This document shows positions 1 to 64,000 of a stretch of 64,000 nucleotides of DNA, in pieces; the stretch's first letter is position 1; every line of letters starts with the position of its first letter. The position numbers and the translations under genes are program-made. The notes below the pieces were generated by a model. It worked only from the letters and a program-made list of their open reading frames with translations, was not told the DNA's origin and made no database searches. Origin of the DNA: a virus; IMG/VR virus record IMGVR_UViG_3300045988_067909, one strand, 5' to 3'.

Positions 1-367
1 GCATCAAAATATATGTCAACTAAATAGAGCTATTGCTGAAGTCGCAAGAGAGTTTATGGAAGACTGGAAATATAATACTTCTGGAATCTACAATAAGAAG
101 ATTAAAAAGAATATTGTAGAGTCTACTAGTATTATGAATAGTCTTTATAATAAGCTTAAAAGAACCTATACTATTACTGACGGAAATAGGCCAACCGTTA
201 AGTCTTTTATGACAGCATATGGTAGAGATTATATTTGTGAGCGCAAAGAGCCTCCTGAAAAGTTGAGAAAACTATATGAAAGATTTAGAATGATTCTCGG
301 AGGAAACAATGGAAAACTTTACAACAGTGTACAGCAAACCACAAGCTGTAACAATGCTACTGACTAA
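1..367 (+). CDS. hypothetical protein, 5'-truncated at window edge
   Basis: ORF 56..367 stays open in frame back to nt 2 (no stop), so the gene probably starts upstream of the window. Overlaps the next gene by 59 nt in another frame. No recognisable motif. Confidence 0.4.
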   Translation, partial: HQNICQLNRAIAEVAREFMEDWKYNTSGIYNKKIKKNIVESTSIMNSLYNKLKRTYTITDGNRPTVKSFMTAYGRDYICERKEPPEKLRKLYERFRMILGGNNGKLYNSVQQTTSCNNATD

Positions 368-1661
368 TGATTGTAACTTAGCATGTAGCTACTGCTTTGA
401 ATCTAATAAGGGTAAAGACTATATGCCAAAAGAAATGGCATTAGATATTCTTAAGGCTACATACAACCAAGTAGACCCAATGGCTGGTATATTCACTTTA
501 AACATGTTTGGTGGAGAACCATTAATGAATTGGGAGACTTTTAAAGCTGTATGTGATTATGTCTTAGAGAATAACCTTAAGATTCGTATTACTGCAACAA
601 CTAACCTGACTTTACTTACTGATGAAATGATTGATTATATCGATGAGCTATCTATTCCTGTATTAGTATCTGTAGATGGTATCAAAGAAGTTCATGATAA
701 GCATAGATGTAATAGTTTCGATAAAGTTATTGAGAATATGAAAAAGCTTATTGATAGAGACTTAGGATATCTTATTGAAGCACGTATGACAGTTGCTCCA
801 GATACAGCTAAATATATGTATGAATCAGTTAAGATGCTAGTTGACTTAGGTATTAATAATATTGCTAATGTACCAGCATCTGACTTAGAATGGGATGCTC
901 AATCTATTCAAGATTACAAAGATAATTACGAGAAGATTCTTGATATGTATATCGATATACTGAACGATGAATCTAATAAACGTAATATCTCTCTATATAA
1001 AGTAGACCAAGCATTAAATCTAGCATTAGAGCCTATTAAAGAAGATACTTCTATGTGTAATATTGGCAACCCTAGATGGGTTATTGTAGACTGGAAAGGT
1101 GATATTTGGCCTTGTCCTGATTATCCGACTACAGATAATGTAGATTTGATTGCTGGTAAGATTGGCAACTTCTATACTGGTGTAGATGAAACTAAAGTTG
1201 ACCCTAAGCCTATGGTTGCTACATATGAACTAGAACGTTGTAAGGGATGTGAAGCTATCTCTATTTGTAAGTCTGGTTGTCCTTATGAGAACTATACTAA
1301 GAATGGTAAGTTTAATGAACCAACCATTGGTTACTGCACTTTACAGAAAGCTTTTGTAGAAATCATTAAAGCTTATCAAGATAAGTTACTTGAAGCAACT
1401 AATATCCGTTCTAGACAGCTAAATGTCTTAATTGAAAATCTTAAAGTCAAGAAGTACTATGATGAGAAAGTTAAGACTATTAGTATTACTGATAGAGAAT
1501 TTGGCGTAAGATTAAATCATTTCGTTGAGAAGTATGAGAATCTAAATAATAAAGGTAATGTATTACCTAGTTTTGATACATATTTTAAACATGAGCTAAT
1601 GACTGTGAATGCTATTATTGCAGCATTGGTTGGTAAAAAAGTTGAGTTTGTGGAGGATTAA
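309..1661 (+). CDS. radical SAM enzyme with C-terminal SPASM domain (protein/peptide-modifying maturase family)
   Basis: RBS GGAGGAAACA before ATG 309. CxxxCxxC (CNLACSYC) at nt 372-395. Gly-rich 'MFGGEPL' SAM-binding motif. C-terminal 7-8 Cys including the canonical SPASM CxxCx5Cx3C (CKGCEAISICKSGC, nt 1239-1280). No N-terminal RRE-like extension. Confidence 0.85.
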   Translation: MENFTTVYSKPQAVTMLLTNDCNLACSYCFESNKGKDYMPKEMALDILKATYNQVDPMAGIFTLNMFGGEPLMNWETFKAVCDYVLENNLKIRITATTNLTLLTDEMIDYIDELSIPVLVSVDGIKEVHDKHRCNSFDKVIENMKKLIDRDLGYLIEARMTVAPDTAKYMYESVKMLVDLGINNIANVPASDLEWDAQSIQDYKDNYEKILDMYIDILNDESNKRNISLYKVDQALNLALEPIKEDTSMCNIGNPRWVIVDWKGDIWPCPDYPTTDNVDLIAGKIGNFYTGVDETKVDPKPMVATYELERCKGCEAISICKSGCPYENYTKNGKFNEPTIGYCTLQKAFVEIIKAYQDKLLEATNIRSRQLNVLIENLKVKKYYDEKVKTISITDREFGVRLNHFVEKYENLNNKGNVLPSFDTYFKHELMTVNAIIAALVGKKVEFVED

Positions 1662-1667
1662 TTTTAC

Positions 1668-3386
1668 ATGCCAACACAAGTAAAAAGAGGGAATACTGTT
1701 GAATACAGTATTCCCGATAAAATAGACAGAACCAAAGATAATATAGTAGCTAAAGCACCATTAGTTGCTATAGCTAGTGCAATAGCTGTCAATCTTAAAG
1801 AAGCTAAAGCATTAGAACGTGTACGATCTGGTTTTGGTTCTCCGGAGAATCGTATACGACGTGTAGTTGATGCTGGTGATGAAGTACAACGATTTAGTGA
1901 TAGTATCGTTATAGATGAATCACTTAAAGCATCTAGTATGAATATGCTATTAGGTATGGCATCTGAATTGATAAACAGTACAGTTGGTATTAGTGAATCA
2001 ATGGAGGGATATACTGTAGTTAAATATACCACACCTGGTAGATTTACTTGGAATGCTCCTAGGGGGACTAAGACAGTATTACTAGGTTTATGTGGTGGTG
2101 GTGGATCCATGGGTGCTAGTGGTGAATCTACGAGTTTCAATGAAGCCATTGTTAATGGTGGTAATAATATCTTTATTGATAACTTGCTAGCTGGTGTAAC
2201 TGGTTATCAAGTATCTTTATTTGAAAGCAGATTTGGTTACTATGGTAGACCAGAATCTTCTACTGATTGGTATACTAATCGTTCTGGTATGCACTGGGGT
2301 AGACAGAACTCGGGATTACCTGGTGATTTTATGACTACAGTTTTAAACGTTAAAAGTGGTTCTGCTCAATCTATTGTAGTCGGTGGTCCTGGTGCACCAA
2401 GATGGTATGGTGATGCTAATAGAAAATCTACTCAAGGGTTTGTATACTTAGCATATAAAACAGATGGTGATGATGAACCATATGGTTTAGATAAAGTATA
2501 TACTGTACCTGGCGACTATGAATATACAGTACCAGCAGGTGTACGTAAAATATCTGTAGTCTTAATTGGTGGTGGTGCATTTACTATTAGTGGTACTGTC
2601 GAAAATAAAGTTGAAATCTATGAATATATGGGTCGCTATATCAAACAAGGTGATTTTAGAAATTTCCCAGCTCAAAGCTATAAGCATCTAGATAGAGTTC
2701 TTGATGAATTAAACTATACTGGACCATTTACTAGATATGATAATCCACGTCAAGGTAGTTGGAAACAAACTAGATATAGGGCTCCACATAATTACCAAGT
2801 AGTAGGCTATATTCCATCACACTTACCTGGTGCTAATGGTGAACAATCTAAGTTTGGTGATATCGTAGCTAATGGTGGCGACCGAGATAATATCTCTTAC
2901 ACCACAGATACTGGTTGGAATCTTAATTTTGATGCACAAACAGGACCAACAGGGCGTGGTATGTTTAAAGATAGCATTAACCAAAAAGTTGGCGGTCCAG
3001 GTGAATATAAACGTGTAGTATTAGATGTATATCCTGGGCAAAAGTTTAATGTACATGTAGGACGTGGTGCAAAATACGAATCTGATGGTTCTTTTAAAGC
3101 TAGTGATGGTGCTGTTGGTATAATGAACGGTGATTATCGTGAAACGTCTAGTGGTTTATTTAGAGCTATGGCTCCGGGAGACTTGTATACTGGTGCGACA
3201 TTGAATCTTATGATTAGTAACTTACATGTTTTAAATAAAGCATTCAATGATTTAGAAAATAAGTATTGGGAAAATGACTTATGTAAGACATCTTGTCAAG
3301 TATCTTGCCAGGCTTCTTGTCAAATCGCATGTCAAAACTGTCAATATGATACTTGCCACAATCAAAATTGTGGGGGGTGGTCGTAA
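1668..3386 (+). CDS. 572-aa Gly-rich protein ending in a Cys-Gln ladder (CKTSCQVSCQASCQIACQNCQYDTCHNQNCGGWS); putative rSAM substrate
   Basis: ATG 1668 lies 7 nt after the rSAM stop. GGAGG RBS. Last 34 aa (nt 3282-3383) hold 8 Cys, 5 of them in a C-Q-x-x register. Internal GGGG/GGPGAP segments. Confidence 0.8.
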   Translation: MPTQVKRGNTVEYSIPDKIDRTKDNIVAKAPLVAIASAIAVNLKEAKALERVRSGFGSPENRIRRVVDAGDEVQRFSDSIVIDESLKASSMNMLLGMASELINSTVGISESMEGYTVVKYTTPGRFTWNAPRGTKTVLLGLCGGGGSMGASGESTSFNEAIVNGGNNIFIDNLLAGVTGYQVSLFESRFGYYGRPESSTDWYTNRSGMHWGRQNSGLPGDFMTTVLNVKSGSAQSIVVGGPGAPRWYGDANRKSTQGFVYLAYKTDGDDEPYGLDKVYTVPGDYEYTVPAGVRKISVVLIGGGAFTISGTVENKVEIYEYMGRYIKQGDFRNFPAQSYKHLDRVLDELNYTGPFTRYDNPRQGSWKQTRYRAPHNYQVVGYIPSHLPGANGEQSKFGDIVANGGDRDNISYTTDTGWNLNFDAQTGPTGRGMFKDSINQKVGGPGEYKRVVLDVYPGQKFNVHVGRGAKYESDGSFKASDGAVGIMNGDYRETSSGLFRAMAPGDLYTGATLNLMISNLHVLNKAFNDLENKYWENDLCKTSCQVSCQASCQIACQNCQYDTCHNQNCGGWS

Positions 3387-4561
3387 TGAAGATATTTATG
3401 ACAGATGAATTATATGACTATATTAAGACTCGACCAGATTTTAATGAATTCCAAACAGCTTATGATAAACTTACTTATGGTGAAACTATAAGAGAAGAGC
3501 TAGAAGCACAGTATAATTCTATGACTTCAGGAGAATTAGCTGAGTATCTTAATAAAGTCAAATCTGAAGTAGCAGATAGACCAGATTTAGTTAGATATAT
3601 AAACTATACATCTGATATATCAGTACAGACTCTAATGACTATAGTTAATGATACTAGTCTACCTAAAAAAGATAAGATGTATGCATTACTAAGATTATTC
3701 ACTTATAGTTATGCTGATGGTATCCATTTTGAATATGTAGTTGATTTTGTCACTATGTATAATGCTATGAGTGCTGAAGAGTTGGCTACATTACCTAGCT
3801 ATATTCATGTAAACTATATTGAATTGAATGGCTATTATTTGTATAAGACTATGCAAGATAACCATGAGACTTTCGATACAACTGCTTATGATAAACTAGT
3901 AGAGCATTATAAAACAGTCAAAGAGAAAGTTAAACCATATTATAGTGATGCTGATGTAATAGATAATATATGGCTTGAAGTCCAAGCTTACTTTATTAGA
4001 CTATTACATAATGACTTAACTAATACTGCTATAGATATCATCTTAGAACGTATTAATCTAGACCATGAAAAGCTAACCAATAAATACAAATATGTATCTT
4101 TAGGTGTCATGTGGCTATATGAAATGTATATGGAAACTAGTTTTAATGCTAGTAACTATCATGGGTTTATCTTATGGGCATTTAAACTATTTAGATATAT
4201 AGATAGTGCATTAGCTGATCATGATAACCTATTTGATGGTTTAAGATTCTATGATAAAGTTAATATTATAGCATTTGCTATTATAGTTAGACGTCTTCTT
4301 AATATTAAAGAAGTCTTCATTTCAATAGTTCAATTACGTTTATTTAACTTAGACTTTACTGATGAATTATTCTTAGCTGGTGAGGGTGTAACTAATGTAA
4401 ATCTTACATCTAAGCCATCTAGAGATGCTATGTTGTCTTTTAAGAATTACGTAGACGTATGGTTTAATAATAATAAGCCTAAGCTAATTCAGCTTAGAGA
4501 TGATTCGGCAACTATGGAAGACTTCCGTGCTATTATTCGTGATTACTTACATTCAGTCTAG
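3386..4561 (+). CDS. hypothetical protein (391 aa), partner gene inside the rSAM operon
   Basis: ATG at 3386 overlaps the upstream stop (TAATG). The track start 3353 is a TTG. No recognisable motif. Confidence 0.7.
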   Translation: MKIFMTDELYDYIKTRPDFNEFQTAYDKLTYGETIREELEAQYNSMTSGELAEYLNKVKSEVADRPDLVRYINYTSDISVQTLMTIVNDTSLPKKDKMYALLRLFTYSYADGIHFEYVVDFVTMYNAMSAEELATLPSYIHVNYIELNGYYLYKTMQDNHETFDTTAYDKLVEHYKTVKEKVKPYYSDADVIDNIWLEVQAYFIRLLHNDLTNTAIDIILERINLDHEKLTNKYKYVSLGVMWLYEMYMETSFNASNYHGFILWAFKLFRYIDSALADHDNLFDGLRFYDKVNIIAFAIIVRRLLNIKEVFISIVQLRLFNLDFTDELFLAGEGVTNVNLTSKPSRDAMLSFKNYVDVWFNNNKPKLIQLRDDSATMEDFRAIIRDYLHSV

Positions 4562-4577
4562 GAGGTGATAGTTAATT

Positions 4578-5780
4578 ATGGCAGATATAGAATTTAATAT
4601 GAATAACCGCTATAGATGGACTATCCCTGATATTCCATATGTAGTTAAGAAAGATAATAAAACAACAACTGAGATACCTAATAATGTAGATATAGCTTTT
4701 GATAGACACTTTGTGGATACTACAGTACGTGGATTAGTAGAATCCTATCAAACTTGTGTAGCTATATATGCTGAAATGAAACAGTTGTCATATAATCCAA
4801 CTGTAGATGCTAAGGGTAGAAACTATTGGGAATCTAGTACACCAAAGTATCAACAAAACCAAGAAGCTAATATAGATACAGATCACTCTAATAAGATGAA
4901 CTTTAACAATCCATCTTCTGGAGATCATTTACATCCATCTCGTATTGTAGATCTAAATCAACTATTATCTTCTAGTACACAGGTAGAGAGTAATACATTA
5001 GAGAATATATTAGACTTCTATGGTGTATATCATCCAAGTATTGGTGGTGGGTCTACTAATATAACTGAACGTATCGTTTTAAGTAATGATAATGCAGAGC
5101 CACCTAAGATGGAACTTGTAGATGCATTTAGAGATGCTAATGGTAATACTAAGTTCCCAGCTAGAACTGATGGTCAAAGTTATAATCAACCAATTAAACT
5201 AGAATGGTTTGCTAGACTTAGAGAGAATCTAATTAATACATCTAACTTCTTCATTAAGAATAATGGTAAGTTTTATGATGTAAATGGATATTGTGTTGTA
5301 GGATGTCAAGTAAACTGTCAGTCCACATGTCAATTGACTTGTCAACATAGACAATTGGGTGATGATTTCTTAAATAAAACATTCTTAGAGTGGAATGAAG
5401 ATCTACAAACTATATACAAACTAGGTTGGCAAACATATGACCACCCAGACCATGACCATAATGTATACATATTCTTCTATGACCCATGGGGTAGACGTTG
5501 GATGTATCGTAATACTAGATACTATGGAGATGGTTATTATCTATTACCAGATCAAAATGATATATACTCTATACGTCCTACACATCATGCGGATGATAAC
5601 ATGAATCTAGAGTGGTATCCTGGTGCGCCATATGATAACCCTAAACAATATCATTGGGAGATGGTACGTAATATACATACAGGTAAAAATGACTTGGTTA
5701 ATAAACTAGACCCACATTGGAATGATGCTGGTAATTACTATGTATCAGATGGTTATTGCCATAGCTGTGATAATAGATAG
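4578..5780 (+). CDS. 400-aa protein with internal Cys-Gln ladder CVVGCQVNCQSTCQLTCQ; putative rSAM substrate, paralog A
   Basis: Perfect RBS GGAGGTGATAGTTAATT-ATG. Ladder at nt 5292-5345. His/aromatic-rich C-terminal half (HPDHDHN, WYPGAP). Confidence 0.8.
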   Translation: MADIEFNMNNRYRWTIPDIPYVVKKDNKTTTEIPNNVDIAFDRHFVDTTVRGLVESYQTCVAIYAEMKQLSYNPTVDAKGRNYWESSTPKYQQNQEANIDTDHSNKMNFNNPSSGDHLHPSRIVDLNQLLSSSTQVESNTLENILDFYGVYHPSIGGGSTNITERIVLSNDNAEPPKMELVDAFRDANGNTKFPARTDGQSYNQPIKLEWFARLRENLINTSNFFIKNNGKFYDVNGYCVVGCQVNCQSTCQLTCQHRQLGDDFLNKTFLEWNEDLQTIYKLGWQTYDHPDHDHNVYIFFYDPWGRRWMYRNTRYYGDGYYLLPDQNDIYSIRPTHHADDNMNLEWYPGAPYDNPKQYHWEMVRNIHTGKNDLVNKLDPHWNDAGNYYVSDGYCHSCDNR

Positions 5781-5796
5781 GAGGTGATAGTTAATT

Positions 5797-6921
5797 ATGG
5801 CAGATATAGAATTTAATATGAACGATCGCTATAAATGGACTATCCCTGATATCCCATATATAGTGAAGAAAGATAACAAAATCACTACAGAAATCCCAGC
5901 TGATGTAGATATAGCTTTTGATAGACACTTTGTGGATACTACTGTACGTGGATTAGTAGAATCCTATCAAACTTGCGTAGCTATATATGCTGAGATGAGT
6001 CAGCTGGTATATAATCCACAAACCAACCGTCAAGGTAATAACTACTGGGATGGCAATAATAGATTTAGACAAAACCAAGAGAATAATGTAGACTTAGACC
6101 ATGCTAATAAGATGAACTTTACTAATCCACATAAAGAACCACATAGTTCAGGTACACGTATAGCAAATCTAAATTCTATACTCAATGATCCAGATGGTGT
6201 TAGAGAAGATAATCTAGAATCTATACTAGATTATTATAGAACCTATAATTCTGATACTAATGGTGGTATATCTGTAGACTTGTCTATGAATATATTAAAT
6301 AATGGATTAAAAGCAGAAGCACCAGCATATATACAAGTAGATGCATTTAGAGATGCTAATAGCAATACTAAATTCCCTGCTAGAACTGATGGTCAAAGCT
6401 ATAATCAACCTATAAAATTGGAATGGTTTGCTAGACTACGTGAGAATCTCATTAATACATCTAACTTCTTCATTAAGAATAATGGTAAGTTTTATGATAA
6501 TGGTGGTTTCTGTGTTATAGGTTGTCAGGTTAACTGTCAATCTACATGTCAATTGACCTGCCAGCATAGACAGCTAGGTGACGATTTCTTAAATTATACT
6601 AAGCTTGAACGTTATGAGCATGCTGAGATTATTAAGAAATTAGGTTGGCCAGACTTCCGTGGACGTAATGGTAATGAGTCATTAAACTATTATGACCCCT
6701 GGGGACGTATATGGCGTTGGTATGTATTTGCTAAACAAGGTTATGGTGCATACTATTTAGGTCATGAACCGCATGACAATTATTGGTATTTTGAAAATAA
6801 TATCGGTTGGTATCCTGGTGCTCCGTTTGATAGACCTGCTGGTGTAAACCCAGATGGTAGCATACCAACACCAAAACGTGATCCTGATTATGATCCTTGT
6901 GCTGGTTGTGAAAATAGATAG
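5797..6921 (+). CDS. 374-aa paralog B of the preceding gene, with Cys-Gln ladder CVIGCQVNCQSTCQLTCQ
   Basis: Identical RBS/leader sequence (ggaggtgatagttaattatggcagatatagaatttaatatgaa). N-terminal ~60 aa about 90% identical to paralog A. Ladder at nt 6511-6564. Divergent middle and C-terminal regions. Confidence 0.8.
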   Translation: MADIEFNMNDRYKWTIPDIPYIVKKDNKITTEIPADVDIAFDRHFVDTTVRGLVESYQTCVAIYAEMSQLVYNPQTNRQGNNYWDGNNRFRQNQENNVDLDHANKMNFTNPHKEPHSSGTRIANLNSILNDPDGVREDNLESILDYYRTYNSDTNGGISVDLSMNILNNGLKAEAPAYIQVDAFRDANSNTKFPARTDGQSYNQPIKLEWFARLRENLINTSNFFIKNNGKFYDNGGFCVIGCQVNCQSTCQLTCQHRQLGDDFLNYTKLERYEHAEIIKKLGWPDFRGRNGNESLNYYDPWGRIWRWYVFAKQGYGAYYLGHEPHDNYWYFENNIGWYPGAPFDRPAGVNPDGSIPTPKRDPDYDPCAGCENR

Positions 6922-6926
6922 AATAT

Positions 6927-7967
6927 ATGAATAACGATTATAAAGAAATATACCTAATGCTTACTGAGGCTTGCCCTAATAGATGTGAGTATTGTTATAT
7001 TAAGGGTAGAGATAACCCTAAGAGTATGACATTTGAACAGATTGAAGAAATAATACGTGTAGAAAAACCTACACGTATTATATTCTTTGGTGGTGAACCA
7101 TTGCTCAAGATAGATCTAATAGAGCAAGTATTAGAGAAGTATTATGGTAAGATTAAATTCCAAGTAGTCACATCTACTGTAGTTAATTTTAAAGAGTTTA
7201 TTGAATTAGATAAGAAGTATCCATTTAGTGAGATACAGTTATCATGGGATGGTTTCTCAGATAAGAACCGTGTTGATACTTGTGGTAATTCTATATCTAA
7301 GACAGTATATGACAATATCCAATATGCTATATCTCAAGGAACTAAGTTTGATGTAAAGTGTGTTATTGGTAATGAGAATATACAAATCTTTGATGAGATA
7401 CATGAGACTTTCGTAGAATGGAAGAAGAAGTATAATGTCAATGGTGAGTTTGTATTAGCACATAGACCATACTATGCACCAGAATATTTAGAGTTATTCC
7501 GTGAGAAGTATAAGAAGACATTCACTCTAGAGAGAATGTATATGGAACATATGAATCGTATTATAGCTATCTTACAAGATGATGATAACTTTGGTTCATG
7601 TGATGTCGGTAAGTATAAGGTTATTACACCATATGGTGAAGAATCTTACTGTACAGCATTATCTCAAGAAGAGACTGAGTTTGATAAGGATATCTTACAA
7701 GCACCATGTACATCTCCAGATTGTAAGATATGTAAATACAAATGTATTTGTGATGGTGGGTGTAGATATGAACGCTATGCTCAGTTTGGTGATAAGTGGA
7801 GAGAAAACCACTTAGATGCTACATGTCAAATGTCTGAAATCATATATACTACTATTAGAGAATGGATAGACTCTTTAGATGATGATGACTATGAAAAACT
7901 ATTAGCTTACGTTAGAAGCTATAAAGATCATTTAGAACGATACCATCAGGAGGTTACTCACGAATGA
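6927..7967 (+). CDS. radical SAM/SPASM enzyme 2
   Basis: CxxxCxxC (CPNRCEYC) at nt 6972-6995. 'FFGGEPL' motif. C-terminal CKICKYKCICDGGC fits the SPASM CxxCx5Cx3C. Confidence 0.8.
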   Translation: MNNDYKEIYLMLTEACPNRCEYCYIKGRDNPKSMTFEQIEEIIRVEKPTRIIFFGGEPLLKIDLIEQVLEKYYGKIKFQVVTSTVVNFKEFIELDKKYPFSEIQLSWDGFSDKNRVDTCGNSISKTVYDNIQYAISQGTKFDVKCVIGNENIQIFDEIHETFVEWKKKYNVNGEFVLAHRPYYAPEYLELFREKYKKTFTLERMYMEHMNRIIAILQDDDNFGSCDVGKYKVITPYGEESYCTALSQEETEFDKDILQAPCTSPDCKICKYKCICDGGCRYERYAQFGDKWRENHLDATCQMSEIIYTTIREWIDSLDDDDYEKLLAYVRSYKDHLERYHQEVTHE

Positions 7968-9214
7968 TTGACTTTTTACCTGAGCGTATATATAACGCTA
8001 TTAAAGAAGACCAAGAATATGAAAATATCTTAATGTATAGAGAGAATGAATTCCGTAAGCTAATTACGTTCAAAGAATTCTGTCTATATGATAACGTCTT
8101 CATTAAGAATAAAACAAAATGGGAATACTTTACTGGGACTTTACAGAGCCTGGTTAAAAAGTATTGTCCAGAATATATGACTGAACTAGATATTGCTATC
8201 TCTCCTAGGAAAACTAGAGCAGATTATCTCAATATCTACTACAATGATACTAAGATTGACTTTGAAACTAAGCTATTCGTATTATCTAAAATAGCTGATA
8301 TGTCTAAGTATAAAGATGATTACTTTAACTATCTTGGTATGTATTGTAACTTATATGAAAATATTGCTAAGTCTGATGCAGAGAAATACTCTGCTATCAT
8401 TCATTATACATATATACAATATGCTACATTAGCATATGCTAAGACATTGCCTAAAGATTCACAATGTATCTTTAAGATTAAGAAATATCTAGATACATTA
8501 CGTTTTGGATATGGTAATTTATCTGCTGATGCTTTAAACGTTATCTATATCAATACTTTTGTACAATGTATCACATTAGTTCTAGAAGAACTTGAGAATG
8601 ATATGTTAGTTAAAGAGATGCTAGATGATGTACAGTTACCAGAATCACTATTTGAAGTCCAATATGGTAACTATGGTATTACTAGATTAGCATTATGGTA
8701 TAAACTATTTGAGATTAATTTCTCAGTACGAGACTTTGCTAAATGTAAAGAGCTATTCAATAAGATGGTAGATTTAATTGATGGTAATCTTAAAGAACCA
8801 CAATTACTATTCCGTGGTTTATACGTATATAACCAAAATAATATTCCATATTTTTATGGGATATTAAGATTCGTATGTCGAATGCTCGGTGCATATGACC
8901 CAACTCTTACATTATCTAATCTCTCCGAAGAAGATAAACAATTTATCTCCATATATGATTGGGATTCTAGTGACCTATTGATTTCTGATAGACTTACTTC
9001 GGAGATATTCTATAACTATGCTCTTAGAACTAACTTATGGTTCTATAATTCTGCTGAAGCACTTAAAGCATATAAATATTTCGTTTATGAACAAGCTGGA
9101 TTAGAATTACCATCCGAAGATAGAATTCTTAAACCATTAGATGATTTCTTAAGTTCTTTCTTAGATGATGAACCAGCTGAAGAAGTTGTACCAAACCCTA
9201 AGGGTGATAAGTAA
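7964..9214 (+). CDS. hypothetical protein (416 aa), second partner gene in the rSAM operon
   Basis: ATG 7964 overlaps the upstream stop. RBS CAGGAGGT. No motif recognised. Confidence 0.7.
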   Translation: MIDFLPERIYNAIKEDQEYENILMYRENEFRKLITFKEFCLYDNVFIKNKTKWEYFTGTLQSLVKKYCPEYMTELDIAISPRKTRADYLNIYYNDTKIDFETKLFVLSKIADMSKYKDDYFNYLGMYCNLYENIAKSDAEKYSAIIHYTYIQYATLAYAKTLPKDSQCIFKIKKYLDTLRFGYGNLSADALNVIYINTFVQCITLVLEELENDMLVKEMLDDVQLPESLFEVQYGNYGITRLALWYKLFEINFSVRDFAKCKELFNKMVDLIDGNLKEPQLLFRGLYVYNQNNIPYFYGILRFVCRMLGAYDPTLTLSNLSEEDKQFISIYDWDSSDLLISDRLTSEIFYNYALRTNLWFYNSAEALKAYKYFVYEQAGLELPSEDRILKPLDDFLSSFLDDEPAEEVVPNPKGDK

Positions 9215-10392
9215 TGTATGATCGTATAGATGCGGTTACATTTAAGATATCTGAATATTGTAATCTAGACTGTGTATACTGTTTTCAAAAATATGATACT
9301 AAGACTAGATATGATGGGTTTACTGATTTTGATCAGCTAGTTAAGTTCTTAAGAAAGATGCCATTAGGGGATACTTTAGAATTCAAAGTTACTGGTGGAG
9401 AATCTAGTCTTCATTGTGATAAGATTAGAAGTGCTTATAGAAAGCTTAAGAAACTAGAGCGTTATAAGAACGTAAACATAGAGTTTACGACCATTTCTAA
9501 TGGCACCAATATAGATGGGTTGACAGAACTCTGGAATGATGGTATACTAAATCCATGGGGATGTAAGATATCCTGGGATGGGGTTTATAGTGCATCTAAA
9601 TCACGTAAAGTAAAAAATAATTCTTATGATGATGAGTATTTTAAAGATATCATTCGTAAGCTAGGTAAGTCTGACTATAGAGATAAAGTCTTAGTTAGAA
9701 CTGCTTTAACACCAGATACTGTAGACGAACTATATCAAGCATATAGATTTGCTATAGATAATGGCTGTACTAAATGGGAATATTATTTACTTAGTGATTG
9801 TGATGAATACAAAGATCCAAAGTTCATAGAGAGACTAAGACCACAACTATATCATATATACAATGATAGTAAAGACTTTCCTGAATCTATTGTAGCTAAT
9901 CTAGATTCTATGGCTTATGTACATACAGACTTATCTGATGCTACAAAGTTAAGATGTATTAGCTGTAGACATCTTGGTCATTTCTTGCATATAGATATAC
10001 ATGGTAATATATACCCTTGTGGATACTTCTCTGATGATTCCTATTATGATGACCAAACATTATCTATAGGGGACATTTACTCGGGTTTAGATAAATATAA
10101 ATTAGAGAAGTTTTGTGATGAGTATAATAATCTTCCCATGTGTAGCATACAAGATGGGTGTGAATGTTTACATTGTTTTGAATGTCCTGCTATTAGTCAC
10201 CTATACTACAACAATATGCAGTATAAGCTAGGACAACAATGTAAGATTAGACACTTAGAACTAGACTTGTATAGAGAGATATTCTCAGACTACACATTCG
10301 ATATGTCTCGTATACAAAGAAACTTTAATGTGTATAATGAACTTGAGTACCACAAGTGTGGATTATGTGAATCCCTTCCATTCAAAGAATAG
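9214..10392 (+). CDS. radical SAM enzyme 3 with a Cys-rich twitch/SPASM-like C-terminus
   Basis: TAATG overlap start. CxxxCxxC (CNLDCVYC) at nt 9259-9282. 'VTGGESS' motif. C-terminal CISCRH...PCGY...CSIQDGCECLHCFECP cysteine cluster. Confidence 0.8.
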   Translation: MYDRIDAVTFKISEYCNLDCVYCFQKYDTKTRYDGFTDFDQLVKFLRKMPLGDTLEFKVTGGESSLHCDKIRSAYRKLKKLERYKNVNIEFTTISNGTNIDGLTELWNDGILNPWGCKISWDGVYSASKSRKVKNNSYDDEYFKDIIRKLGKSDYRDKVLVRTALTPDTVDELYQAYRFAIDNGCTKWEYYLLSDCDEYKDPKFIERLRPQLYHIYNDSKDFPESIVANLDSMAYVHTDLSDATKLRCISCRHLGHFLHIDIHGNIYPCGYFSDDSYYDDQTLSIGDIYSGLDKYKLEKFCDEYNNLPMCSIQDGCECLHCFECPAISHLYYNNMQYKLGQQCKIRHLELDLYREIFSDYTFDMSRIQRNFNVYNELEYHKCGLCESLPFKE

Positions 10393-10418
10393 TATATTTT
10401 TATTTCGGAGGGACTTAT

Positions 10419-10571
10419 ATGACCAAATTAGATAGAGAGCTCAGACGTGCAGTAATTAAAGGTAAGATCCTTAGTACGGCTAAAACTATCATTGTAAATC
10501 CTAAGTTTTTAAGAATAGTTCCTAAAATAATTTCTGTTATCTTTAGACTACTTAAGAAAAGATTTTTGTAA
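10419..10571 (+). CDS. small basic protein (50 aa, MTKLDRELRRAVIKGK...IISVIFRLLKKRFL), not in the ORF track
   Basis: GGAGGG RBS 7 nt upstream of the ATG. Followed directly by a hairpin terminator. No Cys, so it is not a precursor peptide. Confidence 0.35.
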   Translation: MTKLDRELRRAVIKGKILSTAKTIIVNPKFLRIVPKIISVIFRLLKKRFL

Positions 10572-10587
10572 TAAAGAGACGTTATAA

Positions 10588-10615
10588 TCCATGGGTGACC
10601 AACCCATGGATTTTT
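10588..10615 (+). terminator. intrinsic terminator ending the rSAM operon
   Basis: tccatgggtgaccaacccatgga hairpin followed by TTTTT. Confidence 0.7.
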
Positions 10616-10660
10616 AACACTCTTATAATTTGAACAAATTCTTTCATTGGAGGTAATATA

Positions 10661-12121
10661 ATGGCAAAACTACATGATACCAGTGTAACTGGTAATATTA
10701 ATGCCTCGGGTACTATATATGCTAATGGTAAGGCAGTTGCACCATTAGATCATACTCATTCAGTACAAGCTATAACTGGTTTAGACAAATCAGTAAAAGA
10801 TATAGTAAACGCTACACCTGTAGCTAATGCAACAAATGCAACACAATTAGCAGGTAAGACAGCAGACCAATATGCACTAAAGAGTGATTTAACTGCTTTA
10901 GGTGAACGCTTAAATCAAATTCAGTATTCTATAACTAAAGCATTTAAGTGTCCTAACTACGTATCTTTTAGTTACGATAATAACTTTGTTAAAATTACAT
11001 TGAGTGATAGAATGGCTAATATCACAAATAAAGCAATTATTGTCGAAGATGATACTATGAAGTTTGTAATCAATTTATTTAGTCAATCCAATTTTAGTCT
11101 CTATAATAAGATAATTATTAAAGATAAGGTTGATGTTGATAAATACTACGACTACAGTGTTACTATGCCTACCATATACAGAGTTTCTGATACTACTTTT
11201 ATTGTGGGTGGTATTTGTACAACTAACGGTAATTTATTAGCATCCATCACTCTACAAAGTAATGAACCAATCACTGCTGATGATTTTACTATTAGTGCTA
11301 GAGATCAAGCATATAATCTAAATAATGCAAGTGCCAAAAAGGTTGTATCTAGTAGAGATCTTATTCCTCACTTTGCCGAAAAGTATATAGATACACAAAA
11401 ATTTGGTTATCTATATACTATTAAAAAACCAGGTACTTATGATAGACGTTTAGATCTTCATTTAGACTCTACAACTTCTACTGTATATATTTATACTTTA
11501 AATCCTATGAGTAATATGGCTTTAGGGGTTAATGGTAATGGTATAGTTTCATATAATGCTGCAAATGTTAGAAATGAACCTAGCGTTGCAATTAGCGGAC
11601 TAACTGTATATATTGACTTATCCACAATATCAGATGATTTTGTTATTTTGGGTGATTGTACTGCTACTTATAGCACAACAGGTTTGCTCAGCTCTACTCC
11701 ACCAAAAGATCTACCACAATCTATGGGTAGTAGTATTGATGAAAACCGTGCGTTATCTTTCAATAAAGTCTTAGATTTATTGGGTCGTAGTGTAACCATT
11801 AATGGTGCGATTTACGATACTAAATATGATATAAATATAAACAGATTATTGACATTTCCTGCAACGTATATTAATGACCAATCAGTCACTATAGGCAGCA
11901 TGTATAATACTATTACAGCTAGAGCTAATGGTGGTAACGCTGATACAGTTGGTGGATTATCACCTAACTCGTTTATCACTACTGATAATTTAGCACGTAA
12001 ATACTACTCTAAAGTTGCAGTATACGACAATGATAATCATCTTATTCATCCAGATGGTACTGAAGAATGGATCGAATATCAAAGACCACAAGCGTCTGAA
12101 GATAATATGGATCACTTATAA
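10661..12121 (+). CDS. tail-fibre-like / receptor-binding-like structural protein (486 aa)
   Basis: Strong RBS GGAGGTAATATA. The N-terminus (MAKLHDTSVTGNINASGTIYANGKAVAPLDHTHS...LAGKTADQYALKSDLTAL) resembles phage fibre N-terminal/coiled-coil anchoring domains. Sits directly upstream of a giant structural gene. Confidence 0.6.
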   Translation: MAKLHDTSVTGNINASGTIYANGKAVAPLDHTHSVQAITGLDKSVKDIVNATPVANATNATQLAGKTADQYALKSDLTALGERLNQIQYSITKAFKCPNYVSFSYDNNFVKITLSDRMANITNKAIIVEDDTMKFVINLFSQSNFSLYNKIIIKDKVDVDKYYDYSVTMPTIYRVSDTTFIVGGICTTNGNLLASITLQSNEPITADDFTISARDQAYNLNNASAKKVVSSRDLIPHFAEKYIDTQKFGYLYTIKKPGTYDRRLDLHLDSTTSTVYIYTLNPMSNMALGVNGNGIVSYNAANVRNEPSVAISGLTVYIDLSTISDDFVILGDCTATYSTTGLLSSTPPKDLPQSMGSSIDENRALSFNKVLDLLGRSVTINGAIYDTKYDININRLLTFPATYINDQSVTIGSMYNTITARANGGNADTVGGLSPNSFITTDNLARKYYSKVAVYDNDNHLIHPDGTEEWIEYQRPQASEDNMDHL

Positions 12122-12133
12122 TAGGAGACTATT

Positions 12134-15100
12134 ATGGCTAAATTAACTGATATAAAATATGTAATAAGTGCTAGTGGTAGAAGAGAAGAGATTTCTCTAT
12201 ATACCACAAAAGAAGAAGCTGGAGATATATGTAAAGGGTTTAAGTTACCAGATGGTACTAAAGCGTATGCTGCTATTGGTGATACTAAATCTAGACTAGC
12301 CACAATGAAGAGATTTAAAATCCAAGGTAAAGTATATGCTGCTTTAACTGAAGCTGAAAAGAAGAAAACTAAAGTTAAGAAAGTATATATCTTTAAAGCT
12401 GGTAGCCATAGATTTAAAGTACCATTCTGGGCTAAGAAAGTACACTATACACTTTGTGGTGGTGGTAATGGTATCATATCAACCAATGCTCCTATATTAG
12501 ATACTATAGAGAAAGATGGTATTACTGATAATAAAAGCATTATGATGGCTCGTAAGGTTAATGATGTTATGTATGCTACAATACCTTATATGGGTAGAAG
12601 TATAATGGGTACACCATCATCTATGTATGTAGAGAAGGAGTTCGAAGGTGATCCTGATTCTGGTTATGAAACATACACTGGTACGGATGAGACAAGAAGC
12701 ATAAATACTGCAAGTAGAGTGTATAATAATTGGCGTGGCGATGAAAGTAGCTGGATTATGCAGACAACTGATAATAAATCTAAAGGATTTTCTGTATATC
12801 AAGCTGATGCATCTGTCTATAATAATATGGGACAACATATTGAGACTACACCAGTTGTAACTAGAAAGAAAGTTGTTATAGCTCCGACTATGATAAATCC
12901 TGATATTGTAGATGATACCAATTATGATAACTTAGTTGACAGTATACTTGTAGGATTACCTTTGCCACCACCAATGGGCCCAGTGGAAAACGAAGGTGAA
13001 TATGTAAGACTAACAGCTATAAAAGATGATGCATCGTTTACTGTATACAATAAAGGGTTTAAAGCACTATATAATGTATACCCTAAGTCTGATATGGTAA
13101 AGATTACCGATATATCAAAGTTTATCAATGATACAATGGCTAAATATAAAGTCAATCTTGTTGATAAAGATATATATCACGATGAAGATAACTCTCTTAT
13201 GGTAAATTCATTCATCAACCAAGCATATATCTATAATACATATACACCATTTGATAAATTGTATTCTGCTGGTATAGCTATGTATAATGATGGGTCTACC
13301 CCACCATCTAGAACTGATTCTTTGATACAGTCTACATACGATACAGCATTCAATCAATTTAAAGCTAAGTCTACAGAATATAAGCAAAGATATGATAATG
13401 TAACTTACTATATGCGTAAACAGTTCTTAAATGGGACTATGTTTGATTATGATTATATGATGCAGCTTAAAGAAGCTGGTACATTAGATAATATGATCAA
13501 TTCTTCTATGCTATCTAATATGGATTTAGTTGATGGTGCATATGATTTTGCTACAGGGCATCATACATCCCCTAAATTGTCAGAAACACGTTTAGGTGCT
13601 AAGGAAGTTATATTTGATATCCAATGTTTAGATGGTGTAGTTAGACCGCTATCGATTAAGTATGGTGGCTCTCTTGTATTAGGATGGGATAAATACTTTG
13701 ATGATGCATATTGCTATGATATCGAAGATATAGACATCTACAGAGCAGAAGAGTTTACTAAACTATTTAACCCATTAAGTGGCAATATAGTTCCAAACCC
13801 ACTAGAGGGACAAGAAATAACTGGTACATGGGATGTATCTCCTGATGAGGATATAGTTATTGAAGTCGGTACTCATGGTAAGTTATATACTGAAGATATG
13901 GGATTTAAACTAAATAAGTATTTCCATGATCGTGATGCTGATGGTATTTGTATCTTAGAAGTCGAAGGAGATTTCGAAGATATAGATGATATTGATAATT
14001 ATATTAATGATAATATAAGATCTTTAACACCAGATCATTATAACCAAATGGTTATGCTAGACCCTATTAGTCGTGATATGTATCAAAGATATCTCAAATA
14101 TATCAATAACTACTCTGGTGATATAGATTTGTCTGCACAAGACACATTCACAGTTAAGAGATCTGCAGCCAGCCCAGCTTTTGTTAGTAATCTTAAATTA
14201 GTTGATGGTATGGCCACTGATAAAAATATAAATTTATATTATTCTAGTAGAACGCAAAAAGTGGAAAGCTTACCGAAAAGCAGTGATTATACTATTAAAG
14301 TATTTGGCTATGATATTGGTAAGACTACTGATTTATCTTTATTCCATAATTATATTGGTGCTTATGATGGCGTTAAAATGGATATAGCTGAAGATCTAAT
14401 ATCCAATCTATCCGAATATGTAAATTATAGTGGTAATGTATACCAAAGTGTAATACCTGTTAGAAACTACTATGCAGATAAAGAGCATACATTTATATTT
14501 AAAAATGCCAATACAATAAGCTATGCATTTATGCTTGGTGTCATAGACAGTGGGCATACGCCTAAGGTTAAACTAAACTATAATAAGGCTTTAGATGTGA
14601 CTGGTGCTTTAATCTTTACAAACACACAAGAGCTAGATTATAGATGGTATGTGTCATTAGGTTTATATATAAACCCATCTACCGCTAAGAATATTAATGT
14701 TAATGAACGAATGACTATATCATTCCCTAATGAAAATGCTATAAAGAATAAAAAAGTTAAGATATTTAAACCATGGGCTACATACGATCAATCTAAAGCG
14801 TATGTAAAATATATAGTTCCTAAAGATTATACAGCCAAATCTATCATAGGTATCGTACCATTGTTGGATAAGTCTATAGATAATGTATATATTGATATAA
14901 CTAATCTTAAAGACGAACCATATACTATATCTCCTATAGTGTCTAGTACACTCAATAAATTACCAAATGTGCATATTATAGACAATTCTGGTATAGCCGA
15001 GCGCAAATTTAATGGTTTATTTGGTTATGCTAAGAAAAACTATTTAGGGGCTGTTACATTAGCACCAACGGTTATGGATAATTTTGCCAGAAGTTCATCT

Positions 15101-15934
15101 GCAGACTTGAGTGATGTTATATTAAAGACATCTACAATTAAAAGCTTTGCTCATGCATTTAATGAGTTTAGTGGTAAATTTCCAAAGAATATAGATTTAA
15201 CCAGCGGTTCTAATTTTGAATCGTTATTCTATAATACTAATTTGGATAATATAACTATGGATAGCTTTGTAGATAGTACATATGTAGCCACAACTAGAGA
15301 AAGTGATAGATTGACAATGTCTTCGATGTTTACTACATTTACAGGACGTGATATATCATTCGATGTATGGGGCTTTCTAGTTAAAAAAGTAAAACTATTA
15401 GAGAAGCTCAAATCCTATGCATATGTAAATTTATATAGTATGCTAACTTATGTTCGAAGTATACCATTCTTTAGTTTTTATGAAATATATATGGCAGTTG
15501 CTGATGAAAAGTTCTATAACTTATCAGCTCGTGGAAATTTAGGTATTAATGGTATTGCAAATACTGCTACGTTTAAAGAACTAGAAATGCCTATACTTAC
15601 TGACAGTAACGGTCAGCTTAATAGAAAATTTTCATTGGATGCTTGTAATACAAACGGTATCGGTAAATTAGTATTTAGACAACCACCAAATCAAAATATA
15701 GCATCTATAGATTCGCTCAAGGTATCTATAACCGATATTAGATATTGTGGTGATTTTATTACTAAAAATAAACCAGAGTCAAATACTTATAAACTACCAA
15801 CTACTATTGTAGTTAGACTTCTTAGAGACAAAACTTCAATACCAGAAACAACTGAATCTATTGAAGCTATTAAGACTTTCTTAAACGCTACATACGCTAC
15901 ACCAAAAGAAAATATCTCTGTTATTTTTGAATAA
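12134..15934 (+). CDS. large virion structural protein (1266 aa), probably a tail/fibre component
   Basis: RBS TAGGAGACT. Begins MAKLTD like the preceding gene. Contains an 'LCGGGNG' segment similar to the 572-aa Cys-Gln protein. No enzymatic motif. Confidence 0.7.
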   Translation: MAKLTDIKYVISASGRREEISLYTTKEEAGDICKGFKLPDGTKAYAAIGDTKSRLATMKRFKIQGKVYAALTEAEKKKTKVKKVYIFKAGSHRFKVPFWAKKVHYTLCGGGNGIISTNAPILDTIEKDGITDNKSIMMARKVNDVMYATIPYMGRSIMGTPSSMYVEKEFEGDPDSGYETYTGTDETRSINTASRVYNNWRGDESSWIMQTTDNKSKGFSVYQADASVYNNMGQHIETTPVVTRKKVVIAPTMINPDIVDDTNYDNLVDSILVGLPLPPPMGPVENEGEYVRLTAIKDDASFTVYNKGFKALYNVYPKSDMVKITDISKFINDTMAKYKVNLVDKDIYHDEDNSLMVNSFINQAYIYNTYTPFDKLYSAGIAMYNDGSTPPSRTDSLIQSTYDTAFNQFKAKSTEYKQRYDNVTYYMRKQFLNGTMFDYDYMMQLKEAGTLDNMINSSMLSNMDLVDGAYDFATGHHTSPKLSETRLGAKEVIFDIQCLDGVVRPLSIKYGGSLVLGWDKYFDDAYCYDIEDIDIYRAEEFTKLFNPLSGNIVPNPLEGQEITGTWDVSPDEDIVIEVGTHGKLYTEDMGFKLNKYFHDRDADGICILEVEGDFEDIDDIDNYINDNIRSLTPDHYNQMVMLDPISRDMYQRYLKYINNYSGDIDLSAQDTFTVKRSAASPAFVSNLKLVDGMATDKNINLYYSSRTQKVESLPKSSDYTIKVFGYDIGKTTDLSLFHNYIGAYDGVKMDIAEDLISNLSEYVNYSGNVYQSVIPVRNYYADKEHTFIFKNANTISYAFMLGVIDSGHTPKVKLNYNKALDVTGALIFTNTQELDYRWYVSLGLYINPSTAKNINVNERMTISFPNENAIKNKKVKIFKPWATYDQSKAYVKYIVPKDYTAKSIIGIVPLLDKSIDNVYIDITNLKDEPYTISPIVSSTLNKLPNVHIIDNSGIAERKFNGLFGYAKKNYLGAVTLAPTVMDNFARSSSADLSDVILKTSTIKSFAHAFNEFSGKFPKNIDLTSGSNFESLFYNTNLDNITMDSFVDSTYVATTRESDRLTMSSMFTTFTGRDISFDVWGFLVKKVKLLEKLKSYAYVNLYSMLTYVRSIPFFSFYEIYMAVADEKFYNLSARGNLGINGIANTATFKELEMPILTDSNGQLNRKFSLDACNTNGIGKLVFRQPPNQNIASIDSLKVSITDIRYCGDFITKNKPESNTYKLPTTIVVRLLRDKTSIPETTESIEAIKTFLNATYATPKENISVIFE

Positions 15935-15941
15935 GAATATA

Positions 15942-15978
15942 CCCAGTATAGTCAATGACTATACTGGGATTTCTTTTG
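15942..15978 (+). terminator. intrinsic terminator (cccagtatagtcaatgactatactggg + T-run)
   Basis: Perfect 9-bp stem. An identical 27-nt hairpin recurs at 31262-31288. Confidence 0.7.
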
Positions 15979-15993
15979 TCCAAGGATATTTAT

Positions 15994-16009
15994 AGTTATA
16001 TACTATAAT
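15994..16009 (+). promoter_or_regulatory. copy of the recurring promoter-like motif AGTTATATACTATAAT
   Basis: Member of an 11-copy motif family, all in intergenic regions upstream of + strand genes. Confidence 0.55.
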
Positions 16010-16015
16010 GATGAT

Positions 16016-16033
16016 AGTGATAATTGTATCACT
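16016..16033 (+). promoter_or_regulatory. inverted repeat AGTGATAattgTATCACT just downstream of the promoter motif (candidate operator)
   Basis: TGATA/TATCA half-sites. A related palindrome GATGATAATTATCATC follows the promoter copy at 24326. Confidence 0.35.
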
Positions 16034-16072
16034 CTTATATTATTTATTTTCCACCAAAGGAGGTTAGAAATT

Positions 16073-16411
16073 ATGAATTACTATATTATGCAACAAATGA
16101 TGTGGATTGTAAAACCTAATGAAGAAACCGATCCAGATTATTTAAAAGTTTATGATAAGATATTTATTGGTGAAGATGTAGCTGAGTATTGCTTAAATAT
16201 GGCAGCTAAAACCAATGAAGAAATCGGTGCTATTGTAAATAGTATTAAGAATCAAGATTTGAAAGATAATGTAGCAGATACATTAAATCAAATCAAAGAA
16301 ATGTATCCTGATTCTGCTATTACGACAATATTAATATTAGATGATGATGTATGTACGATCGTATATGATTTCATCATCAAGGCTTCAGTGATTGATAAAA
16401 TTACTGAGTGA
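16073..16411 (+). CDS. small hypothetical protein (112 aa)
   Basis: RBS AAAGGAGGT. Compact spacing. Confidence 0.7.
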   Translation: MNYYIMQQMMWIVKPNEETDPDYLKVYDKIFIGEDVAEYCLNMAAKTNEEIGAIVNSIKNQDLKDNVADTLNQIKEMYPDSAITTILILDDDVCTIVYDFIIKASVIDKITE

Positions 16412-16422
16412 GGTATAATATC

Positions 16423-16761
16423 ATGGCACGCCTATATAATGTGACTATAAGTTTAATTGTATATGACCCTGATATTCCTGGGAGTGAACGAGAATCTTTA
16501 TATGAAGTTATTTCTCGTTATAAATCATTAGAAGAGGCTAATCGTATACTAGATGAAGCAGTCGAAAGATCTATAGAAGATCTTAAGAATGAAGAAGTTG
16601 ATTACGATCTAGGAACTGATATGCTTCTTAATGATCGTAAGAGAGACATATATCAGAAACATACGAGAAAGGCTGAACGTGTAGTAGTTATAGTTCATGG
16701 AAATAAAATATACATATGGGAGATATGGAAGTCCCCACAATGCACTACAGATTTCCACTAA
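16423..16761 (+). CDS. small hypothetical protein (about 112 aa)
   Basis: The track start 16408 is a GTG. The ATG at 16423 has RBS GAGTGAGG upstream. Confidence 0.65.
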   Translation: MARLYNVTISLIVYDPDIPGSERESLYEVISRYKSLEEANRILDEAVERSIEDLKNEEVDYDLGTDMLLNDRKRDIYQKHTRKAERVVVIVHGNKIYIWEIWKSPQCTTDFH

Positions 16762-16773
16762 GGAGGCATTTAT

Positions 16774-17073
16774 ATGCAAAGATATAGAGTCATAACTGAC
16801 ACATACTTATTTAATCATGAAGATGGTTTATTGGATCAGAACCCATTTAGACAAAACTATGTGATAGATGATCTTGATGATATTGATTATGCTATTCAAT
16901 ATGAAAAAGATAAATTGATACACTTTTATGGGGATGAAGAATACCCTAATCCAGATTCCGATCTTAATGATAAGATTGATGAACTTTTAGACCGTATTGA
17001 GTCTTTAGATAAACCACATAGTACGACATATATCGGTACAGATCGTGTGGTTCATATATTTATAGCTTTCTAG
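16774..17073 (+). CDS. small acidic protein (99 aa)
   Basis: RBS TAAGGAGG. D/E-rich. Confidence 0.7.
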   Translation: MQRYRVITDTYLFNHEDGLLDQNPFRQNYVIDDLDDIDYAIQYEKDKLIHFYGDEEYPNPDSDLNDKIDELLDRIESLDKPHSTTYIGTDRVVHIFIAF

Positions 17074-17086
17074 GAGGAATACTATT

Positions 17087-17431
17087 ATGTCTGATAAATA
17101 CATCGTTGTAAAAAACACATTCGAATACGATTACAAAGAACAAGTAATCACAACTGATGATTATGAAGCAGAGATCGATAATAAGATCTATAATTTCGAT
17201 ACAGGTAAGAAAGTCATTCAAGAAGAGTATAATGCTTTATATGAGCAAACAGAACTCAAAGATGAACCTGAAACTGAAGAAGATGAAATCCGTACTAAAG
17301 AAATGGATGAACTAGAAGACATCTTGAATGATGGTGATGACTTACCTGGGAACTTTGTATTCCGTGGTAAAGATAAAATTTACCAATGGTATCTCTTTGA
17401 ACTAGAAGAAGATACAGAAGACGAAGAATAA
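17087..17431 (+). CDS. small highly acidic protein (114 aa, about one-third D/E; C-terminus LEEDTEDEE)
   Basis: RBS TAGGAGGAA. Extreme acidity suggests a possible DNA mimic. Confidence 0.7.
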   Translation: MSDKYIVVKNTFEYDYKEQVITTDDYEAEIDNKIYNFDTGKKVIQEEYNALYEQTELKDEPETEEDEIRTKEMDELEDILNDGDDLPGNFVFRGKDKIYQWYLFELEEDTEDEE

Positions 17432-17438
17432 ATATATA

Positions 17439-17523
17439 CATTCTTAATACTATTATCACATGGTATTAAGAATGGTGTGTAGTATACTGGGGCTTTCCCA
17501 GTATACTGCATTTATTTTTTTTT
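17439..17523 (+). terminator. double-hairpin terminator (cattcttaatac...gtattaagaatg, then agtatactggggctttcccagtatact + long T-run)
   Basis: Two consecutive perfect stems, then a T-run of 12 or more. Confidence 0.7.
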
Positions 17524-17536
17524 GTATAATGATTTG

Positions 17537-17552
17537 AGTTATATACTATAAC
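17537..17552 (+). promoter_or_regulatory. promoter-like motif copy AGTTATATACTATAAC (a weaker TTGTATAAT sits at 17521-17533)
   Basis: Motif family member, 58 nt upstream of ATG 17610. Confidence 0.5.
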
Positions 17553-17609
17553 TATAGATAGATACATCATCTATCAAAGTATATATTATTTTATTAAGGA
17601 GGTTTTATT

Positions 17610-17933
17610 ATGGAATATGCTATCGCTAAAGAAGTATATGAGTATAACCCAGAAGTAAAAGAATTTGAATTAGTCCCTGGTAGCGTTGATAATGTGGTTG
17701 CTGATGGATTAACCATGAAAGAAGCAGTAGACTTTATTGAGTCTAATGCTAAACCTGAGCTCTTGTCTACAGTAGATATACCATGTAATGATGATCATGA
17801 AAGATTCTTAGGTTTTAAATTGAGCTGTAAGCTAGACAGACTCGGCAACGGTAGATCTATAGCCGAAGGACATCGTGTAGTACATTGGCGTATTATTCCT
17901 TGTCTTACAATGGATTTAAACAAAGACCAGTAG
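17610..17933 (+). CDS. small hypothetical protein (107 aa)
   Basis: RBS AAGGAGGT. Confidence 0.7.
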   Translation: MEYAIAKEVYEYNPEVKEFELVPGSVDNVVADGLTMKEAVDFIESNAKPELLSTVDIPCNDDHERFLGFKLSCKLDRLGNGRSIAEGHRVVHWRIIPCLTMDLNKDQ

Positions 17934-17943
17934 GAGGGTACTT

Positions 17944-18315
17944 ATGAATACGAAATATTTGATTATAACTAAAGAGCTACGTTATAATCGTATTAAAATA
18001 GGTGTAACTGAGAAGCTTTGTAGTGTAGTTGGGTATGAACCATATGTTTATCCTAGCAGAGAATATGCTATTGAAGAGCTAAATACATTAGACGCAGGTG
18101 AGCTTACTGATAATGAATTACCAGTAAAGATTAGTCAAATACGTAAGCATTTAAAAGATGTAGATAAAGATATGCTAGATATCTTTAATGATGCTATACG
18201 TATTCCTAAAGACCCAGAAAATAAAGAATTTAAGTTACAGAATGTAGCTATAGATAATACTAGCGGTGCGTTAGTTATTAGATGGTCTGAAATAGCTGAA
18301 GTCTTTGAAAAATGA
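17944..18315 (+). CDS. small hypothetical protein (123 aa)
   Basis: RBS TAGGAGGG. Confidence 0.7.
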   Translation: MNTKYLIITKELRYNRIKIGVTEKLCSVVGYEPYVYPSREYAIEELNTLDAGELTDNELPVKISQIRKHLKDVDKDMLDIFNDAIRIPKDPENKEFKLQNVAIDNTSGALVIRWSEIAEVFEK

Positions 18316-18333
18316 TTAGTTAATAAAAATTTT

Positions 18334-18349
18334 GGTTGTATAATATAAC
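18334..18349 (+). promoter_or_regulatory. promoter-like motif copy GGTTGTATAATATAAC followed by a 5'-UTR hairpin (aggaatgtgtattagctaagcacattcct)
   Basis: Motif family member upstream of the first adhesin gene. Perfect 9-bp stem at about 18351-18379. Confidence 0.5.
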
Positions 18350-18500
18350 TAGGAATGTGTATTAGCTAAGCACATTCCTTAGTATATTATGCAAATTTAC
18401 AGTTTAGCTAATTAAATCCAAGGAGGGATATAAAATCCTATAATACGCTCAAAATATTTTAAATTTAAGAATTCTAATTGTGTAAAGAAAGAGGTTTATT

Positions 18501-20282
18501 ATGAAAAAAGTTATTTTGACAGCAATGGTTATTGGCTCTTTGAGCCTAAATGTAATGGCAATTGATAACGCTACTGGGTCTGGTAGTGGTATCGCTTATG
18601 GTACAGGAAGTAGTGCTAATGGTACACATGATGTATCCATTGGTGTATCTTCTAAAGCCGAAAACTACACAAACCAAAATGGTTCGATAGCTATTGGTCA
18701 TAAAGCTCATACTGAACTTATGGCTGGTGGTGTTGAAGCAGCATTTGGTTTTGGTCAAACTACATATAGTGGGAGCGAATTCTCATCTGCACGTGTCCCA
18801 GCTGACCCATCTAAAGTTATTGGTGCAGTAGCTATTGGTAACAATACATATGCTCGTACAGGTTCTACTATGGTTGGTTCTCATAACTACCATGGTGAAA
18901 TTGGTGATGTTACCATTAATACAGATAAAGATGAAACAGGCACTAGAAGCCAAGCATTAAATGTATATGCAACTAATATTGGTGCAAATAGCTTCAGTAA
19001 TGGTGCTTTAACTACATCTACTGGTGCTTATAATATTATTTCTAGTTCCTATACTGGTGGTAGATTCTCTACACCATCTCAAAATCTAGGTGCTACTATT
19101 ACAGGTGCTATGAATAGTATTGAATCTAAAACTGCACAAGGTATTGGCTCTGGTTGGTTTGCTGATAGAACTGGTGTTGGTGTAGCTAATACTATTAATG
19201 GTCTAGCAAATAGAACTGCCAATACTAATGGCACTATTGTATTTGGTGCTGGTAATGAAGTCACAAATTCTATTGCAGAATTGACTGGTATTCCAAAAAA
19301 TACTGGTAACTCTGCTAAAGAGTTTGCTGGTAAACTAAGAGATGGTATCTCTAAGTCTAATGGTGGTGGTGCTACTATGGTAATTGGTGGTGGTAATAAA
19401 GCCGATTACACATTACGCACTTCTATGATTGGTGTAAATAACACAGTTACTGGTACGTCTGGAAATGAAAGCACAGACAACTTTGTAGTTGGTGTAAACA
19501 ATAATGCATCTAATGTATCTAATGCAATTATTGTTGGTAATAACCATAATGTAGCTAATGCAACACATACAGTTATTATTGGTTCTAGTGATAATGCTAC
19601 AAGCACAGTAGTAAATGATGCTGTAGCTATTGGTCATAATACAGAAGTATCTTACGTTGGTGGTGTAGCTCTTGGTGCACAATCTAAAGCTACAGTAAAT
19701 TCTGGTGTAGCTGGATATGATGTAGTAACTAAGACACAATCTACAAACAATAGCCCTGTATGGACTTCTACAGCTTCTGCTGTATCTGTTGGTGATGTAG
19801 ATAATAATGTGACTCGTCAAATCACATCTGTATCCGCAGGTACTAATGATACTGATGCAGTTAACGTTGCACAACTTAAACAATTAGACAGCAAAATCGA
19901 TACTGGTGTGTCTGATGTATTAAATCGTGCAAATAACTATACTGACACTCAAGTATCCAAAGTTGGTGCTAGAGCAGCAGCATTATCTGGATTACATTAT
20001 GTAGACTATAACCCTAACGATAAATGGAGCTTTGCTGCATCTTTAGGTGGTTATAAAGGTTCTACTGCTGGAGCTATTGGAGTCGCTTATCAACCAAATG
20101 AAAGCACTCTTATCCATGCAGGTGTAACTTTAACAGATAGTCCAATGTACAATATTGGTGCATCTTTCAAAGTAGGTAAACAAGATCCTACATTGAAAAC
20201 TAGCCGTATTGAAATGGCACAACAAATCAAAGATTTACAAGAGCAACTTGCTGAAATCAAAGCAGCTCTTGCAAATAAATAA
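18501..20282 (+). CDS. YadA-like trimeric autotransporter adhesin (593 aa) with signal peptide, head repeats, neck (DAVNVAQLK) and C-terminal beta-barrel anchor plus a short coiled-coil tail
   Basis: Signal peptide MKKVILTAMVIGSLSLNVMA. Repeated SIGxxS/AIGxN head motifs. NVAQLK neck at nt 19852-19878. Anchor VGARAAALSGLHY...GASFKVG at about nt 19962-20178. Confidence 0.8.
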   Translation: MKKVILTAMVIGSLSLNVMAIDNATGSGSGIAYGTGSSANGTHDVSIGVSSKAENYTNQNGSIAIGHKAHTELMAGGVEAAFGFGQTTYSGSEFSSARVPADPSKVIGAVAIGNNTYARTGSTMVGSHNYHGEIGDVTINTDKDETGTRSQALNVYATNIGANSFSNGALTTSTGAYNIISSSYTGGRFSTPSQNLGATITGAMNSIESKTAQGIGSGWFADRTGVGVANTINGLANRTANTNGTIVFGAGNEVTNSIAELTGIPKNTGNSAKEFAGKLRDGISKSNGGGATMVIGGGNKADYTLRTSMIGVNNTVTGTSGNESTDNFVVGVNNNASNVSNAIIVGNNHNVANATHTVIIGSSDNATSTVVNDAVAIGHNTEVSYVGGVALGAQSKATVNSGVAGYDVVTKTQSTNNSPVWTSTASAVSVGDVDNNVTRQITSVSAGTNDTDAVNVAQLKQLDSKIDTGVSDVLNRANNYTDTQVSKVGARAAALSGLHYVDYNPNDKWSFAASLGGYKGSTAGAIGVAYQPNESTLIHAGVTLTDSPMYNIGASFKVGKQDPTLKTSRIEMAQQIKDLQEQLAEIKAALANK

Positions 20283-20294
20283 TTCTACCATGTA

Positions 20295-20333
20295 TATGGC
20301 ATAGTATTGACGGTACTATGCCATACTTTTTTA
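20295..20333 (+). terminator. intrinsic terminator (tatggcatagtattgacggtactatgccata + TTTTTT)
   Basis: 11-bp stem followed by a T-run. Confidence 0.65.
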
Positions 20334-20359
20334 GCATATAGTTAAAAGGAGACATTCAA

Positions 20360-23077
20360 ATGATGAACAACAAAGTTATTTTAACAGCAGCAATTTTAGG
20401 TACTTTGGTATCCGGTTCTGTATTTGCACAAGGATCTAATACTGGATACAATAATGTATCTAATGGAGATTATGGAACAGTATTTGGTAGTAATAATACT
20501 AATGAAACAGGTGCCACAAGTTCATTAGCTTTTGGTGATGGAAATGTTGTAAAACAAGCAAACTCTATGGCTTTTGGCCAAGGTAACTTATCCGACGGCG
20601 AAAATAGTTTCGTCGGCGGTGATAAAGCTAAAGCTGTAGGTCGTGATACATTTGCGTTCGGCTCTTCTGCAGAAGCTCTAACTGAGTATACCATTGCCAT
20701 TGGTTCTCAAGCTAGAACTATTGGCTATAACACTTTGGCTATTGGTAATGGTGCTACAGTATCTGGTCCATCCTCTATTGCTATTGGTAAAACAAACAAT
20801 GTTACAGGTGAAAATTCTGTAGCTATTGGTGCTAATAATGGCACTATTAAAGGTGAACAAGCTGTAGTAGTTGGTTATAATAATAATATGACTACTGCTG
20901 ATCAAGAGCAATTGATCTTTGGTTCTAATTCTGTCACTAGTGGCCAAGGTTCTATCGTTGTAGGTACTCATGGTCAAGCTACTGCTGTTGATGCTGTTGC
21001 ATTAGGTAATAATACTATTGCTGACGTTCAAAATGGCGTCGCAATCGGCACAAATTCTGTAACAGAATCAGCTGTTGGTACATCCAATATTAAGGATAAT
21101 ACAACAGACATCCGTTTCAGTAATTCCACTTATGCAGGTTCCACACCTGATAGTGTTGTAAGCTTTGGTGCTAATGGTCGTGCTGGTGCTGGTGGTGTAA
21201 CTAGCTATACACGTCAGCTACAAAATGTAGCAGCAGGTCGTGTATCTTCCACATCTACAGATGCTATTAATGGTAGCCAATTGTACGATGTTGCTCTTGA
21301 AGCACAAAAGTACAATACTATGGCTGATGGATCCAATACTACAGTAGTAGCTACCGATAACGCTTACGGAAGAAAAGAATTCAAAGTAAACGTTAATAAG
21401 GATTTGGTAGACATGAACTCTGCAGCATTTGGAAAGAATACAGATAGCAAACATACAGTAGTTAATACTGATGGTACTATTGTATTTGATGGTGATAAAG
21501 ATACTAAGTATAGCGGTAACGGTTTAACTATCGAAGACCGTAATACTTTGGATGCTGCATCCTATAATATTAATGGTATGACAGCTTCTGATGCTAATGG
21601 TACAGTAAGCTTCACTACAACTAATATTGATGCTGGCAATAACCAAATTCACAACGTTAAAGCTGGTACAGCTGATACAGATGCGGTTAATGTTGATCAA
21701 ATGAATAAAGCTATCGAAGCCAATAAAGCAGTTGAATCCGTGGTTGCCGACAATCAAGTCGACAATATCGCAGCAGTACGTGTAACAAATGGCAAATCCA
21801 CTGGTGATGCAAATGCACAATATGGTGTATATGTATCCCGTTCTACTGTGGATGCTATTGCCAAGGCTTCTAACCGTTTTGCAGGAGACGACGTTATTAA
21901 TGTTACTCGTTGGGATGCTCCTGCTAATGTAGCAGATCTTACTACATTCAAATACAACGGCGAAAAAGCCGCAACTAAAACTCCATTGACTTACAAAGCT
22001 AATGGTAAAGATGCTAAACAAGTTATGCTTGCTAATGGCTTAGACTTCACTAATGGTAAAAACACTACAGCTACTACAGATGCTAATGGCGTAGTTAAAT
22101 ACTCTGTGAATGATAACTTGAATGGTATGAAATCCGTTAACTTCGATGGTGGTACTACAGTGAACAATGATGGCTTAACTATTAACAATGGCCCATCTGT
22201 AACTAAAGATGGTATTGATGCTGGTAATAAAACGATTACTAATGTAGCTCCTGGTCGTGTAGAAGCGGGTTCTACTGATGCAATTAACGGTAGCCAATTG
22301 AATGACGCAGCTCAACGTATTAGCAACCGTTATGATGCAGCTATTGCTAATAACCAACGTGAAATCAGTAAAGTAGGTGCTCGTGCAGCAGCTATGGCTA
22401 ACTTACATTATCAAGACTTCAATGCTGATGATAAATGGAGCTTCGCTGCAGGTTATGGTCATTATAAAGGTCAAAATGCTGGTGCATTAGGTGTAGCATA
22501 TCAACCAAATGAAAATACTATGATTAGTGTATCTTCCACTATTGGTAAAGATGCTATGATTGGTGCTGGTGTATCCATGAAGTTTGGTAAAGCATCTAAG
22601 ATGAATGCTAATAAACAAGTAGCTATGGCTAAAGAAATTCAAGAACTTCGTGCAATCGTAGCAGCTCAAAATGCTAAGATCGATGCATTAGTCGATCATG
22701 CTATGGGACGTAACGAAGCAATTACTGATGTAGTATTCCCTGATGTACCTGAAAATCATTGGGCATATATGATGGTACAAGACCTTGCTTACAAAGGTAT
22801 TGTAGTTGGTTATCCAGATAATAATTTCTCTGGTGACCGCACTCTAACTCGCTATGAATTTGCTGTAGCATTAGACCGTGCTATTTCTGCTGGTTATATG
22901 AATCCAGAATTGGGTCGTGCTATTAAAGAATTCAAACCTGAATTAGACAGCATCTATGCTAATATGCGTTTCCGTGTAGATCGTGAATCTGGTAAAGATG
23001 GTAGTGTAAATAAAGTTGAACGTGTACGTGTTAATAAAGACAGTGCTCGTGATAACTATGGCACTATCGTAAAATAA
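20360..23077 (+). CDS. trimeric autotransporter adhesin (905 aa) with an extra C-terminal periplasmic coiled coil and an SLH (S-layer homology) domain
   Basis: Signal peptide MMNNKVILTAAILGTLVSGSVFAQG. YadA-type head repeats. Neck DAVNVDQMN. Anchor VGARAAAMANLHY...VSMKFG at about nt 22372-22590. SLH motif FPDVPENHWAYMMVQDLAYKGIVVGYPDNNFSGDRTLTRYEFAVALDRAI at about nt 22735-22887. Confidence 0.8.
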   Translation: MMNNKVILTAAILGTLVSGSVFAQGSNTGYNNVSNGDYGTVFGSNNTNETGATSSLAFGDGNVVKQANSMAFGQGNLSDGENSFVGGDKAKAVGRDTFAFGSSAEALTEYTIAIGSQARTIGYNTLAIGNGATVSGPSSIAIGKTNNVTGENSVAIGANNGTIKGEQAVVVGYNNNMTTADQEQLIFGSNSVTSGQGSIVVGTHGQATAVDAVALGNNTIADVQNGVAIGTNSVTESAVGTSNIKDNTTDIRFSNSTYAGSTPDSVVSFGANGRAGAGGVTSYTRQLQNVAAGRVSSTSTDAINGSQLYDVALEAQKYNTMADGSNTTVVATDNAYGRKEFKVNVNKDLVDMNSAAFGKNTDSKHTVVNTDGTIVFDGDKDTKYSGNGLTIEDRNTLDAASYNINGMTASDANGTVSFTTTNIDAGNNQIHNVKAGTADTDAVNVDQMNKAIEANKAVESVVADNQVDNIAAVRVTNGKSTGDANAQYGVYVSRSTVDAIAKASNRFAGDDVINVTRWDAPANVADLTTFKYNGEKAATKTPLTYKANGKDAKQVMLANGLDFTNGKNTTATTDANGVVKYSVNDNLNGMKSVNFDGGTTVNNDGLTINNGPSVTKDGIDAGNKTITNVAPGRVEAGSTDAINGSQLNDAAQRISNRYDAAIANNQREISKVGARAAAMANLHYQDFNADDKWSFAAGYGHYKGQNAGALGVAYQPNENTMISVSSTIGKDAMIGAGVSMKFGKASKMNANKQVAMAKEIQELRAIVAAQNAKIDALVDHAMGRNEAITDVVFPDVPENHWAYMMVQDLAYKGIVVGYPDNNFSGDRTLTRYEFAVALDRAISAGYMNPELGRAIKEFKPELDSIYANMRFRVDRESGKDGSVNKVERVRVNKDSARDNYGTIVK

Positions 23078-23091
23078 TCTAATTATAAGAA

Positions 23092-23140
23092 AAGAAGTTC
23101 TACAAGGGTCAATGACCCTTGTAGACTATTTTCTTTTTTC
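23092..23140 (+). terminator. intrinsic terminator aagaagttctacaagggtcaatgacccttgtagactattttctttttt
   Basis: 10-bp stem plus T-run. An identical ~48-bp copy sits at 23609-23662. Confidence 0.7.
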
Positions 23141-23188
23141 TATGATACTGAGGATATATCTAGTATTTCGTAAAACTGTTTTTTTTTT

Positions 23189-23204
23189 AGTTGTATACTA
23201 TAAT
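23189..23204 (+). promoter_or_regulatory. promoter-like motif copy AGTTGTATACTATAAT
   Basis: Preceded by a T9 run. 49 nt upstream of ATG 23253. Confidence 0.55.
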
Positions 23205-23252
23205 GGTAATATCATGGTTATATTTAGTTATTGAAGAAAAGGAGAATATATC

Positions 23253-23606
23253 ATGAACACAACAAAAATTGAAAAATTCGAAACCATTTCTGGATTTGTT
23301 GATTACCATATTAAACCGGCAAATTGGGCCCACACAGAACGGGAGCAATGGTGGTACGAGTTCGAAAACGGACTTTCTGCCTCTGTAGTTAGAGGCAGTA
23401 CTACCCTTGGTGGTAGAAATGGCTTATTCGAAGTAGGGATCTTGATTATGGACTCCTGCTACGGAGGTACACCATTATCTTCGGATGGGGTAATAGGTTA
23501 CCTCACTGAGGATGAGGTTGTATCCACGCTTAACCGTATCTCTAGATTGGTTGAAAACCCAAATGCCCATGGGTATATAGATCCAGAGGATCTAGAAGAT
23601 AAATAA
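23253..23606 (+). CDS. hypothetical protein (117 aa); noticeably GC-richer than its surroundings
   Basis: RBS AAAGGAGAA. Composition shift visible (ccggcaaattgggcccacacagaacgggagc...). Confidence 0.7.
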   Translation: MNTTKIEKFETISGFVDYHIKPANWAHTEREQWWYEFENGLSASVVRGSTTLGGRNGLFEVGILIMDSCYGGTPLSSDGVIGYLTEDEVVSTLNRISRLVENPNAHGYIDPEDLEDK

Positions 23607-23608
23607 AT

Positions 23609-23662
23609 AAGAAGTTCTACAAGGGTCAATGACCCTTGTAGACTATTTTCTTTTTTTTTTGT
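23609..23662 (+). terminator. second identical copy of the ctacaagggtcaatgacccttgtag terminator
   Basis: Exact repeat of 23092-23140, with a longer T-run. Confidence 0.7.
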
Positions 23663-23677
23663 AAAAATAGAAATTTT

Positions 23678-23693
23678 AGTTATATATTATAAT
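23678..23693 (+). promoter_or_regulatory. promoter-like motif copy AGTTATATATTATAAT
   Basis: 40 nt upstream of ATG 23733. Confidence 0.5.
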
Positions 23694-23732
23694 CGTGACC
23701 AATGGTTAGGTTTATTTATAAGGAGGTATTTT

Positions 23733-24311
23733 ATGCTTATACTAACTAAGGTTAAAGCGATTATAATTATATTCGCAACCCTTCAAAATGTAGTATTTGG
23801 ATTCACATCCCCTACAATCCAAATCTACTTTATGAGTTTGGTAGATGCCAGTACTCTAAGCATTGCCAACCTATTGGATGCTGGGTTGGCAGGCACCATT
23901 AATAGTTTCCTGAGTAAAAATTCTTTCAGGAAACTATTTAAGAAGTATGCCCCTATAGTTGGGCTTATCGATGCAGTAGTCTATGCTGCAATCGTGTTAT
24001 TTTCGGTGGACGATCCTACTATAAGGTTTATAGGGATCGCCATCTGTAATGGCACGTTAAATACTATTTGGGGAGTTATGCTGTTGGATAGTATTAATAA
24101 TGCTATCCGAGGGGATGACTTAACTTCCTTTAATAGTTTGAATAAGTCCTGTAATCTATTCGGTTCCCTTATCGGATCAGGTATAGGCTTTTTAATTGGT
24201 AGCTCGTTGGATATAAATACAGCTATCATTCTACAAGCTATCATTGTCGGAGTTAACTCTGTATCCGAGCTATACGCATTCTATAAATTAGATAAAATTG
24301 AAGAATCGTAA
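23733..24311 (+). CDS. polytopic membrane protein (192 aa, about 4-5 hydrophobic segments)
   Basis: RBS TAAGGAGGT. Hydrophobic throughout. GC-richer than neighbours. Confidence 0.7.
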   Translation: MLILTKVKAIIIIFATLQNVVFGFTSPTIQIYFMSLVDASTLSIANLLDAGLAGTINSFLSKNSFRKLFKKYAPIVGLIDAVVYAAIVLFSVDDPTIRFIGIAICNGTLNTIWGVMLLDSINNAIRGDDLTSFNSLNKSCNLFGSLIGSGIGFLIGSSLDINTAIILQAIIVGVNSVSELYAFYKLDKIEES

Positions 24312-24325
24312 AACTCGGACTTTAT

Positions 24326-24340
24326 AGTTGTATACTATAA
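24326..24340 (+). promoter_or_regulatory. promoter-like motif copy AGTTGTATACTATAA
   Basis: Followed by the perfect 16-bp palindrome GATGATAATTATCATC (24348-24363). Confidence 0.55.
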
Positions 24341-24347
24341 AGGTAAT

Positions 24348-24476
24348 GATGATAATTATCATCGATTGAAGAATATAGTTATATTCAAGGACCTCTAGGA
24401 GTTAGAGTGATAGATACAATAGTATCTTGATCTTTAACTTCTAGGGGTCCTTGAACACTATATCTTTTTTCTTTTG
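24348..24476 (+). ncRNA. candidate ~130-nt small RNA: motif promoter, then 16-bp palindrome, then a long hairpin (arms ttcaaggacctctag 24384-24398 and ctaggggtccttgaa 24441-24455), then a T-run; no ORF
   Basis: Promoter-like motif and terminator bracket a non-coding stretch. Could equally be a 5' attenuator of the downstream gene. Confidence 0.3.
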
Positions 24477-24580
24477 CGAATTTCTATGATACTGGCTAAG
24501 GTTTAGGAGGTGATATATGAAAGAAAACCAAATAGTATTTTAGAATTCTACTTTTTATTAATCCAAGGAGGACAGTCGTT

Positions 24581-25348
24581 ATGAAAATCATAAACGATGT
24601 CAAGAGGGATCTAAGATTCCTCATCGAATCAAAATTAACTAAGCAATTAGCTATTCAAACGATTTCTGAATTATATAAAAATGAACGTTTGAATCCAGAA
24701 TCGATTGGTCTGTGGTATGACCAAGTACGTAGAGATATTCCAAGCTATGTACAACGAACCACAACTAATGAACCACAAGTATGTGATATTAAGAAATCCA
24801 TAGTTGGTGGTAAAACAATCAAAGGGTCTATTATCACCCACGACAGAAAGAAAAGCAGTCGTAAAGATAATACACCATACTACAAACGAGGAGGTGAGAG
24901 ACGATGGCATAATATCGTAGTTGGAGGCACTATGATTTCAGCCAGAAGAAACCTAAAAGCAGCAAAAGCTTCCATTTCAGCTACATATAGATTTATGGAG
25001 TTGATAGATAGCGATGAGCCTAATCCAGAAAAGGCTATCATCGACATTGTCGATAAAGAATACCGTGAAGGATATTCATTGGACAATAAAAATGATATAC
25101 TCACTAGATTCGCCAGTGATTATATCGATAATAAGGCAATATTTCTTATGATGCCAAAGATTGGTAAGGAAATTGCCGAAGGGCGAGACATCGAAATGGT
25201 TGCACGAAAATATAAGACCACTAAGGATGCCATCATAGATATGGTTAAGAAACATAGCTTTGTATTCTTTACGTTCTATGATATGGGTGCTTTGACTTTT
25301 ATAGAAGGGATGGAAGAGTATGGAAAAACCACTTATCATTCCAAATAG
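24581..25348 (+). CDS. hypothetical basic protein (255 aa)
   Basis: RBS CAAGGAGGA. Preceded by a mini-ORF (MKENQIVF, 24493-24519) that has its own AGGAGGT RBS. Confidence 0.7.
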   Translation: MKIINDVKRDLRFLIESKLTKQLAIQTISELYKNERLNPESIGLWYDQVRRDIPSYVQRTTTNEPQVCDIKKSIVGGKTIKGSIITHDRKKSSRKDNTPYYKRGGERRWHNIVVGGTMISARRNLKAAKASISATYRFMELIDSDEPNPEKAIIDIVDKEYREGYSLDNKNDILTRFASDYIDNKAIFLMMPKIGKEIAEGRDIEMVARKYKTTKDAIIDMVKKHSFVFFTFYDMGALTFIEGMEEYGKTTYHSK

Positions 25349-26237
25349 CTATACATACAAACAAATCGCCGATTTTGCTTATATAGCAGAATCAATGAAT
25401 GGGTTTGACTTTATGTATAAAAATGGAAAATCTAAAGAAAGTTTAGATTCTCTCATTCCTAATAGCTCACAGTTACAGACCAGATACAATAGTTTCAAAA
25501 GCTACCTGGATAATTTTGGTATCACATTAGACCAATTCAAAAAATTGGATGTAAAAAGCTACTTCAATATAAAAGGTGCTAAAATTATGAGACACACTAC
25601 GTATCTGAAGAATGTATTCTTTAGGTACTATAACCCAAAGCTCACTGAGAAGCTTTATGAGTTTTATAAACTAGTCGAAGTCAATAAATTATCAAAGACT
25701 GGGACTAAGAAATACTTTGGGTATAGGAACTCACAAACTGTAGCAATAGTTCGTGCCTATAGATTTGGTAAACTTTTAAGTTTACCATCAAATGAGGAGT
25801 ATAATAACGCTCATAATTTTAAAAATAGAGCGGTTAATTATATGCTACTAACTAGCTATATTGATATACCAAATCAAAAGCATCAATTTGATATTAATAT
25901 TAAAGATTCTATCAATCTTACAATGAAACTGATGCTATTAGTTATAGATGGAAAAGACAGTATATCTTATAGTGAATTTATAGACAGATATAATATTGAT
26001 AAGAATGATATTTTATCTGAAAGACGTTATACAACTATAATAGATTATTATAGAAGATACAGAGGCCTGATCTCACAATATAAAGAATTAGTAGAAGACA
26101 TCAATAACGGAGTATCTTGGCATTCTATCTTATATAAATATCAATTAAAGAAGTATAATCTAAAATCAAGAGATAAATTTGTTCTTTGGCTGGATAAAGT
26201 TGCTCCAATCAAAGCTTTGATTAAAAAGGAGATATAA
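25320..26237 (+). CDS. hypothetical protein (305 aa)
   Basis: Overlaps the upstream gene by 29 nt. RBS GGAAGAG. Confidence 0.6.
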   Translation: MEKPLIIPNSYTYKQIADFAYIAESMNGFDFMYKNGKSKESLDSLIPNSSQLQTRYNSFKSYLDNFGITLDQFKKLDVKSYFNIKGAKIMRHTTYLKNVFFRYYNPKLTEKLYEFYKLVEVNKLSKTGTKKYFGYRNSQTVAIVRAYRFGKLLSLPSNEEYNNAHNFKNRAVNYMLLTSYIDIPNQKHQFDINIKDSINLTMKLMLLVIDGKDSISYSEFIDRYNIDKNDILSERRYTTIIDYYRRYRGLISQYKELVEDINNGVSWHSILYKYQLKKYNLKSRDKFVLWLDKVAPIKALIKKEI

Positions 26238-26239
26238 AA

Positions 26240-26728
26240 ATGGAAGAAAATTTAAAAAGCAAAATTTTAGAAGATCATGCTAATGGTATGACATTAGCAG
26301 ATATATCTAGTAAATACGATGTTTCTGCTAATGAACTCGTTAATATGATTCTTGATAATGGGGTACATAATAGTGGTCCCCGAACATTTCAAGAAGGACC
26401 TGCATTTGTGGTAAAAGATGATACAACTTCTAACACAGAAGTACAAGAACAAGAACCTAGTGATATCGTTCTATCAATTATACCAACAGATCAAGAATCT
26501 ATACCACAGCATTATATGCCAACACACAATGATGTGTTTATGGACTTAATCATATTTGGGGTGAGTCTTGATGATGTATGCTCTAAGTATGACATCACTA
26601 AAGGTGATGTAGGTATTATGCTTGAGGAAATCTATAAGGATTTATCTGATAGAGTTATCCCTATGGATGATATCAAAGAGGCAATTAAAAAGATCTGTGC
26701 AGAGGTTTATCTTGCACGTTTCAATTAG
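26240..26728 (+). CDS. small protein with two tandem HTH-like segments (LADISSKYDVSANELVNMI and LDDVCSKYDITKGDVGIML); possible transcription factor or RNAP accessory
   Basis: RBS AAAGGAGAT. Internally duplicated helix-turn-helix-like motif. Lies immediately upstream of the RNAP beta-prime fragment. Confidence 0.6.
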   Translation: MEENLKSKILEDHANGMTLADISSKYDVSANELVNMILDNGVHNSGPRTFQEGPAFVVKDDTTSNTEVQEQEPSDIVLSIIPTDQESIPQHYMPTHNDVFMDLIIFGVSLDDVCSKYDITKGDVGIMLEEIYKDLSDRVIPMDDIKEAIKKICAEVYLARFN

Positions 26729-26740
26729 GAGGAGTTAAGT

Positions 26741-28285
26741 ATGGAAGAAAGAAAATTAAACATGAATATCCGTCTTCATCATTCACCAAATGAATCATGG
26801 AAGACAACTATGGAGATTCTAGATTTAGATAAGCTTCGTATCGAGGGTATATCTAAAGGTAGAGACTTTATCATTTCTGAACCACAAACTGTAAAGAAAG
26901 ATTTAAAGTCAGATTCTTCCATCTTCTCTAGTAAATATGGAGCATCTATATCTGATGATAAAGATGCTTATAAGGATAGATATCGTTGTGAATGTGGTCA
27001 CTATACTGGTAGACTATATAATAACGAAATCTGTCCTTACTGTAATACTAAGGTCAAATATGTAGACGATGACCTTAATATTACTGGTTGGGTTGTATTA
27101 CAAGAGCATGTAATCATCCACCCTAACTTATTTAAGAACCTAGAGAAATTAATCACTCCAGCCGTTCTTAAAGACATCTTGACTCTAGATGTAGAGCTAG
27201 ATGAAAATGGATTCGAAGTATCTAAAGTAAATGAGAAAGTCAGAAAAGAATCTGGTGAGTATCATGGTATTGGTATGATAGAATTCTGTAAAAGAATAGA
27301 TGAGATTATGGAATACTTTGCTCGTAAGAACAAGTCCAAGAAAGATAAGATAGCTAACTATGAGTTGCTACTAAAATATAGGGACAGATTACTTACACAT
27401 TCTATTCCAGTATATTCTCTATTCTTACGTATGGTTAATCTCCAAGGGGATAAGTTCTCCTTTAAAGGAGCTAATGCTATTTACAATAATATCGCTAAAT
27501 ATGCAGCATTAGTAAATGGCAACCGTACAGTAATCCAAGCAAGAGATCAATTTAAAGATGAGGCTCTCTTGAATATTCAATATCTATATGCTGGGTCTAA
27601 TGATTCTTTGTATGATTCTGTCATTGAAGAATTAGCACATAAGAAAGGTGCCATTCAATCTGCATTAGCTGGACGGTATAACTTTACTGGTCGTAATGTA
27701 ATCATTCCAGATGCTACATTACGTATTGATGAGATTAAGCTTCCATATAACTCATTACTAGTTCTATTGGAACAAACTATCATCAATATCCTAGCTAGAT
27801 CTTATAATATCACTTATAGCGATGCTCATAAGAAGTGGTGGAAAGCCCAAACTTATGTAGATCCAGTTATATTAGATATCATCAAAGGTATCATTAAGTC
27901 TTACCCTCGAGGTATTCCATTCATCATCAATCGTAACCCAACTATCAACTATGGTTCTGTGTTACAAATGTATTGTATTGATGTATTGGTAGATTCATTC
28001 ACTATGAGAGTTCCATTACAGGTATTACCTGGTATGAATGCGGACTTTGACGGTGACTGCTTGAATATCACTTATCTTATTAATAAGGAATTCGTAGCTA
28101 GATGTGAAGAGTCTTTGAATCCTAGAAATACTATGATGATTTCTAAGAACAATGGGCGATTCAATTCATTCATGAACTACTTCAAGGATACTATTGTAAA
28201 CTTGAATAGTTTCTGTAATCTAGGTTTCGATACTTATACTAAAGATGAGATAGATGATATCAAAGCTCTAATGGAGGGTAGATAA
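26741..28285 (+). CDS. multisubunit RNA polymerase beta-prime subunit, N-terminal fragment (through the catalytic NADFDGD loop); split phage-encoded RNAP
   Basis: RBS TAGGAGGAG. Beta-prime zinc ribbon RYRCECGHYTGRLYNNEICPYCNTKV (nt 26987-27043; E. coli [25 protein letters not shown]). GMNADFDGDCLN (nt 28037-28057), then NPRNTMMISKNNG matching E. coli MMSTNNILSPANG. The ORF stops about 50 aa after the active site, as in split jumbo-phage RNAPs. Confidence 0.8.
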   Translation: MEERKLNMNIRLHHSPNESWKTTMEILDLDKLRIEGISKGRDFIISEPQTVKKDLKSDSSIFSSKYGASISDDKDAYKDRYRCECGHYTGRLYNNEICPYCNTKVKYVDDDLNITGWVVLQEHVIIHPNLFKNLEKLITPAVLKDILTLDVELDENGFEVSKVNEKVRKESGEYHGIGMIEFCKRIDEIMEYFARKNKSKKDKIANYELLLKYRDRLLTHSIPVYSLFLRMVNLQGDKFSFKGANAIYNNIAKYAALVNGNRTVIQARDQFKDEALLNIQYLYAGSNDSLYDSVIEELAHKKGAIQSALAGRYNFTGRNVIIPDATLRIDEIKLPYNSLLVLLEQTIINILARSYNITYSDAHKKWWKAQTYVDPVILDIIKGIIKSYPRGIPFIINRNPTINYGSVLQMYCIDVLVDSFTMRVPLQVLPGMNADFDGDCLNITYLINKEFVARCEESLNPRNTMMISKNNGRFNSFMNYFKDTIVNLNSFCNLGFDTYTKDEIDDIKALMEGR

Positions 28286-28521
28286 TGTATACTGGAAATA
28301 ACTACTTTGCTGCTAGATCCGAAGTATTACAATTAGGTGAAGCTGTAGTAGTAAAATCTGAGTTACACGATATTGATATTCCATGTCGTGTAGCTTTAAT
28401 TGAGCCGAATGATCCGATGCAAGGTTATAATACATACTATCTTGTATCTGATTATTCTGATTTGAACGATAAATTCGATCCACGCATTGGAGACTTCCAT
28501 TGTGTGATCATTGATAAATAG
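28285..28521 (+). CDS. small hypothetical protein (78 aa)
   Basis: TAATG overlap. RBS GGAGGG. Confidence 0.6.
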   Translation: MYTGNNYFAARSEVLQLGEAVVVKSELHDIDIPCRVALIEPNDPMQGYNTYYLVSDYSDLNDKFDPRIGDFHCVIIDK

Positions 28522-28635
28522 GGGGTTATTATGGGCGGTACTACATACGGTGGCTTCTAATAATTAATATGTATTGGGGTAGTCTTAAGGGCTACCCCAA
28601 ACATTTATATAATTTTTTGTCATTAAGGAGGTATT

Positions 28636-30222
28636 ATGGCTAAGAAACCTTTTTATGAGTACCGTATAGTCACTCCAGTAGGCCCAGATAATGATGGTAA
28701 TATACCTCTGATTGAGCTTGATATAAAACGTGATGATGACCCTGGTATTCATACTATATCTGAAATAAAGAAAGATAGAGAGCAGTTACCTAGGTCTGAT
28801 AAAGATACACCATTGACTACTGATGATGTACAGTTAAAAGTAGAGCCTGGTAAAGACTTTGAAGTGGTTAATAGAGATGTATTAGCTAAGATATATGCAG
28901 ACCCTGATAAGTTTAAACCAATTGATATAGTAGAACGTATGGAGAAGAAGATATATCGTAATCTCTGTGTTCCATCTCATGTACACGCATACTCAGTATG
29001 TGTAGAGTTCTTTAAGAACTATATCTTATCACAGTTTAGTGCATCATTCTTTAAGACAGTCTACATCGAAGGGAAACATCTCTTTGATGATTGGGCTAAA
29101 CTTAATATCAATGATATGATTAAACGTGGTAAACCTGCTATTGCTATTATTCCTCAGTTAGATACAGACTTTAACCGTGATGGTATAGATGCTAATAACT
29201 ATGACTTAACGTATTATGCCAGAACGTTCAACTATAGAGATACATTCTTTAAAGATAGAGAGCGTGATAAGTATATTGCTATAGCATTTGAGCAAATGCT
29301 TATGAACTTCCAAGTACGTATCAAAGTCAATACTAAAGCTAAGCAAATAGATATTATGAAATATCTTAAGATGGCTCTTAAAGTTGGTGCCACATCTGGT
29401 AAGTATCTTGATATGGATATCCATGTACCACAAGAAATGCTACTAGCATTAGCTCAAGATGTAGGATTTGATGTAGATCTAGAGAAGAAAGAAATCAAAG
29501 ACCCATTCAAATTCCTAGTATACTTAAATAGTAAGTCCGAAGTCCCATTCATCTATAAGCTTAGAGCTATTAATGGTAGAAATGAGTTCTTTATTAGAGC
29601 TAAAGCTATGTATACTCATATAGCTACACCAGATATCAATATAGATGATGGTGAGCGCCAAGGACAAGTAAGTTCTAATTACTTTATTGAGTTTACTACA
29701 GAGATTAGAATGCCAGCGCCTAAAGTATATTGCTACTTTACTGCTAAGCACACTAATCTTATTGAGTTTACTGATAACGCTGGTAATATTAAGTCGTATG
29801 TAGCTAACTTTGCGAATGTACCAACATTGAATGAACGTGGTTGGGAACAATTCTTTACATTAGACTATGAAGATAAGAAAGATAAAGTGCTAGAGATTAG
29901 TATTAGCGATATCTTTGATGGTGACCCATATATAAATAAATTAATAAAGTACTGTAAGTCTAAGTTCATTAGTCCATCTGTGTTTATTGACTTTAAGATT
30001 GTCAATAATAATAAGATAGTTGATATAGATGTCAACTGGACTGATATGGTTATCAATACAATCAAACCTGTAGACTTTGAGTATTCAGAGATAGTCGTTT
30101 ATACTGATAAAGCATATATGAATTCTCAATTACTAGCTATGGAACAAGATACAGGCTACCGTGTAGTCTATAATAAAGATCCAGAATCTGAGAACTATCC
30201 TATACATGATAATAGAAATTAA
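28636..30222 (+). CDS. hypothetical protein (528 aa); possibly a highly diverged beta-prime C-terminal fragment
   Basis: RBS TAAGGAGGT. Segment MALKVGATSGKYLDM at aa ~247-260 weakly resembles the beta-prime bridge helix (TALKTANSGYLTRRL) at roughly the expected offset. Otherwise unrecognisable. Confidence 0.7.
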   Translation: MAKKPFYEYRIVTPVGPDNDGNIPLIELDIKRDDDPGIHTISEIKKDREQLPRSDKDTPLTTDDVQLKVEPGKDFEVVNRDVLAKIYADPDKFKPIDIVERMEKKIYRNLCVPSHVHAYSVCVEFFKNYILSQFSASFFKTVYIEGKHLFDDWAKLNINDMIKRGKPAIAIIPQLDTDFNRDGIDANNYDLTYYARTFNYRDTFFKDRERDKYIAIAFEQMLMNFQVRIKVNTKAKQIDIMKYLKMALKVGATSGKYLDMDIHVPQEMLLALAQDVGFDVDLEKKEIKDPFKFLVYLNSKSEVPFIYKLRAINGRNEFFIRAKAMYTHIATPDINIDDGERQGQVSSNYFIEFTTEIRMPAPKVYCYFTAKHTNLIEFTDNAGNIKSYVANFANVPTLNERGWEQFFTLDYEDKKDKVLEISISDIFDGDPYINKLIKYCKSKFISPSVFIDFKIVNNNKIVDIDVNWTDMVINTIKPVDFEYSEIVVYTDKAYMNSQLLAMEQDTGYRVVYNKDPESENYPIHDNRN

Positions 30223-30230
30223 AGAGTATA

Positions 30231-30265
30231 CCTGGATGGGCAAATCGCTCATCCAGGGTATTTTT
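30231..30265 (+). terminator. intrinsic terminator cctggatgggcaaatcgctcatccagg + TTTTTT
   Basis: 10-bp stem plus T-run. Confidence 0.7.
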
Positions 30266-30266
30266 T

Positions 30267-30282
30267 AATTGTATATTATAAC
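30267..30282 (+). promoter_or_regulatory. promoter-like motif copy AATTGTATATTATAAC
   Basis: Directly after the terminator T-run. 97 nt upstream of ATG 30379. Confidence 0.5.
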
Positions 30283-30378
30283 TATAAGTACATCCGTACA
30301 TAAAGTTTGTAAAAACTCGTTATACGGATATATATGGTTATTATTTATATTAAATTGTGTTAGAATAGGAGATTAAAA

Positions 30379-31251
30379 ATGCAAGAATCAAACAAATTAA
30401 CTAAAAGTGATGTCATTAGATATCGGGAATTGAAAATAAAATACTTAGATACGAGGGCTCCAAAAGAAGCATATGCTATTCATCTATCTGGTATGACAAC
30501 TAATCAAAAAATTAAGCTATATAGTTATTGGACTAGATATATGAATATGGTTAATACTGTATCTGATAAACCAACGTTCTTAGAAAGAGAACAGGATATG
30601 AAAACTTGTGGTATACAAGAATTAACCACTATGCTATTTACAAGAAAAGCTATCTCTTTAAGACGGTCATCTGGTAATCCATTTCTATTATTACTAAGAC
30701 CAAATATAAAGAAAGAATATGCTGATTGGTTAATGAATATAAGAGAAGAATATGGCGTTCCTAAATCATTATTAAGACCTGTTCGTGGTAGACGTAAATC
30801 CCCATATAGATTATATATCTATCCTGATTATAGTAAGTACTCTAATATATTTGATGTGGCTAAGTCCATTAAAATCTTATACGAATTAGCTAAAGCATAT
30901 GAGAATGGTGAGATATCTAGTGGACAAGACCTAAGACATAAACTATGTGAATTATGTAAAGACATGGGTCATGTACCATCATTCCAAACAGGTACAATAG
31001 TTAAGCTGTATGAGTCTATTAAAGACTATTATAAGTTATATCTCGTCTATGACCAGCTAGGAGACGATTTACTTCTAGGTGAATCTTTTGCTTACTTAAA
31101 CAAAAGATATAAACTAACTAAGATGGGTATTTATAATATAAAGAGTTTATATGCAGCTATAACAATACACGCATCTATAGTTGCATTATACCTTAGAACC
31201 AAAGGTCACTTGATATCTAGAGTATTCAATACCTACTATACACCATTCTAG
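30379..31251 (+). CDS. hypothetical basic protein (290 aa)
   Basis: RBS AATAGGAGA. Confidence 0.7.
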   Translation: MQESNKLTKSDVIRYRELKIKYLDTRAPKEAYAIHLSGMTTNQKIKLYSYWTRYMNMVNTVSDKPTFLEREQDMKTCGIQELTTMLFTRKAISLRRSSGNPFLLLLRPNIKKEYADWLMNIREEYGVPKSLLRPVRGRRKSPYRLYIYPDYSKYSNIFDVAKSIKILYELAKAYENGEISSGQDLRHKLCELCKDMGHVPSFQTGTIVKLYESIKDYYKLYLVYDQLGDDLLLGESFAYLNKRYKLTKMGIYNIKSLYAAITIHASIVALYLRTKGHLISRVFNTYYTPF

Positions 31252-31261
31252 ACAAAAGAAA

Positions 31262-31305
31262 TCCCAGTATAGTCAATGACTATACTGGGTATTATTTTTT
31301 TTTGT
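31262..31305 (+). terminator. intrinsic terminator; second exact copy of cccagtatagtcaatgactatactggg + T-run
   Basis: Identical to the hairpin at 15942-15968. Confidence 0.7.
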
Positions 31306-31321
31306 AAAAGTTCATTATTAT

Positions 31322-31336
31322 AGTTGCATACTATAA
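31322..31336 (+). promoter_or_regulatory. promoter-like motif copy AGTTGCATACTATAA
   Basis: Followed by the structured leader. Confidence 0.5.
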
Positions 31337-31337
31337 A

Positions 31338-31434
31338 CGTGTATGGTAGATACAGCTAGTCTCAAGTAGCTGTATCTAAATATAACCATACACTTGTAGG
31401 AGTATATCCTACTTGCCGAAAGGAGGTGACTCCT
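31338..31434 (+). promoter_or_regulatory. structured 5' leader, copy A: long imperfect hairpin (gtgtatggtagatacagct / agctgtatctaaatataaccatacac), second hairpin (gtagga...tcctac), and an SD-sequestering hairpin AGGAGgtgaCTCCT immediately before the ATG
   Basis: Duplicated with loop-only differences at 31713-31809. Confidence 0.45.
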
Positions 31435-31611
31435 ATGACTGGTGCTCAAATGAGATATTACAATCTCACAGCTGGTCATGAAGCTAATCTTTATTTAAAA
31501 ATAAGATTAGCTCTAGACATTGTACGCAACTACGAGAATGGTAATTCTGAAAACTATTCTCGTAGTGAGTACGATGAATGCTTAAAATTCATTCAAAATC
31601 TAGAACCTTAG
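31435..31611 (+). CDS. small hypothetical protein (58 aa)
   Basis: The track start 31426 is a GTG. ATG 31435 lies 6 nt after AGGAGGTG. Confidence 0.55.
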   Translation: MTGAQMRYYNLTAGHEANLYLKIRLALDIVRNYENGNSENYSRSEYDECLKFIQNLEP

Positions 31612-31632
31612 ATTTGTGGATGAATGAATAAT

Positions 31633-31678
31633 ATACATGGGTAGGTGTTCACTCATCTACCCATGTATTATTTTTTTT
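31633..31678 (+). terminator. intrinsic terminator atacatgggtag...ctacccatgtat + T-run
   Basis: 12-bp stem, T9. Confidence 0.7.
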
Positions 31679-31696
31679 ATAAGTAAACTGTTTTAC

Positions 31697-31712
31697 GATT
31701 GTATACTATAAT
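31697..31712 (+). promoter_or_regulatory. promoter-like motif copy GATTGTATACTATAAT
   Basis: Followed by leader copy B. Confidence 0.5.
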
Positions 31713-31809
31713 TGTGTATGGTAGATACAGCTGCCTACAATAGCTGTATCTAAATATAACCATACACTTGTAGGATATTAATCCTACTTGCCGAAAGGAG
31801 GTGACTCCT
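31713..31809 (+). promoter_or_regulatory. structured 5' leader, copy B (same stems as copy A, different loop sequences, identical SD-sequestering hairpin)
   Basis: Arms conserved. Loop gcctacaat vs agtctcaagt, and tatta vs gtata. Confidence 0.45.
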
Positions 31810-32016
31810 ATGGCACCAAACGGTTGCATAGGTAACTATGCAAATCAACTAGCAGAAAGATCTTCCAATCTAGATTGGCAGATTCGTACTGCTATGAGCC
31901 TAGTGGCTGATCGTTATGCTGACATCAACAGCGTAACGCATCACGAAGCCATAATGGCTTACCGATTCCTTGTATCACAAGGATTCAAATTACCTATAAC
32001 TGAAAACCACTTATAG
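31810..32016 (+). CDS. small hypothetical protein (68 aa)
   Basis: The track start 31801 is a GTG. ATG 31810 lies after AGGAGGTG. Confidence 0.55.
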   Translation: MAPNGCIGNYANQLAERSSNLDWQIRTAMSLVADRYADINSVTHHEAIMAYRFLVSQGFKLPITENHL

Positions 32017-32030
32017 GTAATAAGAGAGAA

Positions 32031-32090
32031 TACGGTGGTGTAGGTGTATGCCACCGTATTACTCCATTGTTATACCTGTTTTATTTTTTA
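32031..32090. terminator. probable bidirectional terminator between convergent genes (atacggtggtgtaggtgtatgccaccgtat hairpin, T-rich flanks)
   Basis: 9-bp stem. Sits between convergent 3' ends. Confidence 0.4.
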
Positions 32091-35000
32091 TACAGTTTCG
32101 AATATAACAGGGTCAACGAAACCGACATAAGCTTTAGGATTCTTAGCTTGCATAAATTCAGCTTTACGTAAGAAGTCTAATGTAACATTAAACCCTTTAA
32201 AGATATTACGCATACTAGTATTACCTGTAGCTGTTTTTACTATATTAGCTACACGTTCTACTTCTATACCTGTAGGGTTTTGTGCTTGAACTATATTAGC
32301 AGAAGATGATAAGTATTCATTAGACCAAGGCCCCATAACCTGATATCTACTATTAGTAAAGTATACAGCAATCTTTAAGTTATAGCCAGGGTTCTTTTGG
32401 AACTCTTGTGCTAAGACTTTATTGATACGTGCTAGGTATGTATTAACAGGGCGTAGTGAAGCACGTTTAATAGATACATTAGTACCATTACGGTTATATT
32501 GCACTCTAGAATCATTATTAGCTTCAGCATAGTTATTGACTATGAACGCTACAGATTCATTTTCAGCTAGTTTACTATAGTATCTTGTAATGAAGCTAGT
32601 AATATAGTTGACATTGTTATTCAAGTCATCAATATTATCTAGATAGATTACATATTGTTTATGGTTAGTATCAGACTTTCTATTTACAAATAGATTCATA
32701 GGAGATTGTCCAATACTAATACTAGTCGGAACAGTAACACTATCATCTAAGAATTGATTATAGAAGTGGAGAATGCCCTTAAAGTGTGGTATAAGTGTAA
32801 CTTGATTACAATCTGGATATGTATATTGACCCTCACGTAGAGAATGTGCTGTATCATTAGGATTTAAGAATTTAGTTAACCCATTACGGATACCATCTCT
32901 GTAGAATCTAGCATACATAATATCAGAACTATGCATAAAGAAATCATAGACTACACCCTTCTTATAAAGCTTAGTACTAAACTTAGATTTCCAATCATCA
33001 GAGCCTGGTTCATTAGTATAGTCTAAGTTAGGCTTAAACATTTCAGGAACTGCCACATATGTATTTCTACCAATACCTGATAAGCATTCATCACCATTAC
33101 CATTAAACAATAACGGATTATTATAATGGAAGTATGTATGTAAGAACGTACCAACACCAATCTCTTGGATATTCTTATACCCTTTATCGTCCGTATAACG
33201 CATAGATAGGTTATCCATTACTGGTTCAAACGTATTGATTTGGTTTACACCATAGTTTCTGGCTACACGTATACGATTATACTCATTAGCGTTATTACCT
33301 AATGCTACATAATTGCTAGAACTATTTAATGCTAAAGACTCTTCAGCTAATAAACAGTTTGAGATATTAGCATTATATACGTAATCACCAGTATGATACA
33401 TAAATTTACCAGGACCATTCTTAGGTTCTGCTATATAACTAGCATCAGTATCCCCAGATTGTTTGAATAATACATCTGGTAATACTGCATTACTTGTAAT
33501 ATTATTATTTGTACCAGGAACTGTATTACTACCAATGATATAGTTTATAGATGTAGAGTTATTAGGGCTAATAAATCCTTTGGTGTAACTACCATCAGAT
33601 GAGAATGTGATATTATAGTTAAGTCTTTGAATATCTGTAATTGTATTTATTAATAATGCACCATAGATAGGATGTCTAATAGCTGGATCATCAGGTATAA
33701 ATTTACGTATTTCTATATATAGCGTTTGGTAATTCATTGTAGATAATAACCACCCAGAGATATAGTCATATGTAGTTTTATCTATTAATGGAATCCAGAA
33801 TTTCTCATTATTAGCACCAGTATATTCTATATAGCATATACGATATCTATAGTCACTGCCAGGTCTGGAATTATTGGTTGTTGGAATCTTATAGAACCCA
33901 ACAGGGTTACCTGTAACTTTAAATATACAATCTGTCGTTATAGGGTCAGTTATAGTTTTATTTATTGAAGAATCAGGTATATTATATATATTAGCTGCTG
34001 ATGCGGCATTTAATTCACGACCACAAATGAATGTGATATTATCTTCATTCCTAAATAAGTCATTCATAGTACCGGCTGGTGCAGTTGTCCATAATGCTAA
34101 ACCACCGGCAACTTCAGTGAAGTATATATCCTGAGGATATGTACCATTATTTATGCCAGTTCGTACTCCTAGACATTCTCTATATATACTTTCTACAGTG
34201 TCACGACTGTTTGTCTGGGCAATACCACTATCATCTAGATCTGTATAATCTAATAAGAATAATCCAACATCCTTAGATCCTGTAGCCATATAGTTAGCCC
34301 AAACAGATTTAGTTATATTCGCTAATTCTTGTGGACTTACATTTAATACATTACGCAAATAGTCACTATCTACGATATAAACAGCCATACTTCTATTATC
34401 TATATTGATATCACGTAACTTAGCTATAGTATCTTTGAAGTGTTCCATATAAGATTTACCTGCAGGAGCATCAGATCGTCTTAGTATGTACTTAAATGCT
34501 GGTGCATTAAATCTGACGGATACATCAGAGCTTATATTTGTAGGTCTAGGTTCTACTGAGTTTGTATATTTTACTGCATTTACGTAGTCATCTATAAGTA
34601 AGATATAGCCCCATAGCATATTATCGATCAATGTTTGCCGACGATACATGTAGATACGACCATAGGTATTATTGATAGCATTAAACAAATTATATTGACC
34701 AATACCATATAAATCGTATGGTACAGCATTACAGTTACTAGCAGATTCAGTTACAGTACATTTAATAACTGGAGAATCTTGGAACAAATTCAATGCTACA
34801 CGGTTATGTTCTGTTTTACCAACTACCATTTCACAATGAGATGCATCTAATAATGGTGTAGTGAAATCGGAGAAGTATCTTGATTTCAAGTTTACTATTT
34901 TATTAGTAGTATCTATATCTGTTACATTTATAGGATTAGCTTTATAGAAGAACTCATTATTATCTCTTGTAGGATTAGCGTTAGGTATTCGCTTACCAGC

Positions 35001-37922
35001 TATGATTACATTACCCTTGAGATATCTATATCTAGGTCTGTATTCGTTACCATTACAGCCGGCTAAGAATACATTATCTGTAGATATACGTGTACGACTA
35101 TATTCACTAATAGTTGTATCAACTTCAAAAGCATCTATAGTTATATTAGGATCACTATGATATACTTTATAAGTTACAGGTAACTTACCATCAGTATTAC
35201 CAGTATTAGCTATAAACTCTTTAACGTTACTAGTCTTTAAATACTCTCTATTAGAGTTGACTACTGGTATAATTCTACCCTTGTATTTGATGGCAACAAT
35301 AGACATACCAATATTAGGTCTATTAGATAATATTTGGCTAGTAAAGTATAACTTATATTCACTATTAGCTTTTAATTCATCTATAGTACCACCGACTTTA
35401 GTAACGTCATACATATCAAATAGATTGGACTCGTTATTAAATGTAGTATTAAGACTGACTTTCATCTCATCGTTTTTAAGAACGTAGTCATAGAATATAC
35501 TTTGTGGCGTAATGCGTTCAAATGGTTTTGTCATAGGATATAACTCTGATTCCCATGTAGTATTACCACTATCAGTATTGATAGCTTCAGTTTCACCATT
35601 ATCGCCGACTATGATATTACCATGTACAGAATAGTTTCCTATCTCAAGAATAAGTTTAACTGTACTTAATGCTGGTACAGATATATTACCATCACCAGTA
35701 ATACTAATCTTAACTGGCTCATTAGATGCACCAGTTACCACAGATTCGCTTCTTACTAATAGATATGGTTTACTAAATTTCTTTAGTTCATCACCAGGTA
35801 CAAATATCTTCCATTCAGTGCCACCAGTACTTGCTACATTTACGTTAGTATTAATTACCACACCACTTTGTGGGATAATACGATACATAATTACACCATC
35901 AGGGGTAATTGTTTCATTATTTTTTGTAACCGTATATGTAGTATCTTTGACTTTGATTGTAGCATCAAAGGTATTATAATTATTAGCACTATTATTGAAA
36001 ACAGCAATTACAGTCTTACCAACTAAACCATTTAGTTTTGTAGAACTAGTAATTTCGGTCCAATCTTGTACATTATCAGCAATATCATTAGCTAAATAGT
36101 ATTTTACACCCTCTATAGTAGGGCCATTGAATCTTACTGTATATAATGTATCAGCATCTATAATTTTAGATTCTGGTAAGTCATATAAGAAATAATGATT
36201 AGGTCTAATATCTAAACAGTCTTGAACTAAACCAAAGTCATTTAGATTTTTGATATTAGGGAATAGAATGTCGCTAGTATTAGATCTAAGTCTATCCAAT
36301 ACTACAGAAGATTCATTAGCTATAGATGCTGGTAGATATTTGATTAATAGAGACTCTTCTTTGGTTATAGATTCTCTATTATAGATAACGTATTCATCAG
36401 CATCATCTAAAGCTGTTTTGATTGTCTCATATGGGACTTTATTATCATTAATAAGTCTAATGATAGAACGGTATTTGTATTTCTTTATATCAGTTGCTAG
36501 CTTATTAACTATAACAGCACACTCTTCAGGTGTTTTATTACGAGCCAATACATTGATAGTCTTATAATTAGAATAGTCTATCTCTTGTTGAGTTATATTC
36601 TTTCCGTTATAAGTCATTACTGGTTTAAACTTATATGGTGTACCATTTACAATATTATCCATAATCTTATAGATAGACATAAAGTGTGGTAATAACCATT
36701 CAGTGTATCTATTGGCTTTAGAGTTATTTGATTTTGTTTTACGTACATATGCTAAGTCTATATCGTCCATATGTGAACGGTATATTACCCCATATGGGAT
36801 ATCATTGATGTATTTTAATGGGTCTATAATAGACTCACTATTTACATTGATACTAGTAGTGAAATCATATAAGCTAGGCAGACAAGTTAAAGTCAAATCA
36901 CCAGATACAGTTCTAAATAAACCATCATTAGGTTTATTTGGTATGCATAGCTCAAAGTCCTTATTGGCATTTAGCTTATTGGTATCATCATTAAAGACCA
37001 ATAGCTTACTAATCTTACTATATGTAGAGTTCTTACTATCTGTCCAGTTCTTACCAAATTTATCAACAAATTTCAATTTACCATTAGCTAGATTGAAATT
37101 ACCATGCATATCTGGTGTATTAACATATGATGCTGGTATAGCATATAGTCTATTCTTAACAAATACAGATTTAGTTACATAGTATTTGTATTGGTCTTCT
37201 AAACCATTATCAAATGTCGGATAGTCTCTATATCTAGCATGAGATGTTGTACCAGATGGTACACTAATCTCAATACCATCAAGATATTTATTTCCACGGC
37301 TAAAGTAAACCTTGTATGTACCACTAATAGTAGCATAGTTTACATCATTGCCTGTAGTATTCTTATTGGATATTGCAAATAAAGTCTCTACTGTAATGTA
37401 GTTTTTATCTGTATCTAATAACGGAATGACTCTATCATTATACTTAACCATAGCAAAAGTATTTACGTTCAGTAAACGACCATCTATATCTGTTTTAGCT
37501 ATACGGAAAGTATACTGTGTATTATTAGCCAATGTATTAGCTTGTGTATTCTTTGTTAACCGTTGCTGTTTCTTTATCTCAAATTGAGTGAATAAACAAG
37601 GGTACCAGTTATTGGTACCCCGTTCAACTATGGTTAACGTTTTCTTTGTGGCATCTACAACGTCTTCTTTAACAAATTCACCAGCATAGATTTCTAATCC
37701 TTTAGAAGTCCATTCACCAACGTATTTGTTACCGACAGTAAACTGATTGTAGTCTACAGGTAATACAGCACCATTTCTAAACTTAGTTAGAAGCGGTACA
37801 GTCTTACCATTTATTCTAATAGTATCTCCACCATCAACCCCTTGTTTGAATATAAGATTGATATGGTCTCCAAGTTTAAACTTAGGGTACTTTTTCTTAA
37901 ATACTATTACAAATTTTCCCAT
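32088..37922 (-). CDS. giant virion structural protein (1944 aa), tail/baseplate/fibre class
   Basis: RBS AAAGGA upstream of the ATG on the minus strand. Size, composition and position in the structural block. Confidence 0.75.
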   Translation of the reverse strand: MGKFVIVFKKKYPKFKLGDHINLIFKQGVDGGDTIRINGKTVPLLTKFRNGAVLPVDYNQFTVGNKYVGEWTSKGLEIYAGEFVKEDVVDATKKTLTIVERGTNNWYPCLFTQFEIKKQQRLTKNTQANTLANNTQYTFRIAKTDIDGRLLNVNTFAMVKYNDRVIPLLDTDKNYITVETLFAISNKNTTGNDVNYATISGTYKVYFSRGNKYLDGIEISVPSGTTSHARYRDYPTFDNGLEDQYKYYVTKSVFVKNRLYAIPASYVNTPDMHGNFNLANGKLKFVDKFGKNWTDSKNSTYSKISKLLVFNDDTNKLNANKDFELCIPNKPNDGLFRTVSGDLTLTCLPSLYDFTTSINVNSESIIDPLKYINDIPYGVIYRSHMDDIDLAYVRKTKSNNSKANRYTEWLLPHFMSIYKIMDNIVNGTPYKFKPVMTYNGKNITQQEIDYSNYKTINVLARNKTPEECAVIVNKLATDIKKYKYRSIIRLINDNKVPYETIKTALDDADEYVIYNRESITKEESLLIKYLPASIANESSVVLDRLRSNTSDILFPNIKNLNDFGLVQDCLDIRPNHYFLYDLPESKIIDADTLYTVRFNGPTIEGVKYYLANDIADNVQDWTEITSSTKLNGLVGKTVIAVFNNSANNYNTFDATIKVKDTTYTVTKNNETITPDGVIMYRIIPQSGVVINTNVNVASTGGTEWKIFVPGDELKKFSKPYLLVRSESVVTGASNEPVKISITGDGNISVPALSTVKLILEIGNYSVHGNIIVGDNGETEAINTDSGNTTWESELYPMTKPFERITPQSIFYDYVLKNDEMKVSLNTTFNNESNLFDMYDVTKVGGTIDELKANSEYKLYFTSQILSNRPNIGMSIVAIKYKGRIIPVVNSNREYLKTSNVKEFIANTGNTDGKLPVTYKVYHSDPNITIDAFEVDTTISEYSRTRISTDNVFLAGCNGNEYRPRYRYLKGNVIIAGKRIPNANPTRDNNEFFYKANPINVTDIDTTNKIVNLKSRYFSDFTTPLLDASHCEMVVGKTEHNRVALNLFQDSPVIKCTVTESASNCNAVPYDLYGIGQYNLFNAINNTYGRIYMYRRQTLIDNMLWGYILLIDDYVNAVKYTNSVEPRPTNISSDVSVRFNAPAFKYILRRSDAPAGKSYMEHFKDTIAKLRDINIDNRSMAVYIVDSDYLRNVLNVSPQELANITKSVWANYMATGSKDVGLFLLDYTDLDDSGIAQTNSRDTVESIYRECLGVRTGINNGTYPQDIYFTEVAGGLALWTTAPAGTMNDLFRNEDNITFICGRELNAASAANIYNIPDSSINKTITDPITTDCIFKVTGNPVGFYKIPTTNNSRPGSDYRYRICYIEYTGANNEKFWIPLIDKTTYDYISGWLLSTMNYQTLYIEIRKFIPDDPAIRHPIYGALLINTITDIQRLNYNITFSSDGSYTKGFISPNNSTSINYIIGSNTVPGTNNNITSNAVLPDVLFKQSGDTDASYIAEPKNGPGKFMYHTGDYVYNANISNCLLAEESLALNSSSNYVALGNNANEYNRIRVARNYGVNQINTFEPVMDNLSMRYTDDKGYKNIQEIGVGTFLHTYFHYNNPLLFNGNGDECLSGIGRNTYVAVPEMFKPNLDYTNEPGSDDWKSKFSTKLYKKGVVYDFFMHSSDIMYARFYRDGIRNGLTKFLNPNDTAHSLREGQYTYPDCNQVTLIPHFKGILHFYNQFLDDSVTVPTSISIGQSPMNLFVNRKSDTNHKQYVIYLDNIDDLNNNVNYITSFITRYYSKLAENESVAFIVNNYAEANNDSRVQYNRNGTNVSIKRASLRPVNTYLARINKVLAQEFQKNPGYNLKIAVYFTNSRYQVMGPWSNEYLSSSANIVQAQNPTGIEVERVANIVKTATGNTSMRNIFKGFNVTLDFLRKAEFMQAKNPKAYVGFVDPVIFETV

Positions 37923-37934
37923 AGTTTATCCTTT

Positions 37935-40652
37935 CTAATTAACTGAGAATGTACCAGTTAATTTGGTATCATAAGATACACCTTGTTTTTTCTTAGTGTA
38001 ATAATTTATCAAGTTTCTAATAGCAGGGTATACGTTATATTCAAACGAGCTACCAGATAGAGCCAATATAGCATATTGCTCTACTGTATATTTAGCAAAG
38101 TCTGCATAATCTGATACATTACATAATCTGAATGAGATAGCATTACCAGCACCAGTATTATATAGCTTACCATTTCTTAGACAATGTAACGGATATCTAT
38201 TAGGTCCTTGAGGGAATGCTAATGTAGTATATAGATGCTTATCTCTATCCGTAGTAGGTAATAGCACTCTACATACGTTTTCTGGGATTATAGCATTTAT
38301 ATTAGCATAATCAATAACAGCAGTAGCCATTGCTGGCTCATCTATTGCTGGAGGTTTTAGCATATTAGGCCAAGTATCATTATAGTTATAATCATCTCTA
38401 TAGAACACTATCTCTCCAGATCTATTAGTTGTCATAGTGTAATTATCTGTATTGAAATAGTTGATTGTATCATATAGAGCAAATCCGCTTCTATGAGAGA
38501 ATACTGTAGACATATCATCTAGTATCATATAATAACCAAAATCAACTGTAGCAGTTTTCATAACCTGTCTAAATCTTAGTTTAAGAGTTTTACCAACTAA
38601 TGATCTATATGATACATAGCTAAAGTTAGAATCAACTATAGGATGTGTCCATGTATTATTTACATTAGCAGTAGACGGTACAAACATCGCAGGACGTTCA
38701 CTATCTCTAGATATATTTGCTACATTATCTCTATCTAAGAATGTAACTGTGACTATATCATCATCGTTTACATTACTTAGTTTACGTAAACATTGGAACC
38801 CATTAACAAATGTATTGACATTCCAAACAGTGGTATATGTATGATCATCTGTTGGTGTAGTGTCTTCTAAGGTTTTTGAGCTTGGTGTAATATCATCGTT
38901 AAGAATATTATAACGACTATCAAAGAACTCTAGTTTATGAGTAGCATTTACAGTATACACTTTCTTAAGTTCTTTATACTTGGCTTCAAAGTTACTAAAA
39001 TCATCTAACCCAATTAATACAGTTTCCACTGTAGTGGTATTAGATTCATTTAAGACTTTATCATAGTTAACTTGACCAGATAGTTTAGTACGTAATACAT
39101 CTAGGGTATTACCCTTGACTAATAATTTCTTTTCAAGCATATGATCTGTCCAAGTATTATCCCAAGGGAATACTGTAATCTTATCTGTATTTGAATTAGA
39201 TTTGAATACAGATATTTGATTGAATAGTTCAGTAGCATATCTAGACTTAGTTAGACTACGTCCACCATCAATAAGATTAATCTTAAGATGCCCAGTTGTA
39301 CTATTATTGATATCTCGAATGATATTGATTACAGAGTCATCTGGTGTATTAGCACAATAGATAGTGATACCATCTAAAGTATTAATATCTACATCATTAG
39401 AAGACTTATACTTATAATTAGACGTGCTATGTAATTCTGATTCAGTTGGTTCAATAAGCTCAGTATTATTGACTAAGTGGTTATAGATATTAATAAGAGA
39501 ATCTAAGTCTGGTAATAGCCAATAGTTCTCATTTATACCAATAGCAGAGTCTTCATCACTAGCTAGATTGATATCATCAAACTTAGCAATCTTATAAGAC
39601 TTGGCTACACGAGCTATATTGATATCAGTCTTTGTATTATTCTTAGGGTTAATGATTTCACCATTAGTAGATTTATATAAGCCTAGCACATGAATCTTAG
39701 ATCCATTACTATGAGCCATATCATTATACCCATTATCTTTATCTACAGAAGATGCTTTGACTATATGAATACTAGTTGGCATCTTACGATCACAGAATCC
39801 AGATAATGTATAGATAGTATCATCACTATCAGCATTAGCTGTACCATGACCCATATAGTCATGAGTAACTACTGTAGTAATATCTTGTGTTACGGCACTA
39901 CCATAAGTCATGCTTTCTGTACCAGCTAAGTTCTTAGCATAGTTAAATACTAGCTTAGTATTAGCAGTTGGTTCTTTAGCATGAGCATTACTAGCTACAA
40001 ATGCTGCTACCATGAAATTATCATGTTTAACGTATTCGGTGTACTCTACGGATATATTATTAGTATCATTAGCATAAGTCATTGCTTCAATAACGTCATT
40101 AATAGTTAAATACTTACGATCAGTATCTACTAATGGAACTATACGTCTAATATCATTATTACGTACATCATCAAATACAATAGCAGCTATCTTCTTTCTA
40201 GCACTTTCATCAATATTATTTAAAGAATCATTACTGAAAGAGATTGTATATGTACTATTAGGGTTAACTATATTATCGTCTTGTGACATATATGGTTTAA
40301 GATATATATACTGATAGATAGATGGATAGTCTATCATAGTATTTCTATATAACCACATACTTCGTTTTACTGATGGATCCACAGGACCATCACCTGATGA
40401 CGGAAAGTCAGATGCGTATAATATGATTTTATTACCTTTAAACTGTCCTACAACAGTTTGGCCAGCCACAATTTCCCCAGCATCTAAGTATCTTAATACA
40501 GAATCCTTATATGCTACATACATAGGATAATCATGATTATTGATAGCAGCAGTATCACCACCGCTGCTATCAGTATTAAAAGTAATTTTAATATAATCAT
40601 CAAAACGCAACTTACAATTCCCTTCTTTGAAAGTTATTGTATGTCTTGCCAT
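37935..40652 (-). CDS. large structural protein (905 aa)
   Basis: Contiguous with its neighbours on the minus strand. No enzymatic motif. Confidence 0.75.
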   Translation of the reverse strand: MARHTITFKEGNCKLRFDDYIKITFNTDSSGGDTAAINNHDYPMYVAYKDSVLRYLDAGEIVAGQTVVGQFKGNKIILYASDFPSSGDGPVDPSVKRSMWLYRNTMIDYPSIYQYIYLKPYMSQDDNIVNPNSTYTISFSNDSLNNIDESARKKIAAIVFDDVRNNDIRRIVPLVDTDRKYLTINDVIEAMTYANDTNNISVEYTEYVKHDNFMVAAFVASNAHAKEPTANTKLVFNYAKNLAGTESMTYGSAVTQDITTVVTHDYMGHGTANADSDDTIYTLSGFCDRKMPTSIHIVKASSVDKDNGYNDMAHSNGSKIHVLGLYKSTNGEIINPKNNTKTDINIARVAKSYKIAKFDDINLASDEDSAIGINENYWLLPDLDSLINIYNHLVNNTELIEPTESELHSTSNYKYKSSNDVDINTLDGITIYCANTPDDSVINIIRDINNSTTGHLKINLIDGGRSLTKSRYATELFNQISVFKSNSNTDKITVFPWDNTWTDHMLEKKLLVKGNTLDVLRTKLSGQVNYDKVLNESNTTTVETVLIGLDDFSNFEAKYKELKKVYTVNATHKLEFFDSRYNILNDDITPSSKTLEDTTPTDDHTYTTVWNVNTFVNGFQCLRKLSNVNDDDIVTVTFLDRDNVANISRDSERPAMFVPSTANVNNTWTHPIVDSNFSYVSYRSLVGKTLKLRFRQVMKTATVDFGYYMILDDMSTVFSHRSGFALYDTINYFNTDNYTMTTNRSGEIVFYRDDYNYNDTWPNMLKPPAIDEPAMATAVIDYANINAIIPENVCRVLLPTTDRDKHLYTTLAFPQGPNRYPLHCLRNGKLYNTGAGNAISFRLCNVSDYADFAKYTVEQYAILALSGSSFEYNVYPAIRNLINYYTKKKQGVSYDTKLTGTFSVN

Positions 40653-40663
40653 ATTAGTCCACC

Positions 40664-43444
40664 TTATTGTATTGTAGTAGCTATTGATATAGCTTTTTCT
40701 TGCATTAAATATCTTAAATATTCACCATATGTTTCAACGTTGGCAAAATCAATAGTATACCTATCGATATCTTGTGAATACATAACAATGAATCCTGTAA
40801 CGTTTCTTAAGAATTTACCAACAACATTATCCGAATTGAATAAATCAATTAACTTAACGTAAGTTAATTGCTTATTTGATGTATCGTTAATAAGCCTTAA
40901 GAAGTCTGATGTATTAGTATTATTGCTAATAGAATTGATAATATAAGGCAAATTATATTTTTTACTATTTATTGTTACCCCAATACCACCAAACAGTAAT
41001 ATTACATTTTCTTTATTTAAGATATTAGTAGGTAATTTATCATAATAAGTACAAGTTGCACCATTACCGACATCCAAATTATTATTAATATATACACTAG
41101 GAATATAACCATTTAGTCTGTTAAACAATATATCACCATCTGTATATATTTTTTTATTTTTATGCATAACATCTTCGGCTATATATAGGAATAAATAATA
41201 ACTGCCAGCTGATATATTGATTGGTTTCAATGTGATATATTCTTTATTATTGAATCCATCATAAATATCTTTTAGCGTCAAAGGGGTAAGATTTTTATCC
41301 ACAAGAATTCTATCTTTAATATTGAGTGACTCTCTAATAATATCTTGAAATGTTGGGTCATTAATATTACCTGAAATTAATTTTGTGAACTTATTACCGC
41401 CATCGGCATTATTAAATAATTTCATATTCTTTGTGAAATCATTTCTAATAAAAATACCATTACGGGTTATATTATAAATAAGATCATATTTCTTATACAC
41501 ATATTTTGTAGAATTTTCATTTGGTTTATATGCATATATAGACGATGTGGTAGACAATAATTTAGAATATAAACTATTTTCATATGTGATATTCTCTTCA
41601 CCAGTGTATTCAATAAATGGACTATCTGGGATATCAATATAGTTACCATCATGAATAGTTTCATCACCAGGATTTACTGTAGCATTACCATCATGGATAC
41701 GTGGATGACTATTAACAGTAAACCGTAGCTTAAACTGTTTATTATTCTTATCGAAGATGAATGGCATGATATCACCAGCAGCAATAGCATCTACGATTTG
41801 TTCACCATTCTTATCACAGATATTGTATACAGTTTGGCCGAACTCAGTATAAGAATCACCAATAGCACCATCAATGAATCTAATATTTAAAGATTCACCA
41901 TGTTTAAGATCATTAAGAGAATCCATATCCCCAGGTGGGATTAAACGTAATTTCTTAAGATCTGTAGTACTATCATGAACAGCACTGAAGATTCTGCTAG
42001 AGAATTCAGGGTTTACATCTGGAGCATCTGGTGCGGTATCATTAGCATTTAAGTTATAAGAGTTAGCACCACGAGTACGTACAATACGTCTAGATACTAA
42101 TTCTAATACTTGACCAGTTTCCATAGTAAAATCAATAAGATGAATAGCTTTAGCATTTTCATCAATACGATAGTTTACATCTTTAACTAGTTTAAGCCCT
42201 TCGAGATATACTTCCATATAATCTACACCAGGGAGATAAGATGCATCACTAAAAGAGATTGTACTAATATTATCAGTTGGTGCAGTATAGACTTTATTGT
42301 AAGTATCCATACGGTAAGGCATACCATTAGTGATATAGAAACGATTATGAACCGCATCATATTGTAAGAACAATTCATCGTTTTGAGTAATGTCACCAGC
42401 TTCAAGCTTACTTGCTACAGATTTATATACTGGGATAGTACGATCATTGACTACGAGATCACCATTAGCTGGCATATTAGCACGGAAACGTACAGCAATA
42501 ATATTACCATCAGCTAAAGTATAACCCTCAGGAACTTCGAGAGATAATGCCGAAGTAGTTGTAGCAATAGGCTTAGCAATAGCACGAGAGATGATATTCT
42601 TTTCATCACATAATGCAACTAGTAAATCAAATAATGTTTTAACTGATGCACTTGTTGCTACAGAGCTAGAGCTATTTAAGAATGGGGAATCACTTACATT
42701 AGCCATTCTATCAGTTGGAATAGAACCACGGTTAATAAGAGACCCATCAATATTATTAATCATACCAGCTACAGCAGGTGCTTTAGTATTGTAAATGAAT
42801 GTATAGTTGATAGAACGATTCATTTCAACTGGTTCATTAAATACAATATCATTACCATCAATACTATAACGGTTAGGGTAAATATAGTTAGTACCAATAT
42901 GAACTAAGAATGCATTAGGCATATCAAAGTAGTTATCAAATGGTACTGGAATAGGGAAACGTTTCTTAGTTTCAGTAACTAAGTGTGTACGGAAAGATGT
43001 AGCAATTACACCCATTTGTTTTAACTTAGCTTCAACAGTCTCACCAGATTCTAGGTAAGTATTATTAGCCGTAGTCAATGGTGCAATACGTTTACCATCT
43101 TTCATGATAGTTGCTTTAGTAATATCTGTAATAGGACCTACATATTTACTAGCTTCTTTTACAGATAAGAGCTGTTGCCAACCATCATTTGCATCATACG
43201 CATAGAAAGTACGAGCATCACGTACACAATAGATACGTGCTTCAAGAACTGTATTATTGTTTACAATCTGAGTACGTTCATTATCATTATTAAGCATAAG
43301 AATGAAGTCTGTCAATAGACGCATATCATCAGAAGCATCATAGAAGACTTCTCTAGTATCAGTACAGTAAATAACTGTACCAGCAGAACGGGTAACCTCA
43401 TGGAGGTTATTCCGTAGGCTTTCTGTATATTTTAAAGCTCCCAT
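40664..43444 (-). CDS. large structural protein (926 aa) containing a copy of the ~85-aa 'PxP...YF...N.FFV..G...D..RY.ID' repeat (aa ~160-220)
   Basis: RBS AGGAGGTATATAA. Repeat FPIPVPFDNYFDMPNAFLVHIGTNYIYPNRYSIDGNDIVF at nt ~42785-42967. Confidence 0.75.
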   Translation of the reverse strand: MGALKYTESLRNNLHEVTRSAGTVIYCTDTREVFYDASDDMRLLTDFILMLNNDNERTQIVNNNTVLEARIYCVRDARTFYAYDANDGWQQLLSVKEASKYVGPITDITKATIMKDGKRIAPLTTANNTYLESGETVEAKLKQMGVIATSFRTHLVTETKKRFPIPVPFDNYFDMPNAFLVHIGTNYIYPNRYSIDGNDIVFNEPVEMNRSINYTFIYNTKAPAVAGMINNIDGSLINRGSIPTDRMANVSDSPFLNSSSSVATSASVKTLFDLLVALCDEKNIISRAIAKPIATTTSALSLEVPEGYTLADGNIIAVRFRANMPANGDLVVNDRTIPVYKSVASKLEAGDITQNDELFLQYDAVHNRFYITNGMPYRMDTYNKVYTAPTDNISTISFSDASYLPGVDYMEVYLEGLKLVKDVNYRIDENAKAIHLIDFTMETGQVLELVSRRIVRTRGANSYNLNANDTAPDAPDVNPEFSSRIFSAVHDSTTDLKKLRLIPPGDMDSLNDLKHGESLNIRFIDGAIGDSYTEFGQTVYNICDKNGEQIVDAIAAGDIMPFIFDKNNKQFKLRFTVNSHPRIHDGNATVNPGDETIHDGNYIDIPDSPFIEYTGEENITYENSLYSKLLSTTSSIYAYKPNENSTKYVYKKYDLIYNITRNGIFIRNDFTKNMKLFNNADGGNKFTKLISGNINDPTFQDIIRESLNIKDRILVDKNLTPLTLKDIYDGFNNKEYITLKPINISAGSYYLFLYIAEDVMHKNKKIYTDGDILFNRLNGYIPSVYINNNLDVGNGATCTYYDKLPTNILNKENVILLFGGIGVTINSKKYNLPYIINSISNNTNTSDFLRLINDTSNKQLTYVKLIDLFNSDNVVGKFLRNVTGFIVMYSQDIDRYTIDFANVETYGEYLRYLMQEKAISIATTIQ

Positions 43445-43462
43445 TTATATACCTCCTGGAAG

Positions 43463-45073
43463 TTAAACTGTGCCTTGATCAGCAATACCCATTTCATATT
43501 CATAGTTATAGAACCAGCTAATACCAGAATCATAAGACATCATCTTTAGATGAATCTTCTTATTAGTTGGTGGGATATATACATATAGATTATTATTATC
43601 TGGCTTAGTAAACTTAAGAATCTTTCTTGTAGTATTACTAGAGTTTGTAAAGTCAATAAATAAGTCAATCCATAATGTAGTATCACGAGTACCACTACGT
43701 TGAATCTTGAACTCTACATTAGAGTCTTGGCTATCAAAGCTATGAATAGTATAAGGATAAATCTTATTAGCTTCAGGGTCGCCAGATGGTAAATGTACCT
43801 TTTCTGCAGGCATAGTTACGTTCTTAGCAGTAACTTTTTCACGTTCCAATGCAGATACACGTGGAGTTAAGTCTTCTGCTAACATTAAACCACTGACTTG
43901 TGTTTTAAGTATATTAACTGAGTTAGTTAATACAGAGTTTTGAGACTCTAAGTTAGTGATATTAGAAGTAAAGTTAGGTACAGCTTCTAGTGTAGCAATA
44001 CGTGTATCATAATCAGCTTTAAACTTAGCAATGTTTAAGCCTTCTAATGTATTCAATCTACCAGAGATAGCAGATACTTCAGATGTAGTACGGTTAGTAT
44101 TACCTTCGATAGCTGATAGTTTAGATTCTGTATTACTTTTTAAAGTTTCAAAAGATGAACTAATAGTATTGACTTTGTTAGTCAACTCAGTAACTTTAGG
44201 TTCTAAATCAGGCTTAGCTAATAAAGTTTGTACTTTAACTTGAAGATCAGTAATCTTAGTGAAAGCAGCAGACTGTGCTTCAATAGCAGTAATACGTCTA
44301 TCTAAAGCAGTAAACTTAGGTTCAGTATCTTCTTTAGACTCTAATGTAGTCAATCTATTATTCATAGCTTGTGTATCAGATTTAAGTCCAGAGATATCTG
44401 TTTTAATAGGATCAATCTCTGCTGTTTTAAGAATCTTAGTATCTAATACATCTAAACGGTTACGGTTAGAATCAGATAAAGTTTTGATTGCTGGTAAGTC
44501 TGCATATAAATCAGCAGTAACTTGGATATCAGCAATTTGTTTACGAAGACGTTTAAACTCTTCAGCATCAGGTGGAGCTAATGTTTCCAATCTAGTAACA
44601 CGTCTAACTACATCTTCATCAATACGTGGTACCCATTTGATTACGTTATTATCTTTAACTGGGTAAGTATTATTACCAGCAACCTTAAAGTTAGAGATAC
44701 CTACTTCAGTATCTTGTACTGTAATAGAACGGTTATCAAATCTTAATGTCGGAGAAAGATAATGTGCTTCATCATTCTCTTTTAGTGTAATATTATTCTT
44801 ATAGATTCTATTGATAGCCTTAGTAAGATTAATCTCACCAACACCCTCAATATTAACGATGAAGTTATCAGCAATAGAACCAGAGTTTGTAAACTCGTTA
44901 ATGATATTAGCGGTAATATCTATAATAACTGATTTGTCATCTGCAGATACTACATAAAGCTTACCTTTTTTATAGTCAACCAAAAGCTCTTTCTTCTGAG
45001 CTATAAACCTGGAGTCATAATCTAAGGCTATAACCGGAGCTCTACCACTGTTGTATCTAGTAGTATTAGGCAT
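43463..45073 (-). CDS. coiled-coil-rich fibre-like protein (536 aa)
   Basis: RBS AAAGGAGGT. Long heptad-like central region (LETLAPP...TLESKED...TLKSNTESKLSAIEG...). Confidence 0.75.
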   Translation of the reverse strand: MPNTTRYNSGRAPVIALDYDSRFIAQKKELLVDYKKGKLYVVSADDKSVIIDITANIINEFTNSGSIADNFIVNIEGVGEINLTKAINRIYKNNITLKENDEAHYLSPTLRFDNRSITVQDTEVGISNFKVAGNNTYPVKDNNVIKWVPRIDEDVVRRVTRLETLAPPDAEEFKRLRKQIADIQVTADLYADLPAIKTLSDSNRNRLDVLDTKILKTAEIDPIKTDISGLKSDTQAMNNRLTTLESKEDTEPKFTALDRRITAIEAQSAAFTKITDLQVKVQTLLAKPDLEPKVTELTNKVNTISSSFETLKSNTESKLSAIEGNTNRTTSEVSAISGRLNTLEGLNIAKFKADYDTRIATLEAVPNFTSNITNLESQNSVLTNSVNILKTQVSGLMLAEDLTPRVSALEREKVTAKNVTMPAEKVHLPSGDPEANKIYPYTIHSFDSQDSNVEFKIQRSGTRDTTLWIDLFIDFTNSSNTTRKILKFTKPDNNNLYVYIPPTNKKIHLKMMSYDSGISWFYNYEYEMGIADQGTV

Positions 45074-45125
45074 ATAGTAACCTCCTTTTAAAAGTCGTCA
45101 AATTATATAAATGTTAAAGTACACC

Positions 45126-45168
45126 AAAAATTGAGGTAGGAGCTTAAAGGCCCCTACCTCGGTATTTT
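45126..45168 (-). terminator. terminator after the 1766-aa gene (gaggtaggagcttaaaggcccctacctc hairpin; U-run on the minus strand, and also T-rich on the plus strand)
   Basis: 9 of 10 bp stem. A/T runs on both flanks. Confidence 0.5.
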
Positions 45169-48100
45169 TAGTATTTAAGTTCCCACCAATTGTTTTCTTT
45201 ATAAACTTTAGCTTCGGAACCATCATGAGTAAATGTAGTTTGTACTTCTTCAATATTAGTATATTCATCAGCAGAAGCTTCTGGCTTACTACCAATGAAT
45301 GTAGGACTATTAAAGGAGTTTAATTTATCTTCTTCACTTACAGGAGTAAGCTGTCTATTACGTAAATCATCTAAAACTAATTCATCATTAGTAGCATAGT
45401 CTAAGTCAGGATGTGTCATAACTTCACGACTAGCATTAAATGTATCCATAATATACAAGTTAGATTCTCTAGCTGGTACTAAGTTATCATAAGTGATACT
45501 TAATGCACCATTAGACGTTGCACCTTTACCTACAACTACCATGAATCTTTCACCAGGCTCTACACGCATATCCAAGTAGTTAGATACACCTTCGACACCA
45601 CGAGATACAGATATAACTACACCTTCGTTTGTTAAACGTGTGAATGCTTTAGCGTATTCATCATTGTTCATATTAGTTGGTGAGTAGTTAGCTAATGTAT
45701 CTTGGTCAAATGTATTATATGGTGCTTCAGTGTAAGTACTCTTACCAAATTTAGTAAAGTCAGATTGCTTATCTAATTCGATACCAGCGCTTGTAGTATT
45801 CTTAGATGCAGTACCATAACGTGAAGTAGAAGCATTATAGTATCTATAGATATCAATACGTTCTACTGTAGCACTATCAGGTAATTCAGGTACACTAAAT
45901 TTATTAATACCATATCCTACAATTTGAATAGCTGCCATCTTAGATACATGTGTAACACTATCATTTAATGCAGGAATACCTTCAAAGCCACTACATAATG
46001 CAACTGTCATATTAGTTACACCTTCTGGTACTTCAAAGATAGACTCACCTTCGTCCCATGTAAATACATTATCATAGGAAATAGTCTTATCTTCACCAGC
46101 AGGGATTTCTTCATACATATTCGTATCAGTATTAAGACGTTTAGGGAACCAACCAGCATTAGCAAACGATTTATAGTCTACTATATACTTAGGACGTTTA
46201 CCATCATTCTTATTGAAACCAATACATACGAAACCACCCTTAGGTGCTGTAACTTTGTATTTAATCTTAGGCATAGTCTTAATAGTTTGAATTACTAAGT
46301 TACCAGCTAAGATATTAGGGTCAGCAGAAATGCCATATGTACCCTCTTTAGGATTTAGACCAACAGCCCATCCCTTTTGAGCTACACCATTATTAGATCT
46401 AGGTTGACTAATAGAGAAGATACATTTAATCAACTTATTAAAGTCATCAGCTTTTTCTTGAGGAATCAAGTAAGAAGCTTCACCTACTTTAGCATTAGAT
46501 AATGGATTTGTAGTTCTATTACTGAACACATCTACTTTACTAGAACCAGAGATAGATTGAATGCTTAACTTAGTAATACCCTCAGGTACTGTAAAGCTAT
46601 AGCTACCTGGTGCAGTAAATCTATGAGTGATTTCTTTAACTTCATTGATTTGTTTATTCTTCAAGGTAGATGTATCATATGTATAGATGAATGGTAATCC
46701 TTTGTTTACACCACTAGCGATGTAGTGTTCACGAATGATATGGTTAACGATAGCTTCTTGACTAATATTAGGAACTTTATGTCCTTCAATATCAGAAACC
46801 TTAGTATAGATATCCCACATCTTATCTACATCTTCTAGGTCTACAGAGTTAATGATAGTATCATAATCAGATCTGATATTCTTATAAGGTTCTAAGTCAG
46901 CTATTCTTGGTGTATAATCCATAATAACCGCATTGAATCTTGTTTGAGGATCTTCTGTAAGTCTAATAATATTATTAGCAGGAGTTACAATAGTATCAGC
47001 AACTACTTTCTTACCATTTACATATAAGAAGAATAGTTTAGAATTCATATTGTGTTTGATCTTCTTCTTATCTAGATAGATATATCCATACTCTGTAAGC
47101 TTAGGGTGTTGAACTTCTTCTGAAGAGTAAGACTTATTAGTATTATTAGCTACGTATAAGTACATGAATACTACATTCTTATCCTTAGGGAGAGCATCAT
47201 CAAAATCAACTAAGGATAATCTATTACGTTTCTCGTCAATAGTATATCTAGATGGATCTAGGTATACATTATCGACAAACACTAAGCACTTATTCCCTTG
47301 CTCGAAGTAGTTATCGAATGGTAATACGATATCAAAGTCCATTTGGTTTTCCATAGTAGACTTAGTAATACCAATATCCTTTTCGACTACAGCATATTTG
47401 GAATCAATCAATGTAAATAAGACTTCTCTACCTGCTACGGTTTTGATATTATCATTGATAAATTTGATATAACCAGTAGCATTATTGATAGTATAGTTAG
47501 AAGAGTCTATGAATGTACTACCAATAGTAACAAAGAAGTTATGATCATATAATAGAGTTTCTTCAAATGGAATCTTAATATCTCTTTGACCATCAGTAGC
47601 AATAGTAGTAGCCTTGCTAGTAAAGATACCATACTTAGAAGTATCTACCATATCACCAATAGAACCGGTTACATCATCGATTGGTTGACAGTATACAAAG
47701 ATAAAGTCAATTTCACGACCATAAGGAATCTTATCATCATCACCTAAGAATCGTAAATCATCACCATCGATTACATAACGACGTTTATCTACAAGAGTAT
47801 CACCAATAACTAAGAAGAACTTATTGTCTCGTTTATTATAGTCATGGAATACTTCAGGTAACTTGAAGACTTGTTGATCGTCTTTAGTTGCTCTAATAGT
47901 AATAGTATGGTTCTTCACACTAACCTTATTACCAACCATAAAGTTGAATACTAATTCTTGTCCAATGTCTAAACCGTATGGTGAAGTCAATGTCATAGTA
48001 TTAGTATCAGGGTCTACGATATAGTCATCTGTATCTAAGAAGATACCATTACGGATAACGAAGAATTCATTGCCATCTTTAAAGTAATCACCGTAAGGTA

Positions 48101-50468
48101 CTGGTACAGTAAACTTAGTTTGGTTTTCAATATTAGCAGTTACACGTACAGCACTAGCATCTAGAGTATACTTGTTTGTAGGATATACGAATACAAATAC
48201 CATAGCAGTATTAGGGTCTAGATGTAAGTCATTATTACGGAATCTAATAGTACGACCACCATCTTCAATAGTGTATCGAGATGGGTTTACATACAAGCCT
48301 CTATAGGATACGAAGAAGAAACCATTATAACCCTCATATGGATAAGGGATATCATAATAGATATCATCTACAGATTCAGCATAAGTGAATCTAGCATCTA
48401 CAGTTAAGATGTCTTCTTCTTTAACACCACCAAATGTATCTACATCTAATGATTTATTAAAGATGAATACAAATGTCAATTCACGACCTAATGGTAAATA
48501 ATCACTAGGGTCTTTCATGATAATCTTATCACCAATCACGTCATATCTAGATTGCTCTAAGATTACACTACCACGCATTACAAAGAAACTATTCTTATCA
48601 TTCAAGAAGCTCTTTGTAGGGAATGGAATACTAAAGATAGGTTGATTATCAATAGTAGCTTTGACATGAGTAACTTGTGCTGTATTGTTTGTACCAATAT
48701 CCACATAGTTCAAAGCATCTGGAACATAGAAGATTTCCACTCTATCACCAGGGTCTGCCATAATACGTGTATGGATTACAGGTCTAACTACAGAGTTATC
48801 TGGTTCTTCGAATAAGAAACGATACATATCTTTAGATAGCATACGTCCATTATGGAATACCAAATATCTATCTGGGTCTTTACAAGCTACAAAGTCCTTA
48901 GTTAGATAGAAAGTACAACGTTTAAAGTTCACTGGTGGATAGTAAGCATATCTGAATTGACGTTTAGATGCCATATAGATATCTTTACCATACCAGTTAG
49001 CATCAGTAAAGCTAATAGTCTTAGCTTCTTTATCAATAGTAAATGGTGCATCGAATAAAGAATTTTTAGTAAACTCAAGACAGTCATAGTAGATATGATT
49101 GTCTGTATAGTTAGCAAATACAATTAAGTCTTCGTATGGAATAGTAGTGTTCTCAATAGTATCAGTATTAGGCACTTGAACTTTGAGGAAGTTATTATTG
49201 ACTCTAGAGAATCTTACAATCTCAAAAGTATCATATTCTTGAATATCATCATACTCTTCTTGAGTTAATTGTAATTGGAATTCACTACCGATATATTTGA
49301 TGCGGTTATATAAATCCCATAACTCACCATTACGATGAATCATAACGAATGTTTCTGTACGGTCATGTAGACCACGTGGCATTCTAAAGATTAAGTCATT
49401 CCCAATATAAGATTTGAATTCATTACCAGTATAAGAATCACTATAGATATTAGCTAGCTTTTCATATAGCTCATCGAAGAATGCACCATTATACCGAGAG
49501 ATATATCTAATACCATGCAAGAAGTTATCACTATATTCAGTATCATTACGATATTCGTAATCGAAGTCTTTCTGCATTGTATGTAAGTCTAACCCTTTGA
49601 TTGTATTATCTACTAAAGCAGATTTCATAATATCATCATTAGGTGGTCTAACAATATTAGATTGGTTATCATTAACTACGGCTCTATAGAAGTACTTCAT
49701 AACCAAGTCTTTATCTATAGGATTACCATCATTAATTGATACTAAGTTAAGATTCTTGACATCAGGTTTAATAGTAGGGTTTAGTTTACTCTCAGTGAAA
49801 CAAATGAAGTTCTTATCAGTAGACTTATGACGTTTATCTACTAAGATATCTAAGTTATCAATAGTAGCACCAGCTAAGTTAGACCATTGTTTAGTTATAA
49901 GATTAATACGTTCAGTATTAGTAGATACTACAATAGCACCATAGTCTAATGCTAAACCATTATCACCAAATCTGAAGATAACTGTTTCTTTGTAAGGAAT
50001 ATTACGTTTTTCAGAATAGCTTACATTGAATGGGATATTGATGATTTGTACGTCATCAATATGAATAGGGTCAATACCCACTTTATTATTTATATAGAGA
50101 TATGTATATCGTTGATCTCTAACTAGTGTAATATCAGACCATTTGATAAATAAACCATTGACGAATACTAAAGATGGATTAACCAATCTTTCATCAACAG
50201 CATCTTTAAAGTTCTTGATATATACTAGTTTCTTTTTGGATGGTCTATCTGTAATAAATCGTAGACCGTTGACTTTGAGTACGTATTTGTCTTTACCAAA
50301 TACATATCTATGACGGCCCTCTTCGAGATAGTACTGAGATACAGACCAAGAGATATCTAATAACTCAGGAATCATACCAGCTTGAATAGATTCGATATTC
50401 TTTACAGTATAATTCCTGAGTAAATCTACATGCTCTACAATATTAATCTCATTGTGATTATGTCGCAT
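45168..50468 (-). CDS. giant structural protein (1766 aa) with at least 6-8 tandem copies of an ~85-aa repeat domain
   Basis: RBS GGAGGATAATAC. Repeats span aa ~595-1185 (nt ~46914-48686), e.g. FTVPVPYGDYFKDGNEFFVIRNGIFLDTDDYIVDPDTNTMTL, LPFDNYFEQGNKCLVFVDNVYLDPSRYTIDEKRNRLSL. Confidence 0.8.
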   Translation of the reverse strand: MRHNHNEINIVEHVDLLRNYTVKNIESIQAGMIPELLDISWSVSQYYLEEGRHRYVFGKDKYVLKVNGLRFITDRPSKKKLVYIKNFKDAVDERLVNPSLVFVNGLFIKWSDITLVRDQRYTYLYINNKVGIDPIHIDDVQIINIPFNVSYSEKRNIPYKETVIFRFGDNGLALDYGAIVVSTNTERINLITKQWSNLAGATIDNLDILVDKRHKSTDKNFICFTESKLNPTIKPDVKNLNLVSINDGNPIDKDLVMKYFYRAVVNDNQSNIVRPPNDDIMKSALVDNTIKGLDLHTMQKDFDYEYRNDTEYSDNFLHGIRYISRYNGAFFDELYEKLANIYSDSYTGNEFKSYIGNDLIFRMPRGLHDRTETFVMIHRNGELWDLYNRIKYIGSEFQLQLTQEEYDDIQEYDTFEIVRFSRVNNNFLKVQVPNTDTIENTTIPYEDLIVFANYTDNHIYYDCLEFTKNSLFDAPFTIDKEAKTISFTDANWYGKDIYMASKRQFRYAYYPPVNFKRCTFYLTKDFVACKDPDRYLVFHNGRMLSKDMYRFLFEEPDNSVVRPVIHTRIMADPGDRVEIFYVPDALNYVDIGTNNTAQVTHVKATIDNQPIFSIPFPTKSFLNDKNSFFVMRGSVILEQSRYDVIGDKIIMKDPSDYLPLGRELTFVFIFNKSLDVDTFGGVKEEDILTVDARFTYAESVDDIYYDIPYPYEGYNGFFFVSYRGLYVNPSRYTIEDGGRTIRFRNNDLHLDPNTAMVFVFVYPTNKYTLDASAVRVTANIENQTKFTVPVPYGDYFKDGNEFFVIRNGIFLDTDDYIVDPDTNTMTLTSPYGLDIGQELVFNFMVGNKVSVKNHTITIRATKDDQQVFKLPEVFHDYNKRDNKFFLVIGDTLVDKRRYVIDGDDLRFLGDDDKIPYGREIDFIFVYCQPIDDVTGSIGDMVDTSKYGIFTSKATTIATDGQRDIKIPFEETLLYDHNFFVTIGSTFIDSSNYTINNATGYIKFINDNIKTVAGREVLFTLIDSKYAVVEKDIGITKSTMENQMDFDIVLPFDNYFEQGNKCLVFVDNVYLDPSRYTIDEKRNRLSLVDFDDALPKDKNVVFMYLYVANNTNKSYSSEEVQHPKLTEYGYIYLDKKKIKHNMNSKLFFLYVNGKKVVADTIVTPANNIIRLTEDPQTRFNAVIMDYTPRIADLEPYKNIRSDYDTIINSVDLEDVDKMWDIYTKVSDIEGHKVPNISQEAIVNHIIREHYIASGVNKGLPFIYTYDTSTLKNKQINEVKEITHRFTAPGSYSFTVPEGITKLSIQSISGSSKVDVFSNRTTNPLSNAKVGEASYLIPQEKADDFNKLIKCIFSISQPRSNNGVAQKGWAVGLNPKEGTYGISADPNILAGNLVIQTIKTMPKIKYKVTAPKGGFVCIGFNKNDGKRPKYIVDYKSFANAGWFPKRLNTDTNMYEEIPAGEDKTISYDNVFTWDEGESIFEVPEGVTNMTVALCSGFEGIPALNDSVTHVSKMAAIQIVGYGINKFSVPELPDSATVERIDIYRYYNASTSRYGTASKNTTSAGIELDKQSDFTKFGKSTYTEAPYNTFDQDTLANYSPTNMNNDEYAKAFTRLTNEGVVISVSRGVEGVSNYLDMRVEPGERFMVVVGKGATSNGALSITYDNLVPARESNLYIMDTFNASREVMTHPDLDYATNDELVLDDLRNRQLTPVSEEDKLNSFNSPTFIGSKPEASADEYTNIEEVQTTFTHDGSEAKVYKENNWWELKY

Positions 50469-50482
50469 GTATTATCCTCCGA

Positions 50483-51415
50483 TTAGATTACTTTTTTCAA
50501 AATATCATTACAGTATGCTACCATTGCATTACCAGCTACTTTTTCAATAGTGGATTGGTTATTCAAGAAACAACCAACGTATGCATCAGTAAGCATAGCA
50601 CTGAATGCTGGGAAGTATTCTAATGCAAACATAGTTCCTGGTGTATATAGTTTAATCCATGTAGCCAAGAATGATTGTAATTCTAATTCTTTAAGCTTAA
50701 GAATATCATTACATGTATGCATGAAATAATCAATATTAGCAAAAGATTCTACTTCAAGATATGCTACAAGAAGTTCTTTCTCACGTTCAGTAATATTAGC
50801 AATCTTCTTAGCTAAGTTTACGTTAACACTAAATCTAGATTTCTTATACACCGTATTAAGGAAGTATAATGCAGATAAGAATAAGCAACGGTTACGTAGA
50901 CCGTTGATATTATTAATCTTGAATAGATAGTTGATGATATTAGTGAATAAGTTAGCAAATGCATGTGCAGCATCTTCAATAGTACTAGTACCAGTAATCT
51001 TATCTAGATGATAAGCATGGATAGTAGCTGCATAGATAAGGTTAGCAATCAATACACTAATATTATGACAAACGTACTTACCATTATCATCTAACTCAAT
51101 AAGACCATATACGTCAATATAGATTGCATATTTATTACGATCACCTTTAAGATCTCTAGCCATGAATACTTTCATCATTCTAGGCATAGGTTTCTTACCA
51201 ATAACTAATTTAAGTCCTTTGAAGTTTAAGAACTCAACTAAGTTACTAGATAACTTTTGTTGCTTACGAACTTCATAAGCAATATCTTCAAACTCTTTAG
51301 AAGATATATCAATCACTTTACCAGCATTGATGAATTCGACCATTTCTTTTTCGAATTCTTGTTTGTGTTGTTGGAAAAGGAAAGTAGTATTCAATGTTTT
51401 AATTTCTTGTGCCAT
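50483..51415 (-). CDS. hypothetical protein (310 aa), first gene of the minus-strand structural operon
   Basis: RBS GGAGGAGCTACTATTC before the ATG. Confidence 0.75.
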   Translation of the reverse strand: MAQEIKTLNTTFLFQQHKQEFEKEMVEFINAGKVIDISSKEFEDIAYEVRKQQKLSSNLVEFLNFKGLKLVIGKKPMPRMMKVFMARDLKGDRNKYAIYIDVYGLIELDDNGKYVCHNISVLIANLIYAATIHAYHLDKITGTSTIEDAAHAFANLFTNIINYLFKINNINGLRNRCLFLSALYFLNTVYKKSRFSVNVNLAKKIANITEREKELLVAYLEVESFANIDYFMHTCNDILKLKELELQSFLATWIKLYTPGTMFALEYFPAFSAMLTDAYVGCFLNNQSTIEKVAGNAMVAYCNDILKKVI

Positions 51416-51646
51416 GAATAGTAGCTCCTCCGTTGAAAAAATAAGAGATTTTACTAATATGTTTCCCTAGGCTATTTATATCGAGTCAGGGTTATATGCC
51501 CCTATGCCACAGTGTGACATAAAGGCATATAGGAATTGGTAGTATATATTTATTATAGGAGAAATTTTAAACGCATTAAACTAAACAAGATTTATTAGTC
51601 GCCGCATTTACTAATAAGTTATGATTGTAAAAGTTTAATTTAACTA

Positions 51647-51668
51647 TATTGTCAACTATATATTATAG
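51647..51668 (+). promoter_or_regulatory. variant promoter-like motif TATTGTCAACTATATATTATAG
   Basis: 20 nt upstream of ATG 51688, within a 270-bp divergent intergenic region. Confidence 0.4.
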
Positions 51669-51687
51669 AAATGGAGGTGTTTAAATA

Positions 51688-52377
51688 ATGCTAGTAGATT
51701 TGTCTTTAGACCATGTAACCCATGTATCTAAATACGCAGAAGAAAGTGAGGCTAAAAGAGTAACAGAAATACTTTCCTATATCAGTGAAGAATCTCTAAT
51801 GTACTGGGCTAATAGCTTAGGCTTTAAAGGTATAAGCTATAAGAAAGAACTATCGAGATATGCTGTTATAGGAACCAAAGTCCACTCTGAAATAGAGCGA
51901 TTCTTATCCGGAGATAGAGACTTAAACACTATTAATCCTGATGACTATACCCAAGCTGGATTCTATGCTTTCATATCTTGGTATGATGAGCAAGTGAATA
52001 AGTTTGGTAAGACTATAGAGATATTAGGATTAGAGCAATCCTTTGAAGGGAAATACTTCAGAGGAACTATTGATTGTATCATGAGGGTTGATGGGTTATT
52101 ATACCTAGTTGATTTCAAGACATCTAGTCATATAGGGTACAAATACTTTATGCAGTTAGCTGCTTATGAATACTTATGGTCTAAAGCTGGTAATGAACCA
52201 GTATTTGGATTCATGATTATTCAATTAAACAGAGATAACCCTGCTAAGTATGCTACTTATACACTAGATGCTATTGATGGTGGTAATACCTATCTATATA
52301 ATCTTCTTCAAGATACATTCTTTAAGTTAACGCAAATTGCTTTTAATGTAGATGAATTGAAGGGAGTTTACAAATAA
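51688..52377 (+). CDS. PD-(D/E)xK family nuclease (RecB/Cas4/lambda-exo-like fold)
   Basis: RBS AAATGGAGGTG. Motifs GTIDCI ... LVDFKTS ... QLAAYEY (D, DxK, QxxxY). Confidence 0.7.
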   Translation: MLVDLSLDHVTHVSKYAEESEAKRVTEILSYISEESLMYWANSLGFKGISYKKELSRYAVIGTKVHSEIERFLSGDRDLNTINPDDYTQAGFYAFISWYDEQVNKFGKTIEILGLEQSFEGKYFRGTIDCIMRVDGLLYLVDFKTSSHIGYKYFMQLAAYEYLWSKAGNEPVFGFMIIQLNRDNPAKYATYTLDAIDGGNTYLYNLLQDTFFKLTQIAFNVDELKGVYK

Positions 52378-52886
52378 TGGCAAACAACAACACATATCTT
52401 TTAGATCTGATGATTAAACGTGCTGATTTAGAAGATAGATTTGAAGAAAACACAAATTTCCTTAAGTTACCATTATTATGGTGGAAACTTAAGAGAATGG
52501 ATTCCAAAATTTACAAGTTCTGTAGTGATGCATTAATGATAGATGTATTAGACAATGTAGCAGAAGTTTGTAAAGTTATTGGCAACGGAACTAAGCTGTA
52601 TAATAATATGAATATAGATATAAAATTAGAAGGAACTCGTCTAGCTATTACTAGATACTACATAGGAAGACGTATGTTTGGCTCCATCACTACATCTAAA
52701 GTTGAATATAATACAGCTAATGCAGACAGTATCAAATACATCATTTCTAGAGAATCTATAAATGAAACAACTGAAAATACAGAAATCAAATATGAATATG
52801 ACGATGATGATGATTTCACTAATCATGGTATTCGTACTCTTATTAATGAATTCTGTACTAAGTTAATTTCTCCGGATGAAATTTAG
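52377..52886 (+). CDS. hypothetical protein (169 aa)
   Basis: Start overlaps the upstream stop. Confidence 0.6.
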   Translation: MANNNTYLLDLMIKRADLEDRFEENTNFLKLPLLWWKLKRMDSKIYKFCSDALMIDVLDNVAEVCKVIGNGTKLYNNMNIDIKLEGTRLAITRYYIGRRMFGSITTSKVEYNTANADSIKYIISRESINETTENTEIKYEYDDDDDFTNHGIRTLINEFCTKLISPDEI

Positions 52887-52898
52887 TTAAGGTGAATT

Positions 52899-53534
52899 AT
52901 GGAAGACAACTACAAGCATTATTTTGACCTCACAGTAGCTCTTACATCATTAGACTTAATTAAAACTGAGTATGATAAATTACCATGGTATAAAAAAATA
53001 TTCCGTGGAAAGAAATACGACAAAGAAGTATCCAATCTACATGATAAGATATGGGATTGTGTAAATAAGTTATACAATCAACCATTCGTATCTGCTACAT
53101 TGATACTATATCTTGAATGTACATACATCATACCACTTAAATATAGCGGTATAGTTAGACGATCTAAGCATAAGAAAGACTTTGATATGTTTTACATAAA
53201 TAGAGTCAAGTTAGAATCTGCTATTGAGATATATGCAGCAAAGACTATATCTCAATATATAGAACGTAACGTTAGTATTACATTTGGACCACTCACTTAT
53301 CATTCTAAACAATTGACAGTTGGGGAAGTCCAATATACTGTACGTTCATTAACATCATTAGATTATACTGAAACAGAGTACTTCTCTTGTGATTTATTAG
53401 ACTTTGAGAATACATTGAAGACTGATATAAAAGAGCGTGAGAAATTTATTTTAGATGCTATTAATTTAGCACTTACGGATACCGTAGAGCTATTGCTAAA
53501 GCATGGTCTATCTGGTGAACCGTTATTATATTAA
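52899..53534 (+). CDS. hypothetical protein (211 aa)
   Basis: RBS TTAAGGTGA. Confidence 0.65.
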   Translation: MEDNYKHYFDLTVALTSLDLIKTEYDKLPWYKKIFRGKKYDKEVSNLHDKIWDCVNKLYNQPFVSATLILYLECTYIIPLKYSGIVRRSKHKKDFDMFYINRVKLESAIEIYAAKTISQYIERNVSITFGPLTYHSKQLTVGEVQYTVRSLTSLDYTETEYFSCDLLDFENTLKTDIKEREKFILDAINLALTDTVELLLKHGLSGEPLLY

Positions 53535-53553
53535 GAAATACGAGGTAATAAAA

Positions 53554-54417
53554 ATGGAAAACAAGAAGCGCATTACAGAAGAAGATCTTTTTAAAGATTT
53601 AGATTTAAACATTGATGATTTATTTACAGTTAATGATGTCTTTAAAGAATTGACGTCTACACGATATGGTTTTTATCATGTAGCAACTATACTATGTGCT
53701 GGTATTCATGGTCTATTAACCACATCATACATTATTAAAGAACTAGAAGCATTCACTTTGGATTCTTATCGCAATATGAAATACCATTTCGAAGATGATG
53801 ATGGTAATTTCGGTGCAGCTATGGCAGTAAATGCTAAGACAGGTGAAGAAGTAGACTTTGCATTAGGATTTCTTAATGTAGATGACTATGATATTAAAGA
53901 GTTCTTGCTTAAAGAAGACCTAGAAGAGTATCTTGAACGTAAAGAGTCTACTGGTTGTTCTTTAGGTGAAGCTATTGGTACTGATGTGCTACTAATAAAC
54001 ATTCGTTTTGCACATAAACGTATTGTGGTTATGTTTGATAGCCGTAATGAACGTCTAATCTTATTAGGTGAGAAAGAGAACCATGAATTAGACATGTTAA
54101 ACCCTAAAGATGAACATAAGCTATACTATGCTATCATGTCATCTATTCTATCTATCTTTGTTTATATGGATATGGAAGATTCTAAGTACAGAGTCTACGA
54201 TAAAGATAGTGCATTTAAACGTCTTGATGAACTTATCACTACATGTGATGATGATGAAGTAAAAGCACTATTTGGTAAGTTCTTCTTAGAAGAAGTTACT
54301 AGAAAAGATAGCGCATCTAACTATGCACAAGTATTAATGGCTTTACGTGAAGCTGCTATGGAAGGTAGCAACACACCTGAGTTCCCAGACCCAGCTGATA
54401 AAGATAAACTAAACTAA
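53554..54417 (+). CDS. hypothetical acidic protein (about 287 aa)
   Basis: The track start 53503 lacks an RBS. ATG 53554 follows GAGGTAATAAAA. Confidence 0.6.
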   Translation: MENKKRITEEDLFKDLDLNIDDLFTVNDVFKELTSTRYGFYHVATILCAGIHGLLTTSYIIKELEAFTLDSYRNMKYHFEDDDGNFGAAMAVNAKTGEEVDFALGFLNVDDYDIKEFLLKEDLEEYLERKESTGCSLGEAIGTDVLLINIRFAHKRIVVMFDSRNERLILLGEKENHELDMLNPKDEHKLYYAIMSSILSIFVYMDMEDSKYRVYDKDSAFKRLDELITTCDDDEVKALFGKFFLEEVTRKDSASNYAQVLMALREAAMEGSNTPEFPDPADKDKLN

Positions 54418-54451
54418 CTTAGTAGTAATGACTTATTAAGGAGGTAATAAT

Positions 54452-54748
54452 ATGGAAAGACAATTGTTATATCCTGTAACTGAAGATATTAAACAATTGG
54501 CATTAGATATCTTACATAAGATGAAAATCACTCAATTGTATGAAGCTAATGCTTATTCATTCGATACACCTTATGGTGTATTTAATGCTACGGCACAAGA
54601 AGATGATGGATACTTGTACGTACGTACTTCATGTGAACGTGTTGATCATGTAGTATCTTGGTATAGTGCTGAACGTGAACGTTATACTCAAGAAGACTTA
54701 GAAATCTTATTCATTGCTATGGGTAAGATTTATGCGAAAGGATTCTAG
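54452..54748 (+). CDS. small hypothetical protein (98 aa)
   Basis: RBS TTAAGGAGGT. Confidence 0.7.
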   Translation: MERQLLYPVTEDIKQLALDILHKMKITQLYEANAYSFDTPYGVFNATAQEDDGYLYVRTSCERVDHVVSWYSAERERYTQEDLEILFIAMGKIYAKGF

Positions 54749-54749
54749 T

Positions 54750-55256
54750 ATGAATATAGATCAATTCCTAATAGACTCTGAGGAACTAATTAGAAGTCTA
54801 TATAAAACCACAAAAGATCTAGACGTTCTAATCAAACAAGAAGAACCTAAAGCCATCGTAAATGGGGAACCTGTATACGATGGAGACGGTTATTTCTATA
54901 GTATCAATGGTGATACTAAGGGCTTTGCTCAATTGTACGCTATGCTAACAAACGTAGAGCCTAGTGACATTGTTTTCTATATGATTAGGAATCAACATTT
55001 GTCAGATAGATTCTTAGATTTTGATATGAATGATAAATTCAAGGTCAGAGTTTATGCTGATACATTGGTAGAACGTTTGACTATTAGATTTACTGATAAA
55101 GCTGGTCAAACACAAACAATGGCATTTAATACTAAGTACGTAATAGACTTATATACAGAAGAGCTTAAACAGCTCTTCTATTCAGCTATTACATGCGCTC
55201 TATTGATATATTACTCTAATCAATATGTAGAGGTGACTGAAGATGGATTACAATAA
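54750..55256 (+). CDS. hypothetical protein (about 168 aa)
   Basis: The track start 54714 overlaps its neighbour. ATG 54750 follows AAAGGA. Confidence 0.6.
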   Translation: MNIDQFLIDSEELIRSLYKTTKDLDVLIKQEEPKAIVNGEPVYDGDGYFYSINGDTKGFAQLYAMLTNVEPSDIVFYMIRNQHLSDRFLDFDMNDKFKVRVYADTLVERLTIRFTDKAGQTQTMAFNTKYVIDLYTEELKQLFYSAITCALLIYYSNQYVEVTEDGLQ

Positions 55257-55911
55257 ACTGCTTCTTGATGCTGCTAAACAAATTACATCTGTCACCAAGA
55301 AGCCTTCTAATGAGATTGCTAACTCTTTTGAAAGATTCATCAATGAGAATATTCCAGAAGAGTTAATCTTTGAATCACCAAAGATTTGCATGGCTTATAT
55401 TGATAGATTGAATTTTAAGAATAATGACACTTATCAAGCATTCAGAAACTCTGTATGCTATAAAGATGTCTTATCTGCAATCAATGGTATTCATATACCT
55501 ATCAGTACAAGAACTATTACACAGTATGAAGTTGATTATATCTTACGTAATCCTTACGTATACAAGGATGATCAAGATATTATTGATTACATGGTACAAT
55601 ACTTAGAGACTATTAATATGGAACTTGACGAATATCTTAGATTCATTAAGTTCTTAATTATAGCTAATCTAGGATTCTTTAGATGTAAGCTAGATGTAAT
55701 GGCTATTGAGCCAGCTACTGATATGAGTCAATTACCATTATACACAGCTTTAGGTATCTTAGTATCTGACTCAGCATTACATGAGAAATTCTTATTCAAT
55801 AACCCAATGGAAATGAAACAAGCTTTCGACAAAGTTGTTGAATTAGGTATAGCTGGTCAGTACATCATAGATACCATAATTAAGGAGATGAACAAATATG
55901 ACCAACGATAA
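55243..55911 (+). CDS. hypothetical protein (222 aa)
   Basis: RBS GAGGTGACTGAAG. Confidence 0.65.
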   Translation: MDYNKLLLDAAKQITSVTKKPSNEIANSFERFINENIPEELIFESPKICMAYIDRLNFKNNDTYQAFRNSVCYKDVLSAINGIHIPISTRTITQYEVDYILRNPYVYKDDQDIIDYMVQYLETINMELDEYLRFIKFLIIANLGFFRCKLDVMAIEPATDMSQLPLYTALGILVSDSALHEKFLFNNPMEMKQAFDKVVELGIAGQYIIDTIIKEMNKYDQR

Positions 55912-56059
55912 CAAAGATATGTGTATCAATGTATTGGAGATTATGTTTGACTATGTCTCTGATTATACTCATAAAGTTCCAGATATGGATAAGAAAGATG
56001 AGAATGGTAACAATGTTCATCTTTTAAATATTATGGAACTTCATGGGGTAGAATTATAG
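55898..56059 (+). CDS. small hypothetical protein (53 aa, MTNDNKDMCINVLEIMFDY...), not in the ORF track
   Basis: RBS TAAGGAG. Fills an otherwise empty 150-bp gap. Confidence 0.35.
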   Translation: MTNDNKDMCINVLEIMFDYVSDYTHKVPDMDKKDENGNNVHLLNIMELHGVEL

Positions 56060-56087
56060 TGTGTACTTTTAAAGAAAGGATATCTGT

Positions 56088-56633
56088 ATGGTAAGAAAGA
56101 GATATTCTAATGTAAAAGTATCAGACAACTTAAAAGCTATCTCCGAAGATAACGAATATGGTAATCTCATACTTCATAAGAAGTATGGGATTATCCCATA
56201 TTTTAAGTTTACAAGATACTTAAGTAAACTAAGAAAACATTCACCATCGTATAAGGAACTTAGAGCCATGGCTTGTTTCATTAGAATAGCCAAACTAATC
56301 TTTTTTTATACACCCGGTGATAGATTAGATAAATCTGATATGGGTCTATCTGAATATAGATTAGATGCTCATTTCAAAGATGATGATGTAATCATTTCTT
56401 ACTTCCCTAAACCACATATTAAGATTACTATCACTCTATCATATCTTGAAGATATCAATATTAGAATCTACAACTATGATGAAGAGAAAGAGCAGACTAA
56501 TGTATCATTCTCTGATGGTAATGCTAGTATAGAATGCTTAGAAGATGAGCAAATGTTTATTAACATCATTCGTCCATTAATGGGCGGATTCTGTAATATC
56601 TTAGAATACTATTACAACGCAAAAACAGAATAG
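56088..56633 (+). CDS. hypothetical protein (181 aa)
   Basis: RBS AAAGGATATC. Confidence 0.65.
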   Translation: MVRKRYSNVKVSDNLKAISEDNEYGNLILHKKYGIIPYFKFTRYLSKLRKHSPSYKELRAMACFIRIAKLIFFYTPGDRLDKSDMGLSEYRLDAHFKDDDVIISYFPKPHIKITITLSYLEDINIRIYNYDEEKEQTNVSFSDGNASIECLEDEQMFINIIRPLMGGFCNILEYYYNAKTE

Positions 56634-56663
56634 GGCCAATGGCTCTATTCTGATTATTTTTTG
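56626..56663 (+). terminator. intrinsic terminator cagaatagggccaatggctctattctg + T-run
   Basis: Overlaps the stop of the upstream gene. Confidence 0.6.
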
Positions 56664-56766
56664 TCTAAATAGGCTTATAATGAAGAATCTTTCACGTAGA
56701 AAATTATTACACACACAACGTACTAATACAAGAGAAATTAAGCTTGGTAGAGGTGGTGAAAGACCG

Positions 56767-57873
56767 ATGAAAGACAGTAATTTATTCATAGAAGCACATA
56801 TATCAGATATACATTTTGGGGTAATAGACCCAAAGATAACTTATAAGATTCTTAGTGAGCAATTCACTAATGTAATAGCAAATATAAACGATTTAGACTT
56901 GGTATCCATAAACGGAGACTTATTCCATCATAAGTTTATGGGTAATTCAGATGCTATCTTTTATGCATTGAAATTTGTAGATGAATTAGTAGCAGTATGT
57001 CGTAATAAGAGATGTACTTTATTCATCTTACATGGTACACCATCTCATGATGCCAATCAAACTAAGCTATTTTATCAATATATGAACGATAATACCGTAG
57101 ACGTTAGAGTCATAGAGACTATACGGTTTGAATATGTAAATGGTAAGAAGATTCTCTGTATTCCTGAGATACCTGGGTTAGGTAAAGAATATTATGAGAA
57201 TATATTATATACTGAGACATACGATTCTGTATGTGCACATGGAACTATCCGTGGAGCTATTTATGGGAGAAATGCAGAAGATTTAGATGCACCATCCCCA
57301 GTATTTAGTATGAATAACTTTATTTTATCTAATGGGCCAGTAATAGCTGGTCATGTTCATGTACCAGGTTGCTATGAAAGAGACTGGTACTATTGTGGTT
57401 CACCAATTCGATGGAATTTTGGTGAAGAACAGCCTAAGGGCTTTGTAATTTTAGTCCATAATACCTATACAAGACAGTATTATGTGAAATATATGCACAT
57501 TGAGTCATTTAGATATGATACCATCAATATAGATGATATGATAGCTAGTGACCCAGTAACCATTTACAACTATTTGATGGACCTTAAAGCTCAGGGTATT
57601 GATAATATCCGTATTGAGCTTACAGCAGACCATCCAAATATTAATATACTTAGAGACAAGTTTAGAAATGACGGCTCGATTAAATTCAAATGTGATTTCA
57701 AGAATGATATCATAAGACAACAAGCCAACGAAGTCTCAGAAAAATTTAAAGAGTATGACTATATTACTGATAAGAATCTATCAGAGTATGAAATACTCAC
57801 TAGATACATCAATAATAATAAAGGTTATACTTTTATAACTACAGACCAATTGATCGATTTGTTAAAAGAGTAA
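56767..57873 (+). CDS. calcineurin-like metallophosphoesterase, SbcD/Mre11-type nuclease
   Basis: The track start 56680 has no RBS. ATG 56767 follows GGTGGTGAAAGACCG. Motifs DIHFG, GDLFH, ILHGTPSHD, GHVHVPG. Confidence 0.65.
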   Translation: MKDSNLFIEAHISDIHFGVIDPKITYKILSEQFTNVIANINDLDLVSINGDLFHHKFMGNSDAIFYALKFVDELVAVCRNKRCTLFILHGTPSHDANQTKLFYQYMNDNTVDVRVIETIRFEYVNGKKILCIPEIPGLGKEYYENILYTETYDSVCAHGTIRGAIYGRNAEDLDAPSPVFSMNNFILSNGPVIAGHVHVPGCYERDWYYCGSPIRWNFGEEQPKGFVILVHNTYTRQYYVKYMHIESFRYDTINIDDMIASDPVTIYNYLMDLKAQGIDNIRIELTADHPNINILRDKFRNDGSIKFKCDFKNDIIRQQANEVSEKFKEYDYITDKNLSEYEILTRYINNNKGYTFITTDQLIDLLKE

Positions 57874-57888
57874 AGTGAGGTAAGATTA

Positions 57889-60087
57889 ATGGCTAGAGGT
57901 AATGAATTAAACAATAAATTCATGATTGAATGGCCTAATCTAGTTATATACGTTAGGTATGTATTCCAAACGCTATACAGACAAGACAATCGAGAAATCT
58001 TAGCTACGTTGTTAAAGCTTATGAATAAGATGGATCCTGAAAAGGTTTATGATATCAAGACTCAAGAAAAGCATATAAACGTATTTAAGTTTCTCAAGGC
58101 TTTATTAGAAAGAAGACTTAATGGTAATAAAGATAAAGATCTTCTTATTGAAGTGTGTACTGATGGTCTAATCAAGAAACACTTACCATTAAATCAAATA
58201 GATAACCCATTGAATAGTAGTGACTTTGCAGTTATAGAGCAACGTATCTATTCTGACTATGAAAACTATTCAGTTATCACATACATGGCACAAGCCCATG
58301 ATAAATTCATTGAGTTGACTACAGCTGGTAGCCAACTAGAACGTGAAGCAGTATTAAAAGATATGCGTCTTAGATTACGTGATATTGGTACGACTTTACG
58401 TCAAACAGCTAATACAGCAACAGGGTCAGAGACATTCTCATTGACAGATTCTGATGTATTTATTAGAACTATGGGTAATGTATATGACCGTTTGCATAAT
58501 CCATCTACTAAGCTTAAGACTGGTATGCAAGCATTTAATAATATCATCTCTGGTGGTTTCGAGAATGGACGTATCTATCTATTATTCGGTCTACCAGGTG
58601 AGGGTAAATCAATGACAATGCTTAACTTAGCATTGCAATTGAAGAAATTCAATAGACAATATCAACCAAAAGATCCAACTAAAAGACCATGTATTGTGTA
58701 TCTTACAATGGAAAACTCTCTTGAAGAAACCATTGAACGTGCACATGGTATCTTAGTAGCTAAAGATTTTGATAAAAGATTATCATTAGAAGAAATGACA
58801 GAGCAATTTAAGAATAGTGGCTTTGCTGTAACTGATGATGACCCTATTGATATCGTTATTAAGTATATTCCAGCCAATACTGTAGATACAGACTATGTAT
58901 ATGCATTGTATGATGAGCTGGCAGATAGTAATAAAGAAGTCATTTGTATGGTACAAGACTATATCAAGCGTATTAAATGTCGTGATTTTGATATTCTTGG
59001 TAAAGACCCATACATGGCACTAGGCTCTGTAGTAGATGAGTTTAAACAATTTGCTATAGACAAAGATATTCCAGTTATAACTGCATCACAGTTAAACCGT
59101 GAAGCGGCTAAAGCTATCGATGAGGGACGTAAGATTAGTCGTAATAACTTGGTAGAATGTGTCGGTCGTAACAATATCGGTGAGTCTATCAAGATTCTAG
59201 AAAATATCGATAGTGGTATTATCATTATTCCAGAGAAAGATGCCGCAGATAATCCTTATATGGGCTTCTCTCTCATTAAGAGTCGTTATGGTACTAACGC
59301 ACCTAAGAGATTCTATCATCCATTCAATCCAGAGAAGCCAGTTGAGTTGCTCTGTGATGAGGGATGTACAACACCTGTTCATAGATTGACTATGACAGAC
59401 TTATCATTAGCAGCACAAAATGCTGAATCTGTAAGAAATACTAAACCAGAAGAGGTTAAGAGTGCTGAAAGTGAATTAAAGTCTACAGACCCTAAGATTC
59501 CTGTTAAAGAAGAACCTAAAGAGGAAGCTAAACCTGTAGATAAAGAACAAGCTAGATTAGAACGTCAAAAGAAAAAGATGACACCAGAGTATTCTGGTAC
59601 ATTACCTAGTGGTACTAAAGCTATTGCTCGAGGAGTTAATCCATTTGCTATAGCTAAACTAGAAATGACAGTTGACAAGTTTAATCAAGATAAGATTAAT
59701 GGGTTTAAGAAGTCTGAATATACTGATCGTTCATTAGATATGATTAAGTATAACTTAGAGATTCCTGTTAATGCATTAGAATCTGATATATGTCCATATA
59801 TCCCACCAGAAGAATTTGATGAAATGGTATATGTACGTAAAGGTAGAGCTAATGAGGCTTTAGATAGAGCTCAGGCGAGAGAATATTTAAATCTTATTAA
59901 GAAATGGTCTCCACGTCAAGGTGAGTTTAAGTCTCCATCTATGTTTGTGGCACTACCAAATCAAAGTCTATTATCTGTAGGGTACTTTGCTGAGCAACAT
60001 GGTATGAAAGATAAAATCAAACCTATGTTTAGAAGTGCAGAACCAATCCCTATGTTTATAGAAGAACCAAAGTATGATATTGGATAA
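57889..60087 (+). CDS. DnaB-like replicative helicase with a long Lys/Glu-rich C-terminal extension
   Basis: RBS GTGAGGTAAG. NIISGGFENGRIYLLFGLPGEGKSMTMLNLA (DnaB H1/Walker A). ITASQLNREA (DnaB H4). Confidence 0.75.
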   Translation: MARGNELNNKFMIEWPNLVIYVRYVFQTLYRQDNREILATLLKLMNKMDPEKVYDIKTQEKHINVFKFLKALLERRLNGNKDKDLLIEVCTDGLIKKHLPLNQIDNPLNSSDFAVIEQRIYSDYENYSVITYMAQAHDKFIELTTAGSQLEREAVLKDMRLRLRDIGTTLRQTANTATGSETFSLTDSDVFIRTMGNVYDRLHNPSTKLKTGMQAFNNIISGGFENGRIYLLFGLPGEGKSMTMLNLALQLKKFNRQYQPKDPTKRPCIVYLTMENSLEETIERAHGILVAKDFDKRLSLEEMTEQFKNSGFAVTDDDPIDIVIKYIPANTVDTDYVYALYDELADSNKEVICMVQDYIKRIKCRDFDILGKDPYMALGSVVDEFKQFAIDKDIPVITASQLNREAAKAIDEGRKISRNNLVECVGRNNIGESIKILENIDSGIIIIPEKDAADNPYMGFSLIKSRYGTNAPKRFYHPFNPEKPVELLCDEGCTTPVHRLTMTDLSLAAQNAESVRNTKPEEVKSAESELKSTDPKIPVKEEPKEEAKPVDKEQARLERQKKKMTPEYSGTLPSGTKAIARGVNPFAIAKLEMTVDKFNQDKINGFKKSEYTDRSLDMIKYNLEIPVNALESDICPYIPPEEFDEMVYVRKGRANEALDRAQAREYLNLIKKWSPRQGEFKSPSMFVALPNQSLLSVGYFAEQHGMKDKIKPMFRSAEPIPMFIEEPKYDIG

Positions 60088-60095
60088 AAAACACA

Positions 60096-60116
60096 GAAGA
60101 GTACAGTGTACTCTTC
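60096..60116 (-). terminator. hairpin gaagagtacagtgtactcttc between convergent genes; the U-run is on the minus-strand side only
   Basis: 9-bp stem. AAAAAAC precedes it on the plus strand. Confidence 0.5.
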
Positions 60117-60126
60117 CGTGGATAGA

Positions 60127-60552
60127 TTAGGTTATATCATGTGAGTAGTTATAAGAATCTATATACTTCTTATTAGAAGCATAGACATACGAAAGTAAAT
60201 TAAGTAGTTCTTTCTTTGGAATCAAGTATATAGTCTTCTTATTAAAGTCTTTGATACTATATAAACCATTGATAGCTAGTATGATATAATGGAATTCACT
60301 ATTACCATAGATATCATTAGCCAAGAGTTTTGGTTTGTATTTGTATTTACGAAACTCTTCATCAGTCAAGGTTATCTTATATGCTTCTCTCTTGAAGTCA
60401 CTAAGATAGTCTGTAGTGATTAAGTTTCTAAAAGGGATTTCCAATGTCCCTTTGGATGACGATTTCATATAGTACGAATAAGCATGAAAGTCTGAGTTAT
60501 TCATTGGTTTCATACTAATGAATTCTTGGATACTACTTATCTCTGTAGGCAT
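60127..60552 (-). CDS. hypothetical protein (141 aa)
   Basis: RBS GGGAGGGATTACG. Minus-strand two-gene island. Confidence 0.65.
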   Translation of the reverse strand: MPTEISSIQEFISMKPMNNSDFHAYSYYMKSSSKGTLEIPFRNLITTDYLSDFKREAYKITLTDEEFRKYKYKPKLLANDIYGNSEFHYIILAINGLYSIKDFNKKTIYLIPKKELLNLLSYVYASNKKYIDSYNYSHDIT

Positions 60553-60901
60553 CGTAATCCCTCCCTATAACAATTGGTTTAGTAATATCACCACTAGGGA
60601 AACCGATTATAAATCTAGTCCCAGGTGGGATATATTTATATGGATATTGTCTAGCAACTTCTTTAGGCATTTCCACTAATATATTAGACCCAACCTGAAT
60701 CTTGCCACCTTTGATAGGTTCTTTATTGACAAGATTTGATGGTTGTACGTTTATAGTTTGCTTTGTGTTAGACTTAAGATTCATAGGATTTAAAGAGGGT
60801 AAATAGAAAGTTTGAAATCCTGGCTTATATTTATCACAAGGCGATGTTAATATACCGATTTCGGTGTGTTGGAAGTCGGTATTAGTGTTATATTCGTTCA
60901 T
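60533..60901 (-). CDS. hypothetical protein (122 aa)
   Basis: RBS AGGAGGATTTACGAC. Confidence 0.65.
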   Translation of the reverse strand: MNEYNTNTDFQHTEIGILTSPCDKYKPGFQTFYLPSLNPMNLKSNTKQTINVQPSNLVNKEPIKGGKIQVGSNILVEMPKEVARQYPYKYIPPGTRFIIGFPSGDITKPIVIGRDYDAYRDK

Positions 60902-60953
60902 GTCGTAAATCCTCCTGATTACAATACTGTTTCAGAGGTAGAAAGGTACTCTT

Positions 60954-61490
60954 ATGGGAAGCATGTTTGTTAGTGTTCAAAAGTTTCCAACTTATACGAG
61001 ACAAGAGTTTGAGAAAGATGTATTCTATACATGTGGTTTAGTATACAATCCAGCTAAGTCTCTACAGATTATGTTTGAAACTGATGTAGGACAGTTAATT
61101 CCTGTATTTATTAAAGGTAGACCATTATGTTTTGAGCAAGATGCTCAAGCATTGACTCTACAAAACCCAGTTATCTATGATCCATTGAATAATGTGGCTA
61201 TTATGAAGACATTATTCGATATGTATCTAGATTTGGTCCAAGAATCTCCTACAGTGGTTACTTATGCTAAAGTCAACCCTAAGAAAAGAGATATTAAGGG
61301 TCAAGTACAAATTGTAATGGATAATGGTGTAACGTATTCATCTGGCATCTATTACAATGACAGTCTTAAGTATATGGACTGTATAAATTATTTATGCGGA
61401 TATGATACTTCCAATTTGAAAGAGATAGACTTTACTCAATCTGAAATGGAAGCTATCAAAGAACGCAGTAGAGCTAAGAGAGGCCAATAA
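60954..61490 (+). CDS. hypothetical protein (178 aa)
   Basis: RBS AGAAAGGTACTCTT. Confidence 0.65.
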   Translation: MGSMFVSVQKFPTYTRQEFEKDVFYTCGLVYNPAKSLQIMFETDVGQLIPVFIKGRPLCFEQDAQALTLQNPVIYDPLNNVAIMKTLFDMYLDLVQESPTVVTYAKVNPKKRDIKGQVQIVMDNGVTYSSGIYYNDSLKYMDCINYLCGYDTSNLKEIDFTQSEMEAIKERSRAKRGQ

Positions 61491-61492
61491 AG

Positions 61493-61816
61493 ATGAAACA
61501 AATTCTAGAGACTCAAGAAAAGTTGAATAAATATATTATGTACGCAGTATTTACTGGATTAGCAATTATTACTGCTATAACTATAGCTGGTGCAGTATTT
61601 GGTGTATTCAGAAGTCATGATGGTGGTAGAACTGCGCAAATCAGACCTATATTGGAAGAGCATATCCCTCCTGTTGGTGGACAAGTAGCAGTAACCTACG
61701 ATTATCCAACGAGTGATGCTATCAATCAGATGATTGCTCAAGGATATACTGTAGAGACTATTATTTATGATAATTTTAAAGACCAAGCTATTGTAGTATA
61801 CAAACGGGTGAAGTAA
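61493..61816 (+). CDS. small membrane protein, paralog 1 of 4 (N-terminal transmembrane helix, conserved C-terminal ...QGYTVETIIYD...VVYKRVK)
   Basis: TM helix YIMYAVFTGLAIITAITIAGAVFGVF. C-terminal motif shared with the next three genes. Confidence 0.65.
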   Translation: MKQILETQEKLNKYIMYAVFTGLAIITAITIAGAVFGVFRSHDGGRTAQIRPILEEHIPPVGGQVAVTYDYPTSDAINQMIAQGYTVETIIYDNFKDQAIVVYKRVK

Positions 61817-61817
61817 A

Positions 61818-62108
61818 ATGAAAAAATTTGTGTTTTTAGTGATGATTATGATTTCTCTAGTTTCAATTACAGGTTGTACTACAAGTTTAAGTTCAACTCA
61901 TGATAGAGCGGTTGATCTTAATGAAAAAGCATTAAAAGATTTAACCCCAGCTATAAATGATACTGTTGTAGTTTCTTATGAAAGTGATGCTGAAGTAAAC
62001 CAAGGTATAGCTGATATGAAAGATCGTGGTTTTAAAATTAAAGGTGTAACTGTACGTAGCACTAGTTATGATGGAAGAACTGTAGTTGTTTATACACGGG
62101 TACAATAA
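61818..62108 (+). CDS. small lipoprotein, paralog 2 of 4 (lipobox ITGC)
   Basis: MKKFVFLVMIMISLVSITGC signal. C-terminal GIADMKDRGFKIKGVTV...VVYTRVQ. Confidence 0.65.
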   Translation: MKKFVFLVMIMISLVSITGCTTSLSSTHDRAVDLNEKALKDLTPAINDTVVVSYESDAEVNQGIADMKDRGFKIKGVTVRSTSYDGRTVVVYTRVQ

Positions 62109-62109
62109 T

Positions 62110-62412
62110 ATGAGAACTTTAATGATTGTATTTCTTACAGTAGTTGCATTCTTTGTTGCAAGCTGTGGTATAGATACTAGACCTACTGCTGAGAAAGCAC
62201 CTGAGGTGGCTGTTATGATTAATGATAAGTCATTAGAAAAAGCTACACCAGATATTGGTGGTATTAAGCTAGTCAAATATAGTCCAGTATTTGCTAATGA
62301 GGGTATAGCTGATATGGAGTCTCGTGGTTATAAAGTAAAGCAAATATCAGAGACTTCTGCTACACTATTCCAATCACCATCAACTACGGTTATGTATGAA
62401 AGGGTAAAATAA
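62110..62412 (+). CDS. small lipoprotein, paralog 3 of 4 (lipobox VASC)
   Basis: The track start 62086 overlaps. ATG 62110 follows ACGGGTACAATAAT, analogous to its neighbours. C-terminal GIADMESRGYKVKQ...VMYERVK. Confidence 0.6.
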   Translation: MRTLMIVFLTVVAFFVASCGIDTRPTAEKAPEVAVMINDKSLEKATPDIGGIKLVKYSPVFANEGIADMESRGYKVKQISETSATLFQSPSTTVMYERVK

Positions 62413-62413
62413 T

Positions 62414-62719
62414 ATGAAAACTTTTATAGGTTGTATTATAGCTATTATTCTTATAGGTATTGGTTCTTTTATATACTATCATACTGATTTAGTAAGACAA
62501 GAGACATCAGACCAAAAGTTTAATGTAGCTGTAGCACAAAACAATACATCTTTACAAGAATATACACCAGCTGTTGGGGATACTAAGTCTATGCTTTATA
62601 AGACTAAGTATGCTACATATGGTATCGACAATATGACGGCTCGTGGATATCAATTACTTACAGTATATACTGATGATAGACATTATGAAACCTTCGTCGT
62701 ATTCAAGAGGGTGAGATAA
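62414..62719 (+). CDS. small membrane protein, paralog 4 of 4
   Basis: TM helix FIGCIIAIILIGIGSFIYY. C-terminal GIDNMTARGYQLLTV...VVFKRVR. Confidence 0.65.
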   Translation: MKTFIGCIIAIILIGIGSFIYYHTDLVRQETSDQKFNVAVAQNNTSLQEYTPAVGDTKSMLYKTKYATYGIDNMTARGYQLLTVYTDDRHYETFVVFKRVR

Positions 62720-63915
62720 TGAAATTCCAATTAAACCCAGGACAGCAGGCAGTCGTTGACGCTGCTGTCAACTGGTTTAATAATAGCTCTGAATTGGTGT
62801 TTCAGTATACTGGTGCTGCTGGTACTGGTAAGACTGTTGTACTATTTGAGATTATTAACCGTTTAGGGTTATCTATAGATGAGCTATTACCTATGAGCTT
62901 TACTGGTACAGCAGCTATAGTTATGCGTAATCGTGGTTTATTCACAGCTAAGACTATACATGCATCTATCTATGAGCCTGTAGAGCAAATCCAATATGAT
63001 GGGTTAGGTAGACCTATTATGGATCCATACTTTAACAAGCCTAAAGTTACAACTAAGTTTGTTAAACGTGAGCAACTAGAGGGTGTTAAGCTTATCTTAA
63101 TAGATGAAGCTTCTATGACACCTAAGTCTATGGTTAAAGACATTGAATCTTTTGGTATTAAGATTATAGCCTGTGGTGATTTGAATCAGTTACCACCTGT
63201 AGCTGATGAACCAGGTTACTTAGTAGACGGTAAGGTTCATTTTTTAACTGATATTATGCGTCAAGGAGAGAACTCTGGTATCATCTATTTAGCAGATAGA
63301 GCTATTAAAGGGCTTCCTATACACTATGGCACTTATAATAATGCTGTAGTTATAGATGAAGATATGCTTACTGATGACTTCTTGATACAGTCTCCTATAA
63401 TATTGACATGTAAGAATGCTACAAGAGAAACTATTAATGATTATCTACGAGACTTACGTGGTGTAAAGTCTAAGTTACCTATGCATGGTGAACCAGTTAT
63501 CTGTAGAAAGAATAACTGGAGTATAGAGTGTGATGGTATTAACTTAGTTAATGGACTACGTGGTACAGTAGAGAACTTCCCAGATGTATCTTCTCGTGGT
63601 AGTGAACGTAATATCTTTAAGATAGACTTTAGACAGGGTAGACTATTATTTAGAGATGTCAAGTGTGACTATGATTATTTCAATGCAGACTATGATGATA
63701 AGAATAGACTACGTAATAGTCCTTACTCTCCGGGGAATAAGATTGAGTTAGCATATGCTATCACTACACATCTCTCTCAAGGTTCTCAGTATTATTCTGG
63801 AATATTCATTGAAGAGTGGTTACGTAAGGATATTATGCCCAACTTAATATATACTGGTATAACCAGATTCTCTGATTATATGATATATGTAAAACGCAAA
63901 CCTAAGTTCTACTAG
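62719..63915 (+). CDS. Dda/RecD-like superfamily 1 helicase
   Basis: Walker A GAAGTGKT. Walker B LILIDEASM. C-terminal AYAITTHLSQGSQY motif. Confidence 0.75.
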   Translation: MKFQLNPGQQAVVDAAVNWFNNSSELVFQYTGAAGTGKTVVLFEIINRLGLSIDELLPMSFTGTAAIVMRNRGLFTAKTIHASIYEPVEQIQYDGLGRPIMDPYFNKPKVTTKFVKREQLEGVKLILIDEASMTPKSMVKDIESFGIKIIACGDLNQLPPVADEPGYLVDGKVHFLTDIMRQGENSGIIYLADRAIKGLPIHYGTYNNAVVIDEDMLTDDFLIQSPIILTCKNATRETINDYLRDLRGVKSKLPMHGEPVICRKNNWSIECDGINLVNGLRGTVENFPDVSSRGSERNIFKIDFRQGRLLFRDVKCDYDYFNADYDDKNRLRNSPYSPGNKIELAYAITTHLSQGSQYYSGIFIEEWLRKDIMPNLIYTGITRFSDYMIYVKRKPKFY

Positions 63916-63930
63916 AGTTATATATTATAA
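63916..63930 (+). promoter_or_regulatory. promoter-like motif copy AGTTATATATTATAAG
   Basis: 22 nt upstream of ATG 63952. Confidence 0.45.
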
Positions 63931-63951
63931 GTATGAAAGGAGGCGTATACT

Positions 63952-64000
63952 ATGCCATATAATAATAATATTAAAGGGGTCAGCGATAAGCCGATCCGAT
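63952..64000 (+). CDS. 5' end of a gene truncated by the window edge (MPYNNNIKGVSDKPIR...)
   Basis: RBS AAAGGAGGCG then ATG. The ORF runs to the window end. Confidence 0.4.
   Translation, partial: MPYNNNIKGVSDKPIR

What the first reader, a model, noticed from the sequence alone, without database searches (positions are those of the whole stretch)
18501..23077. Two phage-borne trimeric autotransporter adhesins, one with a Negativicutes-type SLH periplasmic anchor
Both proteins have Sec signal peptides, YadA-like head repeats, an NVAQLK-type neck and the 4-strand C-terminal barrel. The 905-aa one continues past the barrel with a coiled coil and an SLH domain. That architecture is characteristic of Veillonella/Negativicutes adhesins, which are diderm Firmicutes that tether the outer membrane via SLH-peptidoglycan contacts. 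Their location in an early/moron region, with their own promoter motif, a 5'-UTR hairpin and terminators, suggests lysogenic-conversion or host-adhesion cargo. It also gives a strong host inference.
Basis: partly seen in the sequence, partly recalled or inferred. Interest (0 to 1): 0.65.

Follow-up and report, generated by a model that had tools for sequence, protein, structure and literature searches.

The report
Jumbo phage carrying host-type surface adhesins
A roughly 260-kb uncultured jumbo phage carries two intact bacterial-style "sticky fibre" genes (trimeric autotransporter adhesins) built for the unusual cell envelope of Veillonella-like bacteria, which names the phage's likely host group and suggests the phage changes the surface of the cell it infects.

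Summary
ORFs 18501-20282 (593 aa) and 20360-23077 (905 aa) are complete trimeric autotransporter adhesins (TAAs). Both have YadA_stalk and YadA_anchor. TAA-2 also has YadA_head repeats and, after the barrel, a coiled coil plus an SLH domain. TAA-1 ends in a 37-aa coiled coil. Published surveys report the SLH tail only in Negativicutes.

The genes lie inside a ~256-272 kb jumbo phage with its own multisubunit RNA polymerase, not in host DNA. They sit behind the phage's generic early-type promoter motif, not a promoter of their own. Lysogenic conversion is not supported. Host-adhesion cargo and a Negativicutes (probably Veillonella) host are supported.

New findings:
- The genes are under purifying selection (dN/dS 0.06-0.16).
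- The locus is a hypervariable cargo slot holding 1-2 TAAs of 652-1342 aa. The passenger is mosaic and the periplasmic module is conserved. Some relatives also carry a Streptococcus-mutans-type dextranase there.
- At least four other large-phage lineages carry TAAs. These are closer to the window's TAAs than the sampled bacterial ones are.

Most likely mechanism (inferred): the adhesins are made early, exported by the host Sec and BAM machinery, and remodel the infected cell's surface. No such report was found in the searched literature.

The parts
17944..18315 (+). Conserved 123-aa gene that forms the left border of the variable cargo slot
   Evidence: Homologs at 60-100% identity lie upstream of the first TAA gene in the relatives whose fetched DNA covers that side.
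18335..18348 (+). Phage early-type promoter motif GTTGTATAATATAA in front of TAA-1
   Evidence: The pattern GTTRYATAHTATAA gives 11 hits against 3.1 expected, and 0 of 100 shuffles reach 11. The + strand copies examined lie between genes. It resembles the AR9 early promoter AAATATATATTAT-N6-G read by the virion RNAP (PMC5312081). Variants of the motif are kept upstream of the first TAA gene in relatives.
18348..18383 (+). Hairpin at the start of the predicted 5' leader
   Evidence: Folds at -15.1 kcal/mol, z = -4.3. Relatives have a hairpin at the same position with a different sequence: L073 has a 20-bp stem, z = -6.9. Similar hairpins appear to follow other copies of the motif (read by eye), so it is generic to these transcripts.
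18501..20282 (+). TAA-1 gene (593 aa). Signal peptide 1-20 (18501-18560), passenger, YadA_stalk/neck 440-481 (19818-19943), YadA_anchor 502-556 (20004-20168), periplasmic coiled-coil tail 557-593 (20169-20279).
   Evidence: Domains and structure matches. dN/dS 0.06-0.08. The C-terminal 150 aa are 56-57% identical to Veillonella TAAs. The full length is 52% identical to a 609-aa TAA of another phage lineage.
20295..20332 (+). Terminator-like hairpin (14-bp stem) plus T-run between TAA-1 and TAA-2
   Evidence: -17.4 kcal/mol, z = -5.3. It is kept, with compensatory changes, in the leader of relatives that lack TAA-1 (L071, L072). No promoter motif lies between it and TAA-2.
20360..23077 (+). TAA-2 gene (905 aa). 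Signal peptide 1-23 (20360-20428), YadA head of about 13 repeats with 14-residue spacing at 40-240 (20477-21079), necks and stalk, YadA_anchor 688-742 (22421-22585), periplasmic coiled coil 743-792 (22586-22735), SLH 793-835 (22736-22864) with the WAY and TRYE motifs, C-terminal tail to residue 905.
   Evidence: Domains and structure matches. dN/dS 0.08-0.16. The C-terminal module is 45-49% identical to Megasphaera, Dialister and Veillonella TAAs.
23096..23135 (+). Terminator hairpin plus T-rich tail after TAA-2
   Evidence: -19.9 kcal/mol, z = -6.6. An identical 27-nt copy lies at 23616-23642.
23190..23642 (+). Small accessory cassette: promoter motif (23190-23203), 117-aa ORF (23253-23606) and a repeat of the terminator (23616-23642)
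   Evidence: Present or absent among close relatives. A homolog follows a TAA gene in an unrelated phage lineage (L111, L112, L026). Matches phrog_4074, function unknown.
23733..24311 (+). Conserved 192-aa predicted membrane protein that forms the right border of the variable slot
   Evidence: 85-100% identical in most relatives. No family assignment.

Best explanation
The two genes encode complete Negativicutes-type trimeric autotransporter adhesins carried as conserved cargo by a ~260 kb non-integrating jumbo phage with its own multisubunit RNA polymerase.

Shown here: the domain architecture, the phage context, purifying selection, the hypervariable passenger on a conserved periplasmic module, and recurrence in other large phages.

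Inferred mechanism:
1. The operon is transcribed from the phage's early-type promoter soon after infection.
2. The pre-proteins use the host Sec system to cross the inner membrane.
3. They trimerise and insert into the outer membrane through the host BAM machinery, which exposes the head and stalk.
4. They are stabilised in the periplasm by the coiled coil (TAA-1) or by the coiled coil plus a peptidoglycan-binding SLH domain (TAA-2), as in Veillonella's own adhesins.

The infected cell thereby gains phage-specified adhesive fibres. The most likely pay-off is keeping or clumping the infected cell in a host-rich biofilm, so that the progeny of a large, slowly diffusing virion are released next to new hosts. 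The host is a diderm Firmicute of the Negativicutes, most probably Veillonella.
For: Architecture.

The periplasmic domains fit the host group. The SLH extension is reported only in Negativicutes TAAs and the short coiled-coil extension in Terrabacteria. Deleting either lowers protein stability in V. parvula (PMC7549365). The conserved SLH motifs WAY and TRYE are present.

Phage context:
- Identical synteny on many 256-272 kb contigs.
- RNAP beta'-like subunit, helicases and a virion protein in the window.
- Nearest isolates are phiR1-37 and AR9-like jumbo phages.

Functionality:
- dN/dS 0.06-0.16.
- Every relative whose DNA covers the slot has at least one intact TAA with a signal peptide and anchor.
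- The periplasmic module is 87-99% conserved, while the head (32-95%) and stalk (37-98%) are mosaic.

Early-type expression signal.

Not a recent capture: GC3 of 0.15-0.21 is at or below the phage mean of 0.246.

Biofilm theme: relatives L072 and L074 carry a dextranase in the same slot that is about 50% identical to the S. mutans enzyme.

Recurrence: other large phages (159-236 kb contigs) carry 1-2 TAAs with coiled-coil tails. These are 51-55% identical to the window's TAAs over long stretches, against 30-37% for the sampled bacterial TAAs.

A small SLH-type TAA (VtaG, 576 aa) raises biofilm formation in V. parvula when overexpressed.
Against: - There are no expression, localisation or phenotype data.
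- The timing rests only on the motif's resemblance to AR9 early promoters.
- TAA-2 lies behind a strong terminator-like hairpin with no promoter motif of its own. In L071 and L072 the same hairpin sits between the promoter and the only TAA gene, so expression may be low or conditional.
- Apart from VtaG, the SLH-type TAAs of V. parvula have no known function, and the SLH domain did not measurably improve anchoring.
- The adhesion pay-off cannot be told apart from a surface-shield role on sequence alone.
- The genus-level host call is indirect: Megasphaera and Dialister TAAs are as similar as Veillonella ones over the SLH module.
- No CRISPR-spacer or co-occurrence evidence was obtainable.
Confidence: 0.6

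Rival explanations
1. Surface shield or superinfection exclusion. The phage-made fibres coat the infected cell (and later its debris) and sterically block outer-membrane receptors. This would keep out competing phages and prevent progeny from being wasted on lysed-cell fragments, in the manner of T5 Llp.
For: - The early-type promoter fits the timing of exclusion genes.
- Stalk length varies widely among close relatives, 713-1342 aa, as expected in an arms race.
- The proteins are short relative to Veillonella's ~3000-aa adhesins, so they would form an inner layer.
Against: - No exclusion function is known for any TAA (my own knowledge).
- The dextranase in the same slot fits a biofilm theme better.
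- Head domains are conserved and shared between phage lineages at 51-55% identity. That suggests a specific ligand rather than mere bulk.
Confidence: 0.2
2. Lysogenic or carrier-state conversion. The adhesins are expressed from a resident phage genome and benefit the surviving host as colonisation factors.
For: - Prophage-borne TAAs exist: the E. coli Eib proteins (recalled, not verified here).
- The PBS1/AR9-type relatives are known for pseudolysogeny (recalled).
- The operon is bracketed by a promoter and terminators.
Against: - No integrase or repressor is seen in the window.
- No integrated copy was seen. Contigs have a constant length of ~256-272 kb and different start points.
- The promoter is the phage-wide early motif.
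- Sigma-70-like sites are not enriched: 17 found against 25 expected.
- Only 64 of ~260 kb were inspected, so lysogeny genes elsewhere in the genome are not excluded.
Confidence: 0.1
3. Virion fibre or receptor-binding protein. The TAA-like trimeric fibres are parts of the phage particle.
For: - TAAs and phage fibres are both trimeric beta-helix and coiled-coil fibres.
- Weak hits to PHROGs of unknown function.
Against: - Both proteins have Sec-type signal peptides, a membrane beta-barrel anchor and periplasmic peptidoglycan-binding or coiled-coil tails. None of these makes sense in a cytoplasmically assembled virion.
- The genes lie in the + strand early-type block, not in the - strand block that holds the one PHROG virion-protein hit and the largest ORFs.
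- The best matches are bacterial adhesins.
Confidence: 0.03
4. Inert hitch-hiker, host DNA, or assembly chimera.
For: Total GC of the two genes (0.37-0.39) is higher than the phage mean of 0.33.
Against: - The GC excess lies in codon positions 1 and 2, which reflects amino-acid composition. GC3 is phage-like or lower.
- The same locus was assembled independently in many samples.
- dN/dS is far below 1.
- ORFs are intact in all relatives.
Confidence: 0.02

Closest known systems
Veillonella parvula SLH-type trimeric autotransporters (e.g. VtaG, VtaH)
   Same: Same order of parts as TAA-2: signal peptide, YadA head, neck and stalk, YadA anchor, then a short periplasmic coiled coil and an SLH domain with the WAY and TRYE motifs. 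The C-terminal module is 39-49% identical to Veillonella, Megasphaera and Dialister genes.
   Different: Encoded by a jumbo phage behind a phage promoter. Only 30-37% identical over the passenger. The head is shared with TAAs of other phages.
Veillonella parvula coiled-coil-tailed TAAs (VtaA, VtaE, VtaF)
   Same: Like TAA-1, they end in a coiled coil after the anchor. That tail is needed for protein stability. TAA-1's C-terminal 150 aa are 56-57% identical to Veillonella TAAs.
   Different: TAA-1 is 593 aa against about 3000 aa. Its head is atypical: Pfam YadA_head does not detect it. It is phage-borne.
E. coli Eib immunoglobulin-binding TAAs on lambdoid prophages (recalled from Sandt & Hill 2000/2001; not verified in the held papers)
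   Same: Phage-associated trimeric autotransporters. phrog_10464 matches the stalk-to-anchor regions of TAA-1 and of the L101 and L116 TAAs. Whether that PHROG holds Eib-like proteins is my guess.
   Different: Eib genes sit on temperate prophages of Proteobacteria and have no periplasmic extension. They act as lysogenic-conversion factors. Here the carrier is a multisubunit-RNAP jumbo phage and the proteins are of the Negativicutes type.
OmpM outer-membrane tether of diderm Firmicutes (PDB 8BYS, 8BYM, 8BZ2; deposited as 'S-layer homology domain-containing protein', identified as OmpM from memory)
   Same: TAA-2 residues 783-897 are homologous to these chains' SLH region, E = 2e-10. That region is the peptidoglycan-binding module of the host envelope.
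   Different: OmpM is a porin-type barrel with an N-terminal SLH domain. Here the SLH domain follows a 4-strand TAA anchor.
Phage-encoded outer-membrane or surface proteins (lambda Lom and Bor, T5 Llp, Streptococcus mitis phage SM1 PblA/PblB); recalled
   Same: The concept of a phage changing the surface or adhesion of its host cell.
   Different: Different protein families. Lom and Bor are prophage morons, Llp is a lipoprotein receptor blocker, and PblA/PblB are tail proteins.
AR9 / PBS1 / phiR1-37 group of jumbo phages
   Same: Split RNAP beta' subunit at about 29% identity. AT-rich conserved promoter motif similar to the AR9 early consensus. Genome size of about 250-262 kb.
   Different: None of the deposited phage genomes encodes a comparable TAA.

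Membership tests
Trimeric autotransporter adhesin (type Vc secretion) | C-terminal YadA-like 4-strand membrane anchor | tested here: met
   PF03895 is above gathering score in both proteins: TAA-1 502-556 (33.5 bits) and TAA-2 688-742 (40.5 bits), against a cut-off of 22.7. The YadA and Hia anchor structures also match.
Trimeric autotransporter adhesin (type Vc secretion) | N-terminal Sec signal peptide | tested here: met
   n-h-c organisation with VMA|I and VFA|Q sites. Maximum 12-aa hydropathy is 2.2 and 2.6. This is a heuristic only; no SignalP was available.
Trimeric autotransporter adhesin (type Vc secretion) | Passenger built of head, neck and coiled stalk modules | tested here: met
   TAA-2 has YadA_head x3 and YadA_stalk x3, with about 13 repeats spaced 14 residues apart. 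TAA-1 has YadA_stalk and matches the AtaA and YadA head/neck structures at 345-481. Pfam YadA_head is negative for TAA-1 even at E<=1, so its N-terminal 340 aa are an atypical head.
Trimeric autotransporter adhesin (type Vc secretion) | Obligate trimerisation and BAM-dependent self-export of the passenger | not testable with these tools
   Needs biochemistry. A single-chain AF2 model of the TAA-1 passenger was unusable (pLDDT 33).
Negativicutes-type TAA with a periplasmic domain | Long extension after the anchor: a short coiled coil plus an SLH domain with the WAY and TRYE motifs | tested here: met
   TAA-2 has a 163-aa tail. PF00395 matches 793-835 (34.5 bits, cut-off 20.8). HWAY and TRYE are present.
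Negativicutes-type TAA with a periplasmic domain | Short extension (under 100 aa) after the anchor made of a coiled coil | tested here: met
   TAA-1 has a 37-aa tail, KVGKQDPTLKTSRIEMAQQIKDLQEQLAEIKAALANK, with 3-4-3-4 hydrophobic spacing. It is homologous to the tails of Veillonella TAAs. No dedicated coiled-coil predictor was run.
Negativicutes-type TAA with a periplasmic domain | Encoded in a Negativicutes genome | tested here: not met
   The genes are on a jumbo phage. They work like this family and are homologous to it, but they are phage genes.
Moron or lysogenic-conversion gene | Carried by a temperate phage and expressed from the prophage by an autonomous host-type promoter | tested here: not met
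   No lysogeny genes are seen in the window. The promoter is the phage-wide motif. Sigma-70-like sites are not enriched. Only 64 of ~260 kb were inspected.
Phage tail fibre or receptor-binding protein | Cytoplasmic assembly into the virion, no secretion signal or membrane anchor, located in the structural module | tested here: not met
   A signal peptide, barrel and periplasmic tail are present. The genes lie in the early-type + strand block.
Eib family (prophage-borne Ig-binding TAAs) | Eib-type stalk with Ig-binding regions, on a lambdoid prophage | not tested
   Only generic stalk and anchor similarity through phrog_10464. No Eib sequence was compared.

The most novel reading that the evidence does not exclude
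Large phages of oral diderm Firmicutes share a recombining pool of their own outer-membrane adhesins, and in some genomes a streptococcal-type dextranase. They would use these to reprogram where the infected cell sits in dental-plaque or tongue biofilm. Adhesins displayed early would tether or clump the infected cell among hosts and streptococcal partners. The matrix enzyme, which has no signal peptide, would be released at lysis and free the virions. On this reading, adhesion is a phage-controlled trait of the infected cell.
Probability: 0.3. Interest if true: 0.85.

Novelty: new variant of a known kind. Interest (0 to 1): 0.66.

Why it matters
1. Host assignment. The SLH tail is reported only in Negativicutes TAAs. 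That gives a sequence-based host assignment for a ~260 kb jumbo phage that was assembled many times from metagenomes and has no close relative among the deposited phage genomes searched.

2. Phage biology. Complete outer-membrane adhesins are conserved, selected cargo of non-integrating jumbo phages, and they recur in several large-phage lineages. I found no report of this in the searched literature. Phage-borne adhesins have been discussed mainly as prophage conversion factors.

3. A testable question. Do lytic phages manipulate the adhesion or aggregation of the infected cell in biofilms? V. parvula SKV38 genetics and adhesin assays already exist for testing this.

4. Data quality. Fragments of these phages are misbinned into bacterial MAGs (Solobacterium, Gemella). 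This can create false reports of TAAs in monoderm genera.

Tried and rejected
- blastn of the locus against 50,697 deposited phage genomes found no match.
- tblastn of TAA-2 against the same set found only one Salmonella enterica genome contig in the collection and a stalk-only match in an Acinetobacter phage.
- The sigma-70 promoter scan found fewer sites than chance, 17 against 25, so I dropped a host-type promoter as the main reading.
- My first short motif, GTTGTATAMT with one mismatch, was not enriched (30 against 25). The longer motif derived from the intergenic regions was enriched.
- Rfam on the leader and the locus gave nothing above threshold. A mir-1270 hit at 24384-24457 scores 29 bits against a gathering score of 90, so it is only a long hairpin.
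- The whole 161-nt leader is not significantly structured, z = -1.75. Only the local hairpin is.
- Pfam YadA_head on TAA-1 at E<=1 was negative.
- A single-sequence AlphaFold2 model of the TAA-1 passenger had pLDDT 33 and was unusable, so I ran no fold search.
- Pfam on the large - strand ORFs and other window ORFs was almost empty.
- Literature searches for phage-encoded TAAs in jumbo or virulent phages, or for Veillonella jumbo phages, found nothing relevant.
- The Eib-prophage link could not be confirmed from the held papers.
- The contig look-up for the cluster with an NCBI source returned only ENA records and added no organism information.
- Recent capture from the host was rejected on GC3.

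Full report
**1. The observation**

The window has two adjacent + strand ORFs at exactly the stated coordinates: 18501-20282 (593 aa, TAA-1) and 20360-23077 (905 aa, TAA-2).

Pfam gives these matches, all above the curated cut-offs:
- TAA-1: YadA_stalk (440-481) and YadA_anchor (502-556).
- TAA-2: YadA_head (3 stretches), YadA_stalk (3), YadA_anchor (688-742) and SLH (793-835).

NCBIfam matches only parts of long named adhesins (EmaA, Ata, BimA, YadA), far below their full-length cut-offs. So these are TAAs but not orthologs of any named one.

Against solved structures:
- The TAA-2 head resembles the UspA1 and YadA heads.
- Its tail (783-897) matches 8BYS, 8BYM and 8BZ2, deposited as S-layer homology domain-containing proteins and recalled by me as OmpM.
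- TAA-1 residues 345-481 match the AtaA and YadA head/neck, and 479-557 match the YadA anchor.

Both N-termini look like Sec signal peptides. This is a heuristic reading.

TAA-2 has about 13 head repeats spaced 14 residues apart. TAA-1 has irregular repeats, and Pfam's head model does not see them even at E<=1.

TAA-1 also continues 37 aa past its barrel as a heptad-patterned coiled coil.

**2. Is it phage or host DNA?**

Genes on both sides are phage genes:
- three radical-SAM proteins;
- a split RNAP beta' subunit (phrog_2987, and a precomputed PF00623 hit);
- a virion protein;
- DnaB-like and Dda-like helicases.

There is no tRNA, and no integrase or repressor was detected in the window.

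The exact TAA-2 protein, and more than a hundred variants at 96-98% identity, occur on metagenomic contigs. Their longest lengths cluster at 256-272 kb, with identical local synteny and different contig start points. That pattern indicates a complete, free-standing jumbo phage genome.

The RNAP subunit is about 29% identical to those of Yersinia phage phiR1-37 and the Bacillus BpSp, Goe21 and AR9-type jumbo phages.

**3. Host signal**

[quoted passage not shown] In a survey of all TAAs, the SLH-type periplasmic domain occurs only in Negativicutes, while short coiled-coil tails typify Terrabacteria. Deleting these tails destabilises the proteins, and the WAY and TRYE motifs mediate SLH function (bioRxiv 10.64898/2026.01.22.700529). 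TAA-2 has both motifs.

In one genome per species of GTDB:
- The neck-anchor-coiled-coil-SLH module finds full-length matches only in Megasphaera, Dialister and Veillonella, at 39-49% identity. Only two Veillonella loci align to the very last residue.
- TAA-1's last 150 aa are 56-57% identical to TAAs of Veillonella sp., V. atypica and V. tobetsuensis.
- GC3 of the phage genes (0.15-0.21) is like that of the Veillonella TAA regions (0.20-0.34). It is unlike Megasphaera and Dialister (0.50-0.63).

I conclude that the host is a Negativicute with high confidence, and Veillonella with moderate confidence.

**4. Expression signals**

An enriched motif, GTTRYATAHTATAA, gives 11 hits against 3.1 expected, and none of 100 shuffles reaches 11. 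It lies on the + strand, and the copies I could place against gene calls are intergenic. Most sit just downstream of a terminator hairpin and upstream of a gene or operon. One copy is at 18335-18348 in front of TAA-1.

The motif resembles the AT-rich AR9 early promoter AAATATATATTAT-N6-G that is read by the injected virion RNAP (PMC5312081). Sigma-70-like sites are not enriched.

The motif is followed directly by a stable hairpin (18348-18383, z = -4.3). Relatives keep a hairpin there with a different sequence. By eye, other copies of the motif also have hairpins after them. The promoter and 5' hairpin are therefore generic features of this phage's early-type transcripts, not adhesin-specific.

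Strong terminator-like hairpins follow TAA-1 (20295-20325) and TAA-2 (23096-23127). TAA-2 has no motif of its own, so it depends on read-through.

In L071 and L072 the leader equals the window's with the TAA-1 ORF missing. There the hairpin lies between the promoter and the only TAA gene. This is a possible attenuator. No Rfam family matches.

**5. Are the genes functional?**

Between phage genomes, dN/dS is 0.06-0.08 for TAA-1 and 0.08-0.16 for TAA-2. The RNAP gene gives 0.01-0.03. This is clear purifying selection.

The raised total GC of the two genes comes from codon positions 1 and 2. GC3 is at or below the phage mean, so nothing indicates a recent capture.

**6. The locus is a variable cargo slot**

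I used the 97-100% conserved RNAP gene as an anchor to fetch relatives. The stretch between the 123-aa and 192-aa border genes holds different contents in different relatives:
- TAA-1 plus a TAA-2 of 713, 904/905 or 1028 aa;
- a single SLH-type TAA of 1027, 1036, 1196 or 1229 aa;
- an SLH-type TAA (904 or 1342 aa) plus a 711-aa GH66 enzyme;
- in L007, a 652-aa TAA whose SLH domain is neatly deleted.

L007 is a contig binned into a 'Solobacterium' MAG.

Every relative whose DNA covers the slot has at least one intact TAA. Across variants the periplasmic coiled-coil-plus-SLH module is 87-99% identical, the anchor 65-100%, the head 32-95% and the stalk 37-98%, in mosaic combinations. Between clades, the dS of TAA-2 (0.24) is lower than that of its neighbours (0.54-1.8), which indicates recombinational exchange.

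The GH66 protein matches the Streptococcus mutans dextranase structure 3VMN at E = 1e-173, about half of residues identical over 630 aa. It has no evident signal peptide.

**7. Other phages**

Scanning IMG/VR with the C-terminal modules found TAAs on other large viral contigs (159-236 kb, GC 25-31%). These lack the promoter motif and show no other protein similarity to the window in their flanks.

They carry one or two small TAAs (375-797 aa), each with a signal peptide, an anchor and a roughly 35-40 aa coiled-coil tail. They sit among phage RNA ligase/kinase, DNA polymerase, helicase and glucosyltransferase genes.

Similarity to the window's proteins:
- TAA-1 is 52% identical over its full length to the 609-aa TAA of one such lineage (L133-135).
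- The TAA-2 head and first stalk (2-470) are 51% identical to a coiled-coil-tailed TAA (L104, L105) and 55% identical to an SLH-tailed one (L144).
- The sampled bacterial TAAs reach only 30-37%.

This suggests a phage-resident, recombining TAA pool. The caveat is that the bacterial sample was chosen using C-terminal patterns and is therefore biased.

**8. Mechanism**

Shown here: architecture, context, selection, variability and recurrence.

Inferred from established TAA biology (Sec export, BAM-dependent trimeric insertion) and from the V. parvula experiments: the phage makes these proteins early, and the host machinery displays them on the infected cell. The coiled-coil or SLH tail stabilises them in the periplasm.

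The adaptive pay-off is uncertain. I favour tethering or aggregation of the infected cell in a host-rich biofilm, for three reasons:
- heads are shared between phage lineages;
- a dextranase occupies the same slot in some relatives;
- the small SLH-type TAA VtaG promotes biofilm when overexpressed.

A surface-shield or exclusion role is the main rival. Lysogenic conversion, a virion fibre and junk DNA are unlikely for the reasons given under the rival explanations.

**9. Comparison with what is known, and novelty**

By architecture and homology the proteins are members of the TAA family, and specifically of the Negativicutes-type TAAs with periplasmic domains. They differ in being phage genes.

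From memory, phage-associated TAAs are known from E. coli prophages (the Eib proteins). I could not verify this in the held papers.

I found no report of TAAs in jumbo or virulent-type phages, or of any phage-borne SLH-tailed TAA. No equivalent exists in 50,697 deposited phage genomes.

I rate this a new variant of a known kind, with interest 0.66.

Noticed in passing
L072 5347-7482 and L074 4703-6838 (relatives of the window's phage; the same slot as window 18316-23732): A 711-aa GH66 enzyme sits directly downstream of the TAA gene. It matches Pfam PF13199 at E = 7e-108 and the Streptococcus mutans dextranase structure 3VMN at E = 1e-173, with about half of residues identical over 630 aa. It has no evident signal peptide. 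This is a streptococcal-type plaque-glucan hydrolase in a putative Veillonella phage.
   Followed up: partly
L101, L103-L119, L133-L135, L144 (IMG/VR contigs of 159-236 kb and fragments): Other large-phage lineages (GC 25-31%, different neighbouring genes) carry one or two small TAAs, each with a signal peptide, an anchor and a coiled-coil tail. TAA-1 is 52% identical over its full length to the L133-135 protein. The TAA-2 head is 51-55% identical to the L104, L105 and L144 proteins.
   Followed up: partly
L007 (CALISH010000016.1, 'Solobacterium' MAG); L026 (USNF01000015.1, 'Gemella' MAG); L013 ('Aggregatibacter segnis' MAG): Phage fragments are misbinned into bacterial MAGs. L007 is syntenic with the window, with its RNAP subunit 99% identical. 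The L026 TAA is 97% identical to that of the 234-kb viral contig L112. L013 carries an SLH-type TAA and was not examined. Such bins could create false reports of TAAs in monoderm genera.
   Followed up: partly
window 23190-23642: A 117-aa ORF (phrog_4074, function unknown) is bracketed by two identical 27-nt terminator hairpins (23099-23125 and 23616-23642). It is present or absent among near-identical phages. A 35-37% identical homolog follows the TAA gene in an unrelated phage lineage (L111, L112, L026). It may be a small mobile cassette or a partner of the TAAs.
   Followed up: partly
window 15951, 23108, 23625, 31272 (+ strand): Four terminator hairpins share the palindromic loop core GTCAATGAC: 4 hits against 0.42 expected, with 0 of 100 shuffles reaching 4. 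Each lies just upstream of a promoter motif. This could be a phage-specific termination or protein-binding signal.
   Followed up: partly
window 18419-18446, and the same place in L069 and L073-L075: The TAA leader holds a strong Shine-Dalgarno-like element (CCAAGGAGGG) with no start codon after it, about 70 nt upstream of the real ribosome-binding site. Diverged relatives keep a similar element. It might be a stabiliser of the STAB-SD type known from Firmicutes mRNAs (recalled), or a remnant of a lost gene.
   Followed up: no
window 309-10392: A + strand block holds three radical-SAM proteins (309-1661, 6927-7967, 9214-10392; phrog_1802) interleaved with five ORFs that have no informative family match. 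It could be a modification or peptide-maturation cluster.
   Followed up: no
window 26741-28285: The split RNAP beta' subunit is closest (about 29% identity) to those of phiR1-37 and AR9-like phages. [quoted passage not shown] Whether this phage also replaces thymine cannot be seen from assembled sequence.
   Followed up: no
window 32088-50468 (- strand): A block of very large ORFs (1944, 905, 926, 536 and 1766 aa) has no Pfam match and almost no PHROG match. These are presumably virion or virion-RNAP proteins of a poorly sampled lineage.
   Followed up: no
window 24384-24457: A long, nearly perfect hairpin gave a sub-threshold Rfam hit to mir-1270 (29 bits against a gathering score of 90). 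The family assignment is almost certainly chance, but the hairpin itself is real. It lies between a promoter motif (24327) and the next gene (24581).
   Followed up: no

What the first reader, a model, noticed from the sequence alone, without database searches (positions are those of the whole stretch)
26741..28285. Phage-encoded multisubunit RNA polymerase beta-prime N-terminal fragment (split RNAP, jumbo-phage style)
The beta-prime zinc ribbon, the NADFDGD catalytic loop and the following conserved stretch are clearly visible, but the ORF ends about 50 aa after the active site. This is the same break point as the split beta-prime of phiKZ/AR9-type phage RNAPs. It implies this phage encodes its own RNAP subunits, with the other fragments outside this window.
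Basis: partly seen in the sequence, partly recalled or inferred. Interest (0 to 1): 0.7.

Follow-up and report, generated by a model that had tools for sequence, protein, structure and literature searches.

The report
Jumbo-phage RNA polymerase beta-prime N-terminal subunit
This gene encodes the front half of the largest subunit of a phage's own multi-piece RNA polymerase; it is a real and strongly conserved gene, but it is an ordinary member of an enzyme family already studied in giant phages such as AR9 and phiKZ.

Summary
Window 26741-28285 (+) is an intact 514-aa ORF with a beta-prime zinc ribbon (C83, C85, C98, C101) and NADFDGD (433-439). It matches Pfam RNA_pol_Rpb1_2, PHROG 2987 (E=1.5e-63) and the solved AR9 non-virion RNAP beta-prime N subunit (7S00_d, E=6e-40). 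Homology to E. coli beta-prime stops near residue 510, the same point as in AR9 gp270, phiR1-37 g274 and PhiPA3 gp054.

The window holds no other RNAP fragment. On the same ~260-kb phage contigs I found:
- non-virion beta C (742 aa) and beta N (592 aa), ~60-66 kb downstream;
- non-virion beta-prime C (708 aa) and a virion-type beta-prime N paralogue (573 aa), ~113-118 kb downstream;
- an AR9 gp264-like virion RNAP fragment, 3 kb upstream of the window.

Reciprocal matches place the window ORF in the non-virion set. Population variants show pN/pS of 0.004-0.02.

The exact protein is already in NCBI (DAV44652.1, an uncultivated Caudoviricetes genome), annotated as RNAP beta-prime, and occurs on 232 metagenomic contigs. 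Its nearest relatives outside its own 50%-identity cluster are at most 44% identical.

This is a new member of a known kind, of low to moderate interest.

The parts
26741..28285 (+). Gene for the N-terminal fragment of the beta-prime-like subunit of the phage non-virion RNA polymerase (514 aa).
   Evidence: ORF. Pfam RNA_pol_Rpb1_2. PHROG 2987 E=1.5e-63. PDB 7S00_d (AR9 nvRNAP beta-prime N) E=6e-40 and 7OGP_A (phiKZ gp55) E=3e-15. Hits AR9 gp270 and not the virion paralogue gp145. pN/pS 0.004-0.02.
26727..26734 (+). Shine-Dalgarno-like AGGAGGAG, 6 nt upstream of the ATG.
   Evidence: Read directly from the sequence.
26987..27043 (+). Codons for the beta-prime N-terminal zinc ribbon (C83, C85, C98, C101).
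   Evidence: Cysteine positions. Aligned with E. coli C70/C72/C85/C88, and with the ribbons of group-d, phiR1-37 and PhiPA3 homologues. AR9 gp270 lacks this segment.
27674..28096 (+). Region matching Pfam RNA_pol_Rpb1_2 (aa 312-452), the beta-prime double-psi beta-barrel region.
   Evidence: The same stretch aligns to bacterial, cyanobacterial and archaeal large subunits.
28037..28057 (+). Codons for NADFDGD (aa 433-439), the catalytic Mg-binding loop.
   Evidence: Aligned with E. coli NADFDGD 458-464.
28285..28521 (+). 78-aa ORF whose ATG overlaps the beta-prime N stop codon (TAATG), so it is probably translationally coupled. Function unknown.
   Evidence: The same gene is called in all six metagenomic copies. 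phiR1-37 also has a small ORF (g273) directly after its beta-prime N gene. No family hit.
24581..26728 (+). Three tightly packed co-directional ORFs (255, 305 and 162 aa) directly upstream, probably in the same transcription unit. Functions unknown; the 162-aa product has only weak DNA-binding-like hits.
   Evidence: Gene order is conserved in six contigs.
28574..28600 (+). Terminator-like hairpin (12 bp stem, T-rich tail) that would end the unit containing beta-prime N.
   Evidence: This is a consensus scan only; function is inferred.
24384..24455 (+). Very stable hairpin followed by a T-rich run. It is a possible terminator or processing site, marking the upstream boundary of the beta-prime N gene cluster.
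   Evidence: dG -46.9 kcal/mol, z=-9.4, 0 of 200 shuffles fold as well. Function is inferred.
23682..23697 (+). ATATATTATAATCGTG, a match to the AR9-type early (virion RNAP) promoter core ATATATTAT-N5-TG. It is the nearest such motif upstream of beta-prime N.
   Evidence: AR9 annotated early promoters. Three window matches against 0.56 expected, all intergenic and on the + strand. The same motif overlaps the annotated promoter just upstream of phiR1-37 g274 and lies just upstream of many beta-prime C genes of relatives. Whether it drives beta-prime N through the 24384-24455 hairpin is not known.
28636..30222 (+). 528-aa ORF of PHROG 21946, the family of phiR1-37 g272 (annotated as a phage structural protein). 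It is a conserved neighbour and not an RNAP subunit by any test run here.
   Evidence: Homologues lie 3 kb downstream of beta-prime C in two relatives. No PDB match and no tblastn match in the phage collection.

Best explanation
The ORF encodes the N-terminal half of the beta-prime-like subunit of the non-virion RNA polymerase (nvRNAP) of an uncultivated ~260-kb jumbo phage from human-associated metagenomes.

The polypeptide covers the part of beta-prime from its N-terminus to just past the active-site barrel. That span includes the zinc ribbon, the clamp region and the barrel carrying NADFDGD, which holds the catalytic magnesium.

By analogy with the purified and solved AR9 and phiKZ enzymes, it would assemble with three separately encoded polypeptides (beta-prime C, beta N, beta C) into a catalytic core without alpha or omega subunits. 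A fifth phage protein would probably supply promoter recognition. The enzyme would transcribe late phage genes independently of the host polymerase. The nvRNAP genes themselves would be transcribed early by a second, virion-packaged polymerase injected with the DNA.

Shown here: homology, the split point, the catalytic and zinc motifs, the partner genes on the same contigs, a virion-type paralogue, and purifying selection. Inferred: assembly, timing, promoter use and host independence.
For: Family and fold:
- Pfam RNA_pol_Rpb1_2 E=3e-11 and PHROG 2987 E=1.5e-63 over residues 72-492.
- Best solved relative is the AR9 nvRNAP beta-prime N chain 7S00_d, E=6e-40, query 109-488 against chain 73-443 of 448. 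Next is phiKZ gp55, 7OGP_A, E=3e-15.
- Best phage-record matches are phiR1-37 g274 ('RpoC, N-terminus', 29% identity over 88% of the query), AR9 gp270 (annotated non-virion RNAP subunit), and Staphylococcus and Erwinia phage genes labelled nvRNAP beta-prime.

Split point:
- The alignment with E. coli beta-prime ends at about residue 510 in all four phage proteins.
- 196 clusters at 50% identity match at E<=1e-30, and most of the full-length ones listed are about 450-560 aa, so the short architecture is the family norm.

Partner genes:
- On IMGVR_UViG_3300007186_000004, which is 96% DNA-identical to the window over 21 kb: beta C, 742 aa, matches 7S00_C at E=2.4e-69 and PHROG 3295 at E=5e-92; beta N, 592 aa, matches 7S00_c at E=6e-41.
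- On IMGVR_UViG_3300008275_000006 and 3300007123_000011, which carry beta-prime N at 97-98% aa identity: beta-prime C, 708 aa, matches 7S00_D at E=5e-37 and PHROG 3015 at E=3e-50.

Non-virion rather than virion:
- The same contigs carry a separate 573-aa beta-prime N paralogue (PHROG 2986, E=2.6e-77). It matches the three exons of AR9 gp145 (virion beta-prime N) and not gp270. The window ORF matches gp270 and not gp145.
- An AR9 gp264-like virion fragment (407 aa, PHROG 2962 E=3.8e-71) lies 2.9-4.1 kb upstream of the window on the window's own contig.

Functionality:
- 16 population variants differ at 15-28% of synonymous sites and show almost no amino-acid change, pN/pS 0.004-0.02.
- The exact protein is on 232 contigs.

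Biochemistry of the family: PMC5449584, PMC9209446 and PMC7598289.
Against: - No homologue of the fifth subunit (AR9 gp226 / phiKZ gp68) was detected at E<=0.01 in the roughly 125 kb of this phage that I could read, about half the genome. This family is known to be very divergent.
- The beta-prime C gene and the virion beta-prime N gene were read from a sister variant that is only ~81-83% DNA-identical to the window over the part that aligns, not from the window's own contig.
- Two expected virion fragments (beta N and beta C) and the small C-terminal beta-prime piece were not searched for.
- Nothing here shows expression, assembly, absence from virions or rifampicin resistance.
Confidence: 0.93

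Rival explanations
1. It is the beta-prime N fragment of the virion-packaged RNA polymerase (vRNAP), which is injected with the DNA and transcribes early genes, rather than of the non-virion enzyme.
For: Both sets share the same fold and split site (PMC7598289). The window ORF also gives a weak match to the virion-type family PHROG 2986, E=4.9e-10. A virion RNAP fragment lies only ~30 kb upstream on the same contig.
Against: PHROG 2987 scores E=1.5e-63 against 4.9e-10 for PHROG 2986. tblastn hits AR9 gp270 (nv) and not gp145 (v). A distinct 573-aa paralogue on the same contigs is the gp145 orthologue, with PHROG 2986 E=2.6e-77. The best solved match is the nvRNAP chain. All named phage hits that state a set say non-virion.
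Confidence: 0.04
2. It is a decaying piece of a host rpoC gene captured by the phage, with no function of its own.
For: The conserved core resembles bacterial beta-prime, including a canonical NADFDGD and a zinc ribbon with bacterial spacing.
Against: The ORF is intact. It scores 44 bits against a 963.5-bit cut-off for bacterial rpoC and aligns to cellular enzymes only over ~170 residues. pN/pS is 0.004-0.02 at pS 0.15-0.28. The matching complementary fragments are encoded on the same contigs. The family has hundreds of clusters of the same length.
Confidence: 0.01
3. The ORF is only the first exon of a longer beta-prime gene interrupted by a group I intron or homing-endonuclease insertion, as in several AR9 RNAP genes, so the 'split' is a splicing artefact of ORF calling.
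For: AR9 gp270 itself carries an intron with an HNH endonuclease, and AR9 gp145, gp189 and gp078 are multi-exon. Some contigs of this phage carry an HNH_3-domain gene directly after a shortened dUTPase gene.
Against: The C-terminus coincides with the mature C-termini of AR9 gp270 (spliced), phiR1-37 g274 and PhiPA3 gp054. The next ORFs (78 aa and 528 aa) have no beta-prime similarity. tblastn of 120 beta-prime C homologues finds nothing in the window. The beta-prime C gene is a complete separate ORF ~118 kb away with its own ribosome-binding site.
Confidence: 0.02

Closest known systems
Bacillus phage AR9 gp270, the nvRNAP beta-prime N-terminal subunit (PDB 7S00/7S01/7UM0/7UM1 chain d)
   Same: Closest solved relative (E=6e-40). 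Same C-terminal end and the same four-fragment core. All four AR9 core chains have a counterpart on this phage's contigs. Broad gene-order synteny: DnaB, RecD-like helicase, gyrB, gyrA, then UvsX, beta C, ligase, beta N, then v-beta-prime N, polB, beta-prime C, helicase. The same early-promoter core ATATATTAT-N5-TG is present.
   Different: Only ~28% identical. AR9 gp270 lacks the zinc ribbon and has SGDYDGD instead of NADFDGD. AR9 gp270 is interrupted by an intron, whereas this gene is not. AR9 has uracil DNA and encodes a uracil-DNA-glycosylase inhibitor, whereas this phage encodes a dUTPase-like protein. No gp226 homologue has been found here yet.
Yersinia phage phiR1-37 g274 ('RpoC, N-terminus')
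   Same: Best match among cultured phages: 29% identity over 88% of the query. It retains a zinc-ribbon-like segment. It shares the micro-synteny beta-prime N, small ORF, PHROG 21946 structural protein. The early-promoter motif lies directly upstream of g274.
   Different: 452 aa against 514. It has GADYDGD and lacks the ~20-aa N-terminal extension and the C-terminal tail. The host is a gamma-proteobacterium, and the phage is reported to have uracil DNA.
phiKZ gp55 / PhiPA3 gp054, nvRNAP beta-prime N (PDB 7OGP chain A)
   Same: Same fragment, same split site, and the zinc ribbon and NADFDGD are retained.
   Different: More distant: E=3e-15, ~25% identity. These belong to the nucleus-forming, thymine-DNA phiKZ-like group.
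Cyanobacterial RNAP gamma subunit (RpoC1) and bacterial beta-prime
   Same: Homologous core around the active site (E=1e-12 to 1e-7). Cyanobacteria also split beta-prime after the active-site barrel (PMC7598289).
   Different: The similarity is confined to ~170-230 residues. In my alignments the phage fragment stops near E. coli residue 510. The 625-aa gamma chains continue ~140 residues beyond the last aligned residue, so the two breaks are similar but not shown here to be identical. Cellular enzymes also need alpha and omega.

Membership tests
Jumbo-phage non-virion RNAP, beta-prime N-terminal subunit (phiKZ gp55 / AR9 gp270 family; PHROG 2987) | Sequence homology to the family over most of its length. 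| tested here: met
   PHROG 2987 E=1.5e-63, residues 72-492 against profile positions 46-474 of 478. 7S00_d E=6e-40 and 7OGP_A E=3e-15.
Jumbo-phage non-virion RNAP, beta-prime N-terminal subunit (phiKZ gp55 / AR9 gp270 family; PHROG 2987) | Carries the beta-prime active-site barrel with the metal-binding aspartate triad. | tested here: met
   NADFDGD at 433-439, inside the Pfam RNA_pol_Rpb1_2 match.
Jumbo-phage non-virion RNAP, beta-prime N-terminal subunit (phiKZ gp55 / AR9 gp270 family; PHROG 2987) | The polypeptide ends at the family's split site just after the barrel. | tested here: met
   Homology ends at the column of E. coli ~504-512 in this ORF, AR9 gp270, phiR1-37 g274 and PhiPA3 gp054. 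The 7S00_d alignment reaches residue 443 of 448.
Jumbo-phage non-virion RNAP, beta-prime N-terminal subunit (phiKZ gp55 / AR9 gp270 family; PHROG 2987) | The complementary nvRNAP fragments (beta-prime C, beta N, beta C) are separate genes in the same genome. | tested here: met
   Beta C and beta N lie on a contig 96% DNA-identical to the window. Beta-prime C lies on sister contigs carrying beta-prime N at 97-98% aa identity. Beta-prime C was not read from the window's own contig.
Jumbo-phage non-virion RNAP, beta-prime N-terminal subunit (phiKZ gp55 / AR9 gp270 family; PHROG 2987) | Orthologous to the non-virion paralogue and not to the virion one. | tested here: met
   Reciprocal tblastn pattern against AR9 gp270 and gp145, and a separate in-genome virion-type paralogue.
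Jumbo-phage non-virion RNAP, beta-prime N-terminal subunit (phiKZ gp55 / AR9 gp270 family; PHROG 2987) | A fifth, promoter-specificity subunit (phiKZ gp68 / AR9 gp226 family) is encoded by the phage. | tested here: inconclusive
   tblastn with AR9 gp226 finds nothing at E<=0.01 in the window plus the fetched target loci, about half the genome. The neighbouring 528-aa ORF is not of that family: it is PHROG 21946, whereas gp226 is PHROG 25005. No profile-level search was run.
Jumbo-phage non-virion RNAP, beta-prime N-terminal subunit (phiKZ gp55 / AR9 gp270 family; PHROG 2987) | The protein is absent from virions, is made after infection, and the enzyme is independent of host RNAP. | not testable with these tools
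   This needs virion proteomics, time-resolved RNA-seq and rifampicin experiments on a cultured phage-host pair.
Phages with two multisubunit RNAPs (virion plus non-virion sets) | A second, virion-type set of beta/beta-prime fragments is encoded. | tested here: met
   Virion beta-prime N paralogue, 573 aa with GGDYDGD. AR9 gp264-like fragment, 407 aa. The virion beta N and beta C fragments and the small C-terminal beta-prime piece were not searched for.
Uracil-DNA jumbo phages (AR9/PBS1, phiR1-37, S6) | Genome with dU in place of dT, together with genes that support it, such as AR9's uracil-DNA-glycosylase inhibitor. | tested here: inconclusive
   The nearest cultured relatives are listed as uracil-DNA phages. 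However, the phage encodes a protein matching dUTP diphosphatase better than dCTP deaminase (E=4e-35 against 1e-4, both below the curated cut-offs). That argues weakly against uracil DNA. Base composition cannot be read from an assembly.
Bacterial or cyanobacterial cellular beta-prime / gamma (rpoC, rpoC1) | Reaches the curated family score. | tested here: not met
   44-45 bits against cut-offs of 963.5 (rpoC) and 1117 (gamma).

The most novel reading that the evidence does not exclude
This abundant human-associated jumbo phage would represent a deep, uncharacterised branch of the AR9/phiR1-37-like two-polymerase phages. It keeps the ancestral zinc ribbon and canonical NADFDGD in its non-virion beta-prime and probably has thymine DNA. 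In that case its non-virion enzyme would have to recognise late promoters without the template-strand deoxyuridines that AR9 gp226 reads, possibly through a promoter-specificity subunit unrelated in sequence to gp226/gp68.
Probability: 0.15. Interest if true: 0.55.

Novelty: new member of a known kind. Interest (0 to 1): 0.27.

Why it matters
The finding identifies the contig as a jumbo phage that carries its own transcription machinery in two sets. Such a phage is likely to be independent of, and insensitive to inhibitors of, the host polymerase.

The lineage is common in human-associated metagenomes: the exact protein is on 232 contigs and its 90% cluster has 408 members. It is at most 44% identical to any relative outside its own 50%-identity cluster. 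It therefore adds a well-sampled, divergent data point for the evolution of split RNAPs, including retention of the zinc ribbon that AR9 lost and conservation of the early-promoter core.

It does not change what is known about how these enzymes work. The protein is already deposited and annotated as an RNAP beta-prime subunit.

Tried and rejected
Failed routes to the partner genes:
- Beta-prime C via AR9 gp154 homologues and exact-protein look-ups (P0105, P0055, P0113, P0077, P0200, P0330, P0375). All of these turned out to be other, related jumbo phages.
- Motif scans with TQ[RMI][LQ]LS[AS]KH missed the target.
- A first beta C scan ranked the target below the 80 loci kept.
- Cropped-motif alignments finally worked.

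Hypothesis that the adjacent 528-aa ORF is the fifth (gp226/gp68-like) subunit: rejected. It belongs to PHROG 21946, the phiR1-37 g272 structural-protein family, whereas gp226 is PHROG 25005. It has no PDB hit and no tblastn match in the phage collection.

Other RNAP fragments hidden in the window's giant unannotated ORFs (1266, 1944, 905, 926 and 1766 aa): no Pfam or PHROG RNAP hit, and no tblastn hit with 120 beta-prime C homologues.

Host rpoC pseudogene and intron-split gene: rejected (see the rival explanations).

Close cultured relative: none. Megablast of 8 kb found nothing in 50,697 phage records.

Structure prediction was not run. Only near-identical sequences could be submitted as an alignment, and the sequence matches to solved chains were already decisive.
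Full report
OBSERVATION

Window 26741-28285 (+) is an uninterrupted 514-aa ORF with an ATG start. AGGAGGAG lies 6 nt upstream, and the stop codon overlaps the start of a 78-aa ORF (TAATG). The protein has four cysteines, C83-x-C85-x12-C98-xx-C101, and NADFDGD at residues 433-439.

The matches are far beyond chance:
- Pfam RNA_pol_Rpb1_2 at E=3e-11, 44.3 bits against a gathering score of 25.3.
- PHROG 2987 'RNA polymerase beta subunit' at E=1.5e-63, over residues 72-492.
- Solved chains: 7S00_d, the beta-prime N-terminal subunit of the AR9 non-virion RNA polymerase, at E=6e-40; then phiKZ gp55 (7OGP_A) at E=3e-15; then cyanobacterial gamma and bacterial beta-prime at 1e-12 to 1e-6.

One detail differs: the ORF runs 75 residues past the last aspartate, of which about 50 are still homologous.

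WHAT IT IS

Among 50,697 phage records there is no DNA-level relative. At protein level the best hits are:
- phiR1-37 g274 ('RpoC, N-terminus', 29% identity);
- Bacillus phages BpSp, Goe21, AR9 and PBS1;
- Listeria phage LPJP1;
- Staphylococcus jumbo phages, labelled non-virion beta-prime;
- Erwinia phages, one labelled 'nvRNAP beta' subunit 1';
- PhiPA3 gp054, which its record notes as similar to phiKZ gp055.

AR9 gp270 is annotated as, and was purified as, a subunit of the non-virion polymerase (PMC5449584).

I aligned the window protein with E. coli beta-prime and four phage homologues. The window protein starts at the beta-prime N-terminus. Its zinc ribbon has exactly the E. coli spacing (C70, C72, C85, C88). 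It stops being homologous at the position of E. coli ~504-512 (QDVVLGLYY). AR9 gp270, phiR1-37 g274 and PhiPA3 gp054 all end at that same column. The window protein then adds a ~25-residue tail. AR9 gp270 has lost the zinc ribbon and has SGDYDGD; the window protein keeps both ancestral motifs.

THE REST OF THE POLYMERASE

No other RNAP fragment is detectable in the 64-kb window. PHROG and Pfam scans of all ORFs of 120 aa or more found none, and tblastn with 120 beta-prime C homologues found nothing.

The window is part of ENA contig ERZ783382 NODE_1_length_260470:
- the beta-prime N gene is identical at nucleotide level in locus L004;
- the first window gene is found on that contig.

On that same contig, 2.9-4.1 kb before window base 1, a 407-aa gene on the minus strand matches AR9 gp264 at 33% identity, E=3e-54. 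AR9 gp264 is annotated as a virion RNAP subunit. The gene also matches PHROG 2962 at E=3.8e-71. It matches the beta-prime C family PHROG 3015 as well, so it is probably the 'Mid-beta-prime' piece of the virion enzyme described in PMC7598289.

On IMG/VR contig 3300007186_000004 (267 kb), which is 96% DNA-identical to the window over 21 kb and has an identical beta-prime N protein:
- a 742-aa gene ~60 kb downstream matches the AR9 nvRNAP beta C chain 7S00_C at E=2.4e-69;
- a 592-aa gene ~66 kb downstream matches the beta N chain 7S00_c at E=6e-41.

On sister contigs 3300008275_000006 and 3300007123_000011, which carry beta-prime N at 97-98% aa identity:
- a 708-aa gene ~118 kb downstream matches the AR9 beta-prime C chain 7S00_D at E=5e-37;
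- a 573-aa gene 5 kb before it is a second beta-prime N paralogue (PHROG 2986, E=2.6e-77, motif GGDYDGD). It matches the three exons of AR9 gp145, the virion beta-prime N.

The reciprocal pattern assigns the window gene to the non-virion set: the window ORF matches gp270 only, and the 573-aa protein matches gp145 only. Gene order around these fragments parallels AR9: UvsX, beta C, ligase, beta N; and v-beta-prime N, polB, beta-prime C, helicase.

IS IT FUNCTIONAL?

Sixteen full-length copies from other samples differ from the window gene at 15-28% of synonymous sites. They show almost no amino-acid change, with pN/pS of 0.004-0.02. The exact protein occurs on 232 contigs, and its 90% cluster has 408 members. 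Against NCBI's bacterial rpoC model it scores 44 bits, where the cut-off is 963.5. A decayed host fragment is excluded.

HOW IT PROBABLY WORKS

This part is inferred from the family (PMC5449584, PMC9209446, PMC7598289). The fragment would supply the clamp, zinc ribbon and catalytic loop of a four-polypeptide core that lacks alpha and omega. A fifth phage protein would confer promoter specificity. The enzyme would transcribe late genes. The injected virion polymerase would transcribe the early genes, which in AR9 carry annotated early promoters and include the beta-prime C and gp226 genes.

Three observations are consistent with this:
- The AR9 early-promoter core ATATATTAT-N5-TG occurs three times in the window against 0.56 expected. 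All three are intergenic and on the + strand.
- One copy (23682-23697) is the nearest such motif upstream of the beta-prime N cluster.
- The same motif overlaps the annotated promoter just upstream of phiR1-37 g274 and lies just upstream of the beta-prime C genes of many relatives.

The beta-prime N gene is the fourth of five tightly packed genes (24581-28521). A very stable hairpin lies upstream at 24384-24455 (dG -46.9 kcal/mol, z=-9.4), and a terminator-like hairpin lies downstream at 28574-28600. Whether transcription reads through the upstream hairpin is unknown.

I found no gp226/gp68 homologue in the half of the genome I could read. The neighbouring 528-aa ORF is not one. It belongs to the family of the phiR1-37 structural protein g272, a neighbour that is conserved in phiR1-37 as well.

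COMPARISON AND NOVELTY

The gene meets every sequence-testable criterion of the gp55/gp270 family (see the membership table). The family is large. In 1.84 billion cluster representatives, 196 match at E<=1e-30, and most of the full-length ones listed are 450-560 aa. The nearest full-length relatives outside the query's own cluster are at most 44% identical.

The protein is already public: DAV44652.1, a third-party-annotated (TPA) metagenome-assembled genome of 'Caudoviricetes sp.', with the source names 'DNA-directed RNA polymerase beta' subunit' and 'MAG TPA: RNA polymerase I subunit'. Jumbo phages are known to be common in the human mouth (bioRxiv 10.1101/2020.07.06.186817).

This is a new, divergent and abundant member of a well-characterised kind. 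It is not a new kind.

HOST AND DNA CHEMISTRY (side issues)

Host hints are weak. There are trimeric-autotransporter-like proteins with an SLH domain, and one 16-kb contig is binned into an uncultured Solobacterium metagenome-assembled genome.

The closest cultured relatives are listed as uracil-DNA phages. This phage, however, encodes a dUTPase-like protein. Uracil DNA is therefore neither supported nor excluded.

Noticed in passing
window 309-10392 (+), continuing upstream in L124:7497-10059: A cluster of radical-SAM proteins interleaved with unknown ORFs of ~370-570 aa. Three are in the window (309-1661, 6927-7967, 9214-10392; PHROG 1802) and two more lie just upstream. This looks like a modification or biosynthetic gene cluster in a phage genome.
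   Followed up: partly
window 18501-20282 and 20360-23077 (+): Two proteins with YadA_stalk and YadA_anchor domains; the larger one also has an SLH domain (precomputed Pfam). These are trimeric-autotransporter-like proteins in a phage. They hint at a diderm Firmicute (Negativicutes) host. A related phage has a similar gene next to gyrA (L199).
   Followed up: partly
window 32088-50468 (-): A run of very large minus-strand ORFs (1944, 905, 926, 536 and 1766 aa) with essentially no family hits. The first varies in length between population variants, from 1944 to 2047-2054 aa. The 1766-aa protein has distant homologues near beta-prime C genes in other jumbo phages.
   Followed up: no
window 23682-23697, 51658-51673, 63920-63935 (+); variants at 17581 and 30270; L273:8893-8909: The AR9-type early-promoter core ATATATTAT-N5-TG lies in intergenic positions just before + strand genes (3 found, 0.56 expected). 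The motif is widespread in the fetched jumbo-phage loci and often sits 50-150 bp upstream of beta-prime C. A variant, GTATATTAT-N5-TA, precedes the target's beta-prime C gene and the window ORF at 30379.
   Followed up: partly
window 24384-24455 (+): A 72-nt near-perfect hairpin (dG -46.9 kcal/mol, z=-9.4) followed by a T-rich run, lying between the 192-aa ORF and the beta-prime N gene cluster. A tiny ORF with its own AGGAGG follows at 24517-24543.
   Followed up: partly
window 50483-51415 (-): A 310-aa protein with weak matches to the PhiKZ_VTX vertex-binding protein gp28 (Pfam E=5e-4) and to a PHROG virion structural protein (E=1.9e-8).
   Followed up: no
L448:4496-5761 (same phage, about 55 kb beyond beta-prime N): A 421-aa protein with weak tubulin/FtsZ-like matches (PHROG 4733 'tubulin PhuZ' E=1.8e-6; NCBIfam ftsZ E=1.9e-6, far below the cut-off). 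PhuZ is a feature of nucleus-forming phiKZ-like phages.
   Followed up: no
L122:19726-20638 versus L123:19747-20190 (about 8 kb beyond the window's right end): The dUTPase gene is 147 aa in one population variant. In another it is 86 aa and is followed by a 213-aa HNH_3-domain gene. This suggests a mobile endonuclease or intron insertion polymorphism.
   Followed up: no
L233-L238 (a different, related jumbo phage, protein P0375): A TonB-dependent receptor, two FecCD permeases, an ABC ATPase and a periplasmic binding protein lie within 10 kb of the phage beta-prime C gene, on several independent contigs. This is either an iron-uptake cassette carried by a jumbo phage or a recurring assembly join.
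   Followed up: no
L033/L034 versus window 60127-62719: In a related phage (~35-55% aa identity in the shared genes), beta-prime C and a ~10-kb block lie between the DnaB-like helicase and the Dda-like helicase. In the window the same interval holds only small ORFs. The RNAP genes have therefore moved relative to the replication genes.
   Followed up: partly

What the first reader, a model, noticed from the sequence alone, without database searches (positions are those of the whole stretch)
31322..31812. Duplicated structured 5' leader with conserved stems, swapped loops and an SD-sequestering hairpin in front of two unrelated small genes
Two ~115-bp elements (31322-31437 and 31697-31812) each comprise a promoter motif, a long imperfect hairpin, a short hairpin, and AGGAGgtgaCTCCT-ATG in which the Shine-Dalgarno pairs with the sequence directly before the start codon. 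Stems are identical between copies while both loop sequences differ. This is the signature of selection on RNA structure. The downstream ORFs (58 and 68 aa) are not similar to each other. The element looks like a portable riboregulator or translational thermosensor/RNA-binding-protein target.
Basis: seen in the sequence. Interest (0 to 1): 0.55.

Follow-up and report, generated by a model that had tools for sequence, protein, structure and literature searches.

The report
Repeated structured mRNA leader, jumbo phage
The two repeats are copies of a promoter-plus-folded-mRNA-leader cassette that an uncultivated ~260-kb phage from human samples puts in front of about a dozen tiny genes; the cassette is real and conserved in structure, and it resembles repeated regulatory cassettes already described in other phages.

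Summary
The two window copies are identical from the first stem base to the ATG, except in two hairpin loops. I found 97 distinct copies in one clade of ~125-270-kb uncultivated phages that encode a multisubunit RNA polymerase, with 7-12 copies per genome. Each copy has an AT-rich phage-type promoter and a ~20-bp bulged hairpin (HP1) with a nearly invariant stem and a saturated loop. A short second hairpin (HP2) follows, then a third hairpin (P3) that encloses the Shine-Dalgarno sequence and most of the AUG. Compensatory changes support HP1's inner stem and HP2 (10 pairs, 0/500 shuffles). P3 is supported by energy: opening the ribosome site costs 10.1 versus 6.2 kcal/mol in 199 control genes, and native flank combinations fold better than swapped ones. 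The leader precedes four small-protein families. The two window ORFs are distant paralogs, not unrelated. Leaders are mosaic, loops invert, and whole cassettes come and go at syntenic loci. Most likely this is a self-contained early-gene expression cassette with a 5' protective or recognition hairpin and a masked ribosome site. A thermosensor is unlikely. The closest analogues are PeSL cassettes of T4-type phages and SAS/ESAS repeats of cluster K mycobacteriophages. No transcript data exist.

The parts
31263..31303 (+). Terminator hairpin plus T-run ending the upstream 290-aa gene. It is the 5' boundary of cassette 1.
   Evidence: Called by the terminator scan. The same hairpin type recurs upstream of many copies in related phages and at window 15942-15977 (family D16).
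31304..31337 (+). Promoter of cassette 1: upstream block GTAAAAGTTCAT (31304-31315) and AT-rich block TTGCATACTATAAA (31324-31337).
   Evidence: The motif recurs nine times 50-250 nt upstream of + strand ORFs in the window and in 152 distinct contexts in related loci. It is not called as a sigma-70 promoter. It resembles the extended AT-rich virion-RNAP early promoters of AR9 and phiKZ-type phages (PMC5312081). The promoter class is inferred.
31339..31393 (+). HP1 of copy 1. Outer stem GTGTATGG(T)/(A)CCATACAC, inner stem AGATACAGCT/AGCTGTATCT, loop 31358-31367, 7-nt bulge AAATATA 31378-31384.
   Evidence: Fold. RNAalifold recovers it. Five inner-stem pairs show compensatory changes across 97 copies; the outer stem never covaries.
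31396..31412 (+). HP2 of copy 1: GTAGGA / loop GTATA / TCCTAC.
   Evidence: Four of six pairs show compensatory changes (GTAGGA/TCCTAC, GTAGAC/GTCTAC, ATGGGA/TCCCAT). It is replaced by a different small hairpin (GGTG..CACC or GGT..ACC) in 15 of 97 copies.
31415..31443 (+). P3, the ribosome-site hairpin of copy 1. GCCG pairs with UGGU of codons 2-3, and AGGAG (31421-31425) pairs with CTCCT (31430-31434). GUGA is the loop. Extended SD AAAGGAGGTGA at 31419-31429; ATG at 31435-31437.
   Evidence: Local MFE -9.0 kcal/mol. The SD and AUG are occluded more than in 199 control genes. Native flanks fold better than swapped flanks.
31435..31611 (+). ORF1, 58 aa, small-protein family A (MTGAQMRY...).
   Evidence: 17 distinct full-length relatives lie behind the same leader. 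No Pfam or PHROG hit.
31633..31680 (+). Terminator hairpin plus T-run between the two cassettes.
   Evidence: Terminator scan: 15-bp stem. The hairpin type is conserved upstream of other copies.
31681..31712 (+). Promoter of cassette 2: AAGTAAACTG (31681-31690) and TTGTATACTATAAT (31699-31712).
   Evidence: Exact match to the motif consensus. Same basis as for copy 1.
31714..31768 (+). HP1 of copy 2: identical stems and bulge, loop GCCTACAAT (31733-31741).
31770..31787 (+). HP2 of copy 2: GTAGGA / loop TATTAA / TCCTAC.
31789..31815 (+). P3 of copy 2. UGCCG pairs with UGGCA (AUG plus codon 2), and AGGAG (31796-31800) pairs with CTCCT (31805-31809). SD at 31794-31804; ATG at 31810-31812.
   Evidence: Local MFE -13.5 kcal/mol.
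31810..32016 (+). ORF2, 68 aa, small-protein family B (M..GC[VI].NY.N.LAERS...).
   Evidence: 124 relatives, all unannotated and all on contigs of the same phage clade. Only 5 clusters among 1.84 billion representatives. Predicted two-helix hairpin, pLDDT 74.
32030..32059 (.). Hairpin ATACGGTGG..CCACCGTAT between ORF2 and the convergent 1944-aa gene (32088-37922, minus strand). Probably a shared terminator.
   Evidence: Seen in the sequence. Not called by the simple terminator scan.

Best explanation
Each element is the regulatory half of a self-contained ~370-bp gene cassette. The cassette reads: terminator of the previous unit, AT-rich phage-type promoter, ~95-nt structured 5' UTR, 58-70-aa ORF, terminator. 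Related phages carry 7-12 such cassettes per ~260-kb genome.

Proposed mechanism. The phage's own RNA polymerase, probably the virion enzyme and so early in infection, starts a few bases after the TATAAT-like block. The mRNA therefore begins with HP1, a ~20-bp bulged hairpin. HP1 shields the 5' end from 5'-end-dependent decay and may also be a recognition handle. HP2 is a structural spacer. The ribosome site sits in a third hairpin (P3). In P3 the SD core pairs with a CUCCU-like spacer and the bases before the SD pair with the AUG and codon 2, while the 3' part of an unusually long SD (GGUGA) is left in the loop. A 30S subunit can nucleate on that loop and displace the hairpin, because the SD:anti-SD duplex (-17 to -22 kcal/mol) is stronger than P3 (-9 to -13.5 kcal/mol). 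The leader thus sets mRNA stability and initiation rate independently of the ORF behind it. Its ~130 bp of near-identity also gives recombination a place to shuffle, add and delete ORF units.

Shown here: the anatomy, copy number, sequence and structure conservation, occlusion of the ribosome site, mosaicism and cassette indels. Inferred: the promoter class, the transcription start, and the effects on stability and translation.
For: 97 distinct copies were found in one phage clade, with 12, 10 and at least 7 copies at 5-7 dispersed loci in three ~260-kb contigs.

Structure: 95.9% of cells are paired, against 21-46% when partners are slid. Ten pairs change on both sides, and 0/500 shuffles reach that. 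RNAalifold recovers HP1. HP2 is replaced by an unrelated small hairpin in 15/97 copies.

The leader is nearly invariant while the HP1 loop and the coding sequence are at saturation. A genome whose ORF is only 68% identical has the same stems.

Ribosome site: the opening energy is 10.1 versus 6.2 kcal/mol in 199 control genes of the same phages (p = 2e-27). The spacer holds CC in 95/97 leaders versus 22/199 controls. At least 2 of 3 AUG bases are paired in 83/97 leaders and at least 3 of 5 SD-core bases in 94/97. Native upstream and downstream flanks fold better than swapped ones (0/200 each). SD:anti-SD versus hairpin energies are.

Promoter: the recurrent motif lies upstream of ORFs. It is not sigma-70-like. 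It resembles AR9-type virion-RNAP early promoters, and the AR9 paper also reports unexplained conserved 5' UTR motifs (PMC5312081). The window encodes a split RNAP beta' piece.

Shuffling: the same HP1 loop occurs with up to 5 HP2/spacer classes and 3 ORF families. There is a one-cassette indel between collinear flanks.

Precedent: a 5' stem-loop plus strong ribosome binding stabilises B. subtilis aprE and hbs mRNAs, as does the STAB-SD element (reference list of PMC3997798).
Against: There are no transcript data, so the start site, timing and even transcription are inferred.

A plain stabiliser needs pairing, not sequence. Yet the HP1 stem and the AAATATA bulge are nearly invariant while HP2 covaries freely.

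37 other genes behind the same promoter motif have no unusual 5' hairpin (mean z = -0.14). A 5' hairpin is therefore not a general need of this phage's transcripts.

The HP1 outer stem shows no covariation, and its first bases may lie upstream of the transcription start.

HP1 mismatches are more often A.C (10 types) than G.U (4 types) on the mRNA strand. This is the opposite of what RNA-level selection predicts, although it is not significant.

The host is unknown. The only hint is that phage contigs were binned into a Solobacterium MAG. Column-wise covariation of the P3 outer helix is marginal (22-25/500).
Confidence: 0.5

Rival explanations
1. HP1 is an RNA operator. A phage (or host) RNA-binding protein recognises the invariant stem and the AAATATA bulge and co-regulates the 7-12 mRNAs per genome that carry it, controlling timing of translation, decay or localisation. 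This is compatible with the cassette picture but adds a trans-acting factor.
For: The HP1 stem sequence and bulge are nearly invariant, while HP2 changes freely with compensation and the HP1 loop is saturated. Only this subset of genes behind the shared promoter carries HP1. Rare HP1 variants keep pairing through two or three simultaneous compensations, for example AGATGCGACT/AGTCGCATCT.
Against: No candidate protein was identified. The small ORFs themselves belong to at least two unrelated superfamilies, so autoregulation by all of them is unlikely. Loops invert freely, so the loop is not read.
Confidence: 0.25
2. HP1 acts at the DNA level. It could be a cruciform or template-strand hairpin, an operator next to the promoter, or a recombination site.
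For: The consensus is a perfect Watson-Crick inverted repeat with no G.U pairs. Loops of HP1, HP2 and terminators are found in both orientations: 3 exact reverse-complement pairs, and 23 loops within one mismatch of a partner versus 5.5 expected. A.C mismatches outnumber G.U on the + strand, which would be G.T on the template strand. Cassette indels and mosaic leaders exist.
Against: Loop length varies from 6 to 11 nt, which would rotate the half-sites of a duplex operator. Loop inversion and mosaicism are expected by-products of any perfect inverted repeat and of homologous recombination. P3 uses G.U pairs on the + strand, so at least that part is RNA. The direction of substitutions shows no real bias. 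No recombinase was linked to the element.
Confidence: 0.1
3. HP1 is a double-strand-specific RNase (RNase III) processing site that trims or activates the mRNA. Conserved sites of this kind occur in T7 and SP82 early RNAs and in the lambda N leader (from my own knowledge).
For: HP1 has about 20 bp of helix interrupted by an asymmetric bulge, and its sequence is conserved.
Against: The units are monocistronic with their own promoter and terminator, so no intercistronic processing is needed. No cleavage data exist.
Confidence: 0.07
4. P3 is an RNA thermometer that releases the SD at higher temperature.
For: The SD and AUG are paired. The opening energy falls from 13.1 to 8.7 kcal/mol between 20 and 45 C, as it does for any hairpin.
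Against: P3 still costs 8.7 kcal/mol to open at 45 C. It has G-C pairs and a GNRA-type loop rather than weak or mismatched pairs. There is no ROSE or fourU hit in Rfam. Most contigs appear to come from Human Microbiome Project samples (inferred from the IMG sample numbers, from my own knowledge), so the phage seems to live at near-constant temperature.
Confidence: 0.03
5. The element has no function of its own. The identity is left over from recent duplication or gene conversion of a promoter region.
For: The copies are tandem, and cassettes are gained and lost.
Against: The coding sequences behind the leader are saturated, and families A and B share only ~30% amino-acid identity. Loops inside the leader are also saturated, so there has been ample time for change. 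Changes in stems are compensated. Conversion would homogenise loops as well.
Confidence: 0.03

Closest known systems
SAS/ESAS repeats of cluster K mycobacteriophages (PMC3203893; PMC12699233)
   Same: There are many copies per genome (11-19) immediately upstream of start codons of a subset of non-structural genes. A conserved SD-containing block has self-complementary flanks (GGGATAGGAGCCC). About half of these are preceded by an inverted repeat with a variable 4-13-bp spacer. This is the same architecture as HP1 plus P3. The function is still unproven.
   Different: There is no sequence similarity. The host phylum, GC content and phage type (temperate siphoviruses) differ. ESAS repeats are imperfect 17-mers, whereas HP1 is a nearly perfect ~20-bp bulged hairpin fixed right after a promoter. 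Here every copy also carries its own promoter and terminator.
PeSL (promoter-early stem-loop) cassettes of T4-type phages (PMC2839356; PMC4122927)
   Same: Both are conserved composite terminator-plus-early-promoter motifs, about 100 bp long and present in tens of copies, that flank small ORFan genes. Recombination between copies shuffles, deletes and inserts ORF units. Crossovers have been mapped between the -10, the SD and inside stem-loops. Here I see mosaic leaders and a one-cassette indel.
   Different: PeSL promoters are sigma-70-like, and their stem-loop is a terminator placed around or upstream of the promoter. PeSLs have no long structured 5' UTR and no ribosome-site hairpin. Mini-circles are not testable here.
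5' mRNA stabilisers of Bacillota: aprE leader (5' stem-loop plus ribosome binding), hbs, STAB-SD, SP82 polypurine stabiliser (titles in the reference list of PMC3997798)
   Same: Both combine a hairpin at the extreme 5' end with a very strong SD in the leader.
   Different: Those are single-gene leaders without sequence-invariant stems. They are not repeated cassettes, and their SD is not enclosed together with the AUG in a hairpin. A Bacillota host is only hinted at here.
Early (virion-RNAP) promoters and conserved 5' UTR motifs of AR9 and phiKZ-type jumbo phages (PMC5312081)
   Same: Both have an extended, highly conserved AT-rich promoter element, with the start ~6 nt downstream in AR9. [quoted passage not shown] The window phage has a split multisubunit RNAP whose nearest relatives are phiR1-37 and AR9-like phages, at ~29% identity.
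   Different: The consensus differs (TTGTATACTATAAT versus AAATATATATTAT). The AR9 UTR motif was not available for comparison. No transcript mapping exists here.
SD-sequestering RNA thermometers (ROSE, fourU)
   Same: The SD is paired within a 5' UTR hairpin.
   Different: The pairing is stronger and G-C rich, there is no family match, and the hairpin does not melt in the physiological range.

Membership tests
Any Rfam family (release 15) | Covariance-model match at or near the gathering score | tested here: not met
   No hit reaches gathering score in the whole window. In 30000-33000 the best permissive hits reach 30 bits against thresholds of 53-90 bits and fall on the terminators, not the leader.
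RNA thermometer (ROSE / fourU type) | SD paired by weak or mismatched pairs that melt between about 30 and 42 C | tested here: not met
   The mean opening energy of SD to AUG is 13.1, 10.1 and 8.7 kcal/mol at 20, 37 and 45 C. The stem is AGGAG/CUCCU with a GUGA loop plus an outer helix.
RNA thermometer (ROSE / fourU type) | Temperature-dependent translation | not testable with these tools
   Needs reporters or toeprinting.
PeSL-type mobile regulatory cassette | Conserved composite terminator stem-loop plus early promoter repeated in intergenic regions | tested here: met
   Terminator hairpins of a few conserved types, a T-run and a two-block promoter precede every copy. There are 7-12 copies per genome.
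PeSL-type mobile regulatory cassette | Placed in front of small ORFan genes | tested here: met
   58-70-aa ORFs of four families have no Pfam or PHROG hit and no relatives outside the clade.
PeSL-type mobile regulatory cassette | Recombination between copies produces modular gain, loss and shuffling | tested here: met
   Mosaic leaders. Three versus two units between 93%-identical collinear flanks.
PeSL-type mobile regulatory cassette | Sigma-70-like promoter of a T4-type phage; homology to PeSL sequences | tested here: not met
   The promoter is not called by the sigma-70 scan. The phage is a jumbo phage with its own multisubunit RNAP. No DNA match to any deposited phage. It is an analogue, not a member.
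SAS/ESAS of cluster K mycobacteriophages | 13-bp consensus GGGATAGGAGCCC 3-8 bp upstream of start codons | tested here: not met
   Here the block is AAAGGAGGTGA plus a YCCY spacer. The logic is the same (SD flanked by its own complement) but the sequence differs.
SAS/ESAS of cluster K mycobacteriophages | Inverted repeat with a variable spacer immediately upstream of the SD block, many copies per genome | tested here: met
   HP1 has a 6-11-nt variable loop. There are 7-12 copies per genome.
5' mRNA stabiliser (aprE-leader type) | Stable hairpin within a few nt of the 5' end of the transcript | tested here: inconclusive
   HP1 starts 2 nt after the TATAAT-like block in all copies, but the transcription start is not mapped.
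5' mRNA stabiliser (aprE-leader type) | Longer mRNA half-life that depends on the hairpin and on ribosome binding | not testable with these tools
   Needs half-life measurements.
Virion-RNAP early promoter of phiKZ/AR9-type jumbo phages | Extended, highly conserved AT-rich element upstream of early genes in a phage with virion and non-virion multisubunit RNAPs | tested here: inconclusive
   The motif is conserved and recurrent, and an RNAP beta' piece is present. Timing, the polymerase used and the start site are unknown.
Riboswitch | Conserved multi-helix junction with invariant unpaired nucleotides, and alternative expression-platform pairing | tested here: not met
   The leader is three independent hairpins in series. 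A possible HP2/P3 alternative pairing exists only in the GTAGGA class of HP2 (about 20 of 97 copies) and not in the majority GTAGAC class. No Rfam hit.

The most novel reading that the evidence does not exclude
HP1 is not only an RNA hairpin. It may be a folded-DNA site (template-strand hairpin or cruciform) used by the phage's own machinery. It could serve as a promoter-proximal signal for the virion RNA polymerase, or as the crossover site that makes each promoter-ORF unit a mobile, integron-like cassette. Four observations would fit: the perfect Watson-Crick repeat, the flip/flop loops, the excess of template-strand-compatible mismatches, and the cassette gain and loss.
Probability: 0.08. 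Interest if true: 0.75.

Novelty: new variant of a known kind. Interest (0 to 1): 0.45.

Why it matters
The element marks a set of about a dozen co-regulated, probably early, ORFan genes in a common but uncultivated jumbo phage of humans. Such genes are the natural candidates for host-takeover or anti-defence functions.

It is a clean, covariation-supported new RNA motif that is absent from Rfam. Its division of labour is unusual: one sequence-invariant hairpin, one structure-only hairpin, and one hairpin over the ribosome site.

It gives a third, independent example, after PeSL and SAS/ESAS, of phages standardising expression of accessory genes with a repeated cassette that also serves as a recombination scaffold. 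The function of SAS/ESAS is still open, so a tractable analogue would help.

The leader could also serve as a compact, ORF-independent expression part.

Tried and rejected
1. blastn of the whole locus against 50,697 deposited phage genomes found no match.

2. Pfam and PHROG scans of both small ORFs and the neighbouring 290-aa ORF found nothing.

3. The AlphaFold model of ORF2 is a two-helix hairpin with pLDDT 74. Foldseek against viral structures gave only noise, with E > 1.

4. A profile search of family B against 1.84 billion representatives returned only five clusters, all from the same clade. It therefore gave no route to diverged leaders.

5. I tested whether every transcript from this promoter starts with a hairpin. 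It does not: 37 other leaders have mean z = -0.14.

6. I tested whether the HP1 loop pairs with its own mRNA, as a pseudoknot or kissing loop. Duplex energies equal those of shuffled loops (p = 0.65).

7. The excess of A.C over G.U mismatches in HP1 looked like evidence for a minus-strand structure. It amounts to only 10 versus 4 types, and substitution directions are balanced at 10 versus 8 column types.

8. A third collection scan that fixed only the outer stem returned chance palindromic hits and no new relatives.

9. A covariance-model search of the window with filters off found only the two copies; the next hit scores 15 bits.

10. The HP1 half-site AGATACAGCT with at most 1 mismatch is over-represented (22 versus 8.1 expected). 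The extra sites are scattered and mostly fall inside long ORFs, so I did not read them as operators.

11. The metagenome scan was not used. The clade was already well sampled, and exact-pattern scans cannot reach diverged versions.
Full report
**Observation.** The window is AT-rich (33% GC). At 31322-31437 and 31697-31812 it holds two copies of one element. Aligned, the copies are identical from the first stem base to the ATG, except in the loop of a long hairpin (AGTCTCAAGT versus GCCTACAAT) and the loop of a short hairpin (GTATA versus TATTAA). Probes from the element match nowhere else in the 64 kb, and a covariance model with filters off finds only these two copies. Each leader folds into three hairpins at -45 and -48 kcal/mol, with z = -5.7 and -8.8.

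**Context.** The window belongs to a large phage.
- ORF 26741-28285 is a piece of a multisubunit RNA polymerase beta' (PHROG 2987, E = 1.5e-63; Pfam RNA_pol_Rpb1_2).
- Its nearest deposited relatives are Yersinia phage phiR1-37 and AR9-like Bacillus jumbo phages, at ~29% identity.
- No deposited phage matches the locus at the DNA level, and Rfam has no family for it.
- Each copy sits between a terminator hairpin with a T-run (31263-31303, 31633-31680) and a small ORF (58 aa at 31435-31611, 68 aa at 31810-32016).
- It is not a sigma-70-type promoter.
- It resembles the extended, highly conserved AT-rich early promoters that virion RNA polymerases of AR9 and phiKZ-type phages use, where the start lies ~6 nt downstream (PMC5312081).

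I take the motif as a probable early promoter. This is an inference.

**Further copies.**
- An exact-pattern scan of IMG/VR for the inner stem with a free loop gave 76 loci.
- A second scan fixed only the promoter and the SD, and so was blind to the hairpins. It added copies with stem variants.
- A profile search over all fetched DNA gave 97 distinct full-length leaders.
- All lie in one clade of uncultivated phage contigs of up to 267 kb. Most appear to come from Human Microbiome Project samples, judging by their IMG sample numbers (from my own knowledge).
- Three near-complete genomes carry 12, 10 and at least 7 copies at 5-7 dispersed loci, as singles, pairs or triplets on either strand.
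- In bacterial genomes the pattern occurs only in phage contigs binned into one 'uncultured Solobacterium sp.' MAG. This is a weak hint of a Bacillota host, and it fits the very long SD.

**Structure.** On the 97-sequence alignment, 95.9% of cells are paired, against 21-46% when partners are slid. Ten pairs carry changes on both sides, and 0 of 500 shuffles reach that number.
- The inner stem of HP1 has five compensated pairs, for example AGATGCGACT/AGTCGCATCT and ACGACT/AGTCGT.
- HP2 has four: GTAGGA/TCCTAC, GTAGAC/GTCTAC and ATGGGA/TCCCAT.
- In 15 copies HP2 is replaced by an unrelated small hairpin.
- The HP1 outer stem never covaries, and its first bases tolerate uncompensated change. They may therefore lie upstream of the start.
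- RNAalifold recovers HP1 independently.
- The HP1 stem and its AAATATA bulge are almost invariant in sequence, whereas the loop (69 variants in 97 copies, 6-11 nt) and the coding region are at saturation.
- A genome whose ORF is only 68% identical has the same stems.

HP1 is therefore constrained in sequence and pairing, HP2 in pairing only, and the loops hardly at all.

**The ribosome site.** The 4-6 bases before the SD pair with the AUG and codon 2: GUCAU with AUGAC, GCCAU with AUGGC, UGCUAU with AUgAGCA, and GCCG with UGGC.
- In local folds at least 2 of 3 AUG bases are paired in 83/97 leaders, and at least 3 of 5 SD-core bases in 94/97. The mean is -11.1 kcal/mol.
- Opening SD to AUG costs 10.1 kcal/mol, against 6.2 in 199 other GGAGG-bearing genes of the same phages (p = 2e-27).
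- The SD-AUG spacer contains CC in 95/97 leaders, against 22/199 controls.
- Swapping upstream 7-mers or downstream codons between leaders weakens the fold (0/200 swaps as good as native).
- The column-wise test of the outer helix is only marginal, and neither test corrects for relatedness.
- The SD is unusually long (AAAGGAGGUGA). Its duplex with a 16S 3' end is -17 to -22 kcal/mol, stronger than the hairpin (-9 to -13.5), and its 3' part sits in the loop.
- The opening energy is still 8.7 kcal/mol at 45 C, so a thermometer is unlikely.

**What follows the leader.** There are four small-protein families: B 45, C 25, A 22 and D 5 of the 97 leaders.
- The window ORFs belong to A and B, which are distant paralogs (hhalign 86%, E = 5e-6).
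- C and D are likewise related (88%).
- A/B and C/D show no similarity.
- None has a Pfam or PHROG hit or any relative outside the clade.
- ORF2 is predicted to be a two-helix hairpin and has no informative fold match.

**Evolutionary behaviour.**
- The same HP1 loop is found with up to five HP2/spacer classes and three ORF families, so leaders are recombinant mosaics.
- Loops occur in both orientations: three exact reverse-complement pairs, and 23 loops within one mismatch of a partner against 5.5 expected. HP2 and terminator loops do the same.
- At a syntenic locus one genome has three cassettes and two others have two, between 93%-identical collinear flanks.

**Interpretation.** The best-supported reading is a self-contained early-gene expression cassette (confidence 0.5). 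A phage-type promoter drives an mRNA that begins with a protective or recognised hairpin. A spacer hairpin follows, and then a ribosome site held in a hairpin that a very strong SD can open from the loop. This gives a fixed, ORF-independent output, and the conserved ~130 bp doubles as a recombination scaffold.

The combination of a 5' stem-loop and strong ribosome binding is the known recipe for stable mRNAs in Bacillota, as in aprE, hbs and STAB-SD (reference list of PMC3997798).

The main weaknesses:
- There are no transcript data.
- Other genes behind the same promoter lack a 5' hairpin.
- A simple stabiliser would not need the sequence invariance seen in HP1.

The last point keeps a trans-acting RNA-binding regulator as the main rival (0.25). 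DNA-level roles (0.10), an RNase III site (0.07), a thermometer (0.03) and no function (0.03) follow.

**Comparison with known systems.** In kind, the element matches two described classes.
- PeSL cassettes of T4-type phages are repeated terminator-plus-early-promoter motifs in front of ORFans that mediate modular shuffling (PMC2839356, PMC4122927).
- SAS/ESAS repeats of cluster K mycobacteriophages are an SD block with self-complementary flanks, often preceded by an inverted repeat with a variable spacer. There are 11-19 per genome, and the function is still unknown (PMC3203893, PMC12699233).

The element is a member of neither. The sequence, the promoter type, the phage group and the long 5' hairpin fixed next to the promoter all differ. 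I therefore rate it a new variant of a known kind, of moderate interest.

Noticed in passing
window 24342-24590: The promoter motif at 24328 is followed by an unusually long (~240 nt) leader. It contains a ~24-bp near-perfect hairpin (CAAGGACCUCUAGGAGUUAGAG...CUUUAACUUCUAGGGGUCCUUG) and then a U-run, upstream of ORF 24581 and the RNAP beta' piece. The fold is -75.9 kcal/mol, z = -6.0. It may be an attenuator or terminator in front of the polymerase genes.
   Followed up: partly
window 23205-23252; many related loci (e.g. L050, L041, L134): A second conserved short leader, GGTAATAYMATGGTTATATWTTTA, follows the same promoter motif in front of at least 15 other genes. It has no strong predicted structure.
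   Followed up: no
HP1 loops in L-loci; window 31358-31367 and 31733-31741: Hairpin loops occur in both orientations across copies, for example ACTCAGAAT/ATTCTGAGT. There are 3 exact reverse-complement pairs, and 23 loops within one mismatch of a partner versus 5.5 expected. HP2 loops (ATAA/TTAT) and terminator loops (AAT/ATT) do the same. This looks like small inversions across perfect inverted repeats.
   Followed up: yes
HP1 stems, alignment A2: Uncompensated mismatches are mostly A.C on the mRNA strand (29 cells, 10 types) rather than G.U (7 cells, 4 types). They would be G.T on the template strand. Substitution directions are balanced, so this is not significant, but it is unexplained.
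   Followed up: partly
L052 and L070 (about 820-945 in L070): A truncated cassette: promoter and HP1 are joined directly to the last ~50 nt of a family-B gene, so HP2, the SD and most of the ORF are deleted.
   Followed up: no
window 15942-15977 vs 31263-31298; 23092-23144 vs 23609-23661: Terminator hairpins come in a few conserved sequence types that are reused across the genome, at 92-96% identity (families D16 and D6).
   Followed up: no
window 4559-6636: There is a tandem duplication with a 1219-nt period (families D1, D2, D7, D18; 74-89% identity). It corresponds to neighbouring paralogous ORFs of 400 and 374 aa.
   Followed up: no
window 18501-23077: Two large ORFs (593 and 905 aa) carry internal repeats (repeat families D3, D5, D10, D13). 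They match PHROG 20057 and 10009, both of unknown function. They may be fibre- or adhesin-like proteins. Each is preceded by the promoter motif or follows a gene that is.
   Followed up: no
L145 5018-6941 (ENA ERZ28587712 scaffold_1, 269.6 kb): In a related genome, thymidylate synthase is split into two ORFs by GIY-YIG and NUMOD3 endonuclease ORFs. This suggests an intron or homing-endonuclease insertion.
   Followed up: no
window, 22 sites (e.g. 800-809, 4688-4697, 45582-45612): The HP1 half-site AGATACAGCT with at most 1 mismatch occurs 22 times versus 8.1 expected (0/100 shuffles). Apart from the four arms in HP1, the sites are scattered and mostly fall inside long ORFs.
   Followed up: no
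L148-L152 (CALISH01 contigs): Phage contigs carrying the leader are binned into an 'uncultured Solobacterium sp.' MAG. This is either a host hint or a binning artefact.
   Followed up: no
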